Assembly (NCBI GenBank): GCA_965652295.1
Contig: CBFGTS010000020.1
Location: 1 to 64,000, forward strand
Direction of reading: 5' to 3'
Length of the DNA stretch: 64,000 nt
Origin: an uncultured Haloferula sp.
GTDB taxonomy: Bacteria > Verrucomicrobiota > Verrucomicrobiia > Verrucomicrobiales > Akkermansiaceae
The translations under genes and the position numbers were made by a program. This document shows positions 1 to 64,000 of this stretch, one piece after another. The notes beneath the pieces were generated by a model. The model had not been told where the DNA came from and did not search any database. It worked only from the letters and a program-made list of their open reading frames with translations. Every line of letters begins with the position of its first letter. Position 1 is the stretch's first letter.

Positions 1-648
1 GGCGGGAAAATGGACTGGTCCGTCGTCCGCGAGAAGATCGCCAAGCACGGCATGCGGAATTCCAACGTCCTCGCCATCGCGCCGACCGCCACCATCTCGA
101 ACATCATGGGCACCACCCCGTGCATCGAGCCGAACTACAAGAACCTCTACGTGAAGAGCAACCTGAGCGGCGATTTCATCGTCCTCAACGGCACCCTCGT
201 CAACGACCTCAAGAAGGAAGGCCTCTGGAACCAGGAGATGCTCGACCAGTTGAAGTACTTCGACGGCGAGCTCGATGCCATCGACGACATCCCCGAGGCC
301 ATCAAGACCCGCCACCGCACCGTCTTCGGTGTCGGCTTCGAATACATCGTCGATGCCGCCGCCCGCCGCCAGAAGTGGATCGACCAGAGCCAGAGCGTGA
401 ACCTCTTCCTCGCCCAGCCCGACATGAAGACCCTCAGTCACATGTACCGCCGCGCCTGGGACAAGGGCCTCAAGACCACCTACTACCTCCGCACCCTCCA
501 GGCCTCCAACATCGAGAAATCGACGATCGACGTGAAGAAAGTCACCCGCGGCATCGTCGGTGGAAACCGCGAATACACCGCCGAGGAAAAGATCGCCTGC
601 TCCATCGACGCCATGATGAACGGCGGCGAGTGCGAGGCGTGCCAGTGA
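1..648 (+). CDS. nrdA: Ribonucleoside-diphosphate reductase alpha subunit, C-terminal part (gene begins before the window)
   Basis: Motifs GMRNSNVLAIAPTATIS, IDQSQSVNL, GLKTTYYLRT (tyrosine pair) and C-terminal redox CxxC (CEACQ); stop TGA 646-648. Confidence 0.97.
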   Translation, partial: GGKMDWSVVREKIAKHGMRNSNVLAIAPTATISNIMGTTPCIEPNYKNLYVKSNLSGDFIVLNGTLVNDLKKEGLWNQEMLDQLKYFDGELDAIDDIPEAIKTRHRTVFGVGFEYIVDAAARRQKWIDQSQSVNLFLAQPDMKTLSHMYRRAWDKGLKTTYYLRTLQASNIEKSTIDVKKVTRGIVGGNREYTAEEKIACSIDAMMNGGECEACQ

Positions 649-1547
649 CGCAACTGAAGTCGAGAGACATCAACCTACCCGGCAAGGCCTTGAAAGACTT
701 CGAAAAATTTGAATCCAAGGTCTTGTCGGAGATCCTTGATTCCTTCTCTAACATAACTGAGATCGGTTGGGGGGCCCAAAAGAAGGTCTTTCGTGCGTCC
801 ACCAATGACGGAGACGCTGTCGCTCTAAAGGCCGGAAAGTATCGCTCTTCGAAGCAATTGGAGCGAGTTCAACGAGAAGTGGACTTCTTGGGTCAAGCTG
901 CCTTAACCCAATTTCCAAAGCACAAGCTATTCTCCTACGATGTCGGCACACGGGAGTTCCTGATCGTCGAGGAGTTCATCAACGGAAGAAACCTTTCCAA
1001 TTGCATTGCTTTATTCAAAACTCCCGGTTCCATTTTGCAGTTGCTGTACTCTTGCTGCCTCGCGATGTCACCTGTGTGGGAAAAACGGGTGGTTCATCGT
1101 GACCTAAAGCCGGATAATATCCTAATTCGGGAAGACAGTCATTCGCCTGTTATTATTGACTTTGGTATCGCCCGATTTCTCAACCACAGCTCCTTGACAG
1201 ACAGTCGCGCCCTCCAAGGTCCCTGCACTCCTATTTACGCGGCCCGCGAGCAACTCACGAATAGGAAAGTCGCCATCGATCACCGGACCGATTTCTTTGC
1301 ATTGGGTGTAATCGCCGCAGAACTGTTGTATGGGCGCCACCCATTTTCTCCCGAAGCTGTGCAAAGCGAGAACGACCTAATCGAAAACGTGATTGAAGGG
1401 ATTTACTTCTTGCCTGAAGTAGCTGACCCAACGAACTTGAGAATCCGCTCGCTAATTTCGCGCCTTATTGATAAGGAGCCATTTAGACGCCCTCGATCTC
1501 CCCACGCAGTGCTTGGGGAGATCGGTAGCCTCCTTGCATCGTCATGA
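645..1547 (+). CDS. Hanks-type Ser/Thr protein kinase (stand-alone kinase domain, ~300 aa)
   Basis: IGWGAQKKVF Gly-loop, VALK, HRDLKPDN, DFG, TPIYAAREQ, DFFALG. Start re-assigned to GTG 645, overlapping the nrdA stop (GTGA); the upstream part of ORF 120..1547 is a shadow of nrdA. Confidence 0.9.
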   Translation: MTQLKSRDINLPGKALKDFEKFESKVLSEILDSFSNITEIGWGAQKKVFRASTNDGDAVALKAGKYRSSKQLERVQREVDFLGQAALTQFPKHKLFSYDVGTREFLIVEEFINGRNLSNCIALFKTPGSILQLLYSCCLAMSPVWEKRVVHRDLKPDNILIREDSHSPVIIDFGIARFLNHSSLTDSRALQGPCTPIYAAREQLTNRKVAIDHRTDFFALGVIAAELLYGRHPFSPEAVQSENDLIENVIEGIYFLPEVADPTNLRIRSLISRLIDKEPFRRPRSPHAVLGEIGSLLASS

Positions 1548-2704
1548 AAATTTACCACCAGACTGGCTTCAGAACCAACTGGAACTTGGAGTCCCACATC
1601 CGTGACGGTGTCGGGAGTGGCGTCATTTGGTCGCCAGTAAATGAATCACTGAGCACCTTAAAGAAACTAAATCCCGAAGTTCGGTCACGAAGCTTCTTGG
1701 ATCCGCAGCTCTACTTGCCACATGACCAAAAAGGAAAGCTGAAAACCTATGGTTATTCACCAGAGGAAATATCCCCTCGGTGGAAAACCTCTGATTTTGA
1801 TTCCATCAAATACGAGTCTGCTGATCAATGCCTAAAGATTCAAAGATCCGCCAAATTTGCGTATGATGTGATTCCTGCTCGCTACGAGAAGGACATTATG
1901 GTAGATCACTTCGAGCGAGCTTCTGAAGATTTTGTCGCTCCCTATATCGAATTGCGAGCAGCACAGCCCATCAATCCCCCTCTCCTTCTTTCGGTAATCG
2001 CAAAAAGAATTCAAGTTGTCGATCCGCATTGCCGCAACGAGCTTTTAAATTGGATTACCAGTCACCAAGAGATTGCTGGGGTATACATAATTTTCGATTC
2101 GGAAAGTAACTCAAAGCAAATCAAGGACTCCGTATTTTTAGAGGGTGCGCTTCGGATAATTTGGGGATTAAGGCAAAACAACCTAGAGGTTCATGTGGGT
2201 TACTGTAATACGGAGGCTATTCTGTATGCCATTGCAGATCCGAACTCCGTGACTATAGGGAGCTACGAGAATCTTCGGCGGTTTTCCATCGGCCGTTTTG
2301 AGGTCAAAGAAAAAACTGGTGGGAGAAGTCCTAATCCGCGACTTTATGTTGCAGGTCTCCTTCAATGGATCGAATACGGCTATGTTGGGGCGTTGGACCG
2401 GTTAGCCCCAGAATGGAGAGCCCTGCGACACAATAATTCCTATGAACTTGAGATGTTCACTCCGAGCTTCCAGTGGCATTTCGCGAAGCCGCAGATTTAC
2501 AAGCACTACTTTACAACCATGGCTCACCAAGTGAGCATTCTTGAGGAGGATATTATAGCGAGGAGGGCTCAAGTTATTAATTGGATTGATATTGCTCTCC
2601 AGTGGTTCGATTTGATTCGAAGTAAGAACGTTCTATTGGACTCTGATAGCGATGGGTCACATTTGAGCCATTGGAGGAACGCGATATCCCTCTTTCAGCA
2701 ATGA
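1544..2704 (+). CDS. Uncharacterised 386-aa protein, possibly TIM-barrel-like (beta-protein/sce7725-like is a guess)
   Basis: Long AT-richer ORF with ATGA overlaps at both ends; motifs GVIWSP and FLDPQLY; alternating beta/alpha pattern. Family not certain. Confidence 0.8.
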   Translation: MKIYHQTGFRTNWNLESHIRDGVGSGVIWSPVNESLSTLKKLNPEVRSRSFLDPQLYLPHDQKGKLKTYGYSPEEISPRWKTSDFDSIKYESADQCLKIQRSAKFAYDVIPARYEKDIMVDHFERASEDFVAPYIELRAAQPINPPLLLSVIAKRIQVVDPHCRNELLNWITSHQEIAGVYIIFDSESNSKQIKDSVFLEGALRIIWGLRQNNLEVHVGYCNTEAILYAIADPNSVTIGSYENLRRFSIGRFEVKEKTGGRSPNPRLYVAGLLQWIEYGYVGALDRLAPEWRALRHNNSYELEMFTPSFQWHFAKPQIYKHYFTTMAHQVSILEEDIIARRAQVINWIDIALQWFDLIRSKNVLLDSDSDGSHLSHWRNAISLFQQ

Positions 2705-3240
2705 AAGGTCCACTAGCCCGGATCTGCAGCTTTGCAACAGAGTCTGAAATGGGAGAGAATTTCATTTCTGCCATTGAGCCGAGGATGCGCTTCAATCAGA
2801 TCGTGGCGAAGCGTGAGTTTAAAGCTCCGCAAGGGATTCCTGATTTCCTGTTATTTCGGCGATGTGATTCGACTCTCGTATATGTTGTCGCGCTAGAGTT
2901 GAAACTGAAAGATTGGCGAAAAGGAATTTATCAGGCATTCAAATATAGAAGCTTTTGTAACGCTGCCTACGTCATTGTAGATCGCTATTATCAGGATGAC
3001 GCCCTCGCCAATATACAGATCTTCGTTGATTCCAACATTGGATTAGCCACTTTTTCGTTAGAAGGCGAGCTAGAGGTCCTCAGCGAGCCAGTCGCGGATA
3101 TTCCTTTTTCCGCTTATTACTCATCGGTGTTGAATTCGACCTTTAAGAAAGAAGAACCCGGCCTCGAAAAATGCAGCAGATTCCACAGATCCAAAATGGG
3201 AGCCGTCTCTCTGACGAAGCTAGATCCAATGCATTGGTAA
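2701..3240 (+). CDS. PD-(D/E)xK nuclease-fold protein (179 aa)
   Basis: E...GIPDFLL...VVALELKLKDWRKGIYQAFKY matches PD...ExK plus QxxxY; ATG 2701 overlaps the upstream stop (ATGA). Confidence 0.75.
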   Translation: MKGPLARICSFATESEMGENFISAIEPRMRFNQIVAKREFKAPQGIPDFLLFRRCDSTLVYVVALELKLKDWRKGIYQAFKYRSFCNAAYVIVDRYYQDDALANIQIFVDSNIGLATFSLEGELEVLSEPVADIPFSAYYSSVLNSTFKKEEPGLEKCSRFHRSKMGAVSLTKLDPMHW

Positions 3241-3413
3241 CGTCGACATTGAATGTCCAATAAATCACGTAATCAGAAGGGGGTGCGGACCGGGAACATC
3301 GGTATTCTATACGCTCGTTGTGGGAAGTAGTTTGTTGTTGAGTCGCGCGAACTTTTGTGGTAGCCGAAGTCTCGTAAGCTTGTATCGATGTTATGCAAAA
3401 AGCCAAATTCCTA

Positions 3414-3530
3414 AAAGGGGTCGGTCCTAGAAAACAAGCATTCGAAGCTTGACGCGGCTGGCTGGATTTCCGCAGGGTCGGATGCATGGCCCGTCCAGAT
3501 ACCGGTTTTCCAGCGGGCGAAACGGGTTTA
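3414..3530 (+). repeat. Direct repeat copy 1 (~117 bp): RAYT left end and first codons plus a 34-bp extension
   Basis: AAAGGGGTCGGTCCTAGAAAAC...GCATGGCCCGTCCAGATACCGGTTTTCCAGCGGGCGAAACGGGTTTA, near-identical to 3611-3727. Confidence 0.95.
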
Positions 3531-3610
3531 AAAAAGATGCCAGGCATACAGTAGCTTGACGGCTGCTGGCTCGATGAGCTAGAACCCTCGCAATCCGATG
3601 AAAACCAGTG

Positions 3611-3727
3611 AAAGGGGTCGGTCCTAGAAAACGCGCATTCGCAGCTTGACGCGGCTGGCTGGATTTCCGCAGGGTCGGATGCATGGCCCGTCCAGATACC
3701 GGTTTTCCAGCGGGCGAAACGGGTTTA
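3611..3727 (+). repeat. Direct repeat copy 2 (~117 bp)
   Basis: Near-identical to 3414-3530; first ~82 bp also match 3893-3974. Confidence 0.95.
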
Positions 3728-3739
3728 GGATACTTACCC

Positions 3740-3892
3740 ATGAAAAAGATTCTGATGCTCTACCCGGAGTTTCCGAACACGTTTTGGAGCTTCAGGTATG
3801 CGTTGAAGTTCGTTCACAAACGGGCGGCTTTTCCGCCGTTGGGATTGTTGACGGTTGCCGCGATGCTGCCGGAGGCGTGGGAAAAGTGCGTG
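3740..3892 (+). pseudogene. 5' fragment of a B12-binding radical SAM gene, cut off at the RAYT left end
   Basis: [49 protein letters not shown] is the typical N-terminus of B12-binding radical SAM proteins; no remainder seen in the window. Confidence 0.8.
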
Positions 3893-4980
3893 AAAGGGTC
3901 GGTCCTAGAAAACACGCATTCGCAGCTTGACGCGGTTGGCTGGATTTCCGCAGGGTCCGATGCATGGCCCGTCCTCTTCGCTACGAAGCCGCTGGCGCGA
4001 TCTACCACGTGATGGCACGCGGAGACGGTGGAAAGGATGTTTTTGAATCGGACTTCGACCGCCAGGATGCGCTGAAGCGTTTGGAGGAGGTGTGCGGGAG
4101 TTTCGGTTGGCGGGTGCATGCGTGGGTGTTGATGGGCAATCATTTCCACCTGCTGCTCGAGACGCCGGAGCCGAACTTGGTGAAGGGGATGAAGTGGTTC
4201 ATGGGGGTGGTTTCCCAGGCGTGGAACCGACGGAGAAAACGGCGGGGCCATGTTTTCCAAGGGCGCTACAAGGCGGTGGTGGTGAACGGCGAGGGGAGTG
4301 GGATGTATTTCCGAATCGTGGCGGACTACATCCATCTCAATCCGGCCCGTTCGGGCTGGGTGGGAGGAACGACGGGGAAGACCTTGCGGAGCTATCGCTG
4401 GAGCAGCTTTCCGATGTATCTGGCCAAGCGGTGCCCCGACTGGATGGAGACGGGGCGGGTGTTGGGAGCGTTCGAGCTGGCGGAAGGCCGGAAGGGCGCG
4501 GAGTCGTATGGCCGGTATCTTGAGGCGCGGGCAAAGGACCGCGAGGGGGTATTGACGGATGAGGCTCTGAAGGAGTTGAGGCGGGGCTGGTATCTCGGCG
4601 ATGAGGGTTTCGGGGAGAAGCTCGCGGCGGCGATCAAGGGGCGGGTGCCAAAGCGGCGGGCCAGTGTGAGTGGTGGAGCGGTGCGCGCGCACGACGAGGC
4701 GGAGGCGACGCGATTGGTGAAGTTGCTGCTTGAGGCATTGGGTTTGCCGCAGGGTCGGGTGGCGCTGGCTGGTCGGGCGAAATGGCAACGGGAGAAGGCG
4801 CTGGTTTGTGCAACGGTGCGGAAGTGGACAGGCGTGAGCAACGGATGGCTGGCCGATCGGCTGTCGATGGGCCACGTCAGCAGCGTGACCCGGAGTCTGC
4901 GGCGGGTAAGGGAGGAGAGGGACTTGAAAAGGGAGTTGGAGAGGCTGGAGGAACTGCTCGAAATCTAGGACTGACCCCTA
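3893..4980 (+). mobile_element. RAYT/Y1-transposase element bounded by inverted ends
   Basis: Left end GGGTCGGTCCTAGA (3896-3909); right end TCTAGGACTGACCCC (4964-4978) is its reverse complement with 1 mismatch; encloses the transposase. Confidence 0.8.
3964..4968 (+). CDS. REP-associated tyrosine transposase (RAYT, HUH/Y1 family) with C-terminal helical/HTH extension
   Basis: [29 protein letters not shown] (HUH), [14 protein letters not shown] (catalytic Tyr), YRWSS. Confidence 0.93.
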
Positions 4981-5015
4981 GCGCTCCCAGCGCTCCCAGC
5001 GCTCCCAGCGCTCCC
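4980..5015 (+). repeat. 9-bp tandem repeat (AGCGCTCCC)x4 abutting the RAYT right end
   Basis: Directly visible. Confidence 0.97.
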
Positions 5016-5036
5016 TGCCGATATCAAACTTCCCGG

Positions 5037-5411
5037 TTACGCATCGAAAGCCTCGTCGTCGGCCGACTCTCTTTTCTTCGTGGCCAACTCATGTTCGAGT
5101 TCATCGAGGATTTTGAACGTCTCAATGAATTTCAAACCAAAGGGGGTGAAGTGATATTCCACGCGCGGCGGGACTTCTGGGAAGCTCCGTTTTTCCAGCA
5201 CATCGTAGGAAACCAGCAGACGCAGGCAATCGTTGAGAACTTTAGCGGTAAGGCCATCCACGGCGCGTTCCATCGCGCCGGGACGGCGGATGTCCCCCTT
5301 CACGAGATCCACCACCGTCAACGACCATTTGCAGCCGACCACCGTCTCCACCATACGACCGATGCGCCGGGGCGGGACGTGCCGTGAAAATTTTTCCTCT
5401 TTGGTTTTCAT
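5037..5411 (-). CDS. HxlR-family winged-helix transcriptional regulator
   Basis: VVGCKWSLTVV, GLTAKVLNDCLRLL, FPEVPPRVEYHFT; start could also be 5435. Confidence 0.9.
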   Translation of the reverse strand: MKTKEEKFSRHVPPRRIGRMVETVVGCKWSLTVVDLVKGDIRRPGAMERAVDGLTAKVLNDCLRLLVSYDVLEKRSFPEVPPRVEYHFTPFGLKFIETFKILDELEHELATKKRESADDEAFDA

Positions 5412-5557
5412 CAATTCATACCGGTTTGTGCCCACCCCACCGGATTATGCCCGGTTTCCCGATCAAGCAGGAACAGTAGTGTGACGGCGTTCGATTTCAC
5501 GGCGGGATTCTTCGCTGAGGATAATCGCCACTCAAACCAACCACAAAATCGGAAATC

Positions 5558-6316
5558 ATGAAAAACGCACTGATCATCGGCGGTTCGACCGGAATGGGCT
5601 TTGACGCAGCCCATCGTCTCGCTGCACGCGGCGCGGCGGTGACCATCGCCGGACGCAACACCGTCAAACTCGAAAAGGCGGCCGCCACGTTGCGGGAAGC
5701 AGGCGCGTCCCGGGTCGCTATCAAAGCCGTCGATCTCTATGAACGCGAACAGGTGGACGCATTCGCCCGGGAGATTCTCGCCGGGCCGGCGTTCGACCGT
5801 GTCGTGAACGCGGCCGGGTATTTCTCCCCCACACCATTCCTCAAGCACACACGGGAAAACTATCGGCAATACCATGGCATCAACGAATCGCTTTTCTTCC
5901 TCACTCAGGCGGTCGTGCAGCGGATGGTGGACACCGGAGCCCCAGGCAGTATCGTCAATATCGGCTCGATGTGGGCCAAGCAGGCGATCAAGGCGACGCC
6001 GTCGTCCGCCTACTCGATGGCCAAGGCGGCCTTGCATTCGCTGACGCAGCACCTCGCGATGGAGCTTGCCGATCACGGCATCCGGGTGAACGCCGTATCG
6101 CCGGCTGTGGTGGATACGCCCATTTACGGCGCGTTCATCAAACCGGAGGAAATCAGCGAGGCTCTTTCGGGCTTCAACACGTTTCATCCGATCGGCCGGA
6201 TAGGCACCCCCACTGATGTCGGAGCAGTGATTGATTTCCTTCTGAGCGACGACGCCAGCTGGGTGACGGGTGCAGTATGGGACGTGGACGGCGGAGTGAT
6301 GGCCGGCCGCAACTGA
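5558..6316 (+). CDS. Short-chain dehydrogenase/reductase (SDR)
   Basis: [19 protein letters not shown] (YxxxK), [13 protein letters not shown]. Confidence 0.95.
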
Positions 6317-6966
6317 AGCACCCGGGACATCAAGGCGACCTCGACCCGGAGGCGACCGACCCCGACCGCCCTCGAAGCGAACTTCGAGAAATCCCTTGCG
6401 AAGATCTGGTACTACTGACTCCGACGGATCTTCAAATACTCCTCCTCGCTCTTCTGATTCATGATTCTGGACACTGCTTTCACCCGGGTGTCATTCTTTC
6501 TGACGCAACGGCCTCCGACAGCCGATTCCTCAGTCCCTCCCCGGTCTCATTCTATTTGGCGCAATGCGCTGGTTGGAGACGCGGATGCCACCGCGATCCA
6601 AGTCGGGCTGCCATCGCTTCATCCAGGCTGGAGTTATGCCGCCTGCCGCAGCCCAGGCCCGGTCGCGAGGGATCCGCTGGAGTTCATGCGGATCGATATT
6701 TCCGAAGGTCCGCTGTCGCCGTGATCTCCCCGCGACCCCGACAGGAAAACGGAGCACTGAGAACGAGCCGTCTATTTTCATGGCCGACACGGAATCGCGT
6801 GGACATCGCAGGCACTCCTGTTAGAAAACGTTCAAAGGATCCACTCACCACGAAAATGACCTCAAGCCACAGGCCATGCGCAAGACCTGGCCGATCTGGA
6901 AGAAGTCCGACCTTCCAGCCCCGATTACTGAAAGCTCCCGAACAAACGCGAATCTCGGGGGTCGGG

Positions 6967-7025
6967 AAAAACATCTGCAGCCTCGACGCCATGCTCAACG
7001 GTAGACGTGTGAGGCATGCCGGTAA
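6967..7025 (+). pseudogene. Frameshifted relic of the nrdA 3' end
   Basis: Reads KNICSLDAMLNG-(2 nt)-TCEACR-stop versus intact KIACSIDAMMNGGECEACQ-stop at 589-648. Confidence 0.85.
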
Positions 7026-7046
7026 CCACCCATCCATTTCCTCACC

Positions 7047-7553
7047 ATGATTCTTCCACTGATGACCGGTCACCGATCACTCGGCACTTTCTTCACTACC
7101 TTGTTGCTTTCTTCGATCCTGCCAAGCTGTACTCCATCGAGTTTGCCACCGGTGGCTCCCAGCGAGTCGTATGAGGTAGGGATGCAGACTGCCCCTCCTG
7201 ATCAATCAACGCAGCCGCCAGCATCCGAGAAATCATCCCTCGTTGGAACATGGGAAGAAGATGCCTACTATGGGGATGTCGACGCGAAATCGAAGAGGGC
7301 CTACATCGCGATCAACGACAATGGAACGTGGAAGGAGTGGCGCAACGGGAGCTTGATCAACGAGGGGTCGTGGAGCGGCAGTGAAGCTTCGAGCATTGCT
7401 TGCAGTCTGACGGATGAGGAGGATGGGGAGAATCTCGAATGGTTCACCTTCAACCTTCAATCGGAGAAGAAGGCGGTTTACAAAGCCCACCCGGAAAGGA
7501 TGGATTCGGATGAATATGACGATCTGGAGTTTGATCGTCTGGAGGCTGAGTAG
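7047..7553 (+). CDS. Hypothetical lipoprotein (acidic, lipocalin-like 'LVGTW' motif)
   Basis: Hydrophobic N-terminus with LPSC lipobox-like motif; start uncertain. Confidence 0.6.
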   Translation: MILPLMTGHRSLGTFFTTLLLSSILPSCTPSSLPPVAPSESYEVGMQTAPPDQSTQPPASEKSSLVGTWEEDAYYGDVDAKSKRAYIAINDNGTWKEWRNGSLINEGSWSGSEASSIACSLTDEEDGENLEWFTFNLQSEKKAVYKAHPERMDSDEYDDLEFDRLEAE

Positions 7554-7783
7554 CGGCAACACCGGCGAGGCCTGCCGCCATCCATCCGCCCTATAAGAAA
7601 GGATGGAATGAGGAGAGCGGTAGGGGTGGATGGTCAGGTGCCGGATAAAGCGGCTTCGAAACTCATCTGACGGGTAGGCTTGGGATTTGCCAAGCGATCC
7701 CCCCGACTGGCAGCGGATGGCGTCACGAGACCGATTCGCTGAAGGTTTTGGGCAGAAGCTGCCGTATCGCGGGCTTCGTGGAG

Positions 7784-9427
7784 ATGAGATGCGCCCTTTT
7801 CTGCTTTGTTTCGTGGATTCTGCCGATCGCTGCGCTGGTGGCGGAGGATGCCAAGCGGCCGAACATCCTTTTCGTCTTCGCGGATGACTGGGGCCGTCAT
7901 GCGGGGGCCTACGCGGCGGTGGATGGGCCCGGCTCGATCAACGACGCGGTGCGAACGCCGAACTTCGACCGCCTCGCCGATGAGGGCGTGTTGTTCAGGA
8001 GCGCCTTCGTGTCCGCCCCGAGCTGCACGCCCTCGCGGAGTGCGATCGTCTCCGGGCAGCATTTCTGGCGGACCGGCCGGGCTTCCATCCTCCGCGGGGC
8101 GGTGTGGGACGGGTCACTGCCTTCCTATCCGCTCCTGCTGCGCGACGCCGGCTATCACATCGGGAAGATGTACAAAGTCTGGAGTCCGGGCGCTCCCACG
8201 GATGCTCCTCATGGCGGGAAGCGGCATGCCTACGAGGCATCCGGGACCCGGTTCAACCAGTTCTCTCAAACCGTCGCCCGTCGCCCCGGAGGCACCTCAC
8301 CTGAGGATGCGAAACGGAAGCTCTATGCCGAGGTGCGGGCGAACTTCGACGCCTTCCTTGCGGATCGGCAGGAAGGGCAGCCGTTTTGTTTTTGGTTCGG
8401 CCCCACCAACGTTCACCGCCCGTGGGTCAAGGGCTCGGGGCGGTCCTTGTGGGGCCTGGATCCCGATTCCTTGAAAGGGAAGCTGCCGCCGTTCCTGCCC
8501 GACGTTCCCGAGGTGCGCGAGGACCTTGCCGACTATCTAGGCGAGGTGATGGCCTTCGATGCGGCGCTCGGCGTGCTGACGGACCGACTGGAAGAGCTGG
8601 GCGAGCTGGACAACACGGTGGTGGTGGTGAGCGGCGACCACGGAGCCGCGGGATTCCCGTTCGGAAAATGCAATCTCCACGACTTCGGTTCGAGTGTCGC
8701 CCTTGCCATTCGCTGGGGAGACGCGCGTGGTGGTCGGGTCGTCGATGACCTCGTCAGCCTGACCGATCTTGCCCCGACCTTTTTGGAACTGGCGGGGGCA
8801 CCGGTGCCGGAATCGATGACCGGACGAAGCCTGGCGCCGCTGCTTGTGTCAGACCGCTCCGGCCAGGTCGATGAGGCCCGCGATGCCGTATTCATCGGGC
8901 GGGAACGGCATGTGGAGAACGCGCGCGAGGGCTATCTGCCCTACCCGCAACGCGCCATCCGGACCGCGGAGCATCTCCTGATCGTCAATTTCAAGCCCGA
9001 CCGCTGGCCCATGGGCGAGCCCTACCGGCTCGACGGCCCCCATCCGCCCACGTCGACCGAGATCGCCTCCAACACGCGCGTCACCCTGCCCGACGACGAT
9101 GCCAGCCCGACCAAGGCTTGGCTGGTGTCCCATCGGCACGACCCGAAGTGGGGACCGTATTTCGAGCGCGCTTATGGCAAGCGTCCGCGGGTGGAACTCT
9201 ATGAGCTGGCGAGTGATCCCCACCAGATCCGCAACATCGCCCGGGAGCCCGCCCATGCGGAAACCGCGGCGCGCCTGGAGAAACGCCTGATGGACGAGCT
9301 GATCCGCACCGGAGATCCGAGGGTCAGGAACGACGGCCGCTTCTTCGAAACTCCGCCCATGGCCGGCCCGACCGGAGAAGCGGGATCGCTCAGTCCCGCG
9401 GAGCTTCGGGGCGGCCCCGGGGAGTGA
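7784..9427 (+). CDS. Formylglycine-dependent sulfatase (S1)
   Basis: RPNILFVFADDWG, SCTPSRSAIVSG (CxPxR), SGDHG, ELYELASDPHQ; signal peptide. Confidence 0.95.
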   Translation: MRCALFCFVSWILPIAALVAEDAKRPNILFVFADDWGRHAGAYAAVDGPGSINDAVRTPNFDRLADEGVLFRSAFVSAPSCTPSRSAIVSGQHFWRTGRASILRGAVWDGSLPSYPLLLRDAGYHIGKMYKVWSPGAPTDAPHGGKRHAYEASGTRFNQFSQTVARRPGGTSPEDAKRKLYAEVRANFDAFLADRQEGQPFCFWFGPTNVHRPWVKGSGRSLWGLDPDSLKGKLPPFLPDVPEVREDLADYLGEVMAFDAALGVLTDRLEELGELDNTVVVVSGDHGAAGFPFGKCNLHDFGSSVALAIRWGDARGGRVVDDLVSLTDLAPTFLELAGAPVPESMTGRSLAPLLVSDRSGQVDEARDAVFIGRERHVENAREGYLPYPQRAIRTAEHLLIVNFKPDRWPMGEPYRLDGPHPPTSTEIASNTRVTLPDDDASPTKAWLVSHRHDPKWGPYFERAYGKRPRVELYELASDPHQIRNIAREPAHAETAARLEKRLMDELIRTGDPRVRNDGRFFETPPMAGPTGEAGSLSPAELRGGPGE

Positions 9428-9433
9428 GCGGGA
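9410..9433 (+). repeat. 24-bp direct repeat copy 1 (spans the sulfatase stop)
   Basis: GGCGGCCCCGGGGAGTGAGCGGGA, identical at 12464-12487. Confidence 0.9.
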
Positions 9434-9592
9434 GGAACGGAGAATGCCGGTAACAAACTGGCCGACAAGATGGGGCATGACTCTATTCGGGTGGGCTCGT
9501 CATTCAGGAAAAAAGAAAAAGATGCCAAGCCTACTTTGGTCCGGCGGGCTTTGCCACCACGACAGGTCCATGCTCTGCTGGGGACGCTTTCG

Positions 9593-10621
9593 ATGAGCAG
9601 CCCCGGCCCAACAGTAAAGAAGCGCAGGCGTATCTGGAAACCGCTGCTGAGCGGCATCGTGGTGATCGTCACCTTCGCCTATTTCAACAATGCCTCATGG
9701 CTCGCCAGCCGGCCGGTAGGGAGACCTTTCCTCCTCGCACACCGCGGCGTATCCCAGACTTTCGAGTTCACCGGAATCCGCGGAGACACCGACACCTCGA
9801 AGCGGATTCATCCGCCCGCCCATCCCTATCTTGAAAACACCATCGCTTCGATGGAAGCGGCATTCCGCTGCGGTGCGGACATGGTGGAATTCGACATCCA
9901 GCCGACCACCGACGGCCATTTCGCGGTCTTTCATGACTGGATCCTCGACTTCCGCACCGATGGCAAAGGGGTGACCCGCGAGCACACGCTAGCGGAACTT
10001 CAGCGACTCGACATCGGCCACGGCTACTCGGCGGACGGGGGCAAGAGCTTCCCTTTCCGGGGCAAGGGCGTCGGCCTCATGCCGTCGCTGGATGAAGTGC
10101 TGGCGAAGTTCCCCGACCGGATGTTCCTGATCAACATCAAGAGCGACGACCCCGAGGAGGGCCGCAAGCTCGCGGAGGTGTTGCGGCGCTTGCCCGCCTC
10201 GCGCCGGGCGGAGCTTTCCGCGTATGGAGGGGATTTGCCGATGGCCTCGCTGAAGGCGGAGCTCCCGGATCTCCGAGTGATGTCGAAGGCGACCTTGAAG
10301 AAGGGTCTGGTTTCCTATGTCGTTGTCGGCTGGACCGGCTACGTTCCGGAAGGCTGCAGGAATGCTCAGATCCATGTGCCCGAGAAGTATGCGCCGCTCC
10401 TGTGGGGCTGGCCGGACCGCTTCCTGAACCGGATGGAAAGGGCCGGCTCGCGCGTCATCCTCGTCGCGGGAGACGGTGATTTTTCCAAGGGTTTCGACGA
10501 GGTCGCGGATCTGCAGCGCTTGCCCGCGGGCTACACGGGCGGGATCTGGACCAACCGGGTCGACCGCATCGGTCCGCTCGTGAAGCCGACCAGTCCCGGC
10601 CTTGGAAAGAGAGAACGTTGA
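9593..10621 (+). CDS. Glycerophosphodiester phosphodiesterase family protein
   Basis: LLAHRG, ENTIAS, VEFDIQPTTDG, VFHD, INIK, GIWTN; N-terminal TM helix. Confidence 0.92.
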   Translation: MSSPGPTVKKRRRIWKPLLSGIVVIVTFAYFNNASWLASRPVGRPFLLAHRGVSQTFEFTGIRGDTDTSKRIHPPAHPYLENTIASMEAAFRCGADMVEFDIQPTTDGHFAVFHDWILDFRTDGKGVTREHTLAELQRLDIGHGYSADGGKSFPFRGKGVGLMPSLDEVLAKFPDRMFLINIKSDDPEEGRKLAEVLRRLPASRRAELSAYGGDLPMASLKAELPDLRVMSKATLKKGLVSYVVVGWTGYVPEGCRNAQIHVPEKYAPLLWGWPDRFLNRMERAGSRVILVAGDGDFSKGFDEVADLQRLPAGYTGGIWTNRVDRIGPLVKPTSPGLGKRER

Positions 10622-10673
10622 GAGGTGAGACGAAACGACACATCGGTGGCGACCTGGGTCCAACGTTTGGGCC

Positions 10674-11309
10674 TTATTCCCCGGCATCGAGGACTTCGAG
10701 AAGCTCCTTCAACCGCTGCCGGCGCGGGAGCAGTTCACGGAGGGCCGTGCGGCGGGAATTGTCCACGACGACCACGGTTGATCCCACGATGAAGAGGATG
10801 ATCCCGATGTGGAATGCGCCGAAAGGCTCGTTGTTGATCTGGATGATGAGCCAGTAGAGCAAACAAGCGGCGAGCGTGATGGGGACCACGGACACCAACG
10901 TTCCTTCCCACCGTCCGGTCAGTGACAGTTGGTAGTCGATCAACGACAGGTTGCGCCTGATTTCCTCGCGCAGCGAATTGCCGAACCCACGTTCGCGCAT
11001 GGCTTGGCGTTTGCGGCTCACCCAGAGCGAGCTGGCTCCGATCAGGATCGCGAGTGTACCCAAACCCGCCGCCACGTAGTCCCACGCCGTGCGCGGATCG
11101 TCGTCGAAGTAGATCGCGGGAAAGAAGAGGATGAGCAGCGCCAGCATGAAGGCACTCGTCCCATAGAAGGTCCAGTTTTCCAGCCGCAGCTGGCGGCGGA
11201 TGTCCGCCTGCTCATGCTGGATGACGAGCTGGAGGAGATCCCGGTTGATGCCGTAGAGCGGCGTCTCGTTCTGAGCGCGCCAAGTGGTGATCATTTCATC
11301 GAGGTTCAT
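10674..11309 (-). CDS. Four-TM membrane protein, probable anti-sigma partner
   Basis: MNLDEMITTW N-terminus, four hydrophobic segments, overlaps the ECF sigma 3' end. Confidence 0.75.
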   Translation of the reverse strand: MNLDEMITTWRAQNETPLYGINRDLLQLVIQHEQADIRRQLRLENWTFYGTSAFMLALLILFFPAIYFDDDPRTAWDYVAAGLGTLAILIGASSLWVSRKRQAMRERGFGNSLREEIRRNLSLIDYQLSLTGRWEGTLVSVVPITLAACLLYWLIIQINNEPFGAFHIGIILFIVGSTVVVVDNSRRTALRELLPRRQRLKELLEVLDAGE

Positions 11310-11808
11310 GGTACGACTCCTTTGCGAGTTTGTCGGCCAGCGCCGATTTGATGCGATTGATCTTCACGCCGACGTTGCTTTCGGTGAGACCGAGGATCCG
11401 GGCCATCTCGCGATAGCTGAAACCGTCGAGCATCAGCAGGGCGAGCGAGCGGTTGCCTTCGTCGAGTTCCGAGATTCTCTGGTAGATCCAATCCAGGCGG
11501 GGGTCCCGGGTGGCAGGAGCGGTGAGGAGGGGGCTGACCGATTCGAAATCCTGCCGATCCCGGTGGTGTTTCCGTTCTCGCCGGTTCCAGGCAAGTGCCG
11601 TGTTCAACGCCACCCGATAGATCCAGGTGGCGGGGGCCGAGTCGCCGCGGAAGGCGGGCACGGAACGCCAGATCTGCAGAACGATTTCCTGGAAGAGATC
11701 CTCGCGATCCACATGGGTGGATCCGTAGGCGCGCGTGACCTTGAACACGATCGCCTGGTGCGCCTCGATCCATTCCCTGAAGATTTCATTCCGTTGGGCA
11801 TCGTGCAT
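11296..11808 (-). CDS. ECF sigma-70 factor
   Basis: DREDLFQEI, WIYRVALN, GFSYREMARILG, NVGVKINRIK. Confidence 0.93.
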   Translation of the reverse strand: MHDAQRNEIFREWIEAHQAIVFKVTRAYGSTHVDREDLFQEIVLQIWRSVPAFRGDSAPATWIYRVALNTALAWNRRERKHHRDRQDFESVSPLLTAPATRDPRLDWIYQRISELDEGNRSLALLMLDGFSYREMARILGLTESNVGVKINRIKSALADKLAKESYHEPR

Positions 11809-11921
11809 ATCGACCTTTACCCAGTTAGTAGCAGGTCGGCCTGGATTTCTTACGCTGGATGGAGGCGAAACCGAGGGGGGCTGTGAAATGGGGCTGTCGG
11901 CGGGGTCGTTCACCGGGTTCC

Positions 11922-11959
11922 AAAAAGAAAGCGGTGGTGACCCTCAGGGCCACTACCGC
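11922..11959 (-). terminator. Probable intrinsic terminator
   Basis: Hairpin GCGGTGGTGACCCT-C-AGGGCCACTACCGC followed on the minus strand by TTTCTTTTT. Confidence 0.55.
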
Positions 11960-11996
11960 CTTGGAAGAGGGAGGCCAACTCAGCTGACTCCCGGTT

Positions 11997-12469
11997 TCAC
12001 TTCGAGCCTCCCTGCGGAGTGGGGCGGCGGACGATGCGGAGTTTGCCGCTATTACCCCCGCCGCAGAAGAAGCGGTCCCGACCGTCGGACTCGAGGCCGG
12101 AAACTCCGACATCGGGCGGCATGACGAGGCTTTCCAGCACCTCACCCGTGTGAGGATCGACCCGGCGCAGCTCGCTGGGGACGTTGTCCTCCCATGTCCC
12201 GTGCCAGAGATCTCCCTCGACCCAGGTCACTCCGGTGACGAATCGGTCGGAAGAGATGGTCCGGAGGATTGCTCCCGTTTTGGGATCGAGTTGAAGGATC
12301 TTTCCGGCCTCCGCCTGGCCGATCCAGAGGCTTCCCTCGGCCCAGGCGAGGCCGGAGTTGTCGTCCGCGCTCGGTGCCGGAATGCTGCCAAGCACTTCGC
12401 CGCTTTCGGGATCGATTTTTTGAATCACTCCGTCGCGATCTGATAGAGATGACGGCCGTCGAAGGCGGC
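11997..12469 (-). pseudogene. 5'-truncated, frameshifted glutamine-cyclotransferase-like beta-propeller gene
   Basis: AFDGRHLYQIA in one frame shifts near 12435 to DGVIQKIDP...SGLAWAEG...FVTGVTW...SGLESDG; N-terminus replaced by the 24-bp repeat. Confidence 0.75.
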
Positions 12470-12487
12470 CCCGGGGAGTGAGCGGGA
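12464..12487 (+). repeat. 24-bp direct repeat copy 2
   Basis: Identical to 9410-9433; followed by GCCGCCAAGATGGGAGCA, similar to GCCGACAAGATGGGGCA at 9461. Confidence 0.9.
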
Positions 12488-12539
12488 TGAGCCGCCAAGA
12501 TGGGAGCAACATCGACTAACTACTGTTAGTAAGGGTTCC

Positions 12540-13265
12540 TCAGAAGAGCCCGAGGAACTTCTGCGGCGTTTCCGCGATCCGTTTCATCTCCTTTTTGTAG
12601 GCGTCGGGCACGTTCGACCTCCGGATCGACGAGCGGCGGATCGACGGGTAATAGTTCGAAATCCTGGAGGCATCCGTTTGATATTCATCGGTGATGATCA
12701 CGAAAGCAGCTCCTGGAACCCTCAGGCCGATGAGGTTCTTGCCGTAGATGGACACCGGCTGGATGCGGCCCACATAAGTGGCTTCGCCGGGCCTCACTTG
12801 GAACGGAACGTCCATCGGCAGCCGGTTTGAAAAAGTGACGCCAGCGGTGATCGCATAGTCCTGGATGGTCCAGTTGGTGATAGAATAGTTTCCAGCTGGA
12901 ACCGGGACGGCGACCACCTGGCTGTCAGTTCCACCGCCGATCATCAGGGGATGGCGGTTCACCGGCATCACCATCGGCATCAGCGCGGCCGATGGCCCCG
13001 AATCTTCTCCTTTGACTCCCACGATGGCCCGCCCGGAGCCGTCCACGGTTTCCCCATCGCGATTGAACGATTTGGCCGAGAAGGTCGCTACGATCCACCC
13101 TTCACCCGGTTTCAGATTCGCCGCTGCCTCCGGTGTCAGGGGGTAGCGCACGTTGGCACAGGAGGAAAAGCCGATCGCCATCGCCACGGCCGACAGGGCG
13201 ACCATGAGTCGGCTGGCTTTCGAGTGAAGGACCGGCGGCAGGAGGGGCAGAGCAGGCATCGGCAA
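12540..13265 (-). CDS. Hypothetical lipoprotein
   Basis: Lipobox-like FSSC after a hydrophobic stretch; VPAGNY and PGEATYVG motifs; start uncertain. Confidence 0.7.
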   Translation of the reverse strand: MPMPALPLLPPVLHSKASRLMVALSAVAMAIGFSSCANVRYPLTPEAAANLKPGEGWIVATFSAKSFNRDGETVDGSGRAIVGVKGEDSGPSAALMPMVMPVNRHPLMIGGGTDSQVVAVPVPAGNYSITNWTIQDYAITAGVTFSNRLPMDVPFQVRPGEATYVGRIQPVSIYGKNLIGLRVPGAAFVIITDEYQTDASRISNYYPSIRRSSIRRSNVPDAYKKEMKRIAETPQKFLGLF

Positions 13266-13493
13266 GAGGTTAGAAAGGCTGATTATCGGGTGTCACGGCG
13301 AAATCCAAAACTCACCGCTGGAAATCTTTCCACTCTAACACAGGCTATTCGCCGTTCCAAGGTCGCGCTGGATCTGCCTCGACGATGTGGATCACAGGAT
13401 CCGTTGCGACGGTGGGTACGGGATGCTTTCAGGTGCCGGAGGTGCCCCGCCTGGAGATTGACAGGGGGAGAGCACTCGGTTGGTCTTCACGCG

Positions 13494-14228
13494 ATGCGCA
13501 TCCTGTCCGTCCTTGTCGTCCCGCTCCTCGCCCTAACGTTGAATTCTTGTGTTGGGATGCTCAATCCGGCCGGGCTGGTCGAGAAGGGTAAAACCTGCGT
13601 GGTCGCCACGGAGGTCCGTAATGAGGCGGATTTCCACCATGTCGGCTTCACGGTTTTCACCAGCCGGACCAAGACCTTTGAAGTTCCGGGTCTGAGAGAG
13701 ATGACCTATCGAGTGATCAAGGAAGAGCTTGGTTCGGCGTATCGGATCATCGGTCAAGAGACGATGCCCGACCACGGCTCGGTTCCCGTTTTCAAAAGGG
13801 CGGCCGCGTATCAGGAGAAGATCCGTGAGATCGCCGCCAGGAGAAACGCCGATCTGGTCATCCAGTTGGGCACGTTTTCCTACTATCCCTATGGGGTGCC
13901 GAGTGGAATGAGGAGCGATGGTTTCGGTTACTACGGGGGAAGCCGAGGAACGGCCGTGGGATACTGCTCGCTGAGCATCCACGACGGAAAGACCGGCAAG
14001 CTGATCAAGACCTATCTTGGCGGCGAACAGTGGAGGATGTCGGAGATTTTCGATGCGGACTATCGTTCGAAATGGAATACCGACGGCTCACGCAAGGTGT
14101 CGCTGGAGGGGGAGCTGGGTGCCGGAGGTTTCGCGTCGTTGAGCGCCGCTGACAAGCAGACCCTCATGAGGGCCTTCGAAGATCTCTTCCGGCGGAGAGT
14201 CCGCGGAATGAAGAAGTCGGGCGAGTGA
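13494..14228 (+). CDS. Hypothetical lipoprotein
   Basis: MRILSVLVVPLLALTLNSC signal/lipobox; start re-assigned within ORF 12951..14228. Confidence 0.72.
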   Translation: MRILSVLVVPLLALTLNSCVGMLNPAGLVEKGKTCVVATEVRNEADFHHVGFTVFTSRTKTFEVPGLREMTYRVIKEELGSAYRIIGQETMPDHGSVPVFKRAAAYQEKIREIAARRNADLVIQLGTFSYYPYGVPSGMRSDGFGYYGGSRGTAVGYCSLSIHDGKTGKLIKTYLGGEQWRMSEIFDADYRSKWNTDGSRKVSLEGELGAGGFASLSAADKQTLMRAFEDLFRRRVRGMKKSGE

Positions 14229-14630
14229 CGGCCCGCGCCTGGAGTGATCGGTGCGGTATACAGTAGGACGGCCGTGCTGTGAATCGACTAGGATTCAAGC
14301 AATTCGATGGAACCAACGCGACAGAGAATCTTGACCCGGTCGAAGAGTCCGGTCTGCCGGCGGGGCATGTTGCCTCCATGATTCTGCACGTGGTGTCGGG
14401 GGGGGCGCTGAAAGCGGCTCGGAGGCTTGTTCCGGCCACGGATGATCCGGAACGAGGGGGGCATCTCGATCCTCTACGTCGATAGGGGCTCACCTGAGGT
14501 CGGAAATCAGGTAATGCCTTCAGAGGATCTTTGCTGCATCCGATAATGGGTGAAATGTTGCGATGTCTGATAGTCCGCATGATTTGATTTCTCTTGAGCC
14601 GCAAACGCGAGGTTGTCAGTTTCTCGGTCC

Positions 14631-15194
14631 ATGAAAGCATTCGTCTCGCTGTTCAGCTTCGCCCTACTGACCGCCGCGGCTCCGGCTGCACTGACTCTTT
14701 CGATTCAGGAGGTCGGTGCCGACGTCGTCATCAACGTGAGCGGTAATCTGGATCTCACCGGCGCCACCTTGACCAATGAGACCAGCAGTGTCTTTTCGGT
14801 GTATGTGAATCCGACGAGTAGCGCGGTGACCACCCAGTCCGGCAACGCGGACAACTACGCCACGATCGACGTCTTCGACGTCGTGCCGGACTCGCTGGGA
14901 ACGGGCGGGTTCACCGGCGGAGGCTCCGGGTCCGGCGATGTCTTCTCCGTCACCGAATTCAGCCTCTTCCTTCCCGACGGCTATGTCTCAGGAAACGCCT
15001 TGAGCGGATCGTCCACTTTCTCGAACGCCACGCTGGCTTCCCTCGGTTTTACCGTGGGTGACTATCAGTGGGTGCTGAAAAGCGGCGACACCATCGACGC
15101 GACGGTCGCGGTCCCCGAACCGTCGGTTTTCGTCCTCGGACTCGCCACGCTGGCTGGTTGCACCGCCGGTCGTCGCCGTCGGCCCCTGGCTTGA
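14631..15194 (+). CDS. PEP-CTERM sorting-domain protein
   Basis: Signal peptide; C-terminal VPEPS, TM helix, RRRR. Confidence 0.9.
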   Translation: MKAFVSLFSFALLTAAAPAALTLSIQEVGADVVINVSGNLDLTGATLTNETSSVFSVYVNPTSSAVTTQSGNADNYATIDVFDVVPDSLGTGGFTGGGSGSGDVFSVTEFSLFLPDGYVSGNALSGSSTFSNATLASLGFTVGDYQWVLKSGDTIDATVAVPEPSVFVLGLATLAGCTAGRRRRPLA

Positions 15195-15412
15195 TTCCGA
15201 CGGGTTTTTCATCCGGACGGGTCGAGCAACGTTCGCGATTGGATTTCTGAGGTGAGGGAGCCCTGATTTTGCTGCGGTTGGGGTCGCCGACCAAGAATGG
15301 GCGTTCCTTCCGAAATGATGAATGACCTTCGACGATTCTGCTACGAGGCATCCCGGGCCCTCGGTGTTGTTCTGGTCCCTCGATCACGGCTGAATCGTGC
15401 TACCTCGAGCAT

Positions 15413-15650
15413 TCCAACCTGCTGACCGACGCGAGTTTTGAGGGGATCCTGACCACAGATGGGGCTCCGTTCACGGCGAGCTGGGAGGGTTTTTCATGGA
15501 GCCCAAGTTCTTCGGATTTTGGCTCCACTTCGCCGAGGACAGGGGGGCAAGCGCTGGAAATGACGATTCCGGGGGAGGTCAACTCCGTTGCGAGGGGCAT
15601 TCCAGGATGTTGTGTTCGGCTCCGCCTACGCGGGATTGATGGCGTGGAGA
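15413..15650 (+). pseudogene. Possible decayed secreted carbohydrate-binding-like gene fragment
   Basis: SNLLTDASFEG..GAPFTASWEGFS..PRTGGQALEMTIPGEVNSVA then frameshift to GAFQDVV; no start codon. Confidence 0.35.
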
Positions 15651-15857
15651 GAATCGGCGACGAGTGCTTGGAGGAGGGTCCGGTGGATCAAATGGTTGTT
15701 CCGGGCCGGCGGGAAGTCGCATGAATTCCGAATGGGTTGCTCTTGGGAGCTTGAATCCAGGGGCCGACATTGCCTGAACGCTGCGTGCAAAAAATGCCCG
15801 AAGCACGTGAGGGCGGTCGGGTGGACAGGTCCGGGAAACGGCGTGAGGGTGGCAGCT

Positions 15858-16520
15858 ATGAAAACGAGAAACGTCGCCACTCCGTGGATAGCTGCGGTGG
15901 CAGGGTTCGCTCTACTAACCTTGGGGATCGAGGCGAAGCCGGGGAAGGGGAACGACAAGGGGGGAGGACCGCCGGCCCAAGCCGGGAAGGGGAACCCAGG
16001 GAAAGGGGGAAAGCCCGACAAGGGCAATTCGGGGCGGCCGGCACAGGCGGGTGGCGGGAAAAAGGATTCCGGGCCTCCGGCTCACGCGGGTGGTGGCAAG
16101 AAGGACTCGCCATCGGCGAAACCGAACGTTCAGAACAAGAAGGCGGCGCGGGCTCAGGCGGATTGGAACGACGACCGGCGGCATCGCGCCCGCTTCGTGG
16201 ACCGCGACCGAACGCGGATACTCAACTACTTCGAGGGCTACCGCGATCGGGAGCACGGCCTGCCGCCGGGGCTCGCCAAGAACCTCGCTCGTGGAAAACC
16301 CCTGCCGCCGGGCTGGCGGAAGAAGCTGGAGCCGGGAGTGGTGATCGCCGATGACTGGTGGGACCGCTTGGTGCCGCTGTCCTATTCTCTGTTTCCCGAG
16401 ATCGATCCCATCGCCGACACCGGACTCTATTGGTATGGGGACCGCGTCTATCGGGTCTACGAGCCGCGGCGGGAAATCATCGATGTGGTGCCGGTGCCAT
16501 CGATCCACATCGATCTCTGA
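15858..16520 (+). CDS. Secreted low-complexity protein with GLPPGLAK/LPPGW motif (RcnB-like C-terminus)
   Basis: Signal peptide, G/K/P-rich repeats, GLPPGLAKNLARGKPLPPGWRKK. Confidence 0.75.
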   Translation: MKTRNVATPWIAAVAGFALLTLGIEAKPGKGNDKGGGPPAQAGKGNPGKGGKPDKGNSGRPAQAGGGKKDSGPPAHAGGGKKDSPSAKPNVQNKKAARAQADWNDDRRHRARFVDRDRTRILNYFEGYRDREHGLPPGLAKNLARGKPLPPGWRKKLEPGVVIADDWWDRLVPLSYSLFPEIDPIADTGLYWYGDRVYRVYEPRREIIDVVPVPSIHIDL

Positions 16521-16702
16521 GGTTCGGGTGACGGAGTGGCGGCCTTGGCGTTTCCTCTTGCCGACTCCGGCATCACTCATTCGTCGACTTTCCCTTGGAT
16601 CTCCGCTTCTGGAAGCAGCGTTTCCGTCGGCAAATCCGGAAAACTGGACGAGTGCAAAAAGGAGGTGCCGGAGTGCCGGCACCTCCTTCTCTTCATCCAG
16701 GT

Positions 16703-17461
16703 TCAGCGGAATCCGCCGCTGATATAGAGGGTTTCGCCGGTGATCCAGGAGCTGTCCTCCGACGCGAAGAAGGCGACGGCGCTGGCGATGTCCTGCGGGA
16801 TTCCGATGCGGCCCAGCGGTGTGACGGCGATGGTTTCCTTCTGGAAATCGCTGCCTTCGATACCTGCGGCGACGGTGCCTTCGGTGGTGACCATGCCGGG
16901 ATTGATGGAGTTCACACGGATCCCGCGGGGCCCGAGTTCCTTGGCCAAACTACGGGTGGCGGCATCGACGGCGGCTTTGGTGCCGCCGTAGACCGCGCCT
17001 CCGGGAAGGCCGTGAGCGGCGGCGACCGAGCTGATGTTGATGACGCTGCCGCCTTCCGCGGGGAAGTGCCCGATGGCGGCCTGGGTGGTGAGGAGCAGGC
17101 CGAGGACGTTGATGTTGAACTGGCGGTGGAAGTGCTCCGGGGTGATCTCTTCAAGCGGCGCGAATTGATAGACGCCGGCGTTGTTGACGAGGATGTCGAT
17201 TTTTCCGAAGGCGTTGACGGTCTCCTCGACGAGACGGGTGATGTCATCCGGCTCGGCGACGCTGCCGTGGAGGGCGATGGCATGGCCACCCGCGGCTTGG
17301 ATCTCCGCGGCGACGCGCTCCGCTCCCTCCTTGTCCGAGGCATAGTTGACGACGACCGAGGCTCCCCGGGCGGCGAGTTCACGGGCGATGCCCGCGCCGA
17401 TTCCTTTGGAGGCTCCGGTGACGAGGGCGACTTTTCCGTGCAGTTGGTTTGTAGTGCTCAT
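16703..17461 (-). CDS. SDR oxidoreductase (glucose-1-dehydrogenase/FabG-like)
   Basis: TGASKGIG, NNAG, YGGTK, IRVNSINPG. Confidence 0.95.
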   Translation of the reverse strand: MSTTNQLHGKVALVTGASKGIGAGIARELAARGASVVVNYASDKEGAERVAAEIQAAGGHAIALHGSVAEPDDITRLVEETVNAFGKIDILVNNAGVYQFAPLEEITPEHFHRQFNINVLGLLLTTQAAIGHFPAEGGSVINISSVAAAHGLPGGAVYGGTKAAVDAATRSLAKELGPRGIRVNSINPGMVTTEGTVAAGIEGSDFQKETIAVTPLGRIGIPQDIASAVAFFASEDSSWITGETLYISGGFR

Positions 17462-17527
17462 GGTTGTTGCTGTTTGTGTATACGGTGAGAAAACAAGTAA
17501 CAATTAGGTTCAAAAAAAGGGGGAGGG

Positions 17528-17944
17528 TCAGGATTTGAGCCTGCGGATGATGCGCTCGAGATTGATTTCCGCGAGGGACGCCTCGAGTGCCTTCTGAGGC
17601 TTGCTGAGGGCGAGCTCGAGCGCGGCCTTGATATTGCAGCTGACGTAGCAGGCGTTCTGGGGCTCGTAGTTGTGGATGGTGAAGGCGGGAGGGGCTTCGA
17701 CCGCCCGGTAGATGTCGAGCAGGGTGATGTCCTTCGGTTTTCGCGCGAGGCGGCAGGATCCGCCTTTGCCTGTGGTGGTCTCGACCAGACCGGCCTTGGA
17801 AAGCTTGGCGAGGGTCCGGCGCAGGAAGCTGGGGCTGGTGTTGACGCTGAGGGCGAGCTGCGAGGAGGTGGCTTCCCGGTCCGGCTGGCAGCCCAGCCCG
17901 GCGAGAAGGTGGACGGCGATGGAGAATTGGGTGTTGGCCGCCAT
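17528..17944 (-). CDS. Rrf2-family transcriptional regulator
   Basis: NTQFSIAVHLL, SVNTSPSFLRR, GKGG..LARKPKDITLLDIYRAVE, C-terminal CYVSC. Confidence 0.93.
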   Translation of the reverse strand: MAANTQFSIAVHLLAGLGCQPDREATSSQLALSVNTSPSFLRRTLAKLSKAGLVETTTGKGGSCRLARKPKDITLLDIYRAVEAPPAFTIHNYEPQNACYVSCNIKAALELALSKPQKALEASLAEINLERIIRRLKS

Positions 17945-17945
17945 G

Positions 17946-17968
17946 ACTGTTACTCGGATAGTTGCAGT
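17946..17968. promoter_or_regulatory. Candidate Rrf2 operator (imperfect palindrome); related site at 17482-17504
   Basis: ACTGTTAC-N7-GTTGCAGT just upstream of the Rrf2 start; ACGGTGAG-N7-GTAACAAT upstream of the SDR. Confidence 0.45.
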
Positions 17969-18012
17969 TGATCGGCCCCGCAACGAAAAAGTTCGGCGCT
18001 CTGCCAATTTGA

Positions 18013-19431
18013 TCAGCTCATCCGGCCCGCGATCGTCCCCAGTTTCCGGATGGCTTGACGGGCGCGTTCGTTGAGTTCGCTGCCACAACTGAGGCGGACG
18101 CAGTGTTTCAGCCGGCAGGCGGGGGAAAAGAGAGTTCCGGGGACGAGGCTGATGCCGGCGGCGAAGGCCTGCACGGCAAACGTTTCGGAATCGAAGCCCG
18201 CGGGCAGCTCGACCCAGAGCACGAAGCCGCCCGCAGGGAGATTGACGCGCGTGCCCTGGGGAAACGCATCGAGGATTTCCTCCCGCATCCGCGCGCACTG
18301 CGCGGCGTGCCGCGTGCGACTCCGCCGCAGGTGCCGGTCGAAGCCGCCGCCCTCAAGGAACTCGGCGACCACAAGTTCCGAAAGCGTGGCGTTGGCGGGA
18401 TACTGCACGCGTTTCAACTCGCGGATTTCCTCCATTCGCTGGCCCGGTAGCAGCCAACCGACACGCAGGCCGGGAGCGATGCTTTTGGTCACGGATCCGC
18501 AGTGCAGGACTCGGCCGGTTCGATCGTAGTGGGCGACTGCCGGCAGGCGTCCGACGCCATGGCCGAGTTCCCCGTAGAGGTCGTCCTCGATCACCACGAA
18601 ATCATGGAGCTCCGCCAGTCGGACGAGCTTGGCTTTCGCCTCCTCCGGCATGCACGAGCCGAGCGGATTCTGATAACTCGGCTGGACGATGCAGGCGCGG
18701 ACCGGATGCTTCGAGGCCAGCATTTCAAGGCGTTCGACATCCATCCCGTGGCGCGCGTCCATGGGCACTTCGAGCGCCTTCAGTCCGAGTTGTTTGATGA
18801 GTTGGAGGATGCCGAAAAAAGTCGGCGACTCGACCGCGACGAGGTCGCCGGGCCGGGTGGTGGCACGCAGGGCGAGCGCCATCGCTTCGGTGGCGCCCTG
18901 GGTGGTGAGAATCGCCTCGGGCGGGGCATCGACGCCGGCCGAGAGCAGCCGCCGGGAGATCGCCGTGCGGAGTTCCCGTCGCCCGGGAGCCATCGTGTAG
19001 CGGAAAGCGGCGGAGCCGTGGCGGCGCACGGCCGCATTGGTGAGTGAGGCGAGCCGCGCGGAAGGCAGCAGTTCGTCGCCCGGCACCGCCGCGCCGAAAG
19101 GCACCACGTGCGGATCGGCCACGGCATTCATGACTGCCTCGAAGATCGCCGAGCTCCGGACTTCCACCGGACGCACAGGTCCGGCGATCGGCCGCGGAAG
19201 CTGGGCGGTGGTCAACGGCCGCGGTGCCACGAAATACCCGGACCTCGCCCTGACCTCGATCCTCCCGCGGTCGAGGAGCTGCCCGTAAGCCTCGAGAACG
19301 GTGGTCACGCTGACACGTTGTTCGCGGCTCATCCGGCGCACCGAGGGAAGGCGGCTGCCGACGGGAAAAGTGCCGCCATCGATCAAGTTCGACAGCCGCT
19401 CGGCAAGGTTGAGATAGAGAGGGGTGGCCAT
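18013..19431 (-). CDS. MocR/GabR-type GntR regulator with PLP aminotransferase domain
   Basis: RLPSVRRMS..VSVTTVLEAY wHTH; EDDLYGEL; SVTKSIAPGLRVGW. Confidence 0.95.
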   Translation of the reverse strand: MATPLYLNLAERLSNLIDGGTFPVGSRLPSVRRMSREQRVSVTTVLEAYGQLLDRGRIEVRARSGYFVAPRPLTTAQLPRPIAGPVRPVEVRSSAIFEAVMNAVADPHVVPFGAAVPGDELLPSARLASLTNAAVRRHGSAAFRYTMAPGRRELRTAISRRLLSAGVDAPPEAILTTQGATEAMALALRATTRPGDLVAVESPTFFGILQLIKQLGLKALEVPMDARHGMDVERLEMLASKHPVRACIVQPSYQNPLGSCMPEEAKAKLVRLAELHDFVVIEDDLYGELGHGVGRLPAVAHYDRTGRVLHCGSVTKSIAPGLRVGWLLPGQRMEEIRELKRVQYPANATLSELVVAEFLEGGGFDRHLRRSRTRHAAQCARMREEILDAFPQGTRVNLPAGGFVLWVELPAGFDSETFAVQAFAAGISLVPGTLFSPACRLKHCVRLSCGSELNERARQAIRKLGTIAGRMS

Positions 19432-19466
19432 GACAATCCGGCAGTTTAACGAAGCGCCGGAGGGGA

Positions 19467-19552
19467 ACCAGTGACAGTTCCCGGCTTCGCCGACCAGTAC
19501 AGATTGCCCTCCAAGTTCTGTACTTCCCTGAAAACCTTCGTCCTGTATCTGT
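19467..19552. promoter_or_regulatory. Candidate MocR operator (direct and inverted repeats)
   Basis: ACCAGTGACAGTT and ACCAGTACAGATT direct repeats; AGTACAGA (19496) / TCTGTACT (19517) inverted; CTGTATCTGT (19543). Confidence 0.5.
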
Positions 19553-19752
19553 GCCTTTATCTGAAGCCGGCGATACTTGGGCCTGATGAACGCCATCAGA
19601 AATCCTCATCCTTCTCCCGTCGCTGCTCCGGCGACGGCGCGGAGGCGTTTTCTCACGCTGCTCCGCACCGCGTGGCGACTGTATTTTCACACCGACCACG
19701 GCTGTGCCATTCCGGCCCGTTGGTATGCTCGCGACTCACTTCGCCGTTCCAA

Positions 19753-20289
19753 ATGAACTCCGACCCTCTTTCCTCCGTGTCCCCTGAATGCTTTGATTTC
19801 GGTGGCTTCGGCGTGGTGTGGAAAATGGATGCCTCGCTGAGCGGCGGACGCTTTTCGATCGTCCATCATCCGCTGGCCCCTCGCGCGTTGGCAGCGCCTC
19901 TGCATCGTCATCATGATGAGGACGAGTATTCGTATGTACTGCATGGCACGCTTGGAGCGTTGCTGGGCGATGAGGTGATCACCGCGGGCCCGGGCACCTG
20001 GGTGTTCAAGCCGCGCGGGCAATGGCACACGTTTTGGAACGCGGGCGATGCTCCTTGCGAGATCATCGAAATCATCAGCCCTGGCGGGTTCGAGAACTAC
20101 TTCCGCGAGGTGGCCGCGGCGTGGGGCGATGTGAAGGCGTTTGGAGAGATCAATCGACGCTACCGTCTCGACATGGACTTCTCCAGCGTCCCCGGACTGT
20201 GCGAGCGCTTCGGGCTGACGTTCCCCGAATCCATCGCCGATCCCGGAGGCGGTCCGGTGGGCGCTGGCGCGGGCCCGGAAGGCGGTTGA
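19753..20289 (+). CDS. Cupin-domain protein
   Basis: PLHRHHDEDEYSYVLHG and PRGQWHTFWN cupin motifs. Confidence 0.9.
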   Translation: MNSDPLSSVSPECFDFGGFGVVWKMDASLSGGRFSIVHHPLAPRALAAPLHRHHDEDEYSYVLHGTLGALLGDEVITAGPGTWVFKPRGQWHTFWNAGDAPCEIIEIISPGGFENYFREVAAAWGDVKAFGEINRRYRLDMDFSSVPGLCERFGLTFPESIADPGGGPVGAGAGPEGG

Positions 20290-20302
20290 AGGGCTTCGTC
20301 CA

Positions 20303-21181
20303 TCACGGAGAGATCCGCGATCCGCCGGTCTTTTCCAACCGCGTGAGCTTCTCCGGGTTCCTGACGATGTAGATCGCTCGGATCCGGCACCCCTCGTAGG
20401 CGAAGGTCATGGCGTTCAGGTTTCCGTCGCCGCCCCGGGTGAGCACGCCGGGAGACCCGTTGATGCGGACGAACTTTGCGGGCGGCGGTTCATCTCCGTG
20501 GAAACGCCGCAGGCCGATGAACATGCGCGCGATCCGGTCAGGGCCCAGGATCGGCAGAATGGCGGCCCGGACTTTTCCGCCGCCATCGCTGTAGAGCACC
20601 GCGTCCTCCGTGAGCATGGCGATCAGTTCGGCCAGCTCGCCCGTTCGGGTCGCGGTCACGAATTCGCGGGCGAGGCGTTCGGCTTCTGCGGTGGCGGTGC
20701 GGTCGCCCTGCGTCAAACCGCCGAGCCGGGCTTTTGCGCGCGCGACCATCTGACGGCAGTTGGCCTCCGATTTCCCGACGATGTTGGCAATCAAGGTGTA
20801 GTCGTGATCGAAAGCCTCGCGGAGCAGAAACACGGCTCGCTCCACAGGTGAAAACTGCTCGAGCATGAGCATGAATGCCATGCCTAGCGAGTCCGCGAGA
20901 TCCGCCGTTTCCGAGGCATCCGGCCGATCCTCGACGACCGGCTCGGGCAGCCAGACGCCGACGTATTCCTCGCGCCGACGGCGGGCCGAGCGGAGTTGGT
21001 CGATGCAGAGACGCGTGACCGTCGTTGTCAGCCACGCGGCGGGTTCCTTCACGTCGGAGACGTCGCGGCGGTGCCAACGCAGCAGGGTCTCCTGGACCAT
21101 GTCCTCCGCCTCCGCGACGCTTCCCAGCATGCGGTAGGCGATGCTGAAAAGCAGCGGACGGTGCGTTTCCGGATCGTGCAT
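20303..21181 (-). CDS. ECF41 (SigJ-like) sigma factor with SnoaL-like C-terminal extension
   Basis: AYRMLGS, YVGVWLPEP, SDGGG, RNPEKL. Confidence 0.95.
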   Translation of the reverse strand: MHDPETHRPLLFSIAYRMLGSVAEAEDMVQETLLRWHRRDVSDVKEPAAWLTTTVTRLCIDQLRSARRRREEYVGVWLPEPVVEDRPDASETADLADSLGMAFMLMLEQFSPVERAVFLLREAFDHDYTLIANIVGKSEANCRQMVARAKARLGGLTQGDRTATAEAERLAREFVTATRTGELAELIAMLTEDAVLYSDGGGKVRAAILPILGPDRIARMFIGLRRFHGDEPPPAKFVRINGSPGVLTRGGDGNLNAMTFAYEGCRIRAIYIVRNPEKLTRLEKTGGSRISP

Positions 21182-21190
21182 CGGCGGGCT

Positions 21191-21658
21191 TCAGGAATGG
21201 GGTTGGACCACCGGACGGAAGCCAACGCCGAAGCGATTCCACGCGTTGATCGTGGTGATGGCGAGAGTGATCCATGTGACCTGCGCCTCGTCGAAATGGT
21301 TCCGGAGGTGGGCGAAATCCTCGTCGGCGACGTGGCCGCCGGGGAGACGGGTCAGTTTCTCGGTCCAATCCAGCACGGCGCGTTCAGCGGGCGTGTAGAG
21401 GTGCGCGACCTCCCGCCACACCGGCAGGAGCTGGAGGCGTTGGGGCTGCGCGCCTGCTTTCACGGCGTCGTTGAAATGCATGTCCATGCAGTAGGCGCAG
21501 CCGTTGATCTGCGAGGCGCGGAGTTTGATGAACTCCAGCTGGACGGGATCGATGCCCGCTTCGCGAACCGCGTTTTCGAGGGCGAGCAGGGCGTTCATCG
21601 CGGCGGGCGCCGCCTGCCAGTGGTTGATGCGGGACTGGGGAGTGTCGGTGGTTTCCAT
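21191..21658 (-). CDS. Carboxymuconolactone decarboxylase / AhpD-like protein
   Basis: LRASQINGCAYCMDMH, INAWNR; canonical ECF41 neighbour. Confidence 0.93.
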   Translation of the reverse strand: METTDTPQSRINHWQAAPAAMNALLALENAVREAGIDPVQLEFIKLRASQINGCAYCMDMHFNDAVKAGAQPQRLQLLPVWREVAHLYTPAERAVLDWTEKLTRLPGGHVADEDFAHLRNHFDEAQVTWITLAITTINAWNRFGVGFRPVVQPHS

Positions 21659-21668
21659 ACCCCCTGCT

Positions 21669-21695
21669 GACGAGACAGCCGGGTGGTTTGTGACA
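21669..21695 (-). promoter_or_regulatory. ECF41 target promoter TGTCACA-N16-CGTC
   Basis: Minus strand reads TGTCACA-aaccacccggctgtct-CGTC just upstream of the CMD gene. Confidence 0.85.
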
Positions 21696-21876
21696 AGCAA
21701 CGGAACGATTTTCGCAGGGGGCTGGCAAAAGTAGCGCTCCCTTCGGATTTGGACAGCCATGATTTTTGTTCAGGCTGCGGTGTGGCATTGTGTTTGGTGG
21801 TATTGAGTTGGTGATTTGAAGCCAAGGGCCTGGCGGTGCGCCGGGCCGCCTCCGTCACCTGCATTGCGGCTTCTCT

Positions 21877-22878
21877 TCAAAGGGAAGAAAGAAACCCCCG
21901 GAGTAGATCCACCGTGCGCTGAAGCTCGTCGTGATGGAGGTTATGGCCTCCCCCTTCCACGTGGACCTGTTTCACCTGCTCCAAACCTTCGATGGCCGCC
22001 TGCTCGGTCTGGCGACGCTCGGGAGAGGCGTCCGCTTTGAGGATGAGTGCGGGGACGGGAATCCTGGCGAGAGCGTCACCGATGCGCATCGAGCCGGACA
22101 TCGCCTGCCAGGCATCGGCCGAATAGGCACCATGGTACTGCTTCTTGGAGAGCGCCCAGTATTGGACGTCGGCGTCCGACCATTTGGGAAATTGGCGCCG
22201 ACCGGTCGCGACCAGATCCTCGAACCGGTAGTTGTTCTGGGCGACCAGTATCTCGGGGGTGCCTGCCATGTTGATTGATAGACGGTTTCGGTCGGGTTCG
22301 GCGTCGCGGCCCGCATTTCCGGACGGACGTGGCGGGCTGTCCCGGCGGCGCTTGCCTTCTCCGTCCCGGGCGCGAGACGGATCCGCCTGCGGAGCTTGGA
22401 GGAAGGGGTCGATCATCACCACGGCCCGGGCGAGGTCCGGATATTCGGCACCGATGCGCATGACCGTGGCGGCCCCCATCGAGTGGCCGATCAGGATCGG
22501 CTTCTCAAGGCCCAGTGCTTCGACCGCCGCGACGACATCCTTGATCAGGGTGTCACCATCATCGGCGGGCGTGAACGGGTCGGAAAGCCCGTGTCCGCGG
22601 GTGTCCAGCATGTGGATGTTGTAGGCGTCCTGAAATTCCTCAGTGAGGGTCGTCCAGCACAGGCCGTTGTCGGTGACTCCGTGAACCATGACGATGTCGG
22701 GCTTCTCCGGTGCGGGAGTGGCGCGGTAGTAATGCAGCCGGACACCGTTGGCATAGAGGTAGCCATCGGACCAACCGTCGGGCATCTCCGGCGGTTCGGC
22801 GGCGACGGTGGTGGCAGTCAGGGCGATAAGCGTCGCCGCCCAACGGCAGCACCGGGACCATGATGTTTTGGATCTCAT
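21877..22878 (-). CDS. Secreted alpha/beta hydrolase
   Basis: VHGVTD, DTRGHGLS, GHSMG nucleophile elbow, GGHNLH; signal peptide. Confidence 0.9.
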   Translation of the reverse strand: MRSKTSWSRCCRWAATLIALTATTVAAEPPEMPDGWSDGYLYANGVRLHYYRATPAPEKPDIVMVHGVTDNGLCWTTLTEEFQDAYNIHMLDTRGHGLSDPFTPADDGDTLIKDVVAAVEALGLEKPILIGHSMGAATVMRIGAEYPDLARAVVMIDPFLQAPQADPSRARDGEGKRRRDSPPRPSGNAGRDAEPDRNRLSINMAGTPEILVAQNNYRFEDLVATGRRQFPKWSDADVQYWALSKKQYHGAYSADAWQAMSGSMRIGDALARIPVPALILKADASPERRQTEQAAIEGLEQVKQVHVEGGGHNLHHDELQRTVDLLRGFLSSL

Positions 22879-22895
22879 TTTGAAGGGTGATGGGT

Positions 22896-25571
22896 TCACT
22901 TTTCGAAGTTCTTTGTTTCCACGGTCCATGCTGGATCGCGCTTCAGTTCCGGGTCCTCGCCGAGGAACATCTTCGATGCTTCCTCCCGGCCCTTGAGCTG
23001 CCAATCGAGCCAGGCGAGCGCGACGGGGGTGTATTCGCCCCCATGCGGACGGGCATAGGTGCCGGCGTGCCCGACATCGAGGTTGGTCATGACGATGGGC
23101 ACATGGTTGACGCGGGAAAAGTCATCCATGGCATTGGGATAGGCGATGTCCGAGGGGCCGCCCATGATGTAAAGCACCGGGCCGTGGAGGTCCTTGAGGA
23201 TGTCCTTGGTGATGGCCGGCATGGCTTGCATCCGGGAAGGCTCGGGGAGCACGCCGCTGTTGCAGACGACCGTGGTGGAGATTCTGGGATCCGCGGAAAT
23301 CTCGAGGGCCTGGAGCCCGCCGCAGGACATGCCCATGGTGGCGATGGCGGTGGTTGCCACCTTGCCGGAATAGATGCTTTCCGCCGATTTGTTCTGGGCG
23401 ATGATCCAGTCGAGCGCCTCAAGCAGCTGGCTGGATCGCGTCATCTCCCGCGAGGCTTGGCCGCGGATCTCGATCTGATCGAGCCGACCAATGGCGAGGA
23501 TCAGATAGCCGTACGAAGCGATTTCGCTGAGGAAGTTCTTATGTTCCTGAGTCGTGTTGGCGCAGGCTCCGTTGCCCCAGAGGAGGATCGGTAGTGTCCG
23601 CTCGTTGGCGAAGCTCGACAGATCGCGGGGTCGGAAGATCGTCATGCCGGGGAGGGTCCGCTCTTCGGTGGCGATCGCCGGATGGGGACCGGTGCCGCCG
23701 TCCTCGATGATCACGAAAGGCTGCGGCTCCCGCACTTGAGCATGCGATGAGTTCGGCTTCAGGTGCTTGGCGAAGAATTCCTCGATCGCCGGGTCGGTGA
23801 TTTCGAGAGCCTCCTCGTAGGCGACGCCGTGGCCTCCGCCATCGATCTTGAGATATTCGACCTCCGCGCCCTCCGCCTTCATTTTCTCGACGAAATCCGC
23901 CGTCAACTCAGGACGGACGATCCGGTCGGCACCGCCCTGGACCAGGAGCATCGGCGGGTGGTCGCCCGAGATGTGTCCGATCGGCCACCACTCCTTCTTC
24001 GCCATCGGAACGTCGCGGCCCAGTTCCGTGGGGGGCGAGCCGCCCACGACGACCTTCACGCCGCTGGAATGGTCGTTCCAGCCGCCGTCCCCCTCGAGCC
24101 CAGCCGATTTCGGCGTCATCGCGAGCATCATGGCGAGGTGGGCTCCGGCGGAATGGCCGTAGGCACCGATCCGTTCGGGATCGATGCGGTAATCTCCGGC
24201 GTGGGCGCGCAGCCAGCGGACGGCGCATTTCACATCTTCGATGCAGGCCGGAAAGGGAGCCTCGCCGGTCAGGCGGTAGTCGATGTTCACCGTCACGTAG
24301 CCTTTCTTGGCGTAGTCGGTCATCATGGTCTGGAAGACGTCCACGTTCTTCGATCCTCCCCGCCAGCCGCCGCCGTGCACGATCACCAGCGCGGGCCGAA
24401 GTTCCTCCGTCTCAGCGGCGGGCATGGCGAGGTCCAGCCGCCACGCCTCGCTGTCACCTTCGCGATAGGCGATGTCCCGGATGATCTTGATGGCTCCTGT
24501 ATCCTTCTCCGCTGCCGGGCCATCTTTGAAGCTGGCGAAGAACTCCGGATAGAGGTCGATCTTCCCGGTTGTGGCTCCATTCCGATCGAACAATCCGCCC
24601 CAGCGTGGCGAGGTGGCCTCCCAGATGAACGTTCCCCAGCCCAGTTTGTCGGGCAGGTCTCTGACGATCTCGTTGACCTCTTTCGCACGCTCGTTGTACT
24701 CCACCACCACGATCGGCCTGCGGTATCGCGTCGCCAGATCGGTCAGGTTATTTCGCAAATCCTCGAGCGTCCCGTGATGCTCCGGGTAATAGGATTGGCC
24801 GATCACGTCGAAGACCACGTCGTGCTCCAGCACGAGATCGAAGAACCCGACCGAGCGTCCGTTGTCTCCGCCCAGCGCGGGGTGGACCATGATCTTGATG
24901 TCCGGGTCGACGTCGTGGACCGCCTGGCTTGCGCGCTTCAGGAGCGTGCCGAAGGTTCCGGGTGAGTCGGGCAGCTTGCCTTGCGGCCAGACGAAGCCGT
25001 TGTGGATTTCGTTGCCGATCTGGATCATCTCGGGAGCCACGCCTTCATCGATGAAACGCTGCGTCGTTTCCCGCGTGTATTCATACATTTTGTCGGCCAG
25101 CTCCTCGTCGCTGAGGTCCTTCCACGAGGCGGGCGTGAATTGTTTGCCGGGGTCCGCCCAGGTGTCGCTGTAGTGGAAATCGAGCAGGAACTTCATGCCC
25201 GCCTGCTTGATGCGCCGGGCCATCGCCAAGGTTTGGTCGAGTCCGCAGTAGCCGTCGCGCGAGTAGCCGTTGTCCGCGGTGGGATCGACGAACAAGCGGA
25301 GGCGGATCCAGTTGAAGTGGTGATCTGACAAGATCTTCAGGACGTCCTTTTTTTCGCCCTGATCCGAGAATGCCACCCCTTGGTTTTCCTGCGAGGGAAC
25401 CCAGGAGATGTCCGCCCCGATGAGGGGCCGTTCGTAATCGAACTCCCGTGGAATCGGAGGCTGCTGCGGCGATTCCCGATCCTCCGCTTCCCGGGCCGCG
25501 GCCGGAAGCAAGAGAAGCGAAAGGAGCGCCGCCATGGAACTCGCTCGAAGAGGGGCCTGGGTTGCCTTCAT
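22896..25571 (-). CDS. Tri-catalytic protein: GH53 endo-beta-1,4-galactanase plus two alpha/beta-hydrolase (esterase) domains
   Basis: GADISW, RLRLFVDP, LDFHYSDTWADPGKQ, QIGNE (GH53); HGGGW..GHSAG (BD-FAE/HSL-like); WGNGAC..GMSCGG (second esterase). Confidence 0.88.
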   Translation of the reverse strand: MKATQAPLRASSMAALLSLLLLPAAAREAEDRESPQQPPIPREFDYERPLIGADISWVPSQENQGVAFSDQGEKKDVLKILSDHHFNWIRLRLFVDPTADNGYSRDGYCGLDQTLAMARRIKQAGMKFLLDFHYSDTWADPGKQFTPASWKDLSDEELADKMYEYTRETTQRFIDEGVAPEMIQIGNEIHNGFVWPQGKLPDSPGTFGTLLKRASQAVHDVDPDIKIMVHPALGGDNGRSVGFFDLVLEHDVVFDVIGQSYYPEHHGTLEDLRNNLTDLATRYRRPIVVVEYNERAKEVNEIVRDLPDKLGWGTFIWEATSPRWGGLFDRNGATTGKIDLYPEFFASFKDGPAAEKDTGAIKIIRDIAYREGDSEAWRLDLAMPAAETEELRPALVIVHGGGWRGGSKNVDVFQTMMTDYAKKGYVTVNIDYRLTGEAPFPACIEDVKCAVRWLRAHAGDYRIDPERIGAYGHSAGAHLAMMLAMTPKSAGLEGDGGWNDHSSGVKVVVGGSPPTELGRDVPMAKKEWWPIGHISGDHPPMLLVQGGADRIVRPELTADFVEKMKAEGAEVEYLKIDGGGHGVAYEEALEITDPAIEEFFAKHLKPNSSHAQVREPQPFVIIEDGGTGPHPAIATEERTLPGMTIFRPRDLSSFANERTLPILLWGNGACANTTQEHKNFLSEIASYGYLILAIGRLDQIEIRGQASREMTRSSQLLEALDWIIAQNKSAESIYSGKVATTAIATMGMSCGGLQALEISADPRISTTVVCNSGVLPEPSRMQAMPAITKDILKDLHGPVLYIMGGPSDIAYPNAMDDFSRVNHVPIVMTNLDVGHAGTYARPHGGEYTPVALAWLDWQLKGREEASKMFLGEDPELKRDPAWTVETKNFEK

Positions 25572-26015
25572 GAGAACAAGGGCTAAGAGAACGGGAGCCG
25601 TGGCGCAATCAGGAAGCTTCCGGGCCCTGTGCTCCAATCGATGCCCGATGCGGCAGGGCGAGCCGCATCGCTTCGGGGATAAATTGCAACGTCACGAGCG
25701 GAGGAAGCTCGTGCAACCCCTGAAGGAGGGACGGAATGCCGATTGCTGGCATCTTGGAAACGTCGATGCGGACGCGGGAACGCGCGACCTCGGCAGAACT
25801 TGAGCAGGGCATCGAGGCCGGAGAACCACGTTTGTTGTAACCCTCAAGGGGTATGCGCATCAAGGATGCGGATACGGTAAAATTCAACTAGAAGTAGTTG
25901 TCATACGGAGGAGGATACCTCCGATTCGACCAATCCGGTCTCACGCATCCGAATCATGAGGAATCATAGGCTTTGTTCGGGTGCCCCAGTCATCCGAATA
26001 AAACCATGATGCCCA

Positions 26016-27455
26016 ATGAAAATGTCCCAGCCTGATGCTATTGATGCAAGTTCGCCTCCCGCGAAGCCTGACTGCCGCAAGACCACCGTGCGGAGCACAC
26101 CGACGAGGCTTCGGCTGGTGTTTTTCGGCGTCCTCGCGACCCTGTGGTTTGGCGTGACCACAGCCCACGCGTATGACCACGAGGTGTTCTGGCGGAATGG
26201 CTACTACCGCTGGAAGAATTTCGGCGTCGAGCAGGGGCAGACCTCCGATCTCGCCACGGCGATCAACAACGCGATCGGCACGGGAAGCCGGGAACTCCAT
26301 ATCCTCGTCGGCGGGAAGTTGCACAGCCAGGTCAACCTCCAGGGCGGCCTGACGCTGCAATGCCACGACAACACCTTCGAAAAGACCCACGGCAGCCCCG
26401 GGTTCCATCGCGAGGGGTCGGGAGGCATCGCGATCTATAACATGACCTTGTGGGGCGGATCGGGCTACGGCATCCGTATCAGCCGGGCCAGCGACCTCAC
26501 TTTCGGCAACCTGACGATCTATGATGGCGGCATCGGCATCCGCGTCGACAGCCACCCGAGCCGTCCGTATGAAGATGGGCGATGGGTGTCCAACCTGAAC
26601 ATTTTCAACTGCCACTTCGAAAACAACGGCGGCCACGGACTTGAGACCTACGGGGTGGAGGGATTCGAAATCGACGACATTGTCGCCCGGAACTGCGGCG
26701 AGTGCGGGGTGCTCGTCAACAAGGGGCGGAACGGCCATGTTGGCTTTGTGGACGCCTACCGTTGCAGCTACGGCGGTGGCTATGCCGGGCTTCGCTTTGC
26801 CAACAATTGCGACGACATCACCGTGGACGAGCTCATCGCCGTCGAGTGCGGCCGGGGCTTTTTCACGGTCAGTGACTGTGAGGACATCACGGTCGCCAAC
26901 GCCTACATCCGGGATTGCAGCTCGCATGCGATCCTGCTCCAGCATAGCAATCGCGTGGGCATCAATGCCGGGACGTTCAACGGTACCGGTCTGAATCACT
27001 ACACCAGCACGAACTGCTGGATCAATGCAGTGCCGATCGGACAGAGGAGCATCATCAACCGCGCCAGCGGAAGATGCCTTGAGGTGAGCGGGGCGCAGAA
27101 CTCAGATGGGGCGAATGTCGTGATATGGGATTACCTCGGCGGGACCAACCAGAAGTGGAGCATCGCCGACATCGGCAGCGGCAACTTCAGCATTCGATCA
27201 AGCATGAGCGGCGGTCGCGGCCTCGATTCCGGATGGAGCCCGCAGAACGGCACCAGCGTCTATATCTGGGATTTCTGGAGCGGGGATCCCCAGAAGTGGA
27301 AGGTGCAGAGTGTTGGCGACAGTCATTTCCGGATCAACCCGCTGCTGAACTCCAGCCAATGCCTGGACGCCTACGGCTCCGCCAATGGCTCCGACGCCGG
27401 GCTCTGGTCCTACTGGGGCGGTAGCAATCAGCAGTGGTCGATCCAGAACCCGTGA
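26016..27455 (+). CDS. Secreted right-handed beta-helix protein with C-terminal ricin-B (CBM13-like) lectin
   Basis: Beta-helix repeats (HGLETYGVEG, CGECGVLV, YAGLRFAN); NQKW, PQKW, NQQW ricin QxW repeats. Confidence 0.85.
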   Translation: MKMSQPDAIDASSPPAKPDCRKTTVRSTPTRLRLVFFGVLATLWFGVTTAHAYDHEVFWRNGYYRWKNFGVEQGQTSDLATAINNAIGTGSRELHILVGGKLHSQVNLQGGLTLQCHDNTFEKTHGSPGFHREGSGGIAIYNMTLWGGSGYGIRISRASDLTFGNLTIYDGGIGIRVDSHPSRPYEDGRWVSNLNIFNCHFENNGGHGLETYGVEGFEIDDIVARNCGECGVLVNKGRNGHVGFVDAYRCSYGGGYAGLRFANNCDDITVDELIAVECGRGFFTVSDCEDITVANAYIRDCSSHAILLQHSNRVGINAGTFNGTGLNHYTSTNCWINAVPIGQRSIINRASGRCLEVSGAQNSDGANVVIWDYLGGTNQKWSIADIGSGNFSIRSSMSGGRGLDSGWSPQNGTSVYIWDFWSGDPQKWKVQSVGDSHFRINPLLNSSQCLDAYGSANGSDAGLWSYWGGSNQQWSIQNP

Positions 27456-27494
27456 TGCGTGGGGCTTTTTACCCATGTCGTGAGTGATCGCTCC

Positions 27495-28601
27495 ATGAGC
27501 CTGCTCGCTCCAGTGGCTTGGAGTCTCGGTCTCTGGATCGGCTCGTCGGCTCTGGTTGCCGCTCCGCCGGAACTGCCCGGCGGGTGGCATTCGGATTTCA
27601 ACGAGGCGGTCGATGAGGCGCGGGCAGAAGGAAAGGGGAACCTGCTGCTTTTCACGGGCCTCGAATGGGAAGAGTGGAGCGGCAGGCTCCATGCAGAGAT
27701 CCTCAGCACGCCGGAGTTTCATGAATCGGTGGCCGCGGACTTTGTTCTCACGCACGTCGACCTTCCTCAGGAGCCCCGGCCGGAAGGGGACCTGAGCGAG
27801 GAGGAAGCAGCCCACTACGAACTCGCCCGCCGGTTCAAACTCCGCGTCTTCCCGTCGATGTTCCTCTGCACCACCGAGGGCCGTCCCTACGGTCTCGTGG
27901 GTTTTCAGGAAGAAGGGCTGAAAGCGACGATCGCTGCGGTCGGTGCCGCAAGGGCGGCCTACGCCGGAGCCATGGAATACATCGGGGGTCTTGAGGGTCC
28001 CGAGCGCGCCGTGGCCATTGACGCATGGTTGCAGACGATTCCCGAGCCGCTATGGATGTTGCACGACGACAAGGTCGACGAAATCCTCCAGGCCGACCCC
28101 GACAACGCGACCGGATTGTGGGCCCGGTACCAGCTGGCCCGGGCGCTTCCCGAAGCCAGGCGGTTGCGCTATGCGGGAAAGGTGGACGAGGCGGCCGCCC
28201 GCTATCGGCACATCCTCGACGACCTGAAACCGACCGGCGAGAGCCTCCAAACGATCTGGTACGAGTTGGCGGATGTTTATTTCCAGCAGAAAGACTACGG
28301 GCGGCTCTTGGACGCCCTTGACCGCGCCATCGCAGCTGCGCCGGAAAGCGCGCGGATGAGCGTTCTCCACGAAATGATGGACGTGTTCACCCGGCAGTGG
28401 ATTTACACGAAGTACCAGCCTGAGCGGATGAAGGAGATCCATTACGATCACAAGCGGATGGAGATTCCGCCCCAGGATCTCGGGAGGGTGTTGAAGCTGA
28501 TCGAAGAAGCGGGCAAGGAGGCTCCCGGGAGCGTCCGGAACCGGGTGTTGAAGAAAATGTCGGACGAGCTGAAGGGGTTGCCGCCGGTGCCGTCCTCGTG
28601 A
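27495..28601 (+). CDS. Thioredoxin-fold (no CxxC) plus TPR protein
   Basis: WHSDFNEA..LLLFTGLEWEEWS (CxxC replaced), FPSMFL, C-terminal TPR-like helices. Confidence 0.75.
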   Translation: MSLLAPVAWSLGLWIGSSALVAAPPELPGGWHSDFNEAVDEARAEGKGNLLLFTGLEWEEWSGRLHAEILSTPEFHESVAADFVLTHVDLPQEPRPEGDLSEEEAAHYELARRFKLRVFPSMFLCTTEGRPYGLVGFQEEGLKATIAAVGAARAAYAGAMEYIGGLEGPERAVAIDAWLQTIPEPLWMLHDDKVDEILQADPDNATGLWARYQLARALPEARRLRYAGKVDEAAARYRHILDDLKPTGESLQTIWYELADVYFQQKDYGRLLDALDRAIAAAPESARMSVLHEMMDVFTRQWIYTKYQPERMKEIHYDHKRMEIPPQDLGRVLKLIEEAGKEAPGSVRNRVLKKMSDELKGLPPVPSS

Positions 28602-28898
28602 GCAGGTTGGCCGGGTCGAGGCGTCGGCGTCGGGTTTCGGGTGGAGTGCTTCCAGCGAGCTGAATGAGGTCTCGTACAGGCTCGCCGGCGGCACCCGCCG
28701 GCGTGGTTTTGCGGGGGCCTGCCGGTCTTCCCGCCTCCTTTTTTTGAGGGACTCTTATCCCCGTTGGAGGCGCGCGCGTCTAACCCGATCGGGCCATACC
28801 CGAGACGTGGGACTAGGAGGATTCAGCATCTGTGAGAGGATACCTTAGGTTCAGATCCCTTGGCGGCTCGCTCCGGGGTCAACCCCAAACCCAGCACC

Positions 28899-30584
28899 AT
28901 GAACCCTAAAAACCTCTATCGAACCACCCTCGTCAGGCCTTGGACCCGCTGGCTGCTCGCCGCCGCCGTGGCCTCCTCGACGGCCGCTGCCCACGAAGGC
29001 GACATGGAGCCGATCCTGTCGGTGTATGCCGTCGATCCGGAGAACCCGCACGTTTCCTACGACGAGGACCCGTACGTCCACAGTCCGCCGATCACCGAAG
29101 ATCCGACGGTGGTCTATCCCAGCGGCAGTGCGCCGACCGGTGACGCGACCGGACCGGTCGAAGCGCTCGATCCGGAGGTGACCACCAACGACACGCCGCC
29201 GGATACCCATACCCCGAACCGCTCGGACTGGAACCGATACGTTTACTACAGTCTTCCGTCCGAGAGCCAAGTGGTGGACAACGGCCCGTATCGCATGTCG
29301 GGCGTGCCGTTGAAATTCGACTTCGGGACGACCAGTAGCCCGGTGCAGGAGGGCTACACGCGGGTGTCATCCGAGACGCTGTATTCAGCGGCGACCGGCT
29401 ACGGCTGGGGAAACAGCAGCGTGGACTCACGCGACCGCGGCAATCCCGGGACCGGCAGCGGCGAGGAGGACCTCGAGCGCGATTTCTGCCTCCAAGGAGC
29501 GGGTAACGCGTTCTACGTCGATATTCCGGACGGGAAATACCGGATCACCGCGATCGTCGGGGACCGAATCGTCAAATCGGGAGTCACGGTGCGCGCCGAT
29601 GGCATCCCGATCGTTCCGGGGATGGGGGCGGGTGCCGGCAAGTTCGCGAAAGTTTCGGTGCTCTACGAATCCGGCAAGGAGGCGTTCTCCTCCACGCGGG
29701 TGGACGCGGCGGGCGATCCGTTTCCGATGCAGGAGAGCGGACGGATCCGCTTTGAGTTCATCGCCGGGATCGCGCACATCAACGCGCTGACGATCGAGCC
29801 GGTGACCGACGAGGAATGGCACGCCAAGCCGGTCATCTACACCGCGAGCGATTCCACGGTCGCGAGCTACGGCCAGTCATCCTCCTCCGGACCTTTTCCG
29901 ACCGGGATGACCTTGATGGGCTGGGGCGAGCCGCTGCACAACCACTTCGACGACGGGATCCTCATCGACAACCAGGCCTTGGCCGGACGCAGCTCGCGCA
30001 GCTTCGTGGAGGAGGGCGTGCTGGATGCGATCCTTAACCGGATCAAACCGGGCGACTACCTCTTCGTGATGTTCGCGATCAACGACTCGGCCGACGTGCT
30101 GCCGGGCCAATACAACAACCGCAACACCAAGCCGGAGAGCACGCATAAGGCCTGGACCCGGATTTACATCAACGAGACCCGCAAGCGTGGTGCCACGCCG
30201 GTGCTGGTGACCTCGCAGATCAAGTGCACCTACGATGCCTACGGTCGGTTCTACAACAGCGTGCAGGGCTACCCCCAGGCCGACAGGGAACTGGGTGCGG
30301 AAATGGACGTGCCGGTGATCGACCTCAACAAGGGCGGCATCGACTACCTGACGGCGCTGGGACCGAGGGAGGACGGCTCGGACCCGCAGGGGACGCTGTG
30401 GTACCGGACCAACCCGGATGGTTCGATGAACGACTACATCCACCTCTGCCCATACGGCGCCAACGAATACGCGCGGCTGGTCTCGCGGTTGATATTGAAA
30501 ACGCCGGGCCTTGAGGAGCTCGCGGCGCACGTGATCGCCCCGCCGCGGCCGCAGCCCGCGCCACTCGTCCGTTCCGCTTACTAA
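28899..30584 (+). CDS. Rhamnogalacturonan acetylesterase-like SGNH hydrolase (CE12-like) with N-terminal beta-sandwich
   Basis: KFDFG domain; SDSTV, GWGE, NQALAGRSSRSF, FAINDS, DYIH. Confidence 0.85.
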   Translation: MNPKNLYRTTLVRPWTRWLLAAAVASSTAAAHEGDMEPILSVYAVDPENPHVSYDEDPYVHSPPITEDPTVVYPSGSAPTGDATGPVEALDPEVTTNDTPPDTHTPNRSDWNRYVYYSLPSESQVVDNGPYRMSGVPLKFDFGTTSSPVQEGYTRVSSETLYSAATGYGWGNSSVDSRDRGNPGTGSGEEDLERDFCLQGAGNAFYVDIPDGKYRITAIVGDRIVKSGVTVRADGIPIVPGMGAGAGKFAKVSVLYESGKEAFSSTRVDAAGDPFPMQESGRIRFEFIAGIAHINALTIEPVTDEEWHAKPVIYTASDSTVASYGQSSSSGPFPTGMTLMGWGEPLHNHFDDGILIDNQALAGRSSRSFVEEGVLDAILNRIKPGDYLFVMFAINDSADVLPGQYNNRNTKPESTHKAWTRIYINETRKRGATPVLVTSQIKCTYDAYGRFYNSVQGYPQADRELGAEMDVPVIDLNKGGIDYLTALGPREDGSDPQGTLWYRTNPDGSMNDYIHLCPYGANEYARLVSRLILKTPGLEELAAHVIAPPRPQPAPLVRSAY

Positions 30585-30605
30585 CCCTCCACCCTCAAAA
30601 ACCCA

Positions 30606-33600
30606 ATGAACTCCCAACTTTTCAGAAGCGGTGGTCGGTTGCTCGGCTGCCTGGCGGGCGCGGGCCTCCTGGCCTCCGCGCATGCCTCGACGGTATTTGA
30701 CAGCGGTGGCTTCGAGTTGCCGACCAACTATCTGCCCGCGCTGACCCTCGACGGCCAGGACGCTCCGCCGCTCGGCAGAGGCCCGTGGAAGCAGGACGGC
30801 GGAACCAGCACCGCCATCGTCACCGCCATCAATCCCATCGCGGGGCTCCAGTCGGTGAAAATCACCCGCGATCCAAGTGCCACGGGCAACACCCGCTGGG
30901 GCGTTGCGAAGTCCGTGAATCCCGCGGGCCTGGACAATGTGGTGAACGTCCACTTCGACATGAAGGTGCTGCAAAAGCCCCACGAATACGGACCATTGTT
31001 CGGTGTCGAGGCCTATGACGTCAGCTCGGGCAGCCCGAAACTCATCGGTAGCCTGCTTCTCGATGCGGGTAACGGCGAATTGGTCGTCCAGCGGGCGGAA
31101 ACCGGCGCGTTGGTGGGAACCGGATTTTTCCCCGACCTCGTGCGGCACCACCACTACCGGCTGACGCTGAACTTCACGGTCGGGACCTACTCGGTGTTCG
31201 CCGACGGACGGCTGGTACACACCGAGGGCTTCGTGAATCCTGAAGTGACGGCGTTCACCGATGCGCCCTTGGTCACTTTGGGCACGGGCGCGGAGAACGG
31301 GGAGGGGACCGCCTACCTCGACAATTATCGCATCGAGCATACCACCAGCCAGCTGCCCCACCTGCTGTGGCAGGGCGATGGCGTGGGCAACGTGTGGGAC
31401 CTCGGGCAGACCGCCAACTGGTTTGACGGGATCGGCGTGATCGGGTTTTCCAACGGCGACGCTGTCCGCTTCGAGGACGGCGGCTCGGCGGCACCAGCCA
31501 TCGAGTTGCAAGGCGAGCTGCTGCCGTCGTCGGTCACGGTGTCCGCCTCCCAGGACTATGTCTTGGCGGGGAGCGGTGCGATTGCCGGCACGAGTGAACT
31601 GCTCAAGGAGGGCGAAGGGACGCTGAGCATCGCCACCGCCAATACCTACAGCGGCGGGACGACCGTGAACGCCGGCGAACTGAGCGTGCGCAACGCTTCG
31701 GGCAGTGCCACCGGCACGGGCCCGGTGACGGTTTCCGCGCGGAGCGTGCTGAGCGGCGACGGCCGCATCGGCGGACCGGTCGGAGTAGCCGCCGGGGGAG
31801 TGGTCGAGCCCGGTATCGGGGTTGGCGCCTTGAGTGTCGATAACGCGCTCGTGCTTGATGGCGCGGTCCTGAAATTCGAGCTGGGCGACAGCAGCGATCA
31901 ACTGGTGGTGGCCGGCGACCTGACGCTCGGCGGCACGCTGGAAATCAGCGACGCTGGCGGCTTCGCTGCGGGCACCTATCCGCTGATCACCTACGGCGGC
32001 GAACTCGTCGAGGGCTCGCTGCTGGTGGGCTCCGCGCCGGACGGCTACGACTACCACATCAGCACGGCGACCGCCGGAGTGGTGTCTTTGGTGGTGTCGC
32101 CACCGCCGCCGCCACCGGCCTCGCCGACCGCGCTGGCTGCCACGCCCGCGGGCTCCGATGCCATCACACTTGAGTGGACGGATCGAGCCGACGACGAAGA
32201 TTCCTTCATCATTGAACGCACGATGGGCGGTGGGGGCTTCACCGTGGTCGCCACCACCGGCAAGGATCAAACGACGTATTCGGATACCGGACTCGCAGGG
32301 GGAACCACCTACTACTACCGCGTCCGTGCGGTGAACAGCGGCGGCGAGTCGGGTTACTCGAACGTTGCCTTTGCCCGCACCGACCTCTCACCGCCGGCAG
32401 CCTATTACGAATACGAATTCACCACTCTGGACTCGAGCGGCAACGACCAGCACGGGGCTCCCGTCGGCACGGTGCTCTACGAAGAGGGCCAGGTCGGTGA
32501 CTATGCCGCCAGCTTCGACGGTACGGGCTTCGTCGAGATCCCCCGCGTGGTCGAGGGGAACTTCACGGTGGCGATGTGGATCAAGACCACCGCCAACGCG
32601 TCGGGTTCGGCGTGGTATAGCGGTATGGGGTTGGTCGATGGCGAAATGGCCGGAAGCTCCTCCGATTGGGGCTGCTCGGTGCTCAACTCGAAGTTCGCTT
32701 TCGGCGTGGGTGCGCCCGACACGACCATCCTGTCGAAACGCAGTGTGAACGATGGCCGCTGGCACCACGTCGCGGCGACCCGCGACTCGGCGACCGGGCA
32801 AGTGCGGATCTACATCGACGGCCTGCCCGACACTTCCGCCGAGGCGCCGACCGGCCCCCGCACCGCGCCCGCCAAATTGCGGATCGGCGCGAGCCAGACC
32901 AACGTTCCCGTATTCTTCCGGGGTGCCATGGACGACCTGCGTTTCTACGAGGGCGTTCTCACCCCCTCGGAAGTCGCCGAACTCGGAGGCGCGCCCGGAC
33001 CGCCTCCACCGCCGACCGAAGACCCGCTGCGGATTCATCCGCTGGGCGACTCGATCACCTGGGGCTACACCACGGCCAGCGCGGCCGACAGCCCCGGCGG
33101 CTACCGTGAACCGCTGTATCGCAACCTGCTGCTCAACGGTGCGCCGGCGCTCAAGTTCGTCGGATCCAATACCAGCAACCCCGGCCCGCTGCTGACCCGC
33201 GACAACCAGGTCGCGCACGACGGCTACCCGCAATACACCATCAGCGAGATCAGCAACAACCTCGACGCCAACGTTCCCACCGGCAAGACCCGTGGAAACA
33301 ACGGCGGCTACTGGCTGACCGGAGGCGGCGTGCGGCCTGCCATCCACCCGGACATGATCCTGCTGTTGGCGGGCACCAACGACATCGAAGGGGGCGCGTC
33401 CGCCTCGGTGATCGAAACGCGGATGAATGCCATGGTCGGAAAAATCTTCTCGCTGCGGCCGAAGACGACCCTGTTCCTGGCCAGCATCCCGCCCTATCCG
33501 GCCGATGCCGCCAAGACCGCGACCGCCGCAGCCTACAACCAGTTGCTGGTTTCTCGGACCATTCCCAAATACCTGGCCGCGGGTTATGATATCCGCTTCG

Positions 33601-35840
33601 TCGATCAATATCCGAACTTCGTCCTCGCCTCCGGGCCGGACGGCGACGTGGTGAATTCTTCGCTCTACGGCGATACGATCCACCCGAACGAGGTCGGCTA
33701 TCAGCTCATGGGCGACACCTGGGCCGCCGCCATCCTGGGCGGTCCGGCCCCGCAACCGGAAGCCCCGACCGGTCTGGTCGCCGAAGTCACGGCCGATGGC
33801 GTCACTCTGGTGTGGAACGACCACTCATCCAATGAAGGTGCGTTTCTAATCCAGCGGACTCTGGATGGGGTGAACTTCGAGACGATCGGTTACGTCGGGC
33901 CGAACGAGACCCGCTTCACCGATACCTCGGCGGGCGGTAGCCGGACTTATGGCTACCGTGTGGTCGCCCGGAATTCGGGCGGAAATTCGGATCCGTCGAA
34001 CTACGTCACCGCCACCACCCTCGATCGACCGCTGGTCGCTTACCTGAAGTTCGATGAAATCGATGGCGGCACGGCTTTCGATAGTTCGCCGAACGCCAAC
34101 GACGGAACCCTGGCCGGCGATCCGATGTGGAGCCCGGGCAAGATCGACAACGCCCTCGATTTCGACGGCGTGGACGATCACGTCACCCTGCCGACCGGAG
34201 TGGTTTCGGGGTTGGACGATTTCACCGTGGCCGCATGGGTGAAAATCGACTCGCTCGACACCTGGTCGCGGGTCTTCGACTTCGGCTCCGGGATCGACTC
34301 CTATATGTTCCTTACCACTCAGAGCAGCACGAACGGGACGATGCGGTTCGCGATGCGCACCAACTCCGGCAGCGAGCAGGCCGTCGATGGCCCCGTGGCG
34401 ATGCCGACCGGCGCCTGGACTCACGTGGCCGTCACCCTCTCCGGTTCCACCGCCACGCTCTATCTCGACGGGAGCGAGATCGGGGTTAACCGGTCGATGT
34501 CCCTGACCCCGGCCAGCCTCGGAAGTACGACGCAGAACTACGTCGGCAAGTCCCAGTGGAACGATCCGCTGCTGGACGGCGCGGTGGATGATTTCCAGAT
34601 CCACGACCGCGCCCTGAGCGCGAACGAGGTGAGATCGCTGGTGGAAATGACCCACCCGATTCCGCTTCCGGCGGCTCCCACCGGCCTGGCCGTTGTGGCG
34701 GGCGACGGGGAGGTGGACCTGAGCTGGAATGCCGTCGATGGCGCGGACAGTTACTCGGTTTACCGTGCGAGTGGGGACGGTTATGTCCTGCTTGCCGACG
34801 GTCTGACTAGTCCCGCATACGCCGATACGACGGCGGCCAATGGTACGACCTATGCCTACGTGGTGACCGCGTCCAACGCGGCTGGCGAGAGCGCCTTCTC
34901 CGAGACCCTCGAGGCGACGCCGTTTCCAGAGGCAGATTACAGCGGCCGGGCCTTCGTGGCGGGCGTTTCCGTCCTTGGCGGCACGGCCACATGGAGCGAC
35001 ACCGGCGAACTTCCGCCGGAAGGAGGCTCGCAGGAGATCTCGGCGTTGAGCTTTAGTGAGCCCGGCCTGATCGCCGGCGACGTGGGGCATGCCTTCACGA
35101 TCGGCCAGGCGGACCGCACCCGCTCGGAGGCCTCGGTCGGCGAGATCGTGATCGATGCCGGGGGCGTCCCGATCGAGGCGGGCTTCGTCATGGCCCGCGC
35201 ACTGGCAGTCTTCCAGCCGGACGGAACCACCGGCCTCTCCGGCGGTTCGGAGATCGGTGGCCTGGTCGTCGCCGGAGTCCCCGTGATTCTGACCGGCGAG
35301 CCCAATCAAGTCGTCGGACTGCCCAACGGGCAGCTCGTCATCGATGAACGCATCGAGACCGCCACGTCGATCACCGTCAACGCGTTGCGCATCCGCCTGC
35401 TCGGCGGCAGCGAACTGATCGTTTCCTCGGCCCGGGCCGGTTACGAAAGCACCGGCGAGCCGCCGATCGAGGGCGACGACCAGCTTTCCGGAGGCGGCTG
35501 GATCGCGGTGACCCACGGCGGGAAGGGAACCTTCGGCGTCAGCGGTGGCTACGAGAATGGAGTGTTGTTCGGCCACCTGAGCTACAGGGACCACGATACC
35601 GGGATGAAGGTGAAGGGAACCGGAGTGACCGCGTACCTGAAGGGTCCGACGCCCAACAGCCGGCGCATCGAGGGCACCGCCGAGGTCGATGGCGTCGGGG
35701 GATTCACCTACCTGGTGGAAGCCGAGGACAACGGCGAGCCGGGCGACGCGGACACCTTCAGCATCGATCTTTCCAACGGTTATCACGCGGCGGGTGCGCT
35801 GGGAGGGGGTAACATCCAGTTGCACCGGCCGGGCGAGTAG
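30606..35840 (+). CDS. Large secreted modular protein: autotransporter-associated beta-strand repeat, FN3 x3, LamG x2, SGNH esterase, choice-of-anchor-P/post-COAP-like C-terminus
   Basis: LLKEGEGTL..ANTYSGGTTVNAG; YYYRVRA FN3; WHHVAA/WTHVAV LamG; PLGDSIT..GTND..DTIHPN SGNH. Confidence 0.85.
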   Translation: MNSQLFRSGGRLLGCLAGAGLLASAHASTVFDSGGFELPTNYLPALTLDGQDAPPLGRGPWKQDGGTSTAIVTAINPIAGLQSVKITRDPSATGNTRWGVAKSVNPAGLDNVVNVHFDMKVLQKPHEYGPLFGVEAYDVSSGSPKLIGSLLLDAGNGELVVQRAETGALVGTGFFPDLVRHHHYRLTLNFTVGTYSVFADGRLVHTEGFVNPEVTAFTDAPLVTLGTGAENGEGTAYLDNYRIEHTTSQLPHLLWQGDGVGNVWDLGQTANWFDGIGVIGFSNGDAVRFEDGGSAAPAIELQGELLPSSVTVSASQDYVLAGSGAIAGTSELLKEGEGTLSIATANTYSGGTTVNAGELSVRNASGSATGTGPVTVSARSVLSGDGRIGGPVGVAAGGVVEPGIGVGALSVDNALVLDGAVLKFELGDSSDQLVVAGDLTLGGTLEISDAGGFAAGTYPLITYGGELVEGSLLVGSAPDGYDYHISTATAGVVSLVVSPPPPPPASPTALAATPAGSDAITLEWTDRADDEDSFIIERTMGGGGFTVVATTGKDQTTYSDTGLAGGTTYYYRVRAVNSGGESGYSNVAFARTDLSPPAAYYEYEFTTLDSSGNDQHGAPVGTVLYEEGQVGDYAASFDGTGFVEIPRVVEGNFTVAMWIKTTANASGSAWYSGMGLVDGEMAGSSSDWGCSVLNSKFAFGVGAPDTTILSKRSVNDGRWHHVAATRDSATGQVRIYIDGLPDTSAEAPTGPRTAPAKLRIGASQTNVPVFFRGAMDDLRFYEGVLTPSEVAELGGAPGPPPPPTEDPLRIHPLGDSITWGYTTASAADSPGGYREPLYRNLLLNGAPALKFVGSNTSNPGPLLTRDNQVAHDGYPQYTISEISNNLDANVPTGKTRGNNGGYWLTGGGVRPAIHPDMILLLAGTNDIEGGASASVIETRMNAMVGKIFSLRPKTTLFLASIPPYPADAAKTATAAAYNQLLVSRTIPKYLAAGYDIRFVDQYPNFVLASGPDGDVVNSSLYGDTIHPNEVGYQLMGDTWAAAILGGPAPQPEAPTGLVAEVTADGVTLVWNDHSSNEGAFLIQRTLDGVNFETIGYVGPNETRFTDTSAGGSRTYGYRVVARNSGGNSDPSNYVTATTLDRPLVAYLKFDEIDGGTAFDSSPNANDGTLAGDPMWSPGKIDNALDFDGVDDHVTLPTGVVSGLDDFTVAAWVKIDSLDTWSRVFDFGSGIDSYMFLTTQSSTNGTMRFAMRTNSGSEQAVDGPVAMPTGAWTHVAVTLSGSTATLYLDGSEIGVNRSMSLTPASLGSTTQNYVGKSQWNDPLLDGAVDDFQIHDRALSANEVRSLVEMTHPIPLPAAPTGLAVVAGDGEVDLSWNAVDGADSYSVYRASGDGYVLLADGLTSPAYADTTAANGTTYAYVVTASNAAGESAFSETLEATPFPEADYSGRAFVAGVSVLGGTATWSDTGELPPEGGSQEISALSFSEPGLIAGDVGHAFTIGQADRTRSEASVGEIVIDAGGVPIEAGFVMARALAVFQPDGTTGLSGGSEIGGLVVAGVPVILTGEPNQVVGLPNGQLVIDERIETATSITVNALRIRLLGGSELIVSSARAGYESTGEPPIEGDDQLSGGGWIAVTHGGKGTFGVSGGYENGVLFGHLSYRDHDTGMKVKGTGVTAYLKGPTPNSRRIEGTAEVDGVGGFTYLVEAEDNGEPGDADTFSIDLSNGYHAAGALGGGNIQLHRPGE

Positions 35841-35865
35841 ATCTCGATCTGTTGGAAAGCGAGTG

Positions 35866-35900
35866 GCCCCATCCGCGGATCCGCGGGTGGGGCTCTTTCT
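35866..35900 (+). terminator. Probable intrinsic terminator
   Basis: GCCCCATCCGCG-GATC-CGCGGGTGGGGC hairpin followed by TCTTTCT. Confidence 0.6.
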
Positions 35901-36267
35901 ATGACCCTATGACCGTAATGCGATTGCCGGAGTGCCGCCGCGGGAAAGAGTCTTCGATGTTCCCCCACGTTTGTAGGGGTGGGGGGAGGTTGCCAAAAGT
36001 ATTTCGATCACCTAACATGGCGATCCTGAATATTATGGGTTCGCGTTTCTTCATTCCGCGGATCCTTCAACATATCGCCACCGTCCGCCGCTTCATTGCG
36101 GCAACGATGTTGCCTTGTGCCCGGTCTCATGAACCCGAGCGGGAAGCCTGAAAGGGATATAGATACCTAAGGTTTCCCCAATCTGGATCATCGACCCACC
36201 GGTGGCACTTTCTCCGGCGCGTCCGCGCGGCCGGCCAAGCTCGTCGAAAACAAACCCAAAAACCCTA

Positions 36268-39200
36268 ATGATCGAAAAACACATCCAACTCCCGGGGACA
36301 TGGCCCGTTTCACGGGCACGCCTCAGGAGCGGCATGACCGGTGCCGCCGGCTTGCTTCTCATCGCGAGCATGATCTCGCCGCTGCACGCGGTGACGTTGA
36401 GCACCGGAGACGCCCTTGGCACCTCGTCGTTCAACACAGCTGGCAACTGGAGCGATGGCCAAGCGCCGCACGCAGGCGCGGCTTATCTGGTAAGCGTCAA
36501 TTTTCTCCGCACGCCGGCAGACTCTAACAACCACACTTTTGCCGGGGATTCCCTGACCATCACCAGCGGCGGCGGGATGATCTACAAAGGCACCGCCACC
36601 AACACCTACACGATCAATCCTCTGATTCTCGATGGCGGATTGGTCCGCAGCGGTGCCGGCAGCACGCAGAGGATGATCCTGGACGGGACCATTTCCGTCA
36701 CCACGACTTCCGGATCGGAGATCCGCGCGGATCAAAATCCATTTACGATCAGCTCCGATCTATCCGGGCCGGGTAATCTGCTGCTTTCCGGCAGCTACGC
36801 CACCACCTTCACGGGCACCAGCACGCTGACGGGAAACATCATCGTCGCCGGCACCCTGCTACAGGATGCCGCAGGTTCCATCGGGTTCACGATCGGGGCC
36901 AACGGCGTGAACAATGCGGTGAGCGGAACAGGATCCGCGACTTTCGATGGTGCGTTCGCGTTCGACCTCTCCGGTGCCGGAACCACGGTCGGGAACAGCT
37001 GGATGGTCGCTGACGTCACCAACCAGAGTTTCGGCAGCACGTTCAGCGTCTCGGGATTCTACCGGGTGGGAACCGGCACGGGGCCCGGGGTTTGGGAACT
37101 CGACAACGGCGGAACTTATTACTCGTTCGACACCGCCACCGGTGTCCTGCAGGTCGTATCGAGCCTTTCGAGCACCGACCTCACGCTCGACAATGAATCC
37201 TACACGTCGAACCTGCTCGGGGGTTTCACGGTCACGATGACCGGGCACTCCGAGCTGCACATCACGGGTGCGGCGGATCCGATTCCGTCCACGACCATTC
37301 ATCTGAACTCGGAGGATTCCTGGGTGTTCTTCCACCACACGACGGTGCCGCCCTCCTATGCCGCATCGACGCTGCTCTCCCGGATCCAAGTGAACGGATC
37401 GCCGGCGGTGCTGGGCACGAACGTCCGCGTGGTGGCCTATGGCGAAGGCTCCGTGGTCATTCCGCAGAGCAGCACTTACCAGCCGCTGACCGTTTACACG
37501 GGCGAGAACTTCGGCGGCAGTTCGACCAAGCTCGATCAATACACGGCGTACGACGCCACCCTGCTGGACTCTTTCAACGACGGTATCCGCTCCTTCACCC
37601 TGAAGCGCGGCTACACCGCCACCTTCGCACAGAACGCGGACGGAACGGGCATCAGCAAGAACTACGTGGCCCAAGACAGCGATCTTGAGATCGGGGTGAT
37701 GGCGGCCGGCCTGGATCAGAGTGTTTCGTTTGTCCGCGTGTTCCCTTGGCGGTGGAGCAAGAAAAAGGGCATTGCGGGGAGCATCGGCCAGCAACTTGAC
37801 GTGGGCTGGTATTACAACTGGAACATCGACCAGGCTTCTTCGCTCGACCGCGAGTACGTCGCCATCCGGCAGACGCGCTGGTGGCCGGGCCTCAGCCAGG
37901 ACTGGAAGGCCAGGGGCGTGAACACCCTGCTAGGCTACAACGAGCCCGACAATTCCGTGGAGGCCAACATGACGGTGGGTGATGCCATTTATTCATGGCC
38001 GGACCTGCTTTCGACCGGCCTCCGCGTTGGCTCACCGGCTCCCACGGACGGCGGACTCAGCTGGCTTTATTCGTTCATGGACCAGGCGGCCCTCAACAAC
38101 CTCCGGGTGGATTTCGTGGCGGTGCATTACTACCGCTGTTTCGATCCGACCAATCCCAGTGGCGCGGCAAGCCAGATGTACAACTTCCTCAAGGGCATCC
38201 ACGACCGGACCGGCAAGCCCATCTGGATCACCGAGTGGAACAATGGCGCGAACTGGACCGGGTGCGCCGATCCCACTTACGAGCAACAGGCTGCCTGCAT
38301 CGATGCCATGACCCAGATGCTGGAAAACACGCCCTTCGTCGAGCGCTACGCTCCGTACAACTGGGTCGAGGACGTCCGGCGTCTGCAATGGGAGGATGGC
38401 TGGCCGACCAGCGCCGGGTTTGTTTACCGCGATATCCCTTCCAAAATCGGATATCTCCAGGAAGTGCCGGATTCGGGGAAAGCGGCACCCGCGAAATTCC
38501 TGTTCGAAGGAAACTTCCGCGATACCTCCGGCAACGGCAACAATCCCCTCGTTTACGGAACGCCGAAGATGGTAGTCGGCCAAGGCGTGAGTTCGGCCCT
38601 GTCGCTGGATGGCACCGATGACTATCTGCAGCTGCCCCCGAAAGTCGCGCAAGCGGCCGATTTCACCTTCGCGACGTGGGTGAAGTGGGATGGTGGCAGC
38701 AGCTGGCAGCGCATTCTCGACTGTGGTGCCGGCACGACCCAATACATGTATCTGAGCCCCGACGTCGGGGGTAATCTCCGCTTCGCCATCACCACCGGAA
38801 GCGGTGAGCAACAACTCAACGGCACCGCGCTGACACCCGGGGTGTGGACGCATGTGGCGGTCACGTTGAATGGCAACACCGGCACGCTCTATGTGAACGG
38901 AAGCGCGGTTGCGTCCGGCTCCATCACCCTCAATCCGGCGAATCTGGCCGCCACCCGCTGCTATCTCGGCAAGAGCCAGTTCTCCGCCGATCCGCTCTAC
39001 GACGGCTTGATCGATGACGCTTATATCTTCGACCGTGCATTGAGCGGCTCCGAGGTCGCAGCGCTGGCCAGCGTGCCGGATTCCAATGCCCCCGCCGCGC
39101 CGGCCTCCCTCGCCGCGACGACGGGCAGCGGGCAGGTGCATCTGGACTGGGCGGACAACACGGAGACCGATCTCCTCGGCTACGACGTTTACCGTTCCAC

Positions 39201-41301
39201 GACGAGCGGCTCCGGTTATGTCCTCATCGCCACCCATGTGCCCGGCAGCGGCTACACCGACACCGCCGTGGTCGACGAAACGACCTACTACTACATCGTG
39301 ACGGCCACGGACACTTCAGGGAATGTTTCGGCGGGCAGCGGAGAGGTTTCGGCGACTCCGGTCGATGTCATCGCGCCGTCGGTACCGGCAGGTCTTGTTG
39401 CGATCCCCGGCGACAGTGCGGTCAACTTGGACTGGGCGGACAACACCGAGTCGGATTTTGCCGGATATACCGTTTATCGCTCAACCACCAGCGGCAGCGG
39501 TTTTGCTCCGGTCGCCTCCGGGATTTCCAACAGCGCCTGGACCGATAGCACGGTCGTGAACGGAACGACCTACTACTATGTTGTGACAGCTTCGGACCTG
39601 AGCTCGAATGAATCGGCGTTCAGCAACGAAGATTCCGCAACGCCAAGGCCGCCGAGTCTGATCGCGCACTATCCATTCGAGGGCGGCACCACCGATAGCT
39701 CCGTCTATGGTCATGACGCCACCGCCACCGGCGCTCCGTCCTATGGTGCGGGGCAAGATGGCCAAGCGATCAGTCTCGACGGAGTGGACGACCATGTCAC
39801 GGCGCCCGCCGCGATTGCCGATGGCGCGGACATCACGCTCGCGGCATGGATCAACTGGAACGGAGGCAGCGCTTGGCAGCGCATCTTCGACTTCGGCGAC
39901 GACACGAGTCACTACTTGTTCCTGACCCCGAGCAGCGGGAGCGGAACCCTCCGCTTCGGAATCAAGAATGGCGGTAGCGAGCAGCAACTCAATGCCAACG
40001 CGCTCACCCCCGGCGTGTGGACGCATGTGGCCGTGACGCTGAATGGCGACACGGGCACCCTGTACGTCAATGGTGCGGCGGCCGCAACCAATGCCGCGAT
40101 GACCATCAATCCCGGTGACTTCTCGCCGATCCTCAACTACATCGGAAAATCCCAATGGCCGGATCCGCTCTTCAGCGGGCTGATCGATGACTTCCGCGTC
40201 TATAACTATGCCTTAACCGGAGCAGACATCGCGACCCTTGCCTCGGGCGGGAGTGGCGATACGACGCCACCCGCGGCACCATCGGGTCTTGCCGCCACGG
40301 CGGGCGACGGCAGCGTCGCTTTCGACTGGGCGGACAGCGGCGAGCCCGACCTCGCCAGCTACACCGTCTATCGATCGACCACCAGTGGCAGCGGCTATGC
40401 CTCCATCGCCTCCGGGCTGGCCACCAGCGCCTACACCGACAGCAGCGCTATCAACGGCACGACCTATTACTACGTCGTGACCGCCACCGACACGTCGGCG
40501 AACGAGTCCGCATTCAGTGGCGAGGTTTCGGCGACGCCGCAGGCAGCACCCTCCAACTCCGCGCCGCAGTTCGCCTCATCGTTGCTGACCAAGGCCAACG
40601 CCACCGAGGCCTCCGCCTACAGCGGTAGTATCGCGGGCGACGCCAGTGATCCGGATGCGGGCGATACCCTGACCTTCGCCAAACTCGGTGGCCCGGCCTG
40701 GCTGTCGGTGGCCGGCGACGGCACCCTGGGCGGCACTCCTGGCTCGGCGGATGTCGGTACCAACCAGTGGACGGTGGAAGTTTCCGACACCGGCGGTCTG
40801 AGCGACACGGCGACCTTGCAGATCACCGTCGATGCGCTGCCGGGGGCCGCCACCTACGGTGCCACCGGGGAAACGACCGCGTCCGGGACCATCGTGTCCG
40901 GCAGTTACGCCAGCACGCTGACCTCCGACAACGACTACGAGCAATTGCGCGAGACCGAAAGCGGCGGCAAGCCCAGCAACCGGTATTCCTATCTGGAGCA
41001 CACCTGGTCGTTCGACATCGGAGCGGGGGGCTCGGAGGTGATGCTTTCAGTGGAAGCCCACCACAGCGCCAACTCCGAAGGGGATGACTTCGTCTTCGCC
41101 TGGTCGGCGGACGGGACGAACTACACCAACGCAGTCACGGTGACCAAGACGGCCGATGACAACACGCCGCAGACGGTGGCGCTGCCGGCCGGACTCAGCG
41201 GGCCGATCCAGATCCGTGTGACGGATGCCAACCGCAGTTCCGGCAACCGCCAATTGGACTCGCTGTATGTCGATGGCTTGGGTATCGAGGTGACTCCATG
41301 A
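36268..41301 (+). CDS. Large secreted glycoside hydrolase (GH128-like core) with LamG x2, FN3 x3 and a cadherin/Ig-like domain
   Basis: WYYNW, LLGYNEPD, VDFVAVHYY, KPIWITEWN (clan GH-A glutamates); repeated WTHVAVTLNG and YYYVVTA. Confidence 0.85.
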   Translation: MIEKHIQLPGTWPVSRARLRSGMTGAAGLLLIASMISPLHAVTLSTGDALGTSSFNTAGNWSDGQAPHAGAAYLVSVNFLRTPADSNNHTFAGDSLTITSGGGMIYKGTATNTYTINPLILDGGLVRSGAGSTQRMILDGTISVTTTSGSEIRADQNPFTISSDLSGPGNLLLSGSYATTFTGTSTLTGNIIVAGTLLQDAAGSIGFTIGANGVNNAVSGTGSATFDGAFAFDLSGAGTTVGNSWMVADVTNQSFGSTFSVSGFYRVGTGTGPGVWELDNGGTYYSFDTATGVLQVVSSLSSTDLTLDNESYTSNLLGGFTVTMTGHSELHITGAADPIPSTTIHLNSEDSWVFFHHTTVPPSYAASTLLSRIQVNGSPAVLGTNVRVVAYGEGSVVIPQSSTYQPLTVYTGENFGGSSTKLDQYTAYDATLLDSFNDGIRSFTLKRGYTATFAQNADGTGISKNYVAQDSDLEIGVMAAGLDQSVSFVRVFPWRWSKKKGIAGSIGQQLDVGWYYNWNIDQASSLDREYVAIRQTRWWPGLSQDWKARGVNTLLGYNEPDNSVEANMTVGDAIYSWPDLLSTGLRVGSPAPTDGGLSWLYSFMDQAALNNLRVDFVAVHYYRCFDPTNPSGAASQMYNFLKGIHDRTGKPIWITEWNNGANWTGCADPTYEQQAACIDAMTQMLENTPFVERYAPYNWVEDVRRLQWEDGWPTSAGFVYRDIPSKIGYLQEVPDSGKAAPAKFLFEGNFRDTSGNGNNPLVYGTPKMVVGQGVSSALSLDGTDDYLQLPPKVAQAADFTFATWVKWDGGSSWQRILDCGAGTTQYMYLSPDVGGNLRFAITTGSGEQQLNGTALTPGVWTHVAVTLNGNTGTLYVNGSAVASGSITLNPANLAATRCYLGKSQFSADPLYDGLIDDAYIFDRALSGSEVAALASVPDSNAPAAPASLAATTGSGQVHLDWADNTETDLLGYDVYRSTTSGSGYVLIATHVPGSGYTDTAVVDETTYYYIVTATDTSGNVSAGSGEVSATPVDVIAPSVPAGLVAIPGDSAVNLDWADNTESDFAGYTVYRSTTSGSGFAPVASGISNSAWTDSTVVNGTTYYYVVTASDLSSNESAFSNEDSATPRPPSLIAHYPFEGGTTDSSVYGHDATATGAPSYGAGQDGQAISLDGVDDHVTAPAAIADGADITLAAWINWNGGSAWQRIFDFGDDTSHYLFLTPSSGSGTLRFGIKNGGSEQQLNANALTPGVWTHVAVTLNGDTGTLYVNGAAAATNAAMTINPGDFSPILNYIGKSQWPDPLFSGLIDDFRVYNYALTGADIATLASGGSGDTTPPAAPSGLAATAGDGSVAFDWADSGEPDLASYTVYRSTTSGSGYASIASGLATSAYTDSSAINGTTYYYVVTATDTSANESAFSGEVSATPQAAPSNSAPQFASSLLTKANATEASAYSGSIAGDASDPDAGDTLTFAKLGGPAWLSVAGDGTLGGTPGSADVGTNQWTVEVSDTGGLSDTATLQITVDALPGAATYGATGETTASGTIVSGSYASTLTSDNDYEQLRETESGGKPSNRYSYLEHTWSFDIGAGGSEVMLSVEAHHSANSEGDDFVFAWSADGTNYTNAVTVTKTADDNTPQTVALPAGLSGPIQIRVTDANRSSGNRQLDSLYVDGLGIEVTP

Positions 41302-42122
41302 CCGGAACTTCCCATCGCACGCCCGGCCCGAAAGGACCGGGCGTGTTTTTGCGACCAGCGGGGACGGGCCTTCTCGGACTGCTTCTAGGGTTGGCCATCG
41401 GCGTGTGGATCTCCGCCGGACCTCCGACCACCGCAGAGTCCAGTGCTTCGCCTGCCGGTGGGTCCTCCGAAATGGACTCCCGTCCCGGACGGCCGTTCGC
41501 GGAGGCTCCGCCCGATCCGGTGGGCGAGCGGAGGCACTCGGAGCGTCGCTCAGGTGGATCCCGGCCCCCACGACTCGAAGTCGATCCCACCGTTCTGGTC
41601 GATTTGACCCGAACCAGCCGGCCTTCGCTTGAGGAGCGGATCGTGCTGTTTTCCAACGGCGATCCGATTGCCAGGGTGCTGGCGGTGACGGACGATGAGA
41701 AAGCCGTCCTTGAGCGTGAGTGGGCAAAGGCGAAGGACGAGGTGGTCCGGCGGCAGCGCGAAACGTTGCGGCACGAGCAAGGGGAGAATCAGCTTTGGAT
41801 CGGCGCGGATCCCTTCGAGGGCGGGCATCTGTGGAGCCACTTCCGTGAGGCCGCCTTGGAAACGCTGGGGCCGGAACGAGGCGAAGCTTTCCTGGGGATG
41901 ACCCGGGCGGACGAGGCCTTCGGCGGCTGGGGGCGCAGGCCTTCGGCGGCTTACTCGATCCAGTATGACCGCCAGTCCGATGGATCGTGGGTTTACCGGA
42001 TCACCGAGAAGCCATCGCCGGACGGCCCCGCGGGCAAGAGCTGGATTTCCAACCGAATTCCGGCGCACATCCGGGAGATGACCGATTTCTTGGGAATCAG
42101 TCCGGAAGCTCCGGACTCCTGA
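41298..42122 (+). CDS. Hypothetical membrane-anchored protein
   Basis: ATGA overlap with upstream gene; N-terminal TM helix then low-complexity linker. Confidence 0.7.
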   Translation: MTGTSHRTPGPKGPGVFLRPAGTGLLGLLLGLAIGVWISAGPPTTAESSASPAGGSSEMDSRPGRPFAEAPPDPVGERRHSERRSGGSRPPRLEVDPTVLVDLTRTSRPSLEERIVLFSNGDPIARVLAVTDDEKAVLEREWAKAKDEVVRRQRETLRHEQGENQLWIGADPFEGGHLWSHFREAALETLGPERGEAFLGMTRADEAFGGWGRRPSAAYSIQYDRQSDGSWVYRITEKPSPDGPAGKSWISNRIPAHIREMTDFLGISPEAPDS

Positions 42123-42271
42123 CGCTGGCGCCCGTAACCCGCGCTTCCTTGAGCTTTCGATCCAGGCTCGGCCTCCTTCTTCAGGCCGGAGCCGGTCGGG
42201 CCGCCGGGGTTTCCGCGGAAGGAAGGGCGTTTTGCGTGGCGTGTGTCCTGCCAATCCGGCAAAAGTGCGCC

Positions 42272-42994
42272 ATGCGGCCTCGTTTTGAAGAACTCGACTA
42301 CCGGGAAACGCCTCTTGGCGAGCTGATCCTGCGGCGGAGAATCATGCCCGAGCTGGACAACATCGAAGTTTACGAGGTGATCCTCGGCGATGCGTTCCTG
42401 ATGTCCTCCTTGTTCACCACCGTCGAGATCGCGCTGTCGCGGCTCGGGCTCGAAGCGGCGGAGGATGCGGGACGAAAATTGGACGTGGTGGTCGGTGGTC
42501 TCGGGCTCGGCTACACCGCCAAGGCCGCCCTTGATCATCCGCGTCTCGGTTCGCTTCGGGTGGTGGATTACCTGAAACCGGTGATCGAATGGCATGAACA
42601 GGGCTTGGTTCCGCTCGGGCCGGAGTTGAGCGGCGACCCACGCTGCCGCTTCGTCCATGGCGATTTCTTCCAGCTCGCGATGACCGGGTTCGATCCGGAT
42701 GTGCCCGGGCGGAAGTTCGATGCCGTGTTGCTCGATATCGACCACTCACCGGCCAACCTCCTGCACGAACGCCATGGCAACTTCTATGCGGAGGAAGGGC
42801 TGCGGAAAATGGCGGAGCAACTCCATCCGGGCGGCGTTTTCGCGCTTTGGTCGGACGATCCGCCGGAGGAAACCTTCATGGCGGCTCTGCGGCAGGTGTT
42901 CGAATCATGCAGCGCCCACGTCGTCCCGTTTCCCAATCCGCATCGGGACTGCGAATCGGAAAGTACGGTTTATGTGGCGAAGCTGAGAGGATAG
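42272..42994 (+). CDS. Spermidine-synthase-like SAM methyltransferase
   Basis: FLMSS, VVVGGLGLGYT, AVLLDIDHSP, GGVFALWS. Confidence 0.88.
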   Translation: MRPRFEELDYRETPLGELILRRRIMPELDNIEVYEVILGDAFLMSSLFTTVEIALSRLGLEAAEDAGRKLDVVVGGLGLGYTAKAALDHPRLGSLRVVDYLKPVIEWHEQGLVPLGPELSGDPRCRFVHGDFFQLAMTGFDPDVPGRKFDAVLLDIDHSPANLLHERHGNFYAEEGLRKMAEQLHPGGVFALWSDDPPEETFMAALRQVFESCSAHVVPFPNPHRDCESESTVYVAKLRG

Positions 42995-43044
42995 GCCTCG
43001 CGCCTCTACCCGGAGGAAGGTGGGAGTTGAATGATTCCGGAGGT

Positions 43045-43695
43045 TTATCTCCTGCGTCGGCCGGTGATCAGCAGGCCGCCAAACAACAGCGCGGCGAAGG
43101 TTGAGGGCTCCGGGACGGCGACGATCGAAAGATTGTCCACGGTGATGCTGTCGTTCGATGCGACCGACCCGGTCGCGACAAGAGTCACGGAGGAGAAGGG
43201 CACCGGAGAGGTCAGACCGAAGAACCCCTGGTCCACACCGCCGTCCCCGTTGAACAGCGCGCGCAGGTCGAAGGTCTCGATCCCACTGCCGAAGTCGCCA
43301 CGGACGCTGACTTCGCGGGAACTGGCGATGCTGAAGAAATCGGCACCGAAGGCGTTCACCGGGGAAGGGAACGAGAGCGTGATGGTTTGGTAGCCCGACG
43401 CCGCACTGGTGGCCGTATTCAAGGTCGCGCTAAGACGGCCCGCGGTGACGAGATGGTTCGGTGATCCGGATGGATCCGCCGCCACCGATTGGATGCCTCC
43501 GCTGAAAAGAAGTGTGTCCGACTGAGCAATGTCGGAATCGAAAGTTTCCGTCGTGATCGTCGTGCTGATCGCGCTTTCCCAGTCACTCCGGTCAAGCCCG
43601 GCATCGACATAGATGGTGGCTGCGGCGTGAAGCGGCGCGGTCATCGCAAGGATGGCGAGGATTCCAATTCGAGTCGATGGCGTGCGCATGATCAT
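43045..43695 (-). CDS. PEP-CTERM sorting-domain protein
   Basis: Signal peptide; VPEPS, TM helix, RRRR. Confidence 0.9.
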   Translation of the reverse strand: MIMRTPSTRIGILAILAMTAPLHAAATIYVDAGLDRSDWESAISTTITTETFDSDIAQSDTLLFSGGIQSVAADPSGSPNHLVTAGRLSATLNTATSAASGYQTITLSFPSPVNAFGADFFSIASSREVSVRGDFGSGIETFDLRALFNGDGGVDQGFFGLTSPVPFSSVTLVATGSVASNDSITVDNLSIVAVPEPSTFAALLFGGLLITGRRRR

Positions 43696-43869
43696 GGGTT
43701 GGGATGAGGATTTTCTGAGGATCTGGCCTGGAGCGGACGAGCTCCGACGGGAATTCGAGAAGAGTGATTGACTATCAGGCAGGCAAAAAGGGGGCAAGCT
43801 TGAAAGGATACTGCCGGCCGCGATCGGAGTGGCCCGAGGATTCTCATGCTGATGATGCTTCCCGATCAC

Positions 43870-45321
43870 CTACCGCGGGGAAGCCGGCAGTTTCACGGTG
43901 AAGCAGGAGCCTTCTCCCGGCTGGCTCTCGACATCGATCCGGCCCCCGTGCTGACGCACGATCGCTTCGCAAATGGCCAGGCCCAGACCCGAGCCCCCTT
44001 TCGCCGACTGGCTCGTCCGCGCCGTGTCCGCTCGGTAAAAGCGATCGAAGAGGTGCTCGAGGTCGTCGGCAGCGATGCCCCGCCCTGCGTCTGCCACCGT
44101 GACTTCCGCCATGCCGTCATGAGCCGCGGTGCGGATGGTGATGCGGACCCCGGCAGGGTTGTGCTGAAGCGCGTTGCCCAACAGGTTTGTCACCACCCGT
44201 GCCAAAGCCGAGCGATCACCGGACAGGGGTGCCGGCTCAAGCCGCAGGTCCAGGGTTGCGTCCCTTTTTGCGACCAAGCCTCTCATCTCGCTGGTCACCG
44301 ACTGCACGACCTCCGCGAGATCCATCGGCTCCCGCCGCGGCTCGGCGGAGGCATCCAGGCGGGCGAGCACGAGCAGTTCCTCCACCAGGGTCTTCATCCG
44401 TTGCGCCGCCTTTTCCGCGGTTGCGAGGCCTTCGCGGTATTCCTGCTCCGATCGTGGCCGCGCGCGAAGCTGCTGGATCTGCCCGAGCACGACCGCCAGC
44501 GGTGTCCTCAGTTCATGGGAGGCATCGGCGGTGAAGCGCTCCCTTTCCTTGATGCCTCTTTCCAGCCTCGCGAAAGCCGTGTTGAGCACTCCGGCCAGTT
44601 CATGAAGCTCGCCACCAGCCTGCTTCACATCGATCCTGCGGGAGAGATCTCCTTTCGCGATGCCGGCGGCGGTGTGGCCGATTTCCCGGGCCGGGCGAAG
44701 CCCCCAGCGGACGATCAACCAGCCCGCCAGCAAACCCACCGCAAACAATCCGAGCCCGCGGGCGGCGAGCAGCCAGCCGTACGTGCGCAGCCCGGCCTCA
44801 AGGCGATCCGTCGGCACGCCCACCTCGATCACACGACGCCCGGGCCCGAGGAACCGCAAGGTCCGGTAGCCTCCCCGGGTCCTCAGTGCCACATCGATGC
44901 GTCCGTCCTCGTGACTGACGAAGTCCGGCACTTCCCTCCCGGCTCGGTAGACCGGCTCGCCGGAGGGGTCCCACGCCACTGCCCAATAGCTCTCCTCGAT
45001 CCACTTCGGCAGCGGTCTTCCGACCAAGGGGCTCCGCCCTCCGTCCGGTCGTCTGGGCCGGCGCGGCGGTGGGCCGCTTCCGTCCGCGTGAGGCGGACCC
45101 ATCCCTCCACGCCCCCGGCGGTGCGGAGCCACCTGGGGCAGGATCGGCCGCACCAGGTCCGCCAGCCGCGCGTCCAGCGCGTCGAGCCGTCTTTCCCGTT
45201 CATGGCCGTGGAAGGCTACCATCATTGCCGTGATCGCCAGCGCCAAGGCCAAGCCATACCAGATCTGGATGCGCCACGTGATCGATCGCCAGAACGGCGG
45301 CTTGTCCGCTACCGTGCTCAT
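43870..45321 (-). CDS. Sensor histidine kinase (HAMP, HisKA, HATPase)
   Basis: DASHELRTP, NLLGNA, DAGRGI, FDRFYR, GSGLGL; two TM segments. Confidence 0.96.
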   Translation of the reverse strand: MSTVADKPPFWRSITWRIQIWYGLALALAITAMMVAFHGHERERRLDALDARLADLVRPILPQVAPHRRGRGGMGPPHADGSGPPPRRPRRPDGGRSPLVGRPLPKWIEESYWAVAWDPSGEPVYRAGREVPDFVSHEDGRIDVALRTRGGYRTLRFLGPGRRVIEVGVPTDRLEAGLRTYGWLLAARGLGLFAVGLLAGWLIVRWGLRPAREIGHTAAGIAKGDLSRRIDVKQAGGELHELAGVLNTAFARLERGIKERERFTADASHELRTPLAVVLGQIQQLRARPRSEQEYREGLATAEKAAQRMKTLVEELLVLARLDASAEPRREPMDLAEVVQSVTSEMRGLVAKRDATLDLRLEPAPLSGDRSALARVVTNLLGNALQHNPAGVRITIRTAAHDGMAEVTVADAGRGIAADDLEHLFDRFYRADTARTSQSAKGGSGLGLAICEAIVRQHGGRIDVESQPGEGSCFTVKLPASPR

Positions 45322-45983
45322 TCGACGACGTATCCCGCGCCCCTCCGCGTTTTGATGAAATCACGGCCGATCTTCTGTCTCAGTTTGTAGATATAGACAT
45401 CCAGCATGTTCGAGACCGACTCGTCATCTTCGTCGAAGAGGTTGTCGTAGATAAAATCCCGCGAGACCACCTCGCCGCGCCGCCGCATGAGCATTTCCGC
45501 GAGAAGGAACTCCCGCGCCGTGAGGTCCACCGGCTCGCCGTCCACCGTCAGGCGCATGGCCGTTGTATCGAGCGAAACCGGGCCGATCTCAAGCACCCGC
45601 GCCAGGGTCACGCCGCCCCGCCGGACCACCGCGCGAACGCGTGCCAGCAGCTCGGTGTTTTCGAAGGGCTTGGTCTGATAATCGTCGGCACCCAGATCGA
45701 GCCCCTGAACGCGGTCCGGCGTGTCATCGCGCGCCGTCAGCATCAGCACCGGCGTCTCCTTCACCTTCCGCAACCGCCGCAGCACCTCGAAGCCATCCAT
45801 CCGCGGCAGCATCACATCCAGGATCAGCGCATCGTAATCCCAGTTCGCCGCCTTGTAGAACCCCTCCTCGCCGTCCTCGCACTGATCCACCAGATAGCCT
45901 TCGTCCCGCAGCATCGAAACGATCAACCGCCGCAAATCCGCATCGTCTTCGATGACCAAAATCTTCACCCGTGCAGGAGACAT
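45318..45983 (-). CDS. OmpR-family response regulator
   Basis: ILVIEDD, LDVMLP, LTARD, GADDY.TKPF, TRRGAGY; start may be GTG 45968. Confidence 0.96.
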   Translation of the reverse strand: MSPARVKILVIEDDADLRRLIVSMLRDEGYLVDQCEDGEEGFYKAANWDYDALILDVMLPRMDGFEVLRRLRKVKETPVLMLTARDDTPDRVQGLDLGADDYQTKPFENTELLARVRAVVRRGGVTLARVLEIGPVSLDTTAMRLTVDGEPVDLTAREFLLAEMLMRRRGEVVSRDFIYDNLFDEDDESVSNMLDVYIYKLRQKIGRDFIKTRRGAGYVVE

Positions 45984-46168
45984 CCGTGCACCCTGCCGAC
46001 ACCAGCCTGAATGCAGCATGAACGGAGCGGCGGGGCTCCTTCGCCGCGAAAAAATGCTTCCCGCGCCTCCTCCGCGGTCGTGTGGTCTCGGGCCGAAAAT
46101 ATCAGGGAAGATTAATCTCACGTTCAGGTTCACCTTGTCAGGGTGGAGATCTCCGCACTCCTGCCGCC

Positions 46169-49100
46169 ATGCCCGCCCGCAATACCGTCATCCTCCTTGT
46201 CCCGCTGTTCTGCCTCGTTGTGGCGGTCTTTTTCGCCTGGGACTCGCCCCTCCGTCCCTCCGCGCCGGCTCCCCATCCTGCCCAATCTCCCCGGACGGTT
46301 CTCCCTGGGCCGGCACCCACCGCGAAAGGCCAACCCCTCCTCCTCGAAGGAACCGCACCGCGCCGTCACTCGACTCGAACCGGCGTCCACCTCAGCACTC
46401 CGCCCTGGACCCTCGCCGAGCCCACCGCCGCGACCGATCCCCACACCATCCACCAACGTCATGCCCGGCTCAGCCCGAACTTCTTCGACGATCTCCTCGG
46501 CTCCAGGGCATCTTCCTTCGGACTCTCGCTCGCCCCTGGGCGCGTCATTCGCGCCACCGAACCCCGCTTCCTTTCGCGCGGCCCCGACACCCGGACTCTG
46601 ATCGCCCGCACCCCCGGCTCGCCCGTGCCCAACGTCCTCCTCGTCCTCCATCACGGCGTCGTCCACGGCTCGATCACCCTCTACGAAACCGGCGAGTTCT
46701 TCGAGATCGGCTCCACCTCCTCCGGCGAGTCTATCCTCCGCCAGCTCGATCCCGCATCCTTCGCCGAACCCTGCGACTGCGGCCAGATCCACGCCGACCC
46801 CGCCGCACCTTTCGACCTCTCCCAGGCCACCTTCTCGACGCCACTGAACGCGACCGCCCAGCCCATCGTCATCGACACTGTCGTCGGCTACGGAAGCCAG
46901 GCCCGCATCGACGCCGGCGGCACGGCCCAGATCGAGGCCCTCATCATCGCCGCCATCGACCGCTCCAACGTCGCCTTCGACAACTCCGGCATCGGCCAAA
47001 TCGAGGTGAATCTCCGCGCCACCCTTGAGGATCCCGACTACATCTTTCCCGGTTCCAGGGCCAACAGCATGGGTTCCAACGACGAGCTCGGCGACCTCAA
47101 CCATCCCGTCGATGGCAACCTCGATGCCATCACCGACCTTCAGACCGCGCTCGGTGCGGACCATGCCGCCTTCGTCGTCACCGACGCCCAGGGCGGCACC
47201 GCCGGTATCGCCTACAAGGTCGGTGCCTCAATGGTTGTCTCCCGCACCTACATGAACGCCGTCACCCACGTCTTCGCCCACGAGCTCGGCCACAACATCG
47301 GTGCCGGCCATTCGTGGGGAGATTCCTCCGGAGATCTCGATGCCTACAGCTACTACGGATGGCGTATCCAGACTCCGAACCTCGGCAAACGCCGCACGAT
47401 CATGGCCTACGATTCCGGCTGGATCCGCATCCCGCACTTCTCGAATCCCGCCGTCACCTTCGACGGCATCCCCACCGGAGTTCCCGCCGGTTACGACGCG
47501 ACTAGCGACTCGAATGCCGACCCCCGCTACGTCTCCGGCGGCTACATCGAAACCGCCGGCACCGGCTTCGATGGCTCGGATCCCAACCTGGGTGCCGACT
47601 GCGCCACCTTCCTTGCCGGCGCTGCCAGCCACCTCGCCGGTTTCGCTTCGCGGCCCGATCCCGTCTTTGAAGTCACCGTTGAAAGCGGCCAGCCCCTCCT
47701 CAGCGGAGCCGCCGAAGTGGCCTTTCGCACCACCTCGATCACCGCCACCGACACCCGCGCCTTCACCCTCCGCAACGTCGGCTCCGCGACCTTGGAAAAC
47801 ATCACCCTCTCGCTCGGCGCGCCCGTCTCCTTTTCCATGATCGCCGGTCCCGGTCCGTCCCTCGCCCCCGGCGCGGAAACCTCCTTCGTCATCGGATTCG
47901 CTCCCACGGCCGGAGCCGATGAAACCGTTTCTCTCACGCTGTCATCGACTACCCCGGACGCTCCGGATTTCACCACCACCCTCGTCGGTGACTACGATCC
48001 GCCCGCACCGGCCCTCGTCGTCTCCCATCCCTCCGACACGACGCTGGTGCCGGGCGAAAGCCAGCTTTGGCTCCCGACCTCCGGCAGCAGTCCCGTAACC
48101 CGGACTCTCCACCTCATGAACGCCGGCGAACTCGACCTCGCCGATCTCGCCTTCACTCTTTCCGGCGACGACGCGTCCGATTTTTCGCTGGCTCTCCCGG
48201 CCGACTCGATCCTCACCCCCGGCGCATCCGCCCTCCTCGCGGTCACCTTCACCCCGGGCGCTTCGGCTGTTTCCACCACCACCCTCCACATCGCATCGAA
48301 CGACCCCGAACATCCCGACTTCGAGATTCCGATCATCGGCAGCACCGACGGGACCTTTTCCTGCGAGTCATTCGAAGGAGACCTCGGCGTCTGGAGCCAT
48401 GGCGGAGACACCCCGAACTGGGAACTCCGCACCGGCTCAACCCCCACTTTCGGCACCGGCCCGTCCGGAGCCCATGATGGAGATCAATATCTCTTCACCG
48501 AGTCCACCGGAAACCCTTATCACAATTTCGAGATCGAGTCGTCCTTCGACTTCTCCCATCTCGCCACTGCCGAGATCGCCTTCCACTACCACATGTATGG
48601 AAGCGCCATCGGTCAGCTCCACGTCGAAATCTTCGATGAGGAAACCTGGCTGATCCTGTGGACCCGCGACGGTCAGCAGCACGCTGCCGACACCGACCCG
48701 TGGTCCGAGGGCGTCGTGGATCTCGCCGCCTACGCCGGGAGCCCGCAGGTCCGCCTCCGCATCCGCGGCGTCACCGCCAACCTCTCGCGGGGCGACATCG
48801 GCCTCGATGCCGTTTCGCTGCGCGGCACGCCGGAAACCCACACCCTCACCTACACCACTGTCCCCGGCGGCTCGCTCGCCGGCTCGACCTCCCAGACCGT
48901 TGAACACGCCGCCGACGCCACCGCGGTCACCGCCGTTGCGGAAGAAGGCCACACCTTTGCCAGCTGGAGCGATGGCGTCTTCGACAACCCCCGCACCGAC
49001 CTCGCCGTCTCGTCCGACCTCGCCGTCACCGCGCTCTTCCTGGCGGACACAGCGCCTGGCTTTGCCACTTGGGCCGCCGCTGCCGATCTCCCCGAGGGTC

Positions 49101-49492
49101 TCGACGGTCCGGAGGACTCAGCGCTCGGTGACGGCATCCCAAACATCTTCAAATACGCCTTCAACCTTGATCCGACGAGCTACGGGGCTCACCGGATTTC
49201 ACCCGATTCGGGCACCTCCGGCCTGCCGCATACCGCACTCACCAACGGCGTGCTCACCGTCGTCTATCTCCGCAGCACCTCGTCACCCGACCTCGCCTAC
49301 GAAGTCTCCTTCTCCAGCAATCTCGACGAAGCAAGCTGGCAGTCCATAGGGGTGGAGACTTCGGTCGTGGCGATCGACGACGATTGGGAAAGGGTCACAG
49401 TCACCGATTCCGACACCACCTCTCCGGCTCGCTTCGCCCGGGTGGCCGTGGCGAGTATGCTCACCGTATCTTCCCCCACGCCCGATGACTGA
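46169..49492 (+). CDS. Secreted M12/reprolysin-like zinc metalloprotease with Ig-like (choice-of-anchor D-like), MAM and InlB-B-repeat-like domains and a verrucomicrobial C-terminal domain
   Basis: HELGHNIGAGH zincin, TIMAY Met-turn, FHYHMYG (MAM), GHTFASWSDG, DGIPNIFKYAF...RFARV. Confidence 0.85.
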   Translation: MPARNTVILLVPLFCLVVAVFFAWDSPLRPSAPAPHPAQSPRTVLPGPAPTAKGQPLLLEGTAPRRHSTRTGVHLSTPPWTLAEPTAATDPHTIHQRHARLSPNFFDDLLGSRASSFGLSLAPGRVIRATEPRFLSRGPDTRTLIARTPGSPVPNVLLVLHHGVVHGSITLYETGEFFEIGSTSSGESILRQLDPASFAEPCDCGQIHADPAAPFDLSQATFSTPLNATAQPIVIDTVVGYGSQARIDAGGTAQIEALIIAAIDRSNVAFDNSGIGQIEVNLRATLEDPDYIFPGSRANSMGSNDELGDLNHPVDGNLDAITDLQTALGADHAAFVVTDAQGGTAGIAYKVGASMVVSRTYMNAVTHVFAHELGHNIGAGHSWGDSSGDLDAYSYYGWRIQTPNLGKRRTIMAYDSGWIRIPHFSNPAVTFDGIPTGVPAGYDATSDSNADPRYVSGGYIETAGTGFDGSDPNLGADCATFLAGAASHLAGFASRPDPVFEVTVESGQPLLSGAAEVAFRTTSITATDTRAFTLRNVGSATLENITLSLGAPVSFSMIAGPGPSLAPGAETSFVIGFAPTAGADETVSLTLSSTTPDAPDFTTTLVGDYDPPAPALVVSHPSDTTLVPGESQLWLPTSGSSPVTRTLHLMNAGELDLADLAFTLSGDDASDFSLALPADSILTPGASALLAVTFTPGASAVSTTTLHIASNDPEHPDFEIPIIGSTDGTFSCESFEGDLGVWSHGGDTPNWELRTGSTPTFGTGPSGAHDGDQYLFTESTGNPYHNFEIESSFDFSHLATAEIAFHYHMYGSAIGQLHVEIFDEETWLILWTRDGQQHAADTDPWSEGVVDLAAYAGSPQVRLRIRGVTANLSRGDIGLDAVSLRGTPETHTLTYTTVPGGSLAGSTSQTVEHAADATAVTAVAEEGHTFASWSDGVFDNPRTDLAVSSDLAVTALFLADTAPGFATWAAAADLPEGLDGPEDSALGDGIPNIFKYAFNLDPTSYGAHRISPDSGTSGLPHTALTNGVLTVVYLRSTSSPDLAYEVSFSSNLDEASWQSIGVETSVVAIDDDWERVTVTDSDTTSPARFARVAVASMLTVSSPTPDD

Positions 49493-49576
49493 CGTCACCG
49501 CTCTTCGGCTTTGCGCGATTTCGTAAGCGGGGATTCATGCCCTGTTCAGATTCGGCTTGATATTCATGAATCCCAA

Positions 49577-50329
49577 ATGAACCACGCTCTGCTTGCGCTA
49601 GCCCTGCTCCTCGCCACGCCTGCCTTTGCCCAAAGCTTCGTCACCTGGGACGGTGGTGGCGACGGTGCGTCCTTCGAGTCCAGCGCCAACTGGCTCCAGT
49701 TCGATACCTTCGGCCCGCCGCCGGAGGGCACCTTCGCCAGCGGCAACGTCATCGGTTACCACGAGGTCCTGATCTTCGCCCCCCTGGAAGTCATCGACCT
49801 CAATCAAAACCACAAGGTCAACCTCGGCGACGGCAACATGCTGACGGTCACCGATGCCATTGTCACCGCCCAGTACAACACGAGCTTCTATCCCACAACC
49901 CTCGGTGCCGGCGGCAGCCAGGCCGTCATCCTCGATGGCACCACCGCTTTCGAATACGGCTGGTCCTGGGACACCGCCTGGAGCCTCGCCGATACCGCCA
50001 CCCTCACCGCGCACAACTCGAACTCGAACGCCGACAGCGGCATCCTCGGCAAGACCTCCACCCTCGCCTTCGAGAGCCTCGACTCCCGCTACCACACCAC
50101 CGCGATCGACTACACCACGGTCGATCCCACCTCGCTTCTCGCCAAGATGACCGTGCTCGGCGCGCCCGCCGTCGCCGGCGAAAACATCCTCATCACCTCC
50201 GATGGTGCCGGCGGTGCCTTTTTCACTCCGGTGCCCGAACCTTCGACGGCCTCACTCGCTCTCGCGGCCACGGCGCTTTGTTTCCGTCGCAAGAGAAGTG
50301 GTGACTCCGTCCACCGCTCTACTTGCTAA
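49577..50329 (+). CDS. PEP-CTERM sorting-domain protein
   Basis: Signal peptide; VPEPS, TM helix, RRKR. Confidence 0.88.
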   Translation: MNHALLALALLLATPAFAQSFVTWDGGGDGASFESSANWLQFDTFGPPPEGTFASGNVIGYHEVLIFAPLEVIDLNQNHKVNLGDGNMLTVTDAIVTAQYNTSFYPTTLGAGGSQAVILDGTTAFEYGWSWDTAWSLADTATLTAHNSNSNADSGILGKTSTLAFESLDSRYHTTAIDYTTVDPTSLLAKMTVLGAPAVAGENILITSDGAGGAFFTPVPEPSTASLALAATALCFRRKRSGDSVHRSTC

Positions 50330-50779
50330 CCTTCTCCGGATTTCCCGGCGATTCATCTCATCGAACTGGCCGTGGCGGGGAATGCAAAAGGACCGCCTCA
50401 ATGGAGATCGTGTGAGTGCCCCTGATGCCCTTGGTGAGCTCCCGGAAGTGGGGCGATGTCGGTCACATAGACCGTCTGCTGGTCCCCCTCGGAGATTTGG
50501 TCCCTGCCGGAAGCTTGGGAAAAGAGTTCGCTGACGATCACCCGCCGTAGCTCCTCGAAAGTTTTTCGGGGGACGAAAAAGGAAATCCTCCAGATGTTCG
50601 AGGCTGCGCAGCTGCCGCTGGACGAGCAGTCGTTCGAGGGTGTGTCCGGACAAGCCTTTGAGCTGCGTCTTTGGGGGTGCCGGGAGAAGATGGGGAAGGC
50701 ATGCCATCGCAAATTTGCGTGGGAAAGTCGGGTGAAACCGGATAAACGGGCCGTATCCCATGGAACGGGAGAACCGATC

Positions 50780-51487
50780 ATGAAAACCCTTGCTTCATTT
50801 CTACTGTCCGCCGCGTTCGCGGTGGGCGCGACGTCGGCCGCTGATGACGACGTTCCTGCGGGCTCACTTTCCCAAGTGAAGTTCGGCGATGTGGTCAACG
50901 AGGTCGATTTCAAGCCGGATGAACTCACGGGAAAAGTCGTGGTGGTGGAAAAGTGGGGCACCCAGTGCGGGCCCTGCATCGCCTTCCTTCCGGAGCTGGC
51001 GAAGATCGCCAAACGTTACGAAAAGAAGGGCCTCGCGGTGGTGGGGATGGAGGTGCAGCAAAGCAAGAAGGATGACATCAACGAGCTGCTGAAGGACGCG
51101 AAGGTGAAGTACCCCGTGGTGGCCGGAGGCAGCACGCCGGTGAATGCCGACGGGATTCCGCATGCCCACGTGTTCGGTCCGGATGGGAAACTCCTGTGGG
51201 CGGGGAATCCGCACGAGGACGGGTTCACGGACTCGATCAAGGATGGCTTGCGAGCCTATAAGAAGATGCCGGAGGAGGAGCCGGGGGCGGAGGAAGAGAG
51301 CGAAGACGGCCCGTTGGTGGCGTCGCGGGGTTGGACGAACAGCGAAGGGAAATCCATCACGGCCGAGGTGCTGAGGGTCGAGGGCGGGAAGGTGATTTTC
51401 CGGATGAATGGCCGCGAGGTGCCTTACCAACTCGATCAGCTGGTGGAGGAGGATCAAAAGACGATCCGCGAGGCGGCGGAGCAGTGA
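50780..51487 (+). CDS. TlpA-like thioredoxin with C-terminal SHD1-like domain
   Basis: GKVVVVEKWGTQCGPC, GIPHA, RGWTNSEGKSITA. Confidence 0.88.
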   Translation: MKTLASFLLSAAFAVGATSAADDDVPAGSLSQVKFGDVVNEVDFKPDELTGKVVVVEKWGTQCGPCIAFLPELAKIAKRYEKKGLAVVGMEVQQSKKDDINELLKDAKVKYPVVAGGSTPVNADGIPHAHVFGPDGKLLWAGNPHEDGFTDSIKDGLRAYKKMPEEEPGAEEESEDGPLVASRGWTNSEGKSITAEVLRVEGGKVIFRMNGREVPYQLDQLVEEDQKTIREAAEQ

Positions 51488-51542
51488 CTCCCGCACGGCG
51501 GCTTGAAACAACCGGCTGCTTGTTGCGAAAAGAAGCCATGAT

Positions 51543-52247
51543 ATGACAAGCAGCGTGGCGACGGAGAAAAGACAGCCTTTGTTTCTGACGACGCGGTGGT
51601 CGCTGGTGGCCGGGGCGGCGGCGGAAGCGGATGAGTCGCTGGAGGCGCTCTGCCGACAATACTGGCAGCCGGTTTATGCCGTGGCGCGCCGGGCGGGGAA
51701 TGATGTGGAGACCGCAAAGGACCTGACCCAGGGGTTCTTTGCGCGAATCCTTGAAAAGGGCTCGCTGGCGAGGGCGGATCGCGACAAGGGGCGTTTCCGG
51801 ACCTTCCTCGTGACGGCGCTGAAGCGCTACATGGTCACGGAGTGGCGGCGCGATCATGCGGCGAAGCGCGGCGGCTTTGCGCAGACCGTGCCGCTGGACG
51901 CGGAACTGGCCGAGCGGGTGGGCTCGGGCGATCGGGACATGCAGCCGGACCGGCTGTTCGATCGCCGGTGGGCGCTGGCCTTGCTGGATGCGGCATTGGT
52001 CCGGCTGGAGAGCGAGATGGGACGGGACTTCGCGATCCTGAAGGAGTGCCTGACGGCGGGACGGGGAGAGATCGACTATCCCCTCCTGTCCCGGCAGCTC
52101 GGCGGCACGGAAGGAGCGGCACGGGTGGCGGTGCATCGGCTGCGCAGGCGCTATCGGGCGGCGATCCGCGATGAGGTCGCGCGCACCGTGGCGGATGAAT
52201 CCGACGTGGAGGAGGAAATGCGGGCCTTGATGGAGGCCTTGGCGTAA
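51543..52247 (+). CDS. ECF sigma factor of the Ser/Thr-kinase-associated type
   Basis: FLTTRWSLV, YWQPVY, KGRFRTFL, RVAVHRLRRRY; directly upstream of a kinase. Confidence 0.9.
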   Translation: MTSSVATEKRQPLFLTTRWSLVAGAAAEADESLEALCRQYWQPVYAVARRAGNDVETAKDLTQGFFARILEKGSLARADRDKGRFRTFLVTALKRYMVTEWRRDHAAKRGGFAQTVPLDAELAERVGSGDRDMQPDRLFDRRWALALLDAALVRLESEMGRDFAILKECLTAGRGEIDYPLLSRQLGGTEGAARVAVHRLRRRYRAAIRDEVARTVADESDVEEEMRALMEALA

Positions 52248-52271
52248 CAAACCGGGGTCCGATGCGAACCC

Positions 52272-55200
52272 ATGGCCATGAAGGAGATGAAACCCTGTGG
52301 ACGTTGCGGTGCGGAGCTGTCGGAGGATGCCGTCGGCGGTCTCTGTCCGCGCTGTCTGATGGCGCTGAATTTCGAATCGCGCACCATGCCGGAGGGCGAG
52401 GCTCCTCCGCAGCTCGCACCGCTTTCGCCGGAGGAAATGCGCGAGCACTTTCCCCAGTTCGAGATCCTGGAATGCCTCGGTCGCGGCGGCATGGGCGTGG
52501 TTTACAAGGCGCGGCAGAAGGCGCTCGACCGCGTGGTGGCCATCAAGGTGCTGGCCGGCGAATGGCAGGGTGATCCCGGCTTTGCCGGGCGATTCGAGCG
52601 CGAGGCGAAGACCTTGGCGCAGATGAGCCACCCGAACATCGTGACGGTCCACGATTTCGGCGAAGCCGGCGGGCTCTACTACATCGTCATGGAATACGTC
52701 GATGGCGTGAACCTCCGCGACCTGCTGCGGGAGGGGAAGATGGACCCGGAGCAGGCGTTGGCGATCGTGCCGCCGGTGTGCGAGGCGCTGGAATACGCGC
52801 ACGGTAAAGGGGTGGTCCACCGCGACATCAAGCCGGAGAACGTGCTGTTGGATCGCGAGGGCCGGGTGAAAATCGCGGACTTCGGGATCGCCTCACTTGT
52901 CGGTGGGAGCGGCGAGAAATCCGGGACGCCGCCCTACATGGCACCCGAGCAGGAGAAGGGCAGCGTGGACAAGCGGGCGGATATCTACGCGCTGGGCGTG
53001 GTGCTCTACGAAATGCTTACCGGCGAGCGGCCTGCGAAGGATGTCGTGGTTCCATCGCGGAAAGTGGAGGTGGACATGAGGATCGATGAGATGGTGCTGC
53101 GGGCCTTGGAGAAGGAACCGGAGCGGCGTTACCAGACGGCGGCGGAATTCAGGACGGTGGTGGAGACGGTGGCCAAGCCACCGGCTGGTAGTCAGCTTGA
53201 CACCAAGCCATGTGTTGCCAGTTTGAATGCTCCCTCCATCGTTGTGCCGATGGGATTGTGGCTGTCGACGTACTCTGTGCTTCTGGGTTGGTTGTTCATA
53301 TCGTCATCCAAACTTCCAAATCGGATGGCGAGCCATTTTGATATCCATGGGCAGGTCGATGGATGGATGGTGCGAGGAGGATACTTGGTCCTGATGGGTG
53401 GGCTTCCCTTGTTTTTTGCCGTGCTGTTCGGGGGTGTGAGTTGGGCGGTAGTACGCTTTCCGAGTCTGGCTAACATTCCCCGGCGCGATTATTGGCTCGC
53501 ATCCGAACGCCGCGAGTTCACCAGCAAGCTCCTTCTGCAGCGCTTCATGTGGCTCAATGTGCTGATGACTGGACTTTTTTGCGGCCTGCATTCGCTCCTC
53601 TTGCAGGCAAATCGACTTGAATCGCCGCGACTGGAGCAGGGCGGGTTGACCCTGCTATTGCTCGTTTCATTTTCTGCTCTCCTCGTCTGGATCGTGTCTC
53701 TCTTGATGCGGTTTGCGGAAACCGGGGAGTCCGACAAGCCATCTTGCGAAGAGGTGACGCCTGTTGACCCCCCAAATTACTCCCAAGCCGAACTCGATGC
53801 GATGTCGAACGATCCGGCCAACTGGCGCTTCTACTCTTCTGTCTACTTCTGTCGTCAGGATCCACGGATTGTGGTACCGAGGCGCCTGCATGGCTTTGGC
53901 TGGACGGTTAATTTCGCCCGCCCGTGGTCCATTCCTTTCACTGTGGCACTGGTGGTCGCCGTGTCGGGGCTGCTCAAGCTCCTCCGGGAATCGGGTTACA
54001 CCTCGATGAATCACCAGATCCTCGCCATCCTTGCGATTCTGTTCGGCGTGATCTGGACCTGCCACCGCTTGTCGCGAGGCCCCCAGCGCCGTGATGGAAA
54101 TCCTCCACCTCTTGTACGGACACTGATTGTCGGCGGTATTGCTACCGGACTCGCCGCCCTGTTGTGGACTCAACCGACGTCACGTGCGTTCCAGATCTCG
54201 ACAAGCGGGTCCACCTACGGCTTCGCACCGGCGGTTTCATTGATCGTTCCCGAACCGCATGAGGGCGGATCCTGCATCCTTGATTTCGAAAGCGGGAGTC
54301 TCATGACTCCGCCCGATCTGCTTGCCCGGCAACTAGCTAAGGGCATCGTGAAATTGGACGATGCTTCATTGCTCTGGCTGCGGGAAACCGGCGCGGATGC
54401 CGTGGTGCACATGCCGAGCAAGGAAGTCGGTCCCGGGCTGCGCATGTTCGAAGGCATGGCATTCAGGCTCGCTATCGACGGAAAATCACCCCTTGAATTC
54501 GATGAGATTACACCCGCCGATGTGGCGGATATGGTCCGGACTTTGCCAATCGAAAGCCGCCAGCAGTTTTCCGAAGCCAGGGATTACTATCACGCCGCAA
54601 GCACCCTCGGTCCGGCAGCAATGGCTTTTGTCACCCGAGAGGGGACGATGGGAGTATTGGAAATATTCGGTCCGAACTCAAATCCTCAGGGGCTTCGCAT
54701 CCGCTACAAACTAGTGACGCCTCCTTCGGCAGCAACCTCCACATCCGTAGTCGGGCTTTCCGAGGAAGCTTGGCAATTCTGGCGGGCGGGCCAATCAGCT
54801 GAAGCCAGATCGAAGTTCGAGCAAGTGGTGAAATTAGCGCCGGGCGATGCGGACGCATGGAACGGCCTCGGTTGGTCATGCTTCAATTCCGGCGATTCCG
54901 AAACGGCGGAGAATGCGTTCCAGAAGGTCCTCGAACTCGAACCCAACCACCCGGGGGCGCTCAATGGGCTGGGGCAGATCTACTTTTCGCTGCGGCAATA
55001 TGAACAAGCTGAAGACTACCTGCTCAAAGCCGCAGAGCGGAATGCCACGGCGGCTTGGTTCGGATTGGCGCGGCTCTATCTTTTGCAGGGGAAATACCAG
55101 GAGGCGGAGAAATGGGCGCAAATGTTGGTGGATGCCGGACAAGCTGATGAGACCACGAAGAAGATGCTGGAAGCCGCGAGCCAGAGGAAACTGCCCAAGG

Positions 55201-56414
55201 GCCTCCGCATGATGATCGAGCCAGCGGCACTCGATCGGGATGGAAACTCGGGGTCAACGGAGGTTTCCGGCCCCTCGTTCACTCTCCGCTGGGTGGCGAA
55301 GCAGGATGAGCCGGATACGGTGGAACTGCCGGATGCTACCAAAGGTCAGGTTACCTATGCCGACGGCCGGGTCGAGGAGGAACACCTGAAGGTTTCCCAA
55401 ACCTGGCTACTGGAGCCGGCAATGATCGACACGGTCAACTGGAGTGAGTGGAGGGGCTCCGACAAGTCGCTGTTTCTCACGTTGAACAACGAAGCCCACA
55501 TGCTCGCCGTGCAAAAAGAGACGGAGGAGCGGCGTGGCGAGCATCTCGCCGCGGTCTGGCGTGGCAAGGTGATCGGCGTGTTCAGGGTGGAGGCGCCGCT
55601 GTCGGATGGGCTGACGATCCCCCTTGTGATGGATGACAAGGAGGCGAATGCGCTGGAGAGGGAGTTGAAGGCGGCAGTGACCACTTCCGCTGACACTGTC
55701 CCCGCTGCCATCCGCACCGACCAGATCATCATCTCAGACCTCGCCTTGCAGATGATCGTGGCGATCCGGGAGAAGGATGATGAGGCACTGAAGACACTGG
55801 CGAGCGATCGCATCGGAGGCTGGAAGGAGGCGCTGCCGACCTTCGCGCTGGAGCTGCGCGAGCGCTTCCGGCAGGTGACGGGCAAGGAGGGCTTTGAGTT
55901 GAGGCCGGGCGAGTCGAAGGTGAGGGACGGTCTGGGTGCGGTGAGGTGCGTCGGTGGCGACGAGCTGGGAGGGAAATGTGTGGTGATGCTTTTCGTGAAG
56001 ACGAAGGAGGGCTGGAAGAACTGTCTGCTGCGGGCGGCGACGGAGGACGTGCCGCTGGATGTTCATCTTGGCTATGTGGCGGGTCAGTTGGAAGCGGCCG
56101 CGGAGACATCGATGGCGAACGACTATCTGGATTTGCGGGAAGAGGTCGCGGTTTTGGAAGCCAGCGGCTTGGGCGGCGATCATCCCCAGCGCAGACAGGT
56201 GGAGACGAGGCTGAGAGCGCTGGAGAAGCTGTATCCCGGTTTGCCGGATGATGCCTGTGTGCGGATGGCGAAGGACCGGCTGACGAAGCTACGCGCTGAA
56301 CTGGAAGGGGAGCGGGCGGGATGGGTCGGCGAAATGCATCCACGTCTCAAACCACTCAAGGGAAGAATCGCCGCGCTTGAAGAAATCCAGGCGCGGCCAG
56401 CAGAATCGGACTAA
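52272..56414 (+). CDS. Membrane Ser/Thr kinase with Zn ribbon, DUF1648- and DUF5808-like membrane domains and TPRs
   Basis: CGRC..CPRC, GRGGMGVVY, HRDIKPEN, DFG, MAPE; SHFDIHGQVDGW; GWTVNFARP; AWNGLG/ALNGLG TPRs. Confidence 0.9.
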   Translation: MAMKEMKPCGRCGAELSEDAVGGLCPRCLMALNFESRTMPEGEAPPQLAPLSPEEMREHFPQFEILECLGRGGMGVVYKARQKALDRVVAIKVLAGEWQGDPGFAGRFEREAKTLAQMSHPNIVTVHDFGEAGGLYYIVMEYVDGVNLRDLLREGKMDPEQALAIVPPVCEALEYAHGKGVVHRDIKPENVLLDREGRVKIADFGIASLVGGSGEKSGTPPYMAPEQEKGSVDKRADIYALGVVLYEMLTGERPAKDVVVPSRKVEVDMRIDEMVLRALEKEPERRYQTAAEFRTVVETVAKPPAGSQLDTKPCVASLNAPSIVVPMGLWLSTYSVLLGWLFISSSKLPNRMASHFDIHGQVDGWMVRGGYLVLMGGLPLFFAVLFGGVSWAVVRFPSLANIPRRDYWLASERREFTSKLLLQRFMWLNVLMTGLFCGLHSLLLQANRLESPRLEQGGLTLLLLVSFSALLVWIVSLLMRFAETGESDKPSCEEVTPVDPPNYSQAELDAMSNDPANWRFYSSVYFCRQDPRIVVPRRLHGFGWTVNFARPWSIPFTVALVVAVSGLLKLLRESGYTSMNHQILAILAILFGVIWTCHRLSRGPQRRDGNPPPLVRTLIVGGIATGLAALLWTQPTSRAFQISTSGSTYGFAPAVSLIVPEPHEGGSCILDFESGSLMTPPDLLARQLAKGIVKLDDASLLWLRETGADAVVHMPSKEVGPGLRMFEGMAFRLAIDGKSPLEFDEITPADVADMVRTLPIESRQQFSEARDYYHAASTLGPAAMAFVTREGTMGVLEIFGPNSNPQGLRIRYKLVTPPSAATSTSVVGLSEEAWQFWRAGQSAEARSKFEQVVKLAPGDADAWNGLGWSCFNSGDSETAENAFQKVLELEPNHPGALNGLGQIYFSLRQYEQAEDYLLKAAERNATAAWFGLARLYLLQGKYQEAEKWAQMLVDAGQADETTKKMLEAASQRKLPKGLRMMIEPAALDRDGNSGSTEVSGPSFTLRWVAKQDEPDTVELPDATKGQVTYADGRVEEEHLKVSQTWLLEPAMIDTVNWSEWRGSDKSLFLTLNNEAHMLAVQKETEERRGEHLAAVWRGKVIGVFRVEAPLSDGLTIPLVMDDKEANALERELKAAVTTSADTVPAAIRTDQIIISDLALQMIVAIREKDDEALKTLASDRIGGWKEALPTFALELRERFRQVTGKEGFELRPGESKVRDGLGAVRCVGGDELGGKCVVMLFVKTKEGWKNCLLRAATEDVPLDVHLGYVAGQLEAAAETSMANDYLDLREEVAVLEASGLGGDHPQRRQVETRLRALEKLYPGLPDDACVRMAKDRLTKLRAELEGERAGWVGEMHPRLKPLKGRIAALEEIQARPAESD

Positions 56415-56432
56415 TTCTGCGGCCCGGACGGG

Positions 56433-56882
56433 CTATCTTGTTTCCGTGCTGGAGGCACTGATCGGGAACCCGCCGAGCTGGATGCGGACGATCTCGACTC
56501 CGCCGAGGGTGATGGAGTCGTCCATGAAATAGCAGGAGAGGTAGAACTCGGCCTCGGGCAGCAGGGCGCGGGAGAGGCGGAAGCGGAAGGTGGAGGTGCC
56601 CCAGTCGTCGGTGCGGATGACCGGGACTTCGCCGACTAGCTCGCCGAGCATCCAGAGCTCCAGAACGCCTTCGATGCCGAGATCTTCGCCGGGCTCGCCA
56701 TCGAGCGGGGTGGCGAGGGTGATGATGACGTCGACCTTGTCCGAGCGATCGCCCTCGCTGAGGAGATCGACATCGATGCCGACGGGGAGGGTGTTTTCAG
56801 AATCCACCTCCAGCATCAGCGTCGAAGGTGCCGCCACGGCGAGTGGGGCGATCAACAGCAGAAGTGGTAGGAGGAATCTCAT
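56433..56882 (-). CDS. Hypothetical secreted protein
   Basis: Clear signal peptide MRFLLPLLLLIAPLAVA. Confidence 0.65.
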   Translation of the reverse strand: MRFLLPLLLLIAPLAVAAPSTLMLEVDSENTLPVGIDVDLLSEGDRSDKVDVIITLATPLDGEPGEDLGIEGVLELWMLGELVGEVPVIRTDDWGTSTFRFRLSRALLPEAEFYLSCYFMDDSITLGGVEIVRIQLGGFPISASSTETR

Positions 56883-57015
56883 TTTTTCGAAGCAGCGGCG
56901 GGACGGTACACAGTGAAAACGTCGGCGTCACTGGCAAAACTTCGGGATGTGGGGAGGCGGGTGTGACCGTCTTTGAGCTGGGAATTTCGGGGATTTCGAC
57001 ATGGGTTTCCACGCG

Positions 57016-57810
57016 ATGGGCGAGGTTTTCCTGAATCTGCGGAAGGTGAATGTGTGGCGCGGGATGCAGGCGGAGGTGCCGGCGTTGAGGGAGGTGTCGC
57101 TGGAAATGCGGACGGGGGAGAGCGTGACGATTCTGGGACCGAACGGGTCGGGGAAGAGCACGCTGCTGAAGCTGTTGACGGGTGAGTTGAGGGCCGAGGC
57201 GCGGGTGGGCTCGGAGTGCCGGCTTTTCGGCGAGGACCTGTGGAACATCGAGGAACTGCGGCACCGGATCGGAATGGTGATGCCGGAGGAGGTGGCGAGG
57301 TTCGACCCCGAGGAGCTGGCATTCGATGTGGTGCTCTCGGGTTTCCGGGGAGCCTACGGACGGACGCCGTTCATGCGGTTTTCGAAGATGGAGCGGGTGA
57401 GAGCCTCGCGGGCGGTGGACCGGATGGAGGTGGCGGATTTGGTGAATCGCCCGTTCTCCGCGCTGTCGTCGGGTGAGCGGCGACGGTTTTTGATCGCCCG
57501 CGCGCTGGCGCATGAACCGGAGGTGCTGGTGCTGGACGAGCCCTCGACGGCGCTGGATTTCGCGGCGACCACGGAGCTGACGCGGCTGCTCCGGGAGTTG
57601 ATGAAAAGCGGCACCACGGTGGTGCTGGTGACGCATCATCCGGCCGAGATTCCGCCGGAGATGAGGAGAGTGATCGCGCTGAAGGAGGGCCGGGTTTTCG
57701 CGGACGGCGGAAAGCGGCCGGTGATGGGCGCGGAGAAGCTGAGCGAGCTCTACGGCCTGCCGCTACGGGTCCGGTGGGTGGACGGCTGGTGTGCGGTGCG
57801 GCCGGGGTAG
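57016..57810 (+). CDS. ABC transporter ATP-binding protein (orphan)
   Basis: GPNGSGKST, LSSGE, VLDEP, VTH; start 57001 or 57016. Confidence 0.93.
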   Translation: MGEVFLNLRKVNVWRGMQAEVPALREVSLEMRTGESVTILGPNGSGKSTLLKLLTGELRAEARVGSECRLFGEDLWNIEELRHRIGMVMPEEVARFDPEELAFDVVLSGFRGAYGRTPFMRFSKMERVRASRAVDRMEVADLVNRPFSALSSGERRRFLIARALAHEPEVLVLDEPSTALDFAATTELTRLLRELMKSGTTVVLVTHHPAEIPPEMRRVIALKEGRVFADGGKRPVMGAEKLSELYGLPLRVRWVDGWCAVRPG

Positions 57811-57859
57811 CGAGGCATGAGTGCTCCGCCCCGTCGGAGTAGTCCGAAAGAGGGGCAAG

Positions 57860-58222
57860 TCACATCGAACTCTTCCGCGCGCGCTCGACGGGATCGTCGC
57901 GCCACATGAAGAGCGCCTTCACGGCTTCCATGAACTCGCTTTGGGTGACCCGGTGCTGGTCCCGTTCGATCTGCACCGACTCGGAAACCACGGCGGAGTC
58001 GTGCTCGGTGGCGGTGGGATCGGGATCAATGCGGTGGCCGAAATTTTCGAGCAGATTGGTGCGGATCTCGTTGTGCGCGGCGAGGAGCTTGCGGGCGGGG
58101 GCGGCCAGAGGGTGATCGGGAGGGGTGGCCTCAAGGGCGGCTCGGGTTTCCTCTTCGGCCTCGTGGAGGCGTTGCTTGAGGATTTCGAAGACTCTCTGAT
58201 CGTCGGAAGTGGATGCGGCCAT
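57860..58222 (-). CDS. Hypothetical protein
   Basis: Protein-like helical composition from MAASTSDDQRVF; fills the gap between neighbours. Confidence 0.6.
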   Translation of the reverse strand: MAASTSDDQRVFEILKQRLHEAEEETRAALEATPPDHPLAAPARKLLAAHNEIRTNLLENFGHRIDPDPTATEHDSAVVSESVQIERDQHRVTQSEFMEAVKALFMWRDDPVERARKSSM

Positions 58223-58305
58223 TTGCCAAGATGGCATCGATCCGCGTCCTCGCAAGAGATCCGAGGTTGCCGAGCGGGGCGGGGCCTTGGATGCTGCCGC
58301 CTCCG

Positions 58306-59214
58306 ATGAGCGGCGTTCCCAGCAATGATCAGACGCGAGTGATGAATTGGTCACTTGGCGTGGCGGTGGTGTTGCTGGTGGTGAAGGTCGCGGCGGCGGC
58401 GGTGACCGGATCCTCGGCGGTGTATTCGGACGCGGCGGAGTCGGTGACGCATGTGCTGGCGGTGGGTTTCGCGGCCTGGGCACTGCGATTTTCCCACAAG
58501 CCGTCGGACGAAACCCACCACTTCGGCCATGACAAGGTGGCGTTCATTTCCTCGGGGCTGGAGGGGGCGATGATTTCGGCGGCGGCCTTGCTGATCGGAT
58601 ACGAGGCGGTGCGGCAGTTCGTGGTGGGCGTGGAGTTGGAATCGCTCGGTATCGGGATGGCACTCACCGGGGCCGCTGCGGCGGTGAACCTCGGGCTTGG
58701 GATTTCGCTGATCCGCGTGGGAAAGCGGCGGAATTCGCAGCTGATCCGGGCGAACGGCGAGCACGTGCTGGCGGACGTTTGGACCAGTGCCGGAGTGCTG
58801 GTGGCGCTGGTGTTGGTGAAGCTGACGGGCGTGCAGTGGTGGGATCCGGTTTTCGCGCTGTTGGCCGCGGCGAAGCTTCTATGGACCGGCCTCCGGCTGC
58901 TGAGGGAGAGTTTCGCAGGACTGATGGATCAGGCGGATTTGATCGTGGAAAGGCAGCTCCGCGACCTGCTCGACGCCGGTTGTGCGAAATTCGGGCTGTC
59001 CTACCACAACCTGCGGCACCGGCACTCCGGGCGGACGCACTGGGTGGAGCTGCACCTGGTGTTTCCCGATGAAATGACGGTCTCGCGGGCTCACGAGATC
59101 GCGACCGGGATCGAGGCGGAAGTGGCGGCCTCGCTGGAGCCCGACGGACGCGTGATCACCCACCTCGAGCCCCGCTCGGCGGAGCATCTTGAGGAGGAGT
59201 GGGAGGTGAGGTAG
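58306..59214 (+). CDS. Cation diffusion facilitator (CDF) transporter
   Basis: SDAAES, HHFGHDK, HVLADVWTS, AHEIA, ITHLEP. Confidence 0.93.
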   Translation: MSGVPSNDQTRVMNWSLGVAVVLLVVKVAAAAVTGSSAVYSDAAESVTHVLAVGFAAWALRFSHKPSDETHHFGHDKVAFISSGLEGAMISAAALLIGYEAVRQFVVGVELESLGIGMALTGAAAAVNLGLGISLIRVGKRRNSQLIRANGEHVLADVWTSAGVLVALVLVKLTGVQWWDPVFALLAAAKLLWTGLRLLRESFAGLMDQADLIVERQLRDLLDAGCAKFGLSYHNLRHRHSGRTHWVELHLVFPDEMTVSRAHEIATGIEAEVAASLEPDGRVITHLEPRSAEHLEEEWEVR

Positions 59215-59285
59215 GTCGGCGGCTTTCTGTCGTAAGGGATTTGTGGTCACAATCCCGCGGGCTGCGGTCAATGGACCGTGAAGCC

Positions 59286-59813
59286 ATGCAAGCCGCACCC
59301 ATTCTCGAATTCCCCGTCACCATGGACCGTGCCCGATTTTCCGAACTGATCCGTGGTCACCACCGGGGGCTGCTGGCTTACGCCACGGCCCTGGTGAAAT
59401 CCGATGCCGCCGCGCGGGATCTGGTCCAGGACGCTTGTGTGGCGGCCTGGCAGAGCCTCGCGAAGTTCGACGCCACACGTGATTTTGGCGTCTGGATGCG
59501 GGGGATCATCCGCAACAAGTGGCGGGAATACTGTCGGCGGCACCGGCGGGAGGTATCGCTGGATGCGGAAACGCTGGAGCGGTTGGAAGAGCCGTTTCAG
59601 GAATCGCCGGGGGATGCGGAGCTTTTCGCCAGATTGACCGAATGCCGCTCGAAACTGCCGGAGCCGATGGCCGAGGCGGTGCGGCTGACCTACGATGAAG
59701 GCCGTACGTCCGACGAGGCCGCCGGGCTTCTTTCCACCACCGCCGGGGCGTTGCGCAAGCGCCTGGAGCGGGCCCGCGAGGCGCTGCGCCTGTGCATGTC
59801 CCGCACTGCCTGA
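59286..59813 (+). CDS. ECF sigma-70 factor
   Basis: ARDLVQD, FGVWMRGIIRN, ALRKRLERAREALRLC; start uncertain (59271/59286). Confidence 0.9.
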   Translation: MQAAPILEFPVTMDRARFSELIRGHHRGLLAYATALVKSDAAARDLVQDACVAAWQSLAKFDATRDFGVWMRGIIRNKWREYCRRHRREVSLDAETLERLEEPFQESPGDAELFARLTECRSKLPEPMAEAVRLTYDEGRTSDEAAGLLSTTAGALRKRLERAREALRLCMSRTA

Positions 59814-59835
59814 AACACCAACCGATTTTGTAGTG

Positions 59836-61899
59836 ATGAAACACGAAGATGATTTGATGGATGCCCTGCTGAAGCAGCAGGGCCGTGGAGCCGATGAGGA
59901 GCTTCTTGCTTCGATCGAAAAGGCAATGGACGAGGAGAAGGCGGGCGGCGGTGGGAGGCATCGCTGGATTCCGCTGTCCGCTGCGGCCGCGTTGGCGGTC
60001 GGCGGGGTCTTCGTTTACCAAAACCGACCCAAACCGGAGCCCGAGCTGGCATATCACGAGGCGGTGCCTGCTGTGGAGCCGTGGGGAGGGAATGCCGTCG
60101 AGGCTCCGTCACTGGAGGGGGTGAGGTTGTTGCAGGAAGAAGGACCGGAGGTGGGGCGAGTGGTCTCTCAAGAGACTCGTGCAGCGGGCTCATCTCATTC
60201 CGCCCTCCCGAGCGTGATCGAAGCCCCGGCAGCGCCCATGTCGGGGATGTTCTCTGACGAGATCGACGAAGGTCGAGCGGACGTTCCTTTTGAGCTGGGT
60301 CGGGTGATGGAGATGACAGACTCAATCAGTGACCAGCCCCGCACTCCGAGGCCGCGCATCGTGGTGCCTCCAAGGGAGAGGGACCAATGGAAAGCGCCAG
60401 CTGCTCTGGGAACGGAGATGCGATTGGAGCGGCAGATCGTCGCCCGGCAGCCGTTTTTTGACGCGGTCAAGGCGGGGGAATCCTTGAGTCGCGACCGATT
60501 CGACCAGCTCACCGACCAGCCGTGGAAGTCGCCATGGGAGAATCCTCTTTCGACGTTCTCGATCGATGTCGACACGGCATCCTACACGAACATCCGGCGG
60601 GCGATTCTGGAGGGCCGCCCTGTGCAGCCGGATGCGGTGCGGATCGAGGAGTGCATCAACTACTTCGACTACCGCTATGAGCCGCCCTCGGAGGGAAATG
60701 CCTTTGCCGCGCACACGAAACTGGCGACCTGCCCGTGGCAGCCGCAGCACCTGCTGGCGCGGGTGGCGATCAAGGGCAGGGAGATCGCCGCGAACGCCCG
60801 GCCGGCTTCGAACCTGGTGTTTTTGATCGATGTGTCGGGCTCGATGCAGTTGTCGGACAAGCTGCCGTTGCTGAAGCAGTCGATGCAGGTGCTGATCGAT
60901 TCACTCGACGAGCGCGACCGGGTGGGAATGGTGGTCTATGCGGGCACGGAAGGCGTCGTACTGGAGCCGACCTTGCTGGACGAGGCCGGGAAGTTGAAGG
61001 CTGCTGCGGCTTTGGCGAAGCTGGAATCGGGAGGCTCGACGAACGGGGGTGCCGGACTTTCCCGGGCCTACCGGATGGCGCTGGCGAACAAGGTCGAGGG
61101 CGGTGTGAACCGGGTGATTCTGGCGACGGATGGCGACTTCAATGTCGGAACCACGGGGCAGGGTCAGCTTGTGGAAATGGTGAAAGCGGAGGCGGCGAAA
61201 GGCGTGAGCCTGAGCGTGCTGGGCTTTGGCACCGGAAACCTCAACGACTCGATGATGGAGGCGATCACGAACGACGGGAACGGCAATTATTTCTACGTCG
61301 ATGGCCAACGGGAGGCGGAGCGGATTTTCCTGCAGAAGCTGAGCGGGACGCTGGTGACGATCGCCAAGGACGTGAAGATCCAAGTGGAGTTCAACCCAGG
61401 CAAGGTGAAGGCCTACCGCCTGATCGGCTATGCGAACCGGGTGCTGCGCAATCAGGACTTCAACGATGACAAGGTCGATGCCGGGGACATCGGTGCGGGG
61501 CACACGGTGACGGTGTTTTATGAAATCGTGCCGGTGGGTGTGGCGGGTCCGGACACGGGTGAGGTGGACGGCCTGCGTTACCAGCAGCCGGCCGATCGCA
61601 AGGAGCTGGTGGAGAGCGACGACTGGTTCACGCTGAAGCTGCGCTACAAGCATCCCGAGGGCGAGGTGAGTCAGTTGGTCGAGGCACCGGTGACGGGTGA
61701 GGCGGTTAAATGGGAGGATGCGGGGAACGACTTCCGCATGGCCTCGGCGGTCGCGCTTTTCGGGATGAAGTTACGGAACCTGCCGGAAGCGGCGGACGTG
61801 AGCTGGGAGCGTGTGGCCGAGATCGCCCGCCCGGCTCTGGCGGACGATCCGGAAGAGCGGCGGGCGGAGTTCGTCGAAATGATCAAGAAGCTTGAATAA
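59836..61899 (+). CDS. Membrane-anchored von Willebrand A (YfbK-like) protein
   Basis: STFSIDVDTASY, FLIDVSGSM (MIDAS), ATDGDFNVG, YRLIGYANR, DAGDIGAGH. Confidence 0.92.
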   Translation: MKHEDDLMDALLKQQGRGADEELLASIEKAMDEEKAGGGGRHRWIPLSAAAALAVGGVFVYQNRPKPEPELAYHEAVPAVEPWGGNAVEAPSLEGVRLLQEEGPEVGRVVSQETRAAGSSHSALPSVIEAPAAPMSGMFSDEIDEGRADVPFELGRVMEMTDSISDQPRTPRPRIVVPPRERDQWKAPAALGTEMRLERQIVARQPFFDAVKAGESLSRDRFDQLTDQPWKSPWENPLSTFSIDVDTASYTNIRRAILEGRPVQPDAVRIEECINYFDYRYEPPSEGNAFAAHTKLATCPWQPQHLLARVAIKGREIAANARPASNLVFLIDVSGSMQLSDKLPLLKQSMQVLIDSLDERDRVGMVVYAGTEGVVLEPTLLDEAGKLKAAAALAKLESGGSTNGGAGLSRAYRMALANKVEGGVNRVILATDGDFNVGTTGQGQLVEMVKAEAAKGVSLSVLGFGTGNLNDSMMEAITNDGNGNYFYVDGQREAERIFLQKLSGTLVTIAKDVKIQVEFNPGKVKAYRLIGYANRVLRNQDFNDDKVDAGDIGAGHTVTVFYEIVPVGVAGPDTGEVDGLRYQQPADRKELVESDDWFTLKLRYKHPEGEVSQLVEAPVTGEAVKWEDAGNDFRMASAVALFGMKLRNLPEAADVSWERVAEIARPALADDPEERRAEFVEMIKKLE

Positions 61900-61900
61900 G

Positions 61901-61984
61901 GCTGTAGGTAGTCCCCCCTTCAGGGGGTGGCATGGGCCCGGTCGCCTGCAAGTTGCACCCCCTGAAGGGGGAACTACCTACAGC
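61901..61984. repeat. REP-like inverted doublet (29-bp arms, 1 mismatch)
   Basis: GCTGTAGGTAGTCCCCCCTTCAGGGGGTG ... CACCCCCTGAAGGGGGAACTACCTACAGC; each arm is GTAG plus a small hairpin. Confidence 0.85.
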
Positions 61985-62033
61985 TCTTGGCGGCCTTCAT
62001 TCCTTTGGTCCGGCACCTGCTTGGGTGGGGAAG

Positions 62034-64000
62034 ATGATGGAGAAACCCACGGATCTGCCGCGCGTCGCCGCAGTGGATCCTTTTCTTGGAACCGTCGAGG
62101 CGGACCTGCCACCGCCGGAAGGCATCGCGGCGACGTGGTGGACGGCCAAGCCACCGGTCGGGAACACGCATCCGGGGGCGTCGCTGCCGTTCGGGATGGT
62201 TTCGGCCTGCGCCTATTCCGGTGGCTATGTGACGGGGTACGGACGATACGGGCTGTCGTTGAACGGAGGCTCGCCGCCGGTGGCTTTTGAGAAACACGAG
62301 GCCTTGGGGATCGCCCATTTCCAGCAGAGCGGCACCGGGCGGATCCGGATGTATTACAACTATCTGCTGACGACGCCGCTGGGCGAAGAAGGGCTATCGG
62401 GGCGCACGGAGCGGAGGCCGTTGCTGGATGAACGGGCTTGGCCGGGTTTTTATGCGGGGCGTTTCGGGGAAACGGAGGTGGCCTTCGAGGTGACGGCGAC
62501 GCTCCGCGGGGTGCGGCACCGCTATCGTTTCCCGGAGGGGAGGAAGCCGGGGGTGGCGGTGGAGGTGTCCGCCGGCGGCTTGCAGGTGGATGAGATGGGC
62601 GCGTACCCGCAGGGGGCGCGGTTTTGGATCGAGGGCGAAACGGTGTCGGGCGAGGTGGTGATGGAGGGCATCCCGATCCACTTCCAATGCCGGTGCCCGG
62701 GCGGGGTGCCGTTTTTGTGGGAGGACGAGGAGAAGACGGAGGGAGAGAAGTATGGGCTGACGCTGGAACGGCAGAAATCGCGCCCGGCTTTCGGGTTCGG
62801 GTTTCATGGGGAAGGGCGGGAAATGGAGCTGGTTCTCGGCTTTTCGCTGCGGACGGCGGAGCGGGCTGCGTTGGCGGTGGAGACGCGGGAAACGTTCGAA
62901 ATCGCAGCGAACGAGGCGGCGGAATCCTGGGAGTCGGTGCTTTCGCGGGTGGAGGTGGAGGGGGGCACGGCGGCGCAGCATGAGATGTTCGACACGGCGC
63001 TGTATCACTCGCTTCTGAAGCCTGCGGACTTCAGCGGCGAGAATCCGTTCACGCGGCGGGACGGCCCGTTTTTCCTGGATCTCTCGACGCTGTGGGACCT
63101 CTACAAAACGCAGCTGCCGCTGATGATGACGCTGTGGCCGGAGCGCGGCGCGGCGTTCGTCGAATTCCTCTGTGAGGTGGCGGAACGGGAGGGGGTTTTC
63201 CCGATCAGCTACCTGATGGACAACGTGCCGGATCGCTTCACGAAACAGGCGACGGGACTGTGCCACGCGATCCTGGAAGACGCCCGGCTGCGGGGGATCG
63301 AGGCGGACTGGGACCGGGTGCTGTCGCTGTTGTGGCGCACCAGTCAGAGCGGAAAGGGTCGCAAGAGCCGCTTTGGCGACTACGGCAGGCGTTTCGTAGT
63401 GGATCCGCTGTCGCACACGCTCGACATCGCCTACGCGCACTTCTGCATGGCGCGGATGGCGCGCGCGCTGGGAAACCAGCTGATCCACGATCGGGCGAGC
63501 GCGCTGTCGGTGCATTGGCGCAATGCCTTCGATTCCGCCAGCGGCCTGCTGCGGGAGGACTCGACCTACTATGAGGGCGAGAACTGGAACTACTCGTTCC
63601 GTTTCCTCCACGAGATGCAGGAGCGGATCGATCTTGCGGGCGGGAACCCGCGGTTCGTGGCGCTGCTCGACAAATTCTTCGGCTTTTTCGAGGCCTCCCA
63701 CGGTGAGCGCCTGTTCCGCTTCGAGGGGCTCAACAACGAACCGGACATGGAAACGCCCTACGCCTACATTTATGCCGGCCGACACGACCGCACCGCGCGG
63801 GTGGTGCGGCGGGTGATGCAGTGCCGCTTCACCACCGGACCGGGCGGCTTGCCGGGAAACGACGACTCGGGCGGATTGTCCTCATGGCTGGTGTGGAGCG
63901 CCACCGGGCTTTTTCCGGTTTGCGGGCAGCCGCTGATGTTCATCGGCAGCCCGTTGTTTGTAAAAGCCTGCTGGCACTTGCCGGGCGGGGATTTCACCGT
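62034..64000 (+). CDS. GH92 alpha-mannosidase family protein (runs off the window end)
   Basis: Manual translation: VDPFLGT, GNTHPGASLPFGMV, FQQSGTG, LWDLYKT, YYEG, NNEPD, PGNDDSGGLSSW; the start and the GNDD motif are in the same frame. Confidence 0.9.
   Translation, partial: MMEKPTDLPRVAAVDPFLGTVEADLPPPEGIAATWWTAKPPVGNTHPGASLPFGMVSACAYSGGYVTGYGRYGLSLNGGSPPVAFEKHEALGIAHFQQSGTGRIRMYYNYLLTTPLGEEGLSGRTERRPLLDERAWPGFYAGRFGETEVAFEVTATLRGVRHRYRFPEGRKPGVAVEVSAGGLQVDEMGAYPQGARFWIEGETVSGEVVMEGIPIHFQCRCPGGVPFLWEDEEKTEGEKYGLTLERQKSRPAFGFGFHGEGREMELVLGFSLRTAERAALAVETRETFEIAANEAAESWESVLSRVEVEGGTAAQHEMFDTALYHSLLKPADFSGENPFTRRDGPFFLDLSTLWDLYKTQLPLMMTLWPERGAAFVEFLCEVAEREGVFPISYLMDNVPDRFTKQATGLCHAILEDARLRGIEADWDRVLSLLWRTSQSGKGRKSRFGDYGRRFVVDPLSHTLDIAYAHFCMARMARALGNQLIHDRASALSVHWRNAFDSASGLLREDSTYYEGENWNYSFRFLHEMQERIDLAGGNPRFVALLDKFFGFFEASHGERLFRFEGLNNEPDMETPYAYIYAGRHDRTARVVRRVMQCRFTTGPGGLPGNDDSGGLSSWLVWSATGLFPVCGQPLMFIGSPLFVKACWHLPGGDFT

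Follow-up and report, generated by a model that had tools for sequence, protein, structure and literature searches.

The window, a 64,000-nt stretch from an uncultured Haloferula sp. (contig CBFGTS010000020.1), carries three open reading frames directly behind the 3' end of the host gene nrdA (Table 1). All three lie on the + strand and none contains internal stop codons. The first start codon overlaps the nrdA stop codon in GTGA, and the genes that follow are each joined to the preceding one by ATGA (1544-1547 and 2701-2704). The GC content of genes 1, 2 and 3 is 0.50, 0.46 and 0.46, lower than in nrdA (0.61) and in the genome as a whole (0.635). The GC content of the entire trio (0.473) is below that of every one of 3307 tiled 2.6-kb genome segments. 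An earlier sequence-only reading had described three AT-richer genes chained via 4-nt overlaps, and the reading frames, the overlaps and the low GC content were all confirmed. An assembly artefact at the nrdA-kinase junction was ruled out: Contigs from two studies span it without differences (X1, 1-1569; X4, 601-890). In the right flank of the trio, a 117-nt element end is present in three copies (at 3414, 3611 and 3892), and a gene for a Y1/REP-associated tyrosine transposase is found at 3964-4968.

Table 1. Features at the left end of the window.
Feature	Position	Strand	Basis
3' end of host nrdA (class I RNR large subunit); landing site, outside the system	1..648	+	PF02867 E 2e-50, GC3 0.93
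nrdA-kinase junction	634..648	+	GAGG 7 nt before GTG; GTGA (645-648) overlapping the nrdA stop
Gene 1: Hanks-type Ser/Thr kinase, 300 aa from GTG	645..1547	+	PF00069 E 1e-31, invariant catalytic residues
Gene 2: predicted TGT-fold TIM barrel, 386 aa, unnamed family	1544..2704	+	Structure model, fold matches, column counts
Gene 3: predicted PD-(D/E)xK nuclease, 179 aa, MmcB-like	2701..3240	+	Conserved motif residues, model, fold matches
Right flank, outside the trio	3414..4968	+	Three element ends and Y1/REP-associated tyrosine transposase

Gene 1 has the complete residue set of a Hanks Ser/Thr kinase (K, E, HRD-K-N, DFG, E, D, R). K62, E78, H151-R152-D153, K155, N158, D172, G174, E202, D216 and R282 are the same in all 57 aligned relatives, in agreement with the intact motifs noticed in the sequence before. 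In the window kinase, the APE motif reads ARE with Arg at the position of the usual Pro (P in 58/62), and the Gly-rich loop contains Ala. Matches of the kinase in PADLOC and NCBIfam are generic and far below the specific cut-offs. It is uncertain whether translation begins at GTG, which puts 43 residues before the Gly-rich loop; this stretch is longer in just five of 59 other kinases. Alternative in-frame TTG starts are located at 690 and 723.

Gene 2 has no match in Pfam, PADLOC, NCBIfam or PHROGs and none in the PDB by sequence. Among 48,161 chains, the four that best match its structure model (pLDDT 96.8) belong to the TGT family: ArcTGT (archaeosine TGT, Z 19.7), TGT (18.3), QTRT2 (16.4) and DpdA (15.0). 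Generic barrels do not exceed Z 13.0, and Cap10 yields 12.8. Foldseek with the same model on the PDB returned generic barrels only. A fold search in BFVD gave weak matches to putative phage TGTs and no entry named P4 beta among the best 50 matches. Judged by the model, gene 2 shares its fold specifically with the TGT family. The sequence-only reading had considered a beta protein or a TGT-like barrel; the latter guess was borne out, the former was not. PF14350 (Beta_protein) matches neither gene 2 nor 48 relatives nor four distant relatives, with the P4 beta control matching at 4e-56. In hhalign, the gene 2 alignment and 13 beta sequences gave a probability of 0.2%. Profile comparisons revealed no similarity of gene 2 to beta or to TGT, using shallow template profiles (13 and 30 similar sequences) with which a comparison of beta and TGT failed, too. 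Longer or fused forms of gene 2 were searched for and not found, which is weak evidence.

In the barrel family, D53 and Q55 are invariant, and position 224 is acidic in 113 of 135 sequences. None of the 135 has Asp or Glu at positions 236-241, the inferred strand-8 catalytic site, which was placed by strand order and TGT motif order, not by residue-level superposition. At the strand-4 position that, by inferred mapping, corresponds to the second base-reading Asp, 134 of 135 barrels have Pro. TGT and DpdA typically contain a Cys3-His zinc site. A zinc site with TGT-type cysteines was not found in the barrel, where one Cys column exceeds 40% (C96, 88/135). The Asp that serves TGT as nucleophile at the end of strand 8 is apparently missing from the barrel, and from the TGT site the barrel apparently keeps only the Asp and an aromatic residue after strand 3. 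Base exchange is therefore less likely than binding, either of a guanine-like ligand or of the kinase.

A Dpd-like modification-restriction system, in which the barrel would be an active base-exchange enzyme marking self DNA and the nuclease would cut unmarked DNA, is quite improbable. The DpdA match would suit it, and D53, Q55 and the mostly acidic position 224 could make an altered active site. Against it stand positions 236-241 and the absent zinc cysteines as well as the neighbourhood: None of the 93 other trio loci contains QueC or QueE genes. DpdA and Cap10 from type IV CBASS (10.1101/2025.04.06.647259) share with the trio barrel the TGT-type fold and the invariant Asp after strand 3. 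Unlike both, the trio barrel has neither an acid at the inferred catalytic position nor a zinc site, and unlike Dpd and type IV CBASS, the trio comprises no QueC partner, CD-NTase or Dpd genes. Similarly, 114 trio neighbours included no Pfams of preQ0 genes or CD-NTases and one QueA.

Library scans (Pfam, PADLOC, NCBIfam, PHROGs) did not assign the window protein of gene 3 to a family, and its sequence had no match in the PDB. E14, E39, D48, E66, K68 and Q78 are conserved in 64/64 sequences and Y82 in 58/64, so the PD...ExK...QxxxY motif read from the sequence holds. The model (pLDDT 91.6) matches 3dnx (Z 9.7), PaqCI (Z 9.3) and MmcB-like phage proteins (E 9e-8). By its fold and the E...PD...ExK...QxxxY residues, gene 3 is predicted to encode an MmcB-like PD-(D/E)xK nuclease. 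A distant relationship to phage P4 cII/sce7726 is suggested by motifs that align in register with those of cII (E 0.014). NF033832 (sce7726) is matched weakly by three of nine gene 3 relatives (14-18 bits vs. a cut-off of 70) and not by the window protein. P4 cII comprises 264 aa with a C-terminal extension, whereas gene 3 encodes 179 aa without it.

The complete trio was found in 81 of the 93 other loci, distributed over 14 phylum-level groups. In the remaining 12, the contig ends no more than 91 bases away on the side where the trio is incomplete. Identity values from pairwise comparisons are correlated among the three genes (Spearman 0.88-0.94, 77 trios). In each of the 81 complete loci, the kinase gene sits immediately upstream of the barrel gene. 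The nuclease gene is in line in 68 and convergent in 11, resembling the P4 layout, and in two it comes first. Consequently, the trio is one fixed, horizontally mobile three-gene unit. In the genus, gene 2 is present in just 3/35 genomes, each time in a clade of its own (32% and 22% identity). Because of this patchiness, a housekeeping operon was rejected. Plasmids yielded three weak matches, annotated phages none, and a DNA-level search of E. coli genomes was negative. Type I hsd genes are located within 1.6 kb of the trio in 16/93 loci. Other neighbours include TIR-SIR2, DUF4007, methylases, Xre-RES, integrases, IS elements and a P4-type primase; many loci lie among housekeeping genes (suf, metK, uvrB, gcvT). 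Both the conserved unit and the defence-type surroundings proposed before were found. The same applies to the lack of a match to a named system: PADLOC 2.0 profiles detect neither genes 2 and 3 of the window nor 10 relatives, and the literature searched, which comprised neither subscription journals nor newer DefenseFinder models, contains no report of a kinase/TGT-barrel/nuclease trio. The trio is likely an undescribed anti-virus system.

The sequence-only reading had also tied the trio to ribonucleotide reductase and expression under dNTP demand. This would agree with the GTGA shared with the nrdA stop, with a GAGG spaced 7 nt from the GTG and with the absence of a terminator-like site; a weak hairpin follows the nrdA stop. 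However, the overlap and GAGG are both made by nrdA's own last codons. In 8/25 genus members nrdA ends in CAG-TGA, which always spells GTGA, so the overlap alone is not beyond chance. None of the 93 other loci contains an nrdA-like gene within the locus DNA examined, and same-genus copies of the trio are on contigs other than those with their nrdA end. In addition, low-GC DNA directly follows nrdA in 18/23 genus members and tgt in 0/20. Scanning of the nrdA flanks revealed PADLOC-matching genes in 9/11 relatives with a low-GC insert, among them CBASS-like, R-M, SIR2, TIR and PDC genes. The inserts differ among most relatives, and some cassettes have no library match. The nrdA 3' end is a hotspot for different foreign, often defence-like, cassettes in this genus, on which no report was found in the literature searched. 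The trio likely resides there because the spot takes up varied foreign genes and not because of a function shared with nrdA. An nrdA-specific function was rejected; as a family trait, the tie is already largely refuted, and a module functionally bound to ribonucleotide reductase is highly improbable. Read-through from nrdA into the trio is plausible in this one genome. A promoter scan was not informative (4 sites vs. 2.8 expected). The 5' part of nrdA is on contig C28, and a second, displaced copy of its end is absent from window positions 649-20000.

The hotspot also bears on a selfish addiction module (toxin-antitoxin) that stabilizes islands and has no anti-phage role. Tight overlaps, patchy spread, integrase and IS neighbours and the many copies among housekeeping genes would fit such a module. 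Yet, the trio fills a slot where relatives carry defence-like genes, and three catalytic-type domains would exceed the needs of addiction. We regard it as improbable.

The closest layout is known from TIM-B systems, whose prototype is gop-beta-cII from phage P4, which protects against lambda and P1 (bioRxiv 10.64898/2026.10.19.760177; PMC9122126). The TIM-B barrel is described as a TGT-related negative regulator (bioRxiv 10.64898/2026.10.19.760177). Like the trio, these systems comprise an effector gene followed by a TGT-related TIM barrel and a PD-(D/E)xK nuclease; effector and barrel genes are co-oriented, the nuclease gene is in line or convergent, and overlaps are possible. On account of this arrangement, the kinase would fill the toxin slot, and the barrel would be negative regulator and sensor. 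As long as there is no infection, the barrel would restrain the kinase, which after its release would, together with the nuclease, arrest or kill the cell. The position behind nrdA is a landing site; in this strain only, nrdA read-through may drive expression of the cassette. We give such an abortive-infection system, with the barrel restraining the kinase, about an even chance. As gene 2 lacks sequence or profile similarity to beta, the analogy is one of layout and fold class only. The TIM-B barrel is PF14350, to which gene 2 does not belong, and TIM-B barrels are said to keep TGT-equivalent active-site residues, whereas the trio barrel apparently has no nucleophile. TIM-B effectors vary, while the trio composition is invariant. 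No Ser/Thr kinase is among the effectors listed in the preprint's available text, although its Figure 6B and supplements could include one (bioRxiv 10.64898/2026.10.19.760177). The unit of kinase, TGT-fold barrel and nuclease appears to be new, outside PF14350 and not among these listed effector types. Against abortive infection speak the Arg and Ala in the window kinase, the many loci among housekeeping genes and the possibly few events behind the hsd-adjacent loci.

Stk2, PD-T4-6, MADS (mad6) and KKP also contain a Hanks kinase domain. The trio kinase differs in being a bare 270-300-aa domain with two obligatory partners, which these systems lack by the profiles tested, and the trio has no phosphatase. 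If the trio protects against phages, the small set of TGT-fold defences (Dpd, type IV CBASS, TIM-B) would gain a branch under kinase control as well as a new family of barrels. With only three genes, the trio would also be a convenient test case for the role of a TGT-fold protein that lacks the usual nucleophile. Independently of this, the nrdA hotspot is a ready source of candidate defence genes from a little-studied lineage, including the cassettes without library match.

Modification-dependent restriction, in which the barrel would read 7-deazaguanine or another modified guanine in phage DNA and direct the nuclease while the kinase only gates it, is rather unlikely. The TGT/DpdA fold with base-reading Asp and aromatic residue apparently kept and nucleophile apparently lost, the fully conserved nuclease site and the location inside type I R-M operons, which would suit a back-up against modified DNA, argue for it. 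However, it is the kinase-barrel order that is invariant, whereas the nuclease gene moves or flips (13/81), and the inferred second base-reading position is Pro. A broader scheme is similarly doubtful: The barrel might sense modified guanines, either in deazaguanine-containing phage DNA or in the nucleotides of such DNA, and activate the eukaryote-like kinase, which would license the nuclease; systems would be swapped at the nrdA 3' end, where cassettes can replace the gene end and ride an nrdA transcript induced by phage infection or dNTP stress. PrrC-like accessory effectors lodge in type I R-M operons. The trio takes a comparable position between hsdR and hsdS in several loci (order hsdR, trio, hsdS), but in contrast to them it is a three-gene unit and lies outside R-M operons in 77/93 loci. 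The hsd-adjacent loci belong mostly to related Bacteroidota.

The 5' end of the window falls within nrdA (PF02867 in a Pfam search). Directly behind it lie three ORFs, referred to here as the trio. As the sequence-only reading had described, they are chained by the overlaps GTGA (nrdA/gene 1), ATGA (gene 1/gene 2) and ATGA (gene 2/gene 3), and with GC contents of 0.50, 0.46 and 0.46 they are AT-richer than the genome (0.635). The GC content of the trio is below that of every one of 3307 tiled 2.6-kb genome windows. The join between nrdA and the kinase gene is not a misassembly, since contigs of two separate studies span it without a single difference: X1, possibly the source sample itself, and X4.

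Table. Coordinates of the trio in the window
Feature	Position	Strand	Product
Gene 1 ORF	645-1547	+	Hanks kinase
Gene 2 ORF	1544-2704	+	TGT-fold barrel, predicted
Gene 3 ORF	2701-3240	+	PD-(D/E)xK nuclease, predicted

The trio is a conserved unit. Apart from its own locus and one marginal partial match, which were excluded, 93 loci were found, all via gene 2 (61 contigs from genomes, 3 from viruses and 23 from metagenomes, plus 6 loci that whole-genome searches added). The trio is complete in 81 of them: 68 in line, 11 with a convergent nuclease and 2 with the nuclease first. In the remaining 12, the DNA stops at most 91 bases from the trio on the missing side. The three-gene rule is kept in subfamilies with an identity of only 17-23%, and the pairwise identities of genes 1-3 track together (Spearman 0.88-0.94, 77 trios). 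Gene 2 is broken in two of the first 64 loci (L030 and L050). The tree spans 14 phylum-level groups, one archaeal. Gene 2 is present in 3/35 genomes of the genus, where the copies represent three separate clades, and in 6/401 genomes of the phylum, one marginal.

As to conservation in defence islands, 16/93 loci have type I hsd genes no more than 1.6 kb away, often in the order hsdR, trio, hsdS, and housekeeping genes are also numerous among the 114 of 170 listed neighbours that were scanned. The hsd-adjacent loci are mostly from related Bacteroidota; L071 and L125 are independent. Modification-dependent restriction by the trio itself is an unlikely reading. The scanned neighbours include defence-type (TIR-SIR2, DUF4007, DUF3800, methylases, Xre-RES, Fic) and mobile-type genes (integrases, IS21, P4-type primase). 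QueC and QueE are absent from all 93 loci. On a viral contig (L074:5713-11878), a trio with convergent nuclease directly follows a P4-type primase, comparable to the satellite setting of gop-beta-cII. At another locus (L056:12223-16630 and beyond), the genes after the trio encode DUF4007, a protein of 1166 aa and one of 1240 aa that contains a kinase.

Gene 1 matches PF00069, and its catalytic residues do not vary in 57 aligned relatives, which confirms the intact Hanks motifs read from the sequence. PADLOC/NCBIfam matches (mad6, PD-T4-6, PknB) are generic and far under the cut-off wherever one exists. The APE motif reads ARE (residue 201, window 1245-1247), where 58/62 kinases have Pro, and an Ala occupies a position that is Gly in 59/62. 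The GTG start is uncertain: it places 43 residues ahead of the Gly-rich loop, a length exceeded by just 5 of 59 other motif-bearing kinases under a first-start rule, and in-frame TTG codons are present at 690 and 723.

Searches of Pfam, PADLOC, NCBIfam and PHROGs with gene 2 found nothing, and neither did a Pfam search with 48 of its relatives; 399 relatives exist among 50%-identity representatives. Its structure model (pLDDT 96.8, 129 sequences) bears out the suspected likeness to TGT-like TIM barrels: the four best of 48,161 solved chains are archaeosine TGT (Z 19.7, rmsd 3.4, 289 aligned), bacterial TGT (18.3), QTRT2 (16.4) and DpdA (15.0). Unrelated barrels reach up to 13.0 and Cap10 12.8. 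Across 135 sequences, D53 (135), Q55 (134), Y/F57 (133), P111 (134), G239 (133), R245 (129) and F247 (132) are conserved and position 224 is acidic in 113; Asp or Glu never occurs at positions 236-241, and a single Cys column exceeds 40%. Judged by model strand order and the motif order of the genome's own TGT, not by superposition, D53 and Y57 would correspond to the DSGG-F/Y motif after strand 3, and the strand-4 Asp and strand-8 nucleophile appear to have no counterpart. The strand-8 nucleophile is described as D279 in QTRT1 and D248 in Cap10. That the barrel marks self DNA by base exchange seems quite improbable.

In gene 3, E14, E39, G45, D48, E66, K68, W72, Q78 and A79 are each present in 64/64 sequences, among them the D, ExK and Q residues of the motif noted earlier. 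Since E14 precedes the next Met and close relatives comprise 175-180 aa, the ATG at 2701 is supported. The model (pLDDT 91.6) matches SPO1766 (Z 9.7), PaqCI (9.3) and a repair endonuclease (8.1), as well as MmcB-like phage proteins (E 9e-8). In the nearest named Atlas cluster, 48% of members carry Phage_P4_cII (score 0.86), which serves as a lead only. Alignment to P4 cII profiles is in register over 116 columns and weak (E 0.014); sce7726 matches in 3/9 relatives are likewise weak (14-18 bits, cut-off 70). A MarR-type HTH insert is present in one of the convergent relatives.

PADLOC 2.0 contains no named system corresponding to the trio, nor do the searched portions of the literature, including PMC12839542, 10.1101/2024.10.26.620412 and PMC13092281, in agreement with the sequence-only reading. 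The closest likeness is to TIM-B systems, typified by gop-beta-cII of phage P4, in which gop and beta are in line and cII is convergent. Gop is toxic without beta, and gop-beta-cII protects against lambda and P1 (PMC9122126). A preprint (10.64898/2026.10.19.760177) groups beta with the TGT family, suggests a constitutive, negative regulatory role for it and gives HigB, REase, Pol-beta, GNAT, sirtuin, RES, caspase, 2TM, metallopeptidase and PAACC as effectors; the list in its text names no kinase. The trio shares the effector-barrel-nuclease grammar, with a kinase as the effector and a barrel from a family of its own. Because gene 2 did not hit beta-protein (PF14350) while the control did, the trio is not placed within TIM-B. 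That the trio serves in defence or conflict in one form or another is quite probable. Because of the shared grammar, we favour, at about even odds, a model in which the barrel would restrain the kinase in uninfected cells. This restraint would be lifted by a signal from the phage, which may be a ligand resembling guanine, and the freed kinase would halt the cell together with the nuclease. A role in addiction only is improbable. Among beta-family genes at L131-L141, a cII-like nuclease flanks 6/11 loci, several loci have Zn-peptidase-like genes (by eye), and a kinase neighbour is absent within 1.5 kb.

The proposed functional tie to ribonucleotide reductase was not upheld, and an RNR-linked role is highly improbable: none of the 93 loci has an nrdA-like gene in the available DNA (flanks <1.5 to 10 kb), and the region after nrdA has a GC content of at most 0.55 in 18/23 genus genomes, compared with 0/20 after tgt (flanks of at least 800 bases; 2 and 1 shorter ones dropped). 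Relatives align to the window only as far as the nrdA stop, and a contig of run X5 is nrdA-like to 644 (6 differences/168) and then diverges. Of 13 relatives read further, 11 carry a low-GC insert, with different cargo in each genome. PADLOC matches occur in 9/11 inserts, in genes picked for low GC: TIR (twice), E1-E2-JAB, PRTase with CARF, NsnA-like with ATPase, PDC-M60A-C, two methylase cassettes and SIR2. Pfam adds patatin, dCTP deaminase-like, DpnII and ORC-CDC6-like genes (these scans covered 37 and 39 of ~74 genes, chosen for low GC). No integrase was found among the scanned cargo genes of this cassette hotspot (L077-L088, L143-L165). In 5/23 genomes the nrdA end is present again farther downstream, which suggests that cassettes enter by replacing this end; no such repeat was found at 649-20000 of the window. 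In 8/25 genus members nrdA ends in CAG-TGA, and therefore GTGA and the preceding GAGG come free. Because no terminator-like site lies between nrdA and the kinase, and the hairpin behind the stop is stronger in 21/24 relatives, read-through into the kinase is plausible in this genome, as a property of the site.

Two further low-GC multi-gene cassettes behind nrdA, L078:1361-4295 (genome G014) and L087:1288-4179 (G027), lack Pfam and PADLOC matches and are candidate defence systems. In G017 (L081:11525-15323), two dCTP deaminase-like genes, a GmrSD_N/NsnA-like gene and an ABC ATPase lie directly behind nrdA; G013 (L079) has the same right flank gene and instead an E2-E1-JAB plus patatin cassette. 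At 3414-4978 of the window, a 117-nt element end occurs three times, followed by a Y1/REP-associated tyrosine transposase; between two copies (~3740-3890), a short frame without Pfam match resembles the cut start of another gene. Comparable transposases follow the nrdA cassette in relatives G003 and G004.

Follow-up and report, generated by a model that had tools for sequence, protein, structure and literature searches.

A TIRtron preceded by copies of its own left end: probable duplication and deletion scars in an accessory island

Introduction

How does a transposase gene come to lie behind a small array of its own left end? In a 64,000-nt stretch of DNA from an uncultured Haloferula sp. (hereafter, the window), the gene for an HUH/Y1 transposase follows extra copies of its opening sequence, set apart by short pieces of other DNA. 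IS91/ISCR elements with their one-ended rolling-circle capture, IS200/IS605 elements, integrons and CRISPR arrays all offer points of likeness to such a locus, be it in HUH chemistry, in the capture of neighbouring DNA or in the alternation of repeats and spacers. A preliminary description proposed that repeated end-capture or abortive transposition had built an array which records foreign DNA next to a defence-like island. Here we trace the origin of the individual pieces, compare their joints with those found at related elements and weigh the alternative explanations. The elements most relevant to this comparison are the TIRtrons, whose transposase, TIRYT, was described by Di Nocera et al. 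2013 (PMC3733652) and equated with TnpA-Y1 subclass 2.1 by Quentin et al. 2018 (PMC6006769); this subclass is the second largest TnpA-Y1 group, and the TIRYT family is found in about 15% of the species sampled in the latter study.

Results

Organization of the locus

The left end of the TIRtron occurs three times in direct orientation, at 3414, 3611 and 3892 in a repeat search of the window, so that the three ends of about 82 bp reported in the preliminary description (3414, 3611 and 3893) are real, the third being displaced by a single base. Copies 1 and 2 share 97% identity over 117 nt, and copy 3 matches at 94% over 82 nt before continuing as the transposase gene. When the copies were compared by BLAST with the 4.37 Mb genome, E values of 1e-51 and 6e-30 were obtained, and the repeats are therefore not due to chance. 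Under the rule derived below from relatives, according to which each unit begins with a five-base foot placed outside the repeat core, the units start at 3412, 3609 and 3891.

Read along the forward strand, copy 1 (3412-3496) consists of a foot (3412-3416), a core from 3417, a promoter-like region and, at its 3' end, the first 11 nt of the transposase gene. It is followed by 34 nt (3497-3530, forward strand) that were also noted at the outset as common to copies 1 and 2; they are identical in BLAST to 3694-3727, and correspond to the beginning of the region upstream of a radical-SAM gene, truncated here by the end of a second element. The first spacer (3530-3607, forward strand) carries this left end of a second Y1-transposase family, with a promoter-like region and three codons (ATG at 3598). 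Copy 2 (3609-3693, forward strand; foot 3609-3613) again stops 11 nt into the gene and runs into the radical-SAM upstream region (3694-3739, forward strand), which is probably a promoter. The second spacer (3740-3890, forward strand) contains the first 49 codons, to 3886, of a gene for a 494-aa B12-binding/radical-SAM/DUF4070 protein, and the four bases at 3887-3890, where this fragment meets the left edge of the element, are of uncertain assignment. Copy 3 (3891-3963, forward strand; foot 3891-3895) is the element's own left end, and the TIRYT gene itself, coding for 334 aa, occupies 3964-4968 of the same strand. As previously remarked, the gene ends in the inverted sequence: the core of the right terminal inverted repeat lies at 4965-4978 on the reverse strand and includes the stop codon (4966-4968). 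Beyond it, the right foot (4979-4983) and a 9-bp tandem run (repeat family D3) extend over 4979-5012 of the reverse strand and vary between strains; the tandem run would seem, from its sequence, to resemble degenerate foot-plus-core copies.

Of the 119 positions compared between copies 1 and 2, 4 differ, and because all four fall within the first 34 nt, copy 1, instead of being a simple duplicate, may be a mosaic that includes another element. The core of copy 3, at 3896, reads GGG instead of GGGG, and no difference at this place is listed for two metagenomic runs discussed below (X3 and X6), for which reason the three-G core may be an old change; it could also affect activity. A scan of 3240-4000 for the sigma-70 consensus returned no promoter, and the term promoter-like accordingly refers to a TTGAC motif that occupies the same place in relatives. 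All seven pieces of the array folded no better than their shuffled counterparts (z from -0.93 to 0.97), and the array had no match in Rfam. The runs listed as sharing sampled words with the locus included no RNA run, which speaks neither for nor against an RNA role.

The transposase belongs to a described class

The 334-aa protein has a Y1_Tnp core (Pfam PF01797, E 7e-10), in which the motifs N59-H60-F-H62 (NHFH) and Y122-IHLNP are kept across 50 homologues. The best fold match of its predicted structure is E. coli TnpA-REP (PDB 4ER8, Z 16.3), and residues 246-334 of the model superimpose on domain IV of DnaA with Z scores of 11.0 and 10.9 (rmsd 2.2-2.4 over 86-87 aligned residues), a match which, the domain being helical, lends moderate support to a predicted C-terminal helix-turn-helix (HTH); Pfam alone returned no HTH match in the protein. 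Marks of a canonical RAYT were lacking, as GTAG-tagged hairpins were not found and the score against the RAYT equivalog NF047646 (56.7 bits in NCBIfam) stayed below the cut-off of 80. The right end of the element fits the GGGGWSAS consensus exactly, and the left copies have a G in place of A, a variant present at 37% of 169 sites in relatives. Repeats are present at both ends in 25 intact relatives, and homologues of the transposase were found in 76 of the 201 genomes of the host's bacterial family, the Akkermansiaceae to judge by the names of its best protein matches, this genome counted (a scan of a genome collection with a single protein query gave only 3 loci). Judged by these traits, the 334-aa gene is a TIRYT (TnpA-Y1 subclass 2.1) within a TIRtron. 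Terminal inverted repeats had been regarded as unusual for HUH/Y1 transposases, yet TIRtrons with such ends have been described (PMC3733652, PMC6006769), and the marks observed here (Y1 core, motifs, HTH and unfolded ends) lead one to expect them. Direct target duplications of the 5 bases outside each repeat were seen neither in the 25 intact relatives nor in the window.

Both spacers are cellular DNA of this lineage

The segments between the repeats are not unrelated, contrary to the preliminary description, and derive from the end of a second Y1 element and the start of a radical-SAM gene. The first 30-35 nt of 3530-3607 match sites in six genomes of the genus, where downstream of the motif come a TTGAC box and, about 65 nt further, a start codon. 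The genes opened there code for 377-393 aa where intact, display a YIDLNP motif and matched Y1_Tnp in both cases tested, which identifies the first spacer as the left end of a second transposase family with three codons kept. This family of about 377 aa is probably subclass 2.3-like, a placement by motif and length. Its motif is also found on contig C7 of this genome.

The frame from 3740 matches, at 63-88% identity, the start of 494-aa B12-binding/radical-SAM/DUF4070 proteins present in 4 of 200 other genomes of the family, and a search of this genome, which is 98% complete, did not turn up the remainder of the gene. Run X3, a soil metagenome from another study, contains a 1333-nt contig that differs at a single position over 3707-3886 and continues in frame into the intact gene; a contig from run X6, of a third study, matches from 3691, and its first 42 letters do not. 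Together, these two contigs indicate that a single native stretch comprises the 34 bp, the 12 bp after it and the 49 codons. Three bases (3691-3693) at the joint between copy 2 and the radical-SAM region constitute a microhomology.

The same runs contain the transposase. In X3 it shows 7 differences over 3889-4920, on a contig separate from that of the intact radical-SAM gene, and X6 contains a near-identical element (3 differences over 4656-4978); the contigs are separate pieces of metagenomes and may come from different cells. In both runs the left flank differs from that of the window and ends in a short extra copy of the end; the right neighbour is the same as the window's in X3, and the element in X6 has a different right foot with short end copies. 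No near-identical copy, whether of the array or of the radical-SAM upstream region, was found in the 35 genomes of the genus and 301 of the order that were searched, and the right-hand neighbours were not found in 34 genomes of the genus at an E value of 1e-20. A second, truncated radical-SAM start of about 40 codons is present in one relative that also possesses the full gene (locus L059, G186:C19). Searching metagenomes with 21 bases taken from the shared 34 bp gave one match, in an unrelated operon and otherwise dissimilar, which was taken as chance.

A fixed and a free breakpoint at related ends

Loci fetched from relatives were pooled after exclusion of those from this genome, of a chance locus (L088) and of sites with too little flank. 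The resulting 169 element-like ends all come from one bacterial family, were chosen for holding the gene or the motif and are not independent of one another. A direct copy spanning the outer edge was present within 200 nt at 77 of them; the frequencies were 4-29 of 159-168 when the position was shifted and 19 of 600 when other G runs were taken. At thinned sites selected only on a nearby GGGGTC, the bases outside this motif are identical between local copies in 52-56 of 59-60 cases at positions -1 to -5 and in 20 of 47 at -6 (Fisher P 7e-7 for the drop after -5), the corresponding identities for random pairs being 0.33-0.45 and 0.28. The five-base foot itself takes 37 forms among 60 sites. By contrast with this shared outer edge, the inner length of partial copies is anything between 4 and 120 nt, and 45 of 105 stop right after GGGGTC. 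Truncated copies, counted in 140 cases, lay outside the end in 42 and inside it in 3. Rearrangements at these ends have one breakpoint fixed 5 bases outside GGGGTC and the other variable. The feet are the same at both ends of the element in 4 of 25 cases. For the second family the step is weaker, with identity in 8-12 of 14-15 at -1 to -6 and in 4 of 12 at -7 (15 sites). At most 10 kb separates 16 of the 17 ends of a single-contig genome from one of its three closest TIRYT genes.

In the window, the -5 edge is the exact start of copies 1 (3412) and 2 (3609), the latter preceded by one unassigned base, and the start of copy 3 (3891) lies within four bases of that edge; the joint of the second family (3528-3530) fits this family's own, less sharp edge. 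Three of the four junction types of the window are located at the -5 edge or within 4 bases of it, and the sole type found away from an end is that of the left end into the radical-SAM region. Long left-end arrays are no feature of the family: an extra 45-nt left-end copy within 1.4 kb upstream was seen in none of 26 intact relatives, and an extra right end downstream in two of them.

At six contig ends of this genome (C11, C16, C25, C27, C30 and C31), further ends of the same family are accompanied by short stutter copies, and in three of these (C11, C16 and C30) a GAATGGCGC-type motif, which is also present in relatives (L007, L009, L018 and L029), is fused to the core. A further group with short stutter copies (C7:177000-179230) includes a duplicated stretch ending in right ends beside an end of the second family. 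Among relatives, locus L039 (G103:C28:5000-24999) contains three TIRYT genes and five fossil left ends spaced about 3-5 kb apart. Most of these fossil ends are followed by long ORFs that may be Rhs-like, and by small ORFs as well; the locus is possibly an end-punctuated polymorphic gene array. Downstream of the gene at L044 (G004:C1:1384000-1402000), at 1.1, 2.6 and 4.3 kb, stand copies of the right end, each flanked by accessory genes, and this locus mirrors the window's array at gene scale. Y1_Tnp matches were also observed inside open frames of 917-1514 aa in this genome (C3:252502, C17:82645 and C17:91668).

The neighbouring kinase module

Upstream of the array, a low-GC module (645-3240, forward strand) codes for a Ser/Thr kinase and for proteins of 386 and 179 aa. 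It abuts a ribonucleotide reductase gene at the stop codon, which the probable start codon of the kinase overlaps, and its three genes have 44-52% GC as against about 63% for the genome. The 386-aa and 179-aa proteins had no family match in Pfam, NCBIfam or PADLOC, the former falling in unnamed Atlas clusters (score 0.97), and the kinase gave kinase-domain matches only, far below NCBIfam cut-offs. This kinase-domain match is the one trait behind the earlier term defence-like island, and a defence role of these neighbours is putative. In G103 (L229), the only other genome of the family found to have them, the kinase and 386-aa genes are some 330 nt away from a duplicated end.

Discussion

Probable duplication and deletion scars at a TIRtron end

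We favour, with a probability of about 0.6, the reading that what lies here is a TIRtron within an accessory island, its array consisting of duplication and deletion scars produced by a nick at -5 followed by rejoining. It is the variation between strains, together with the cellular nature of the pieces, that points to a stack of such scars; the -5 edge in relatives and its recurrence at the junctions of the window suggest that the DNA is nicked 5 bases outside the repeat and the resulting end joined to 3' ends in the vicinity. In this respect the preliminary description was partly correct, as repeated abortive end events are the likely builder of the array, given that most junctions match the breakpoints of end rearrangements in relatives; the record of foreign DNA is not supported, since both spacers trace to the cellular DNA of this lineage and a search with them for a foreign origin matched no phage or plasmid.

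Cleavage by E. coli TnpA-REP leaves a 5'-phosphotyrosine and a free 3'-OH, and the model proposed for this enzyme, in which nick-primed extension, a second cut and rejoining yield added tandem units or excised circles, also covers the capture of flanking gene fragments (PMC3333891). By analogy, the C-terminal HTH of the TIRYT would bind the repeat, and the HUH/Y1 domain would nick one strand 5 bases outside the core and stay joined to the 5' end, which would then be rejoined to another 3'-OH nearby. If this 3'-OH were on nick-primed new DNA, a partial copy would be left outside the end, a stutter of the kind represented by copies 1 and 2; if it lay farther upstream, the intervening DNA would be deleted, and the radical-SAM gene could have been cut at codon 49 and the second element at codon 4 in this manner. 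The joint of the left end with the radical-SAM region, with its 3-base microhomology, is perhaps an ordinary deletion or a secondary cut. The probable order of events would begin with a deletion that brought an earlier element up against the radical-SAM upstream region; the unit would then have been duplicated with the end of the second element caught in between, and the radical-SAM gene finally deleted up to the present element. The -5 cut alone does not explain the different right foot of X6 or the microhomology joint, and the 45 of 105 partial copies that end after GGGGTC call for a second cut or for recombination in the core.

Alternative explanations

Considerably less probable, albeit the best placed of the alternatives, is an insertion hot spot in which whole TIRtrons of several families accumulated and were then eroded by slippage, microhomology-mediated deletion and homologous recombination, the five-base foot being the true tip of the element or a preferred target. 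Microhomologies (3 bases at one joint, 1-2 at others), the clustering of full and broken elements in three relatives (G047, G085 and G103) and the same left foot shared by near-identical copies in G103 are all in keeping with such a history. Slippage, however, gives no cause for the pairing of a fixed with a free breakpoint or for the polarity of 42 to 3, and insertion of whole elements sits poorly with feet that agree at both ends in 4 of 25 elements only and with direct target duplications in none of 25.

A more general proposition, which we regard as doubtful, is that TIRYTs are HTH-guided HUH nickases that cut, independently of sequence, 5 bases outside the repeat, join that end to other 3' ends and, acting mostly in cis, build and reshuffle accessory islands. 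If true, stutter, adjacent deletion and the capture of whole modules, such as the kinase module behind an end, would give the TIRYT family an integron-like role. An integron-like capture platform in which the ends serve as recombination sites, the TIRYT adds or reshuffles whole modules, often placed behind the promoter of an end, and the present array is a decayed case, appears unlikely. In G103, G004 and G047, ends of the same orientation do recur every 1-3 kb with accessory genes in between, and the kinase module adjoins a duplicated end in the sole other family genome that has it (1/200); but both captured pieces of the window are truncated, one of them being merely the end of another element, extra ends are rare beside intact relatives (left 0/26 for 45 nt within 1.4 kb upstream, right 2/26), and neither a pair of empty and filled sites nor a circle was seen. 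Comparison of strains revealed flanks that differ at the ends, with truncations as the only outcome observed.

It is highly improbable that the locus is a CRISPR-like array recording invaders and giving guide or antisense RNAs, despite its repeat-spacer look, a promoter-like region in each repeat and the adjacent kinase module. The spacers are cellular, neither the 50,697 phage records nor the 72,556 plasmid records searched gave a match to them, viral contigs yielded no instance of the end motif, no fold exceeded shuffles in any of the seven pieces and Rfam gave no match; furthermore, the units measure 84-119 nt, the only cas1 found is on another contig (C8), the second spacer is in sense orientation and the array is not conserved. 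Finally, an assembly artefact can practically be dismissed even though six further sites with such ends fall no more than 150 nt from a contig end in this genome, a sign that TIRtrons trouble assemblers, and none of the contigs listed spans the whole array, because the copies differ at diagnostic bases (4 positions) and contigs from a second sample of the possible source study match 3088-3636 and 3723-4855 without difference (3637-3722 falling between the listed pieces) and bridge the joints at 3412, 3497, 3530 and 3890, two samples, the first of which may be the source, containing 0.98 and 0.88 of 198 sampled words.

Comparison with known systems

In IS91/ISCR and IS200/IS605 elements, integrons and CRISPR arrays, points of likeness end where a Y2 transposase, a subterminal hairpin, an integrase or an adjacent cas gene would be expected, none of which is shown here, and the pieces of the window are truncated and irregular; the two transposon groups are also treated in PMC3333891. 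Closer in fold, and in the model of nick-primed extension and rejoining, is the REPtron of E. coli, composed of TnpA-REP with REP/BIME sequences (PMC3333891, PMC8266576). REPs form hairpins that bear a GTAG tag, and their cleavage takes place at C|T in single-stranded DNA (Ton-Hoang et al. 2012, PMC3333891; Corneloup et al. 2021, PMC8266576), whereas the present element has no hairpin, has its edge set by distance rather than sequence (37 feet), and carries an additional HTH domain. The second family resembles TnpA-Y1 subclass 2.3 in its length of about 377 aa, the YIDLNP motif and long core insertions; PMC6006769 reports no REP-like structure for that subclass, as opposed to the conserved left-end motif seen here. 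Bertels et al. 2017 (10.1101/119735) contributed nothing on these ends, and no substrate, cut site or breakpoint rule for subclass 2.1 was encountered in the literature searched, which comprised few subscription journals and was taken without the supplements of PMC3733652 and PMC6006769.

With the TIRtrons of those two papers, the present element shares a Y1/HUH gene between terminal inverted repeats of the GGGGWSAS type, the NHFH and YIHLNP motifs, which fit the class patterns NH[YF]H and Y[IV]HLNP, a repeat overlapping the 3' end of the gene, an HTH of the DnaA domain IV/HTH_23/HTH_28 kind at the C-terminus, the absence of REP hairpins and the occurrence of repeats also alone and in groups. 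The portions of the papers at hand give no cleavage site, fixed five-base foot, one-sided stutter, adjacent deletions or activity assay. The element belongs to a described kind, what appears to be new being the five-base edge shared by copies of variable inner length. The array itself is debris, and its value is that of a footprint of transposase action, the joints probably marking where the enzyme cuts; the five-base edge, the one-sided stutter and a pair of strains with the neighbouring gene intact or cut allow a precise oligonucleotide assay to be designed.
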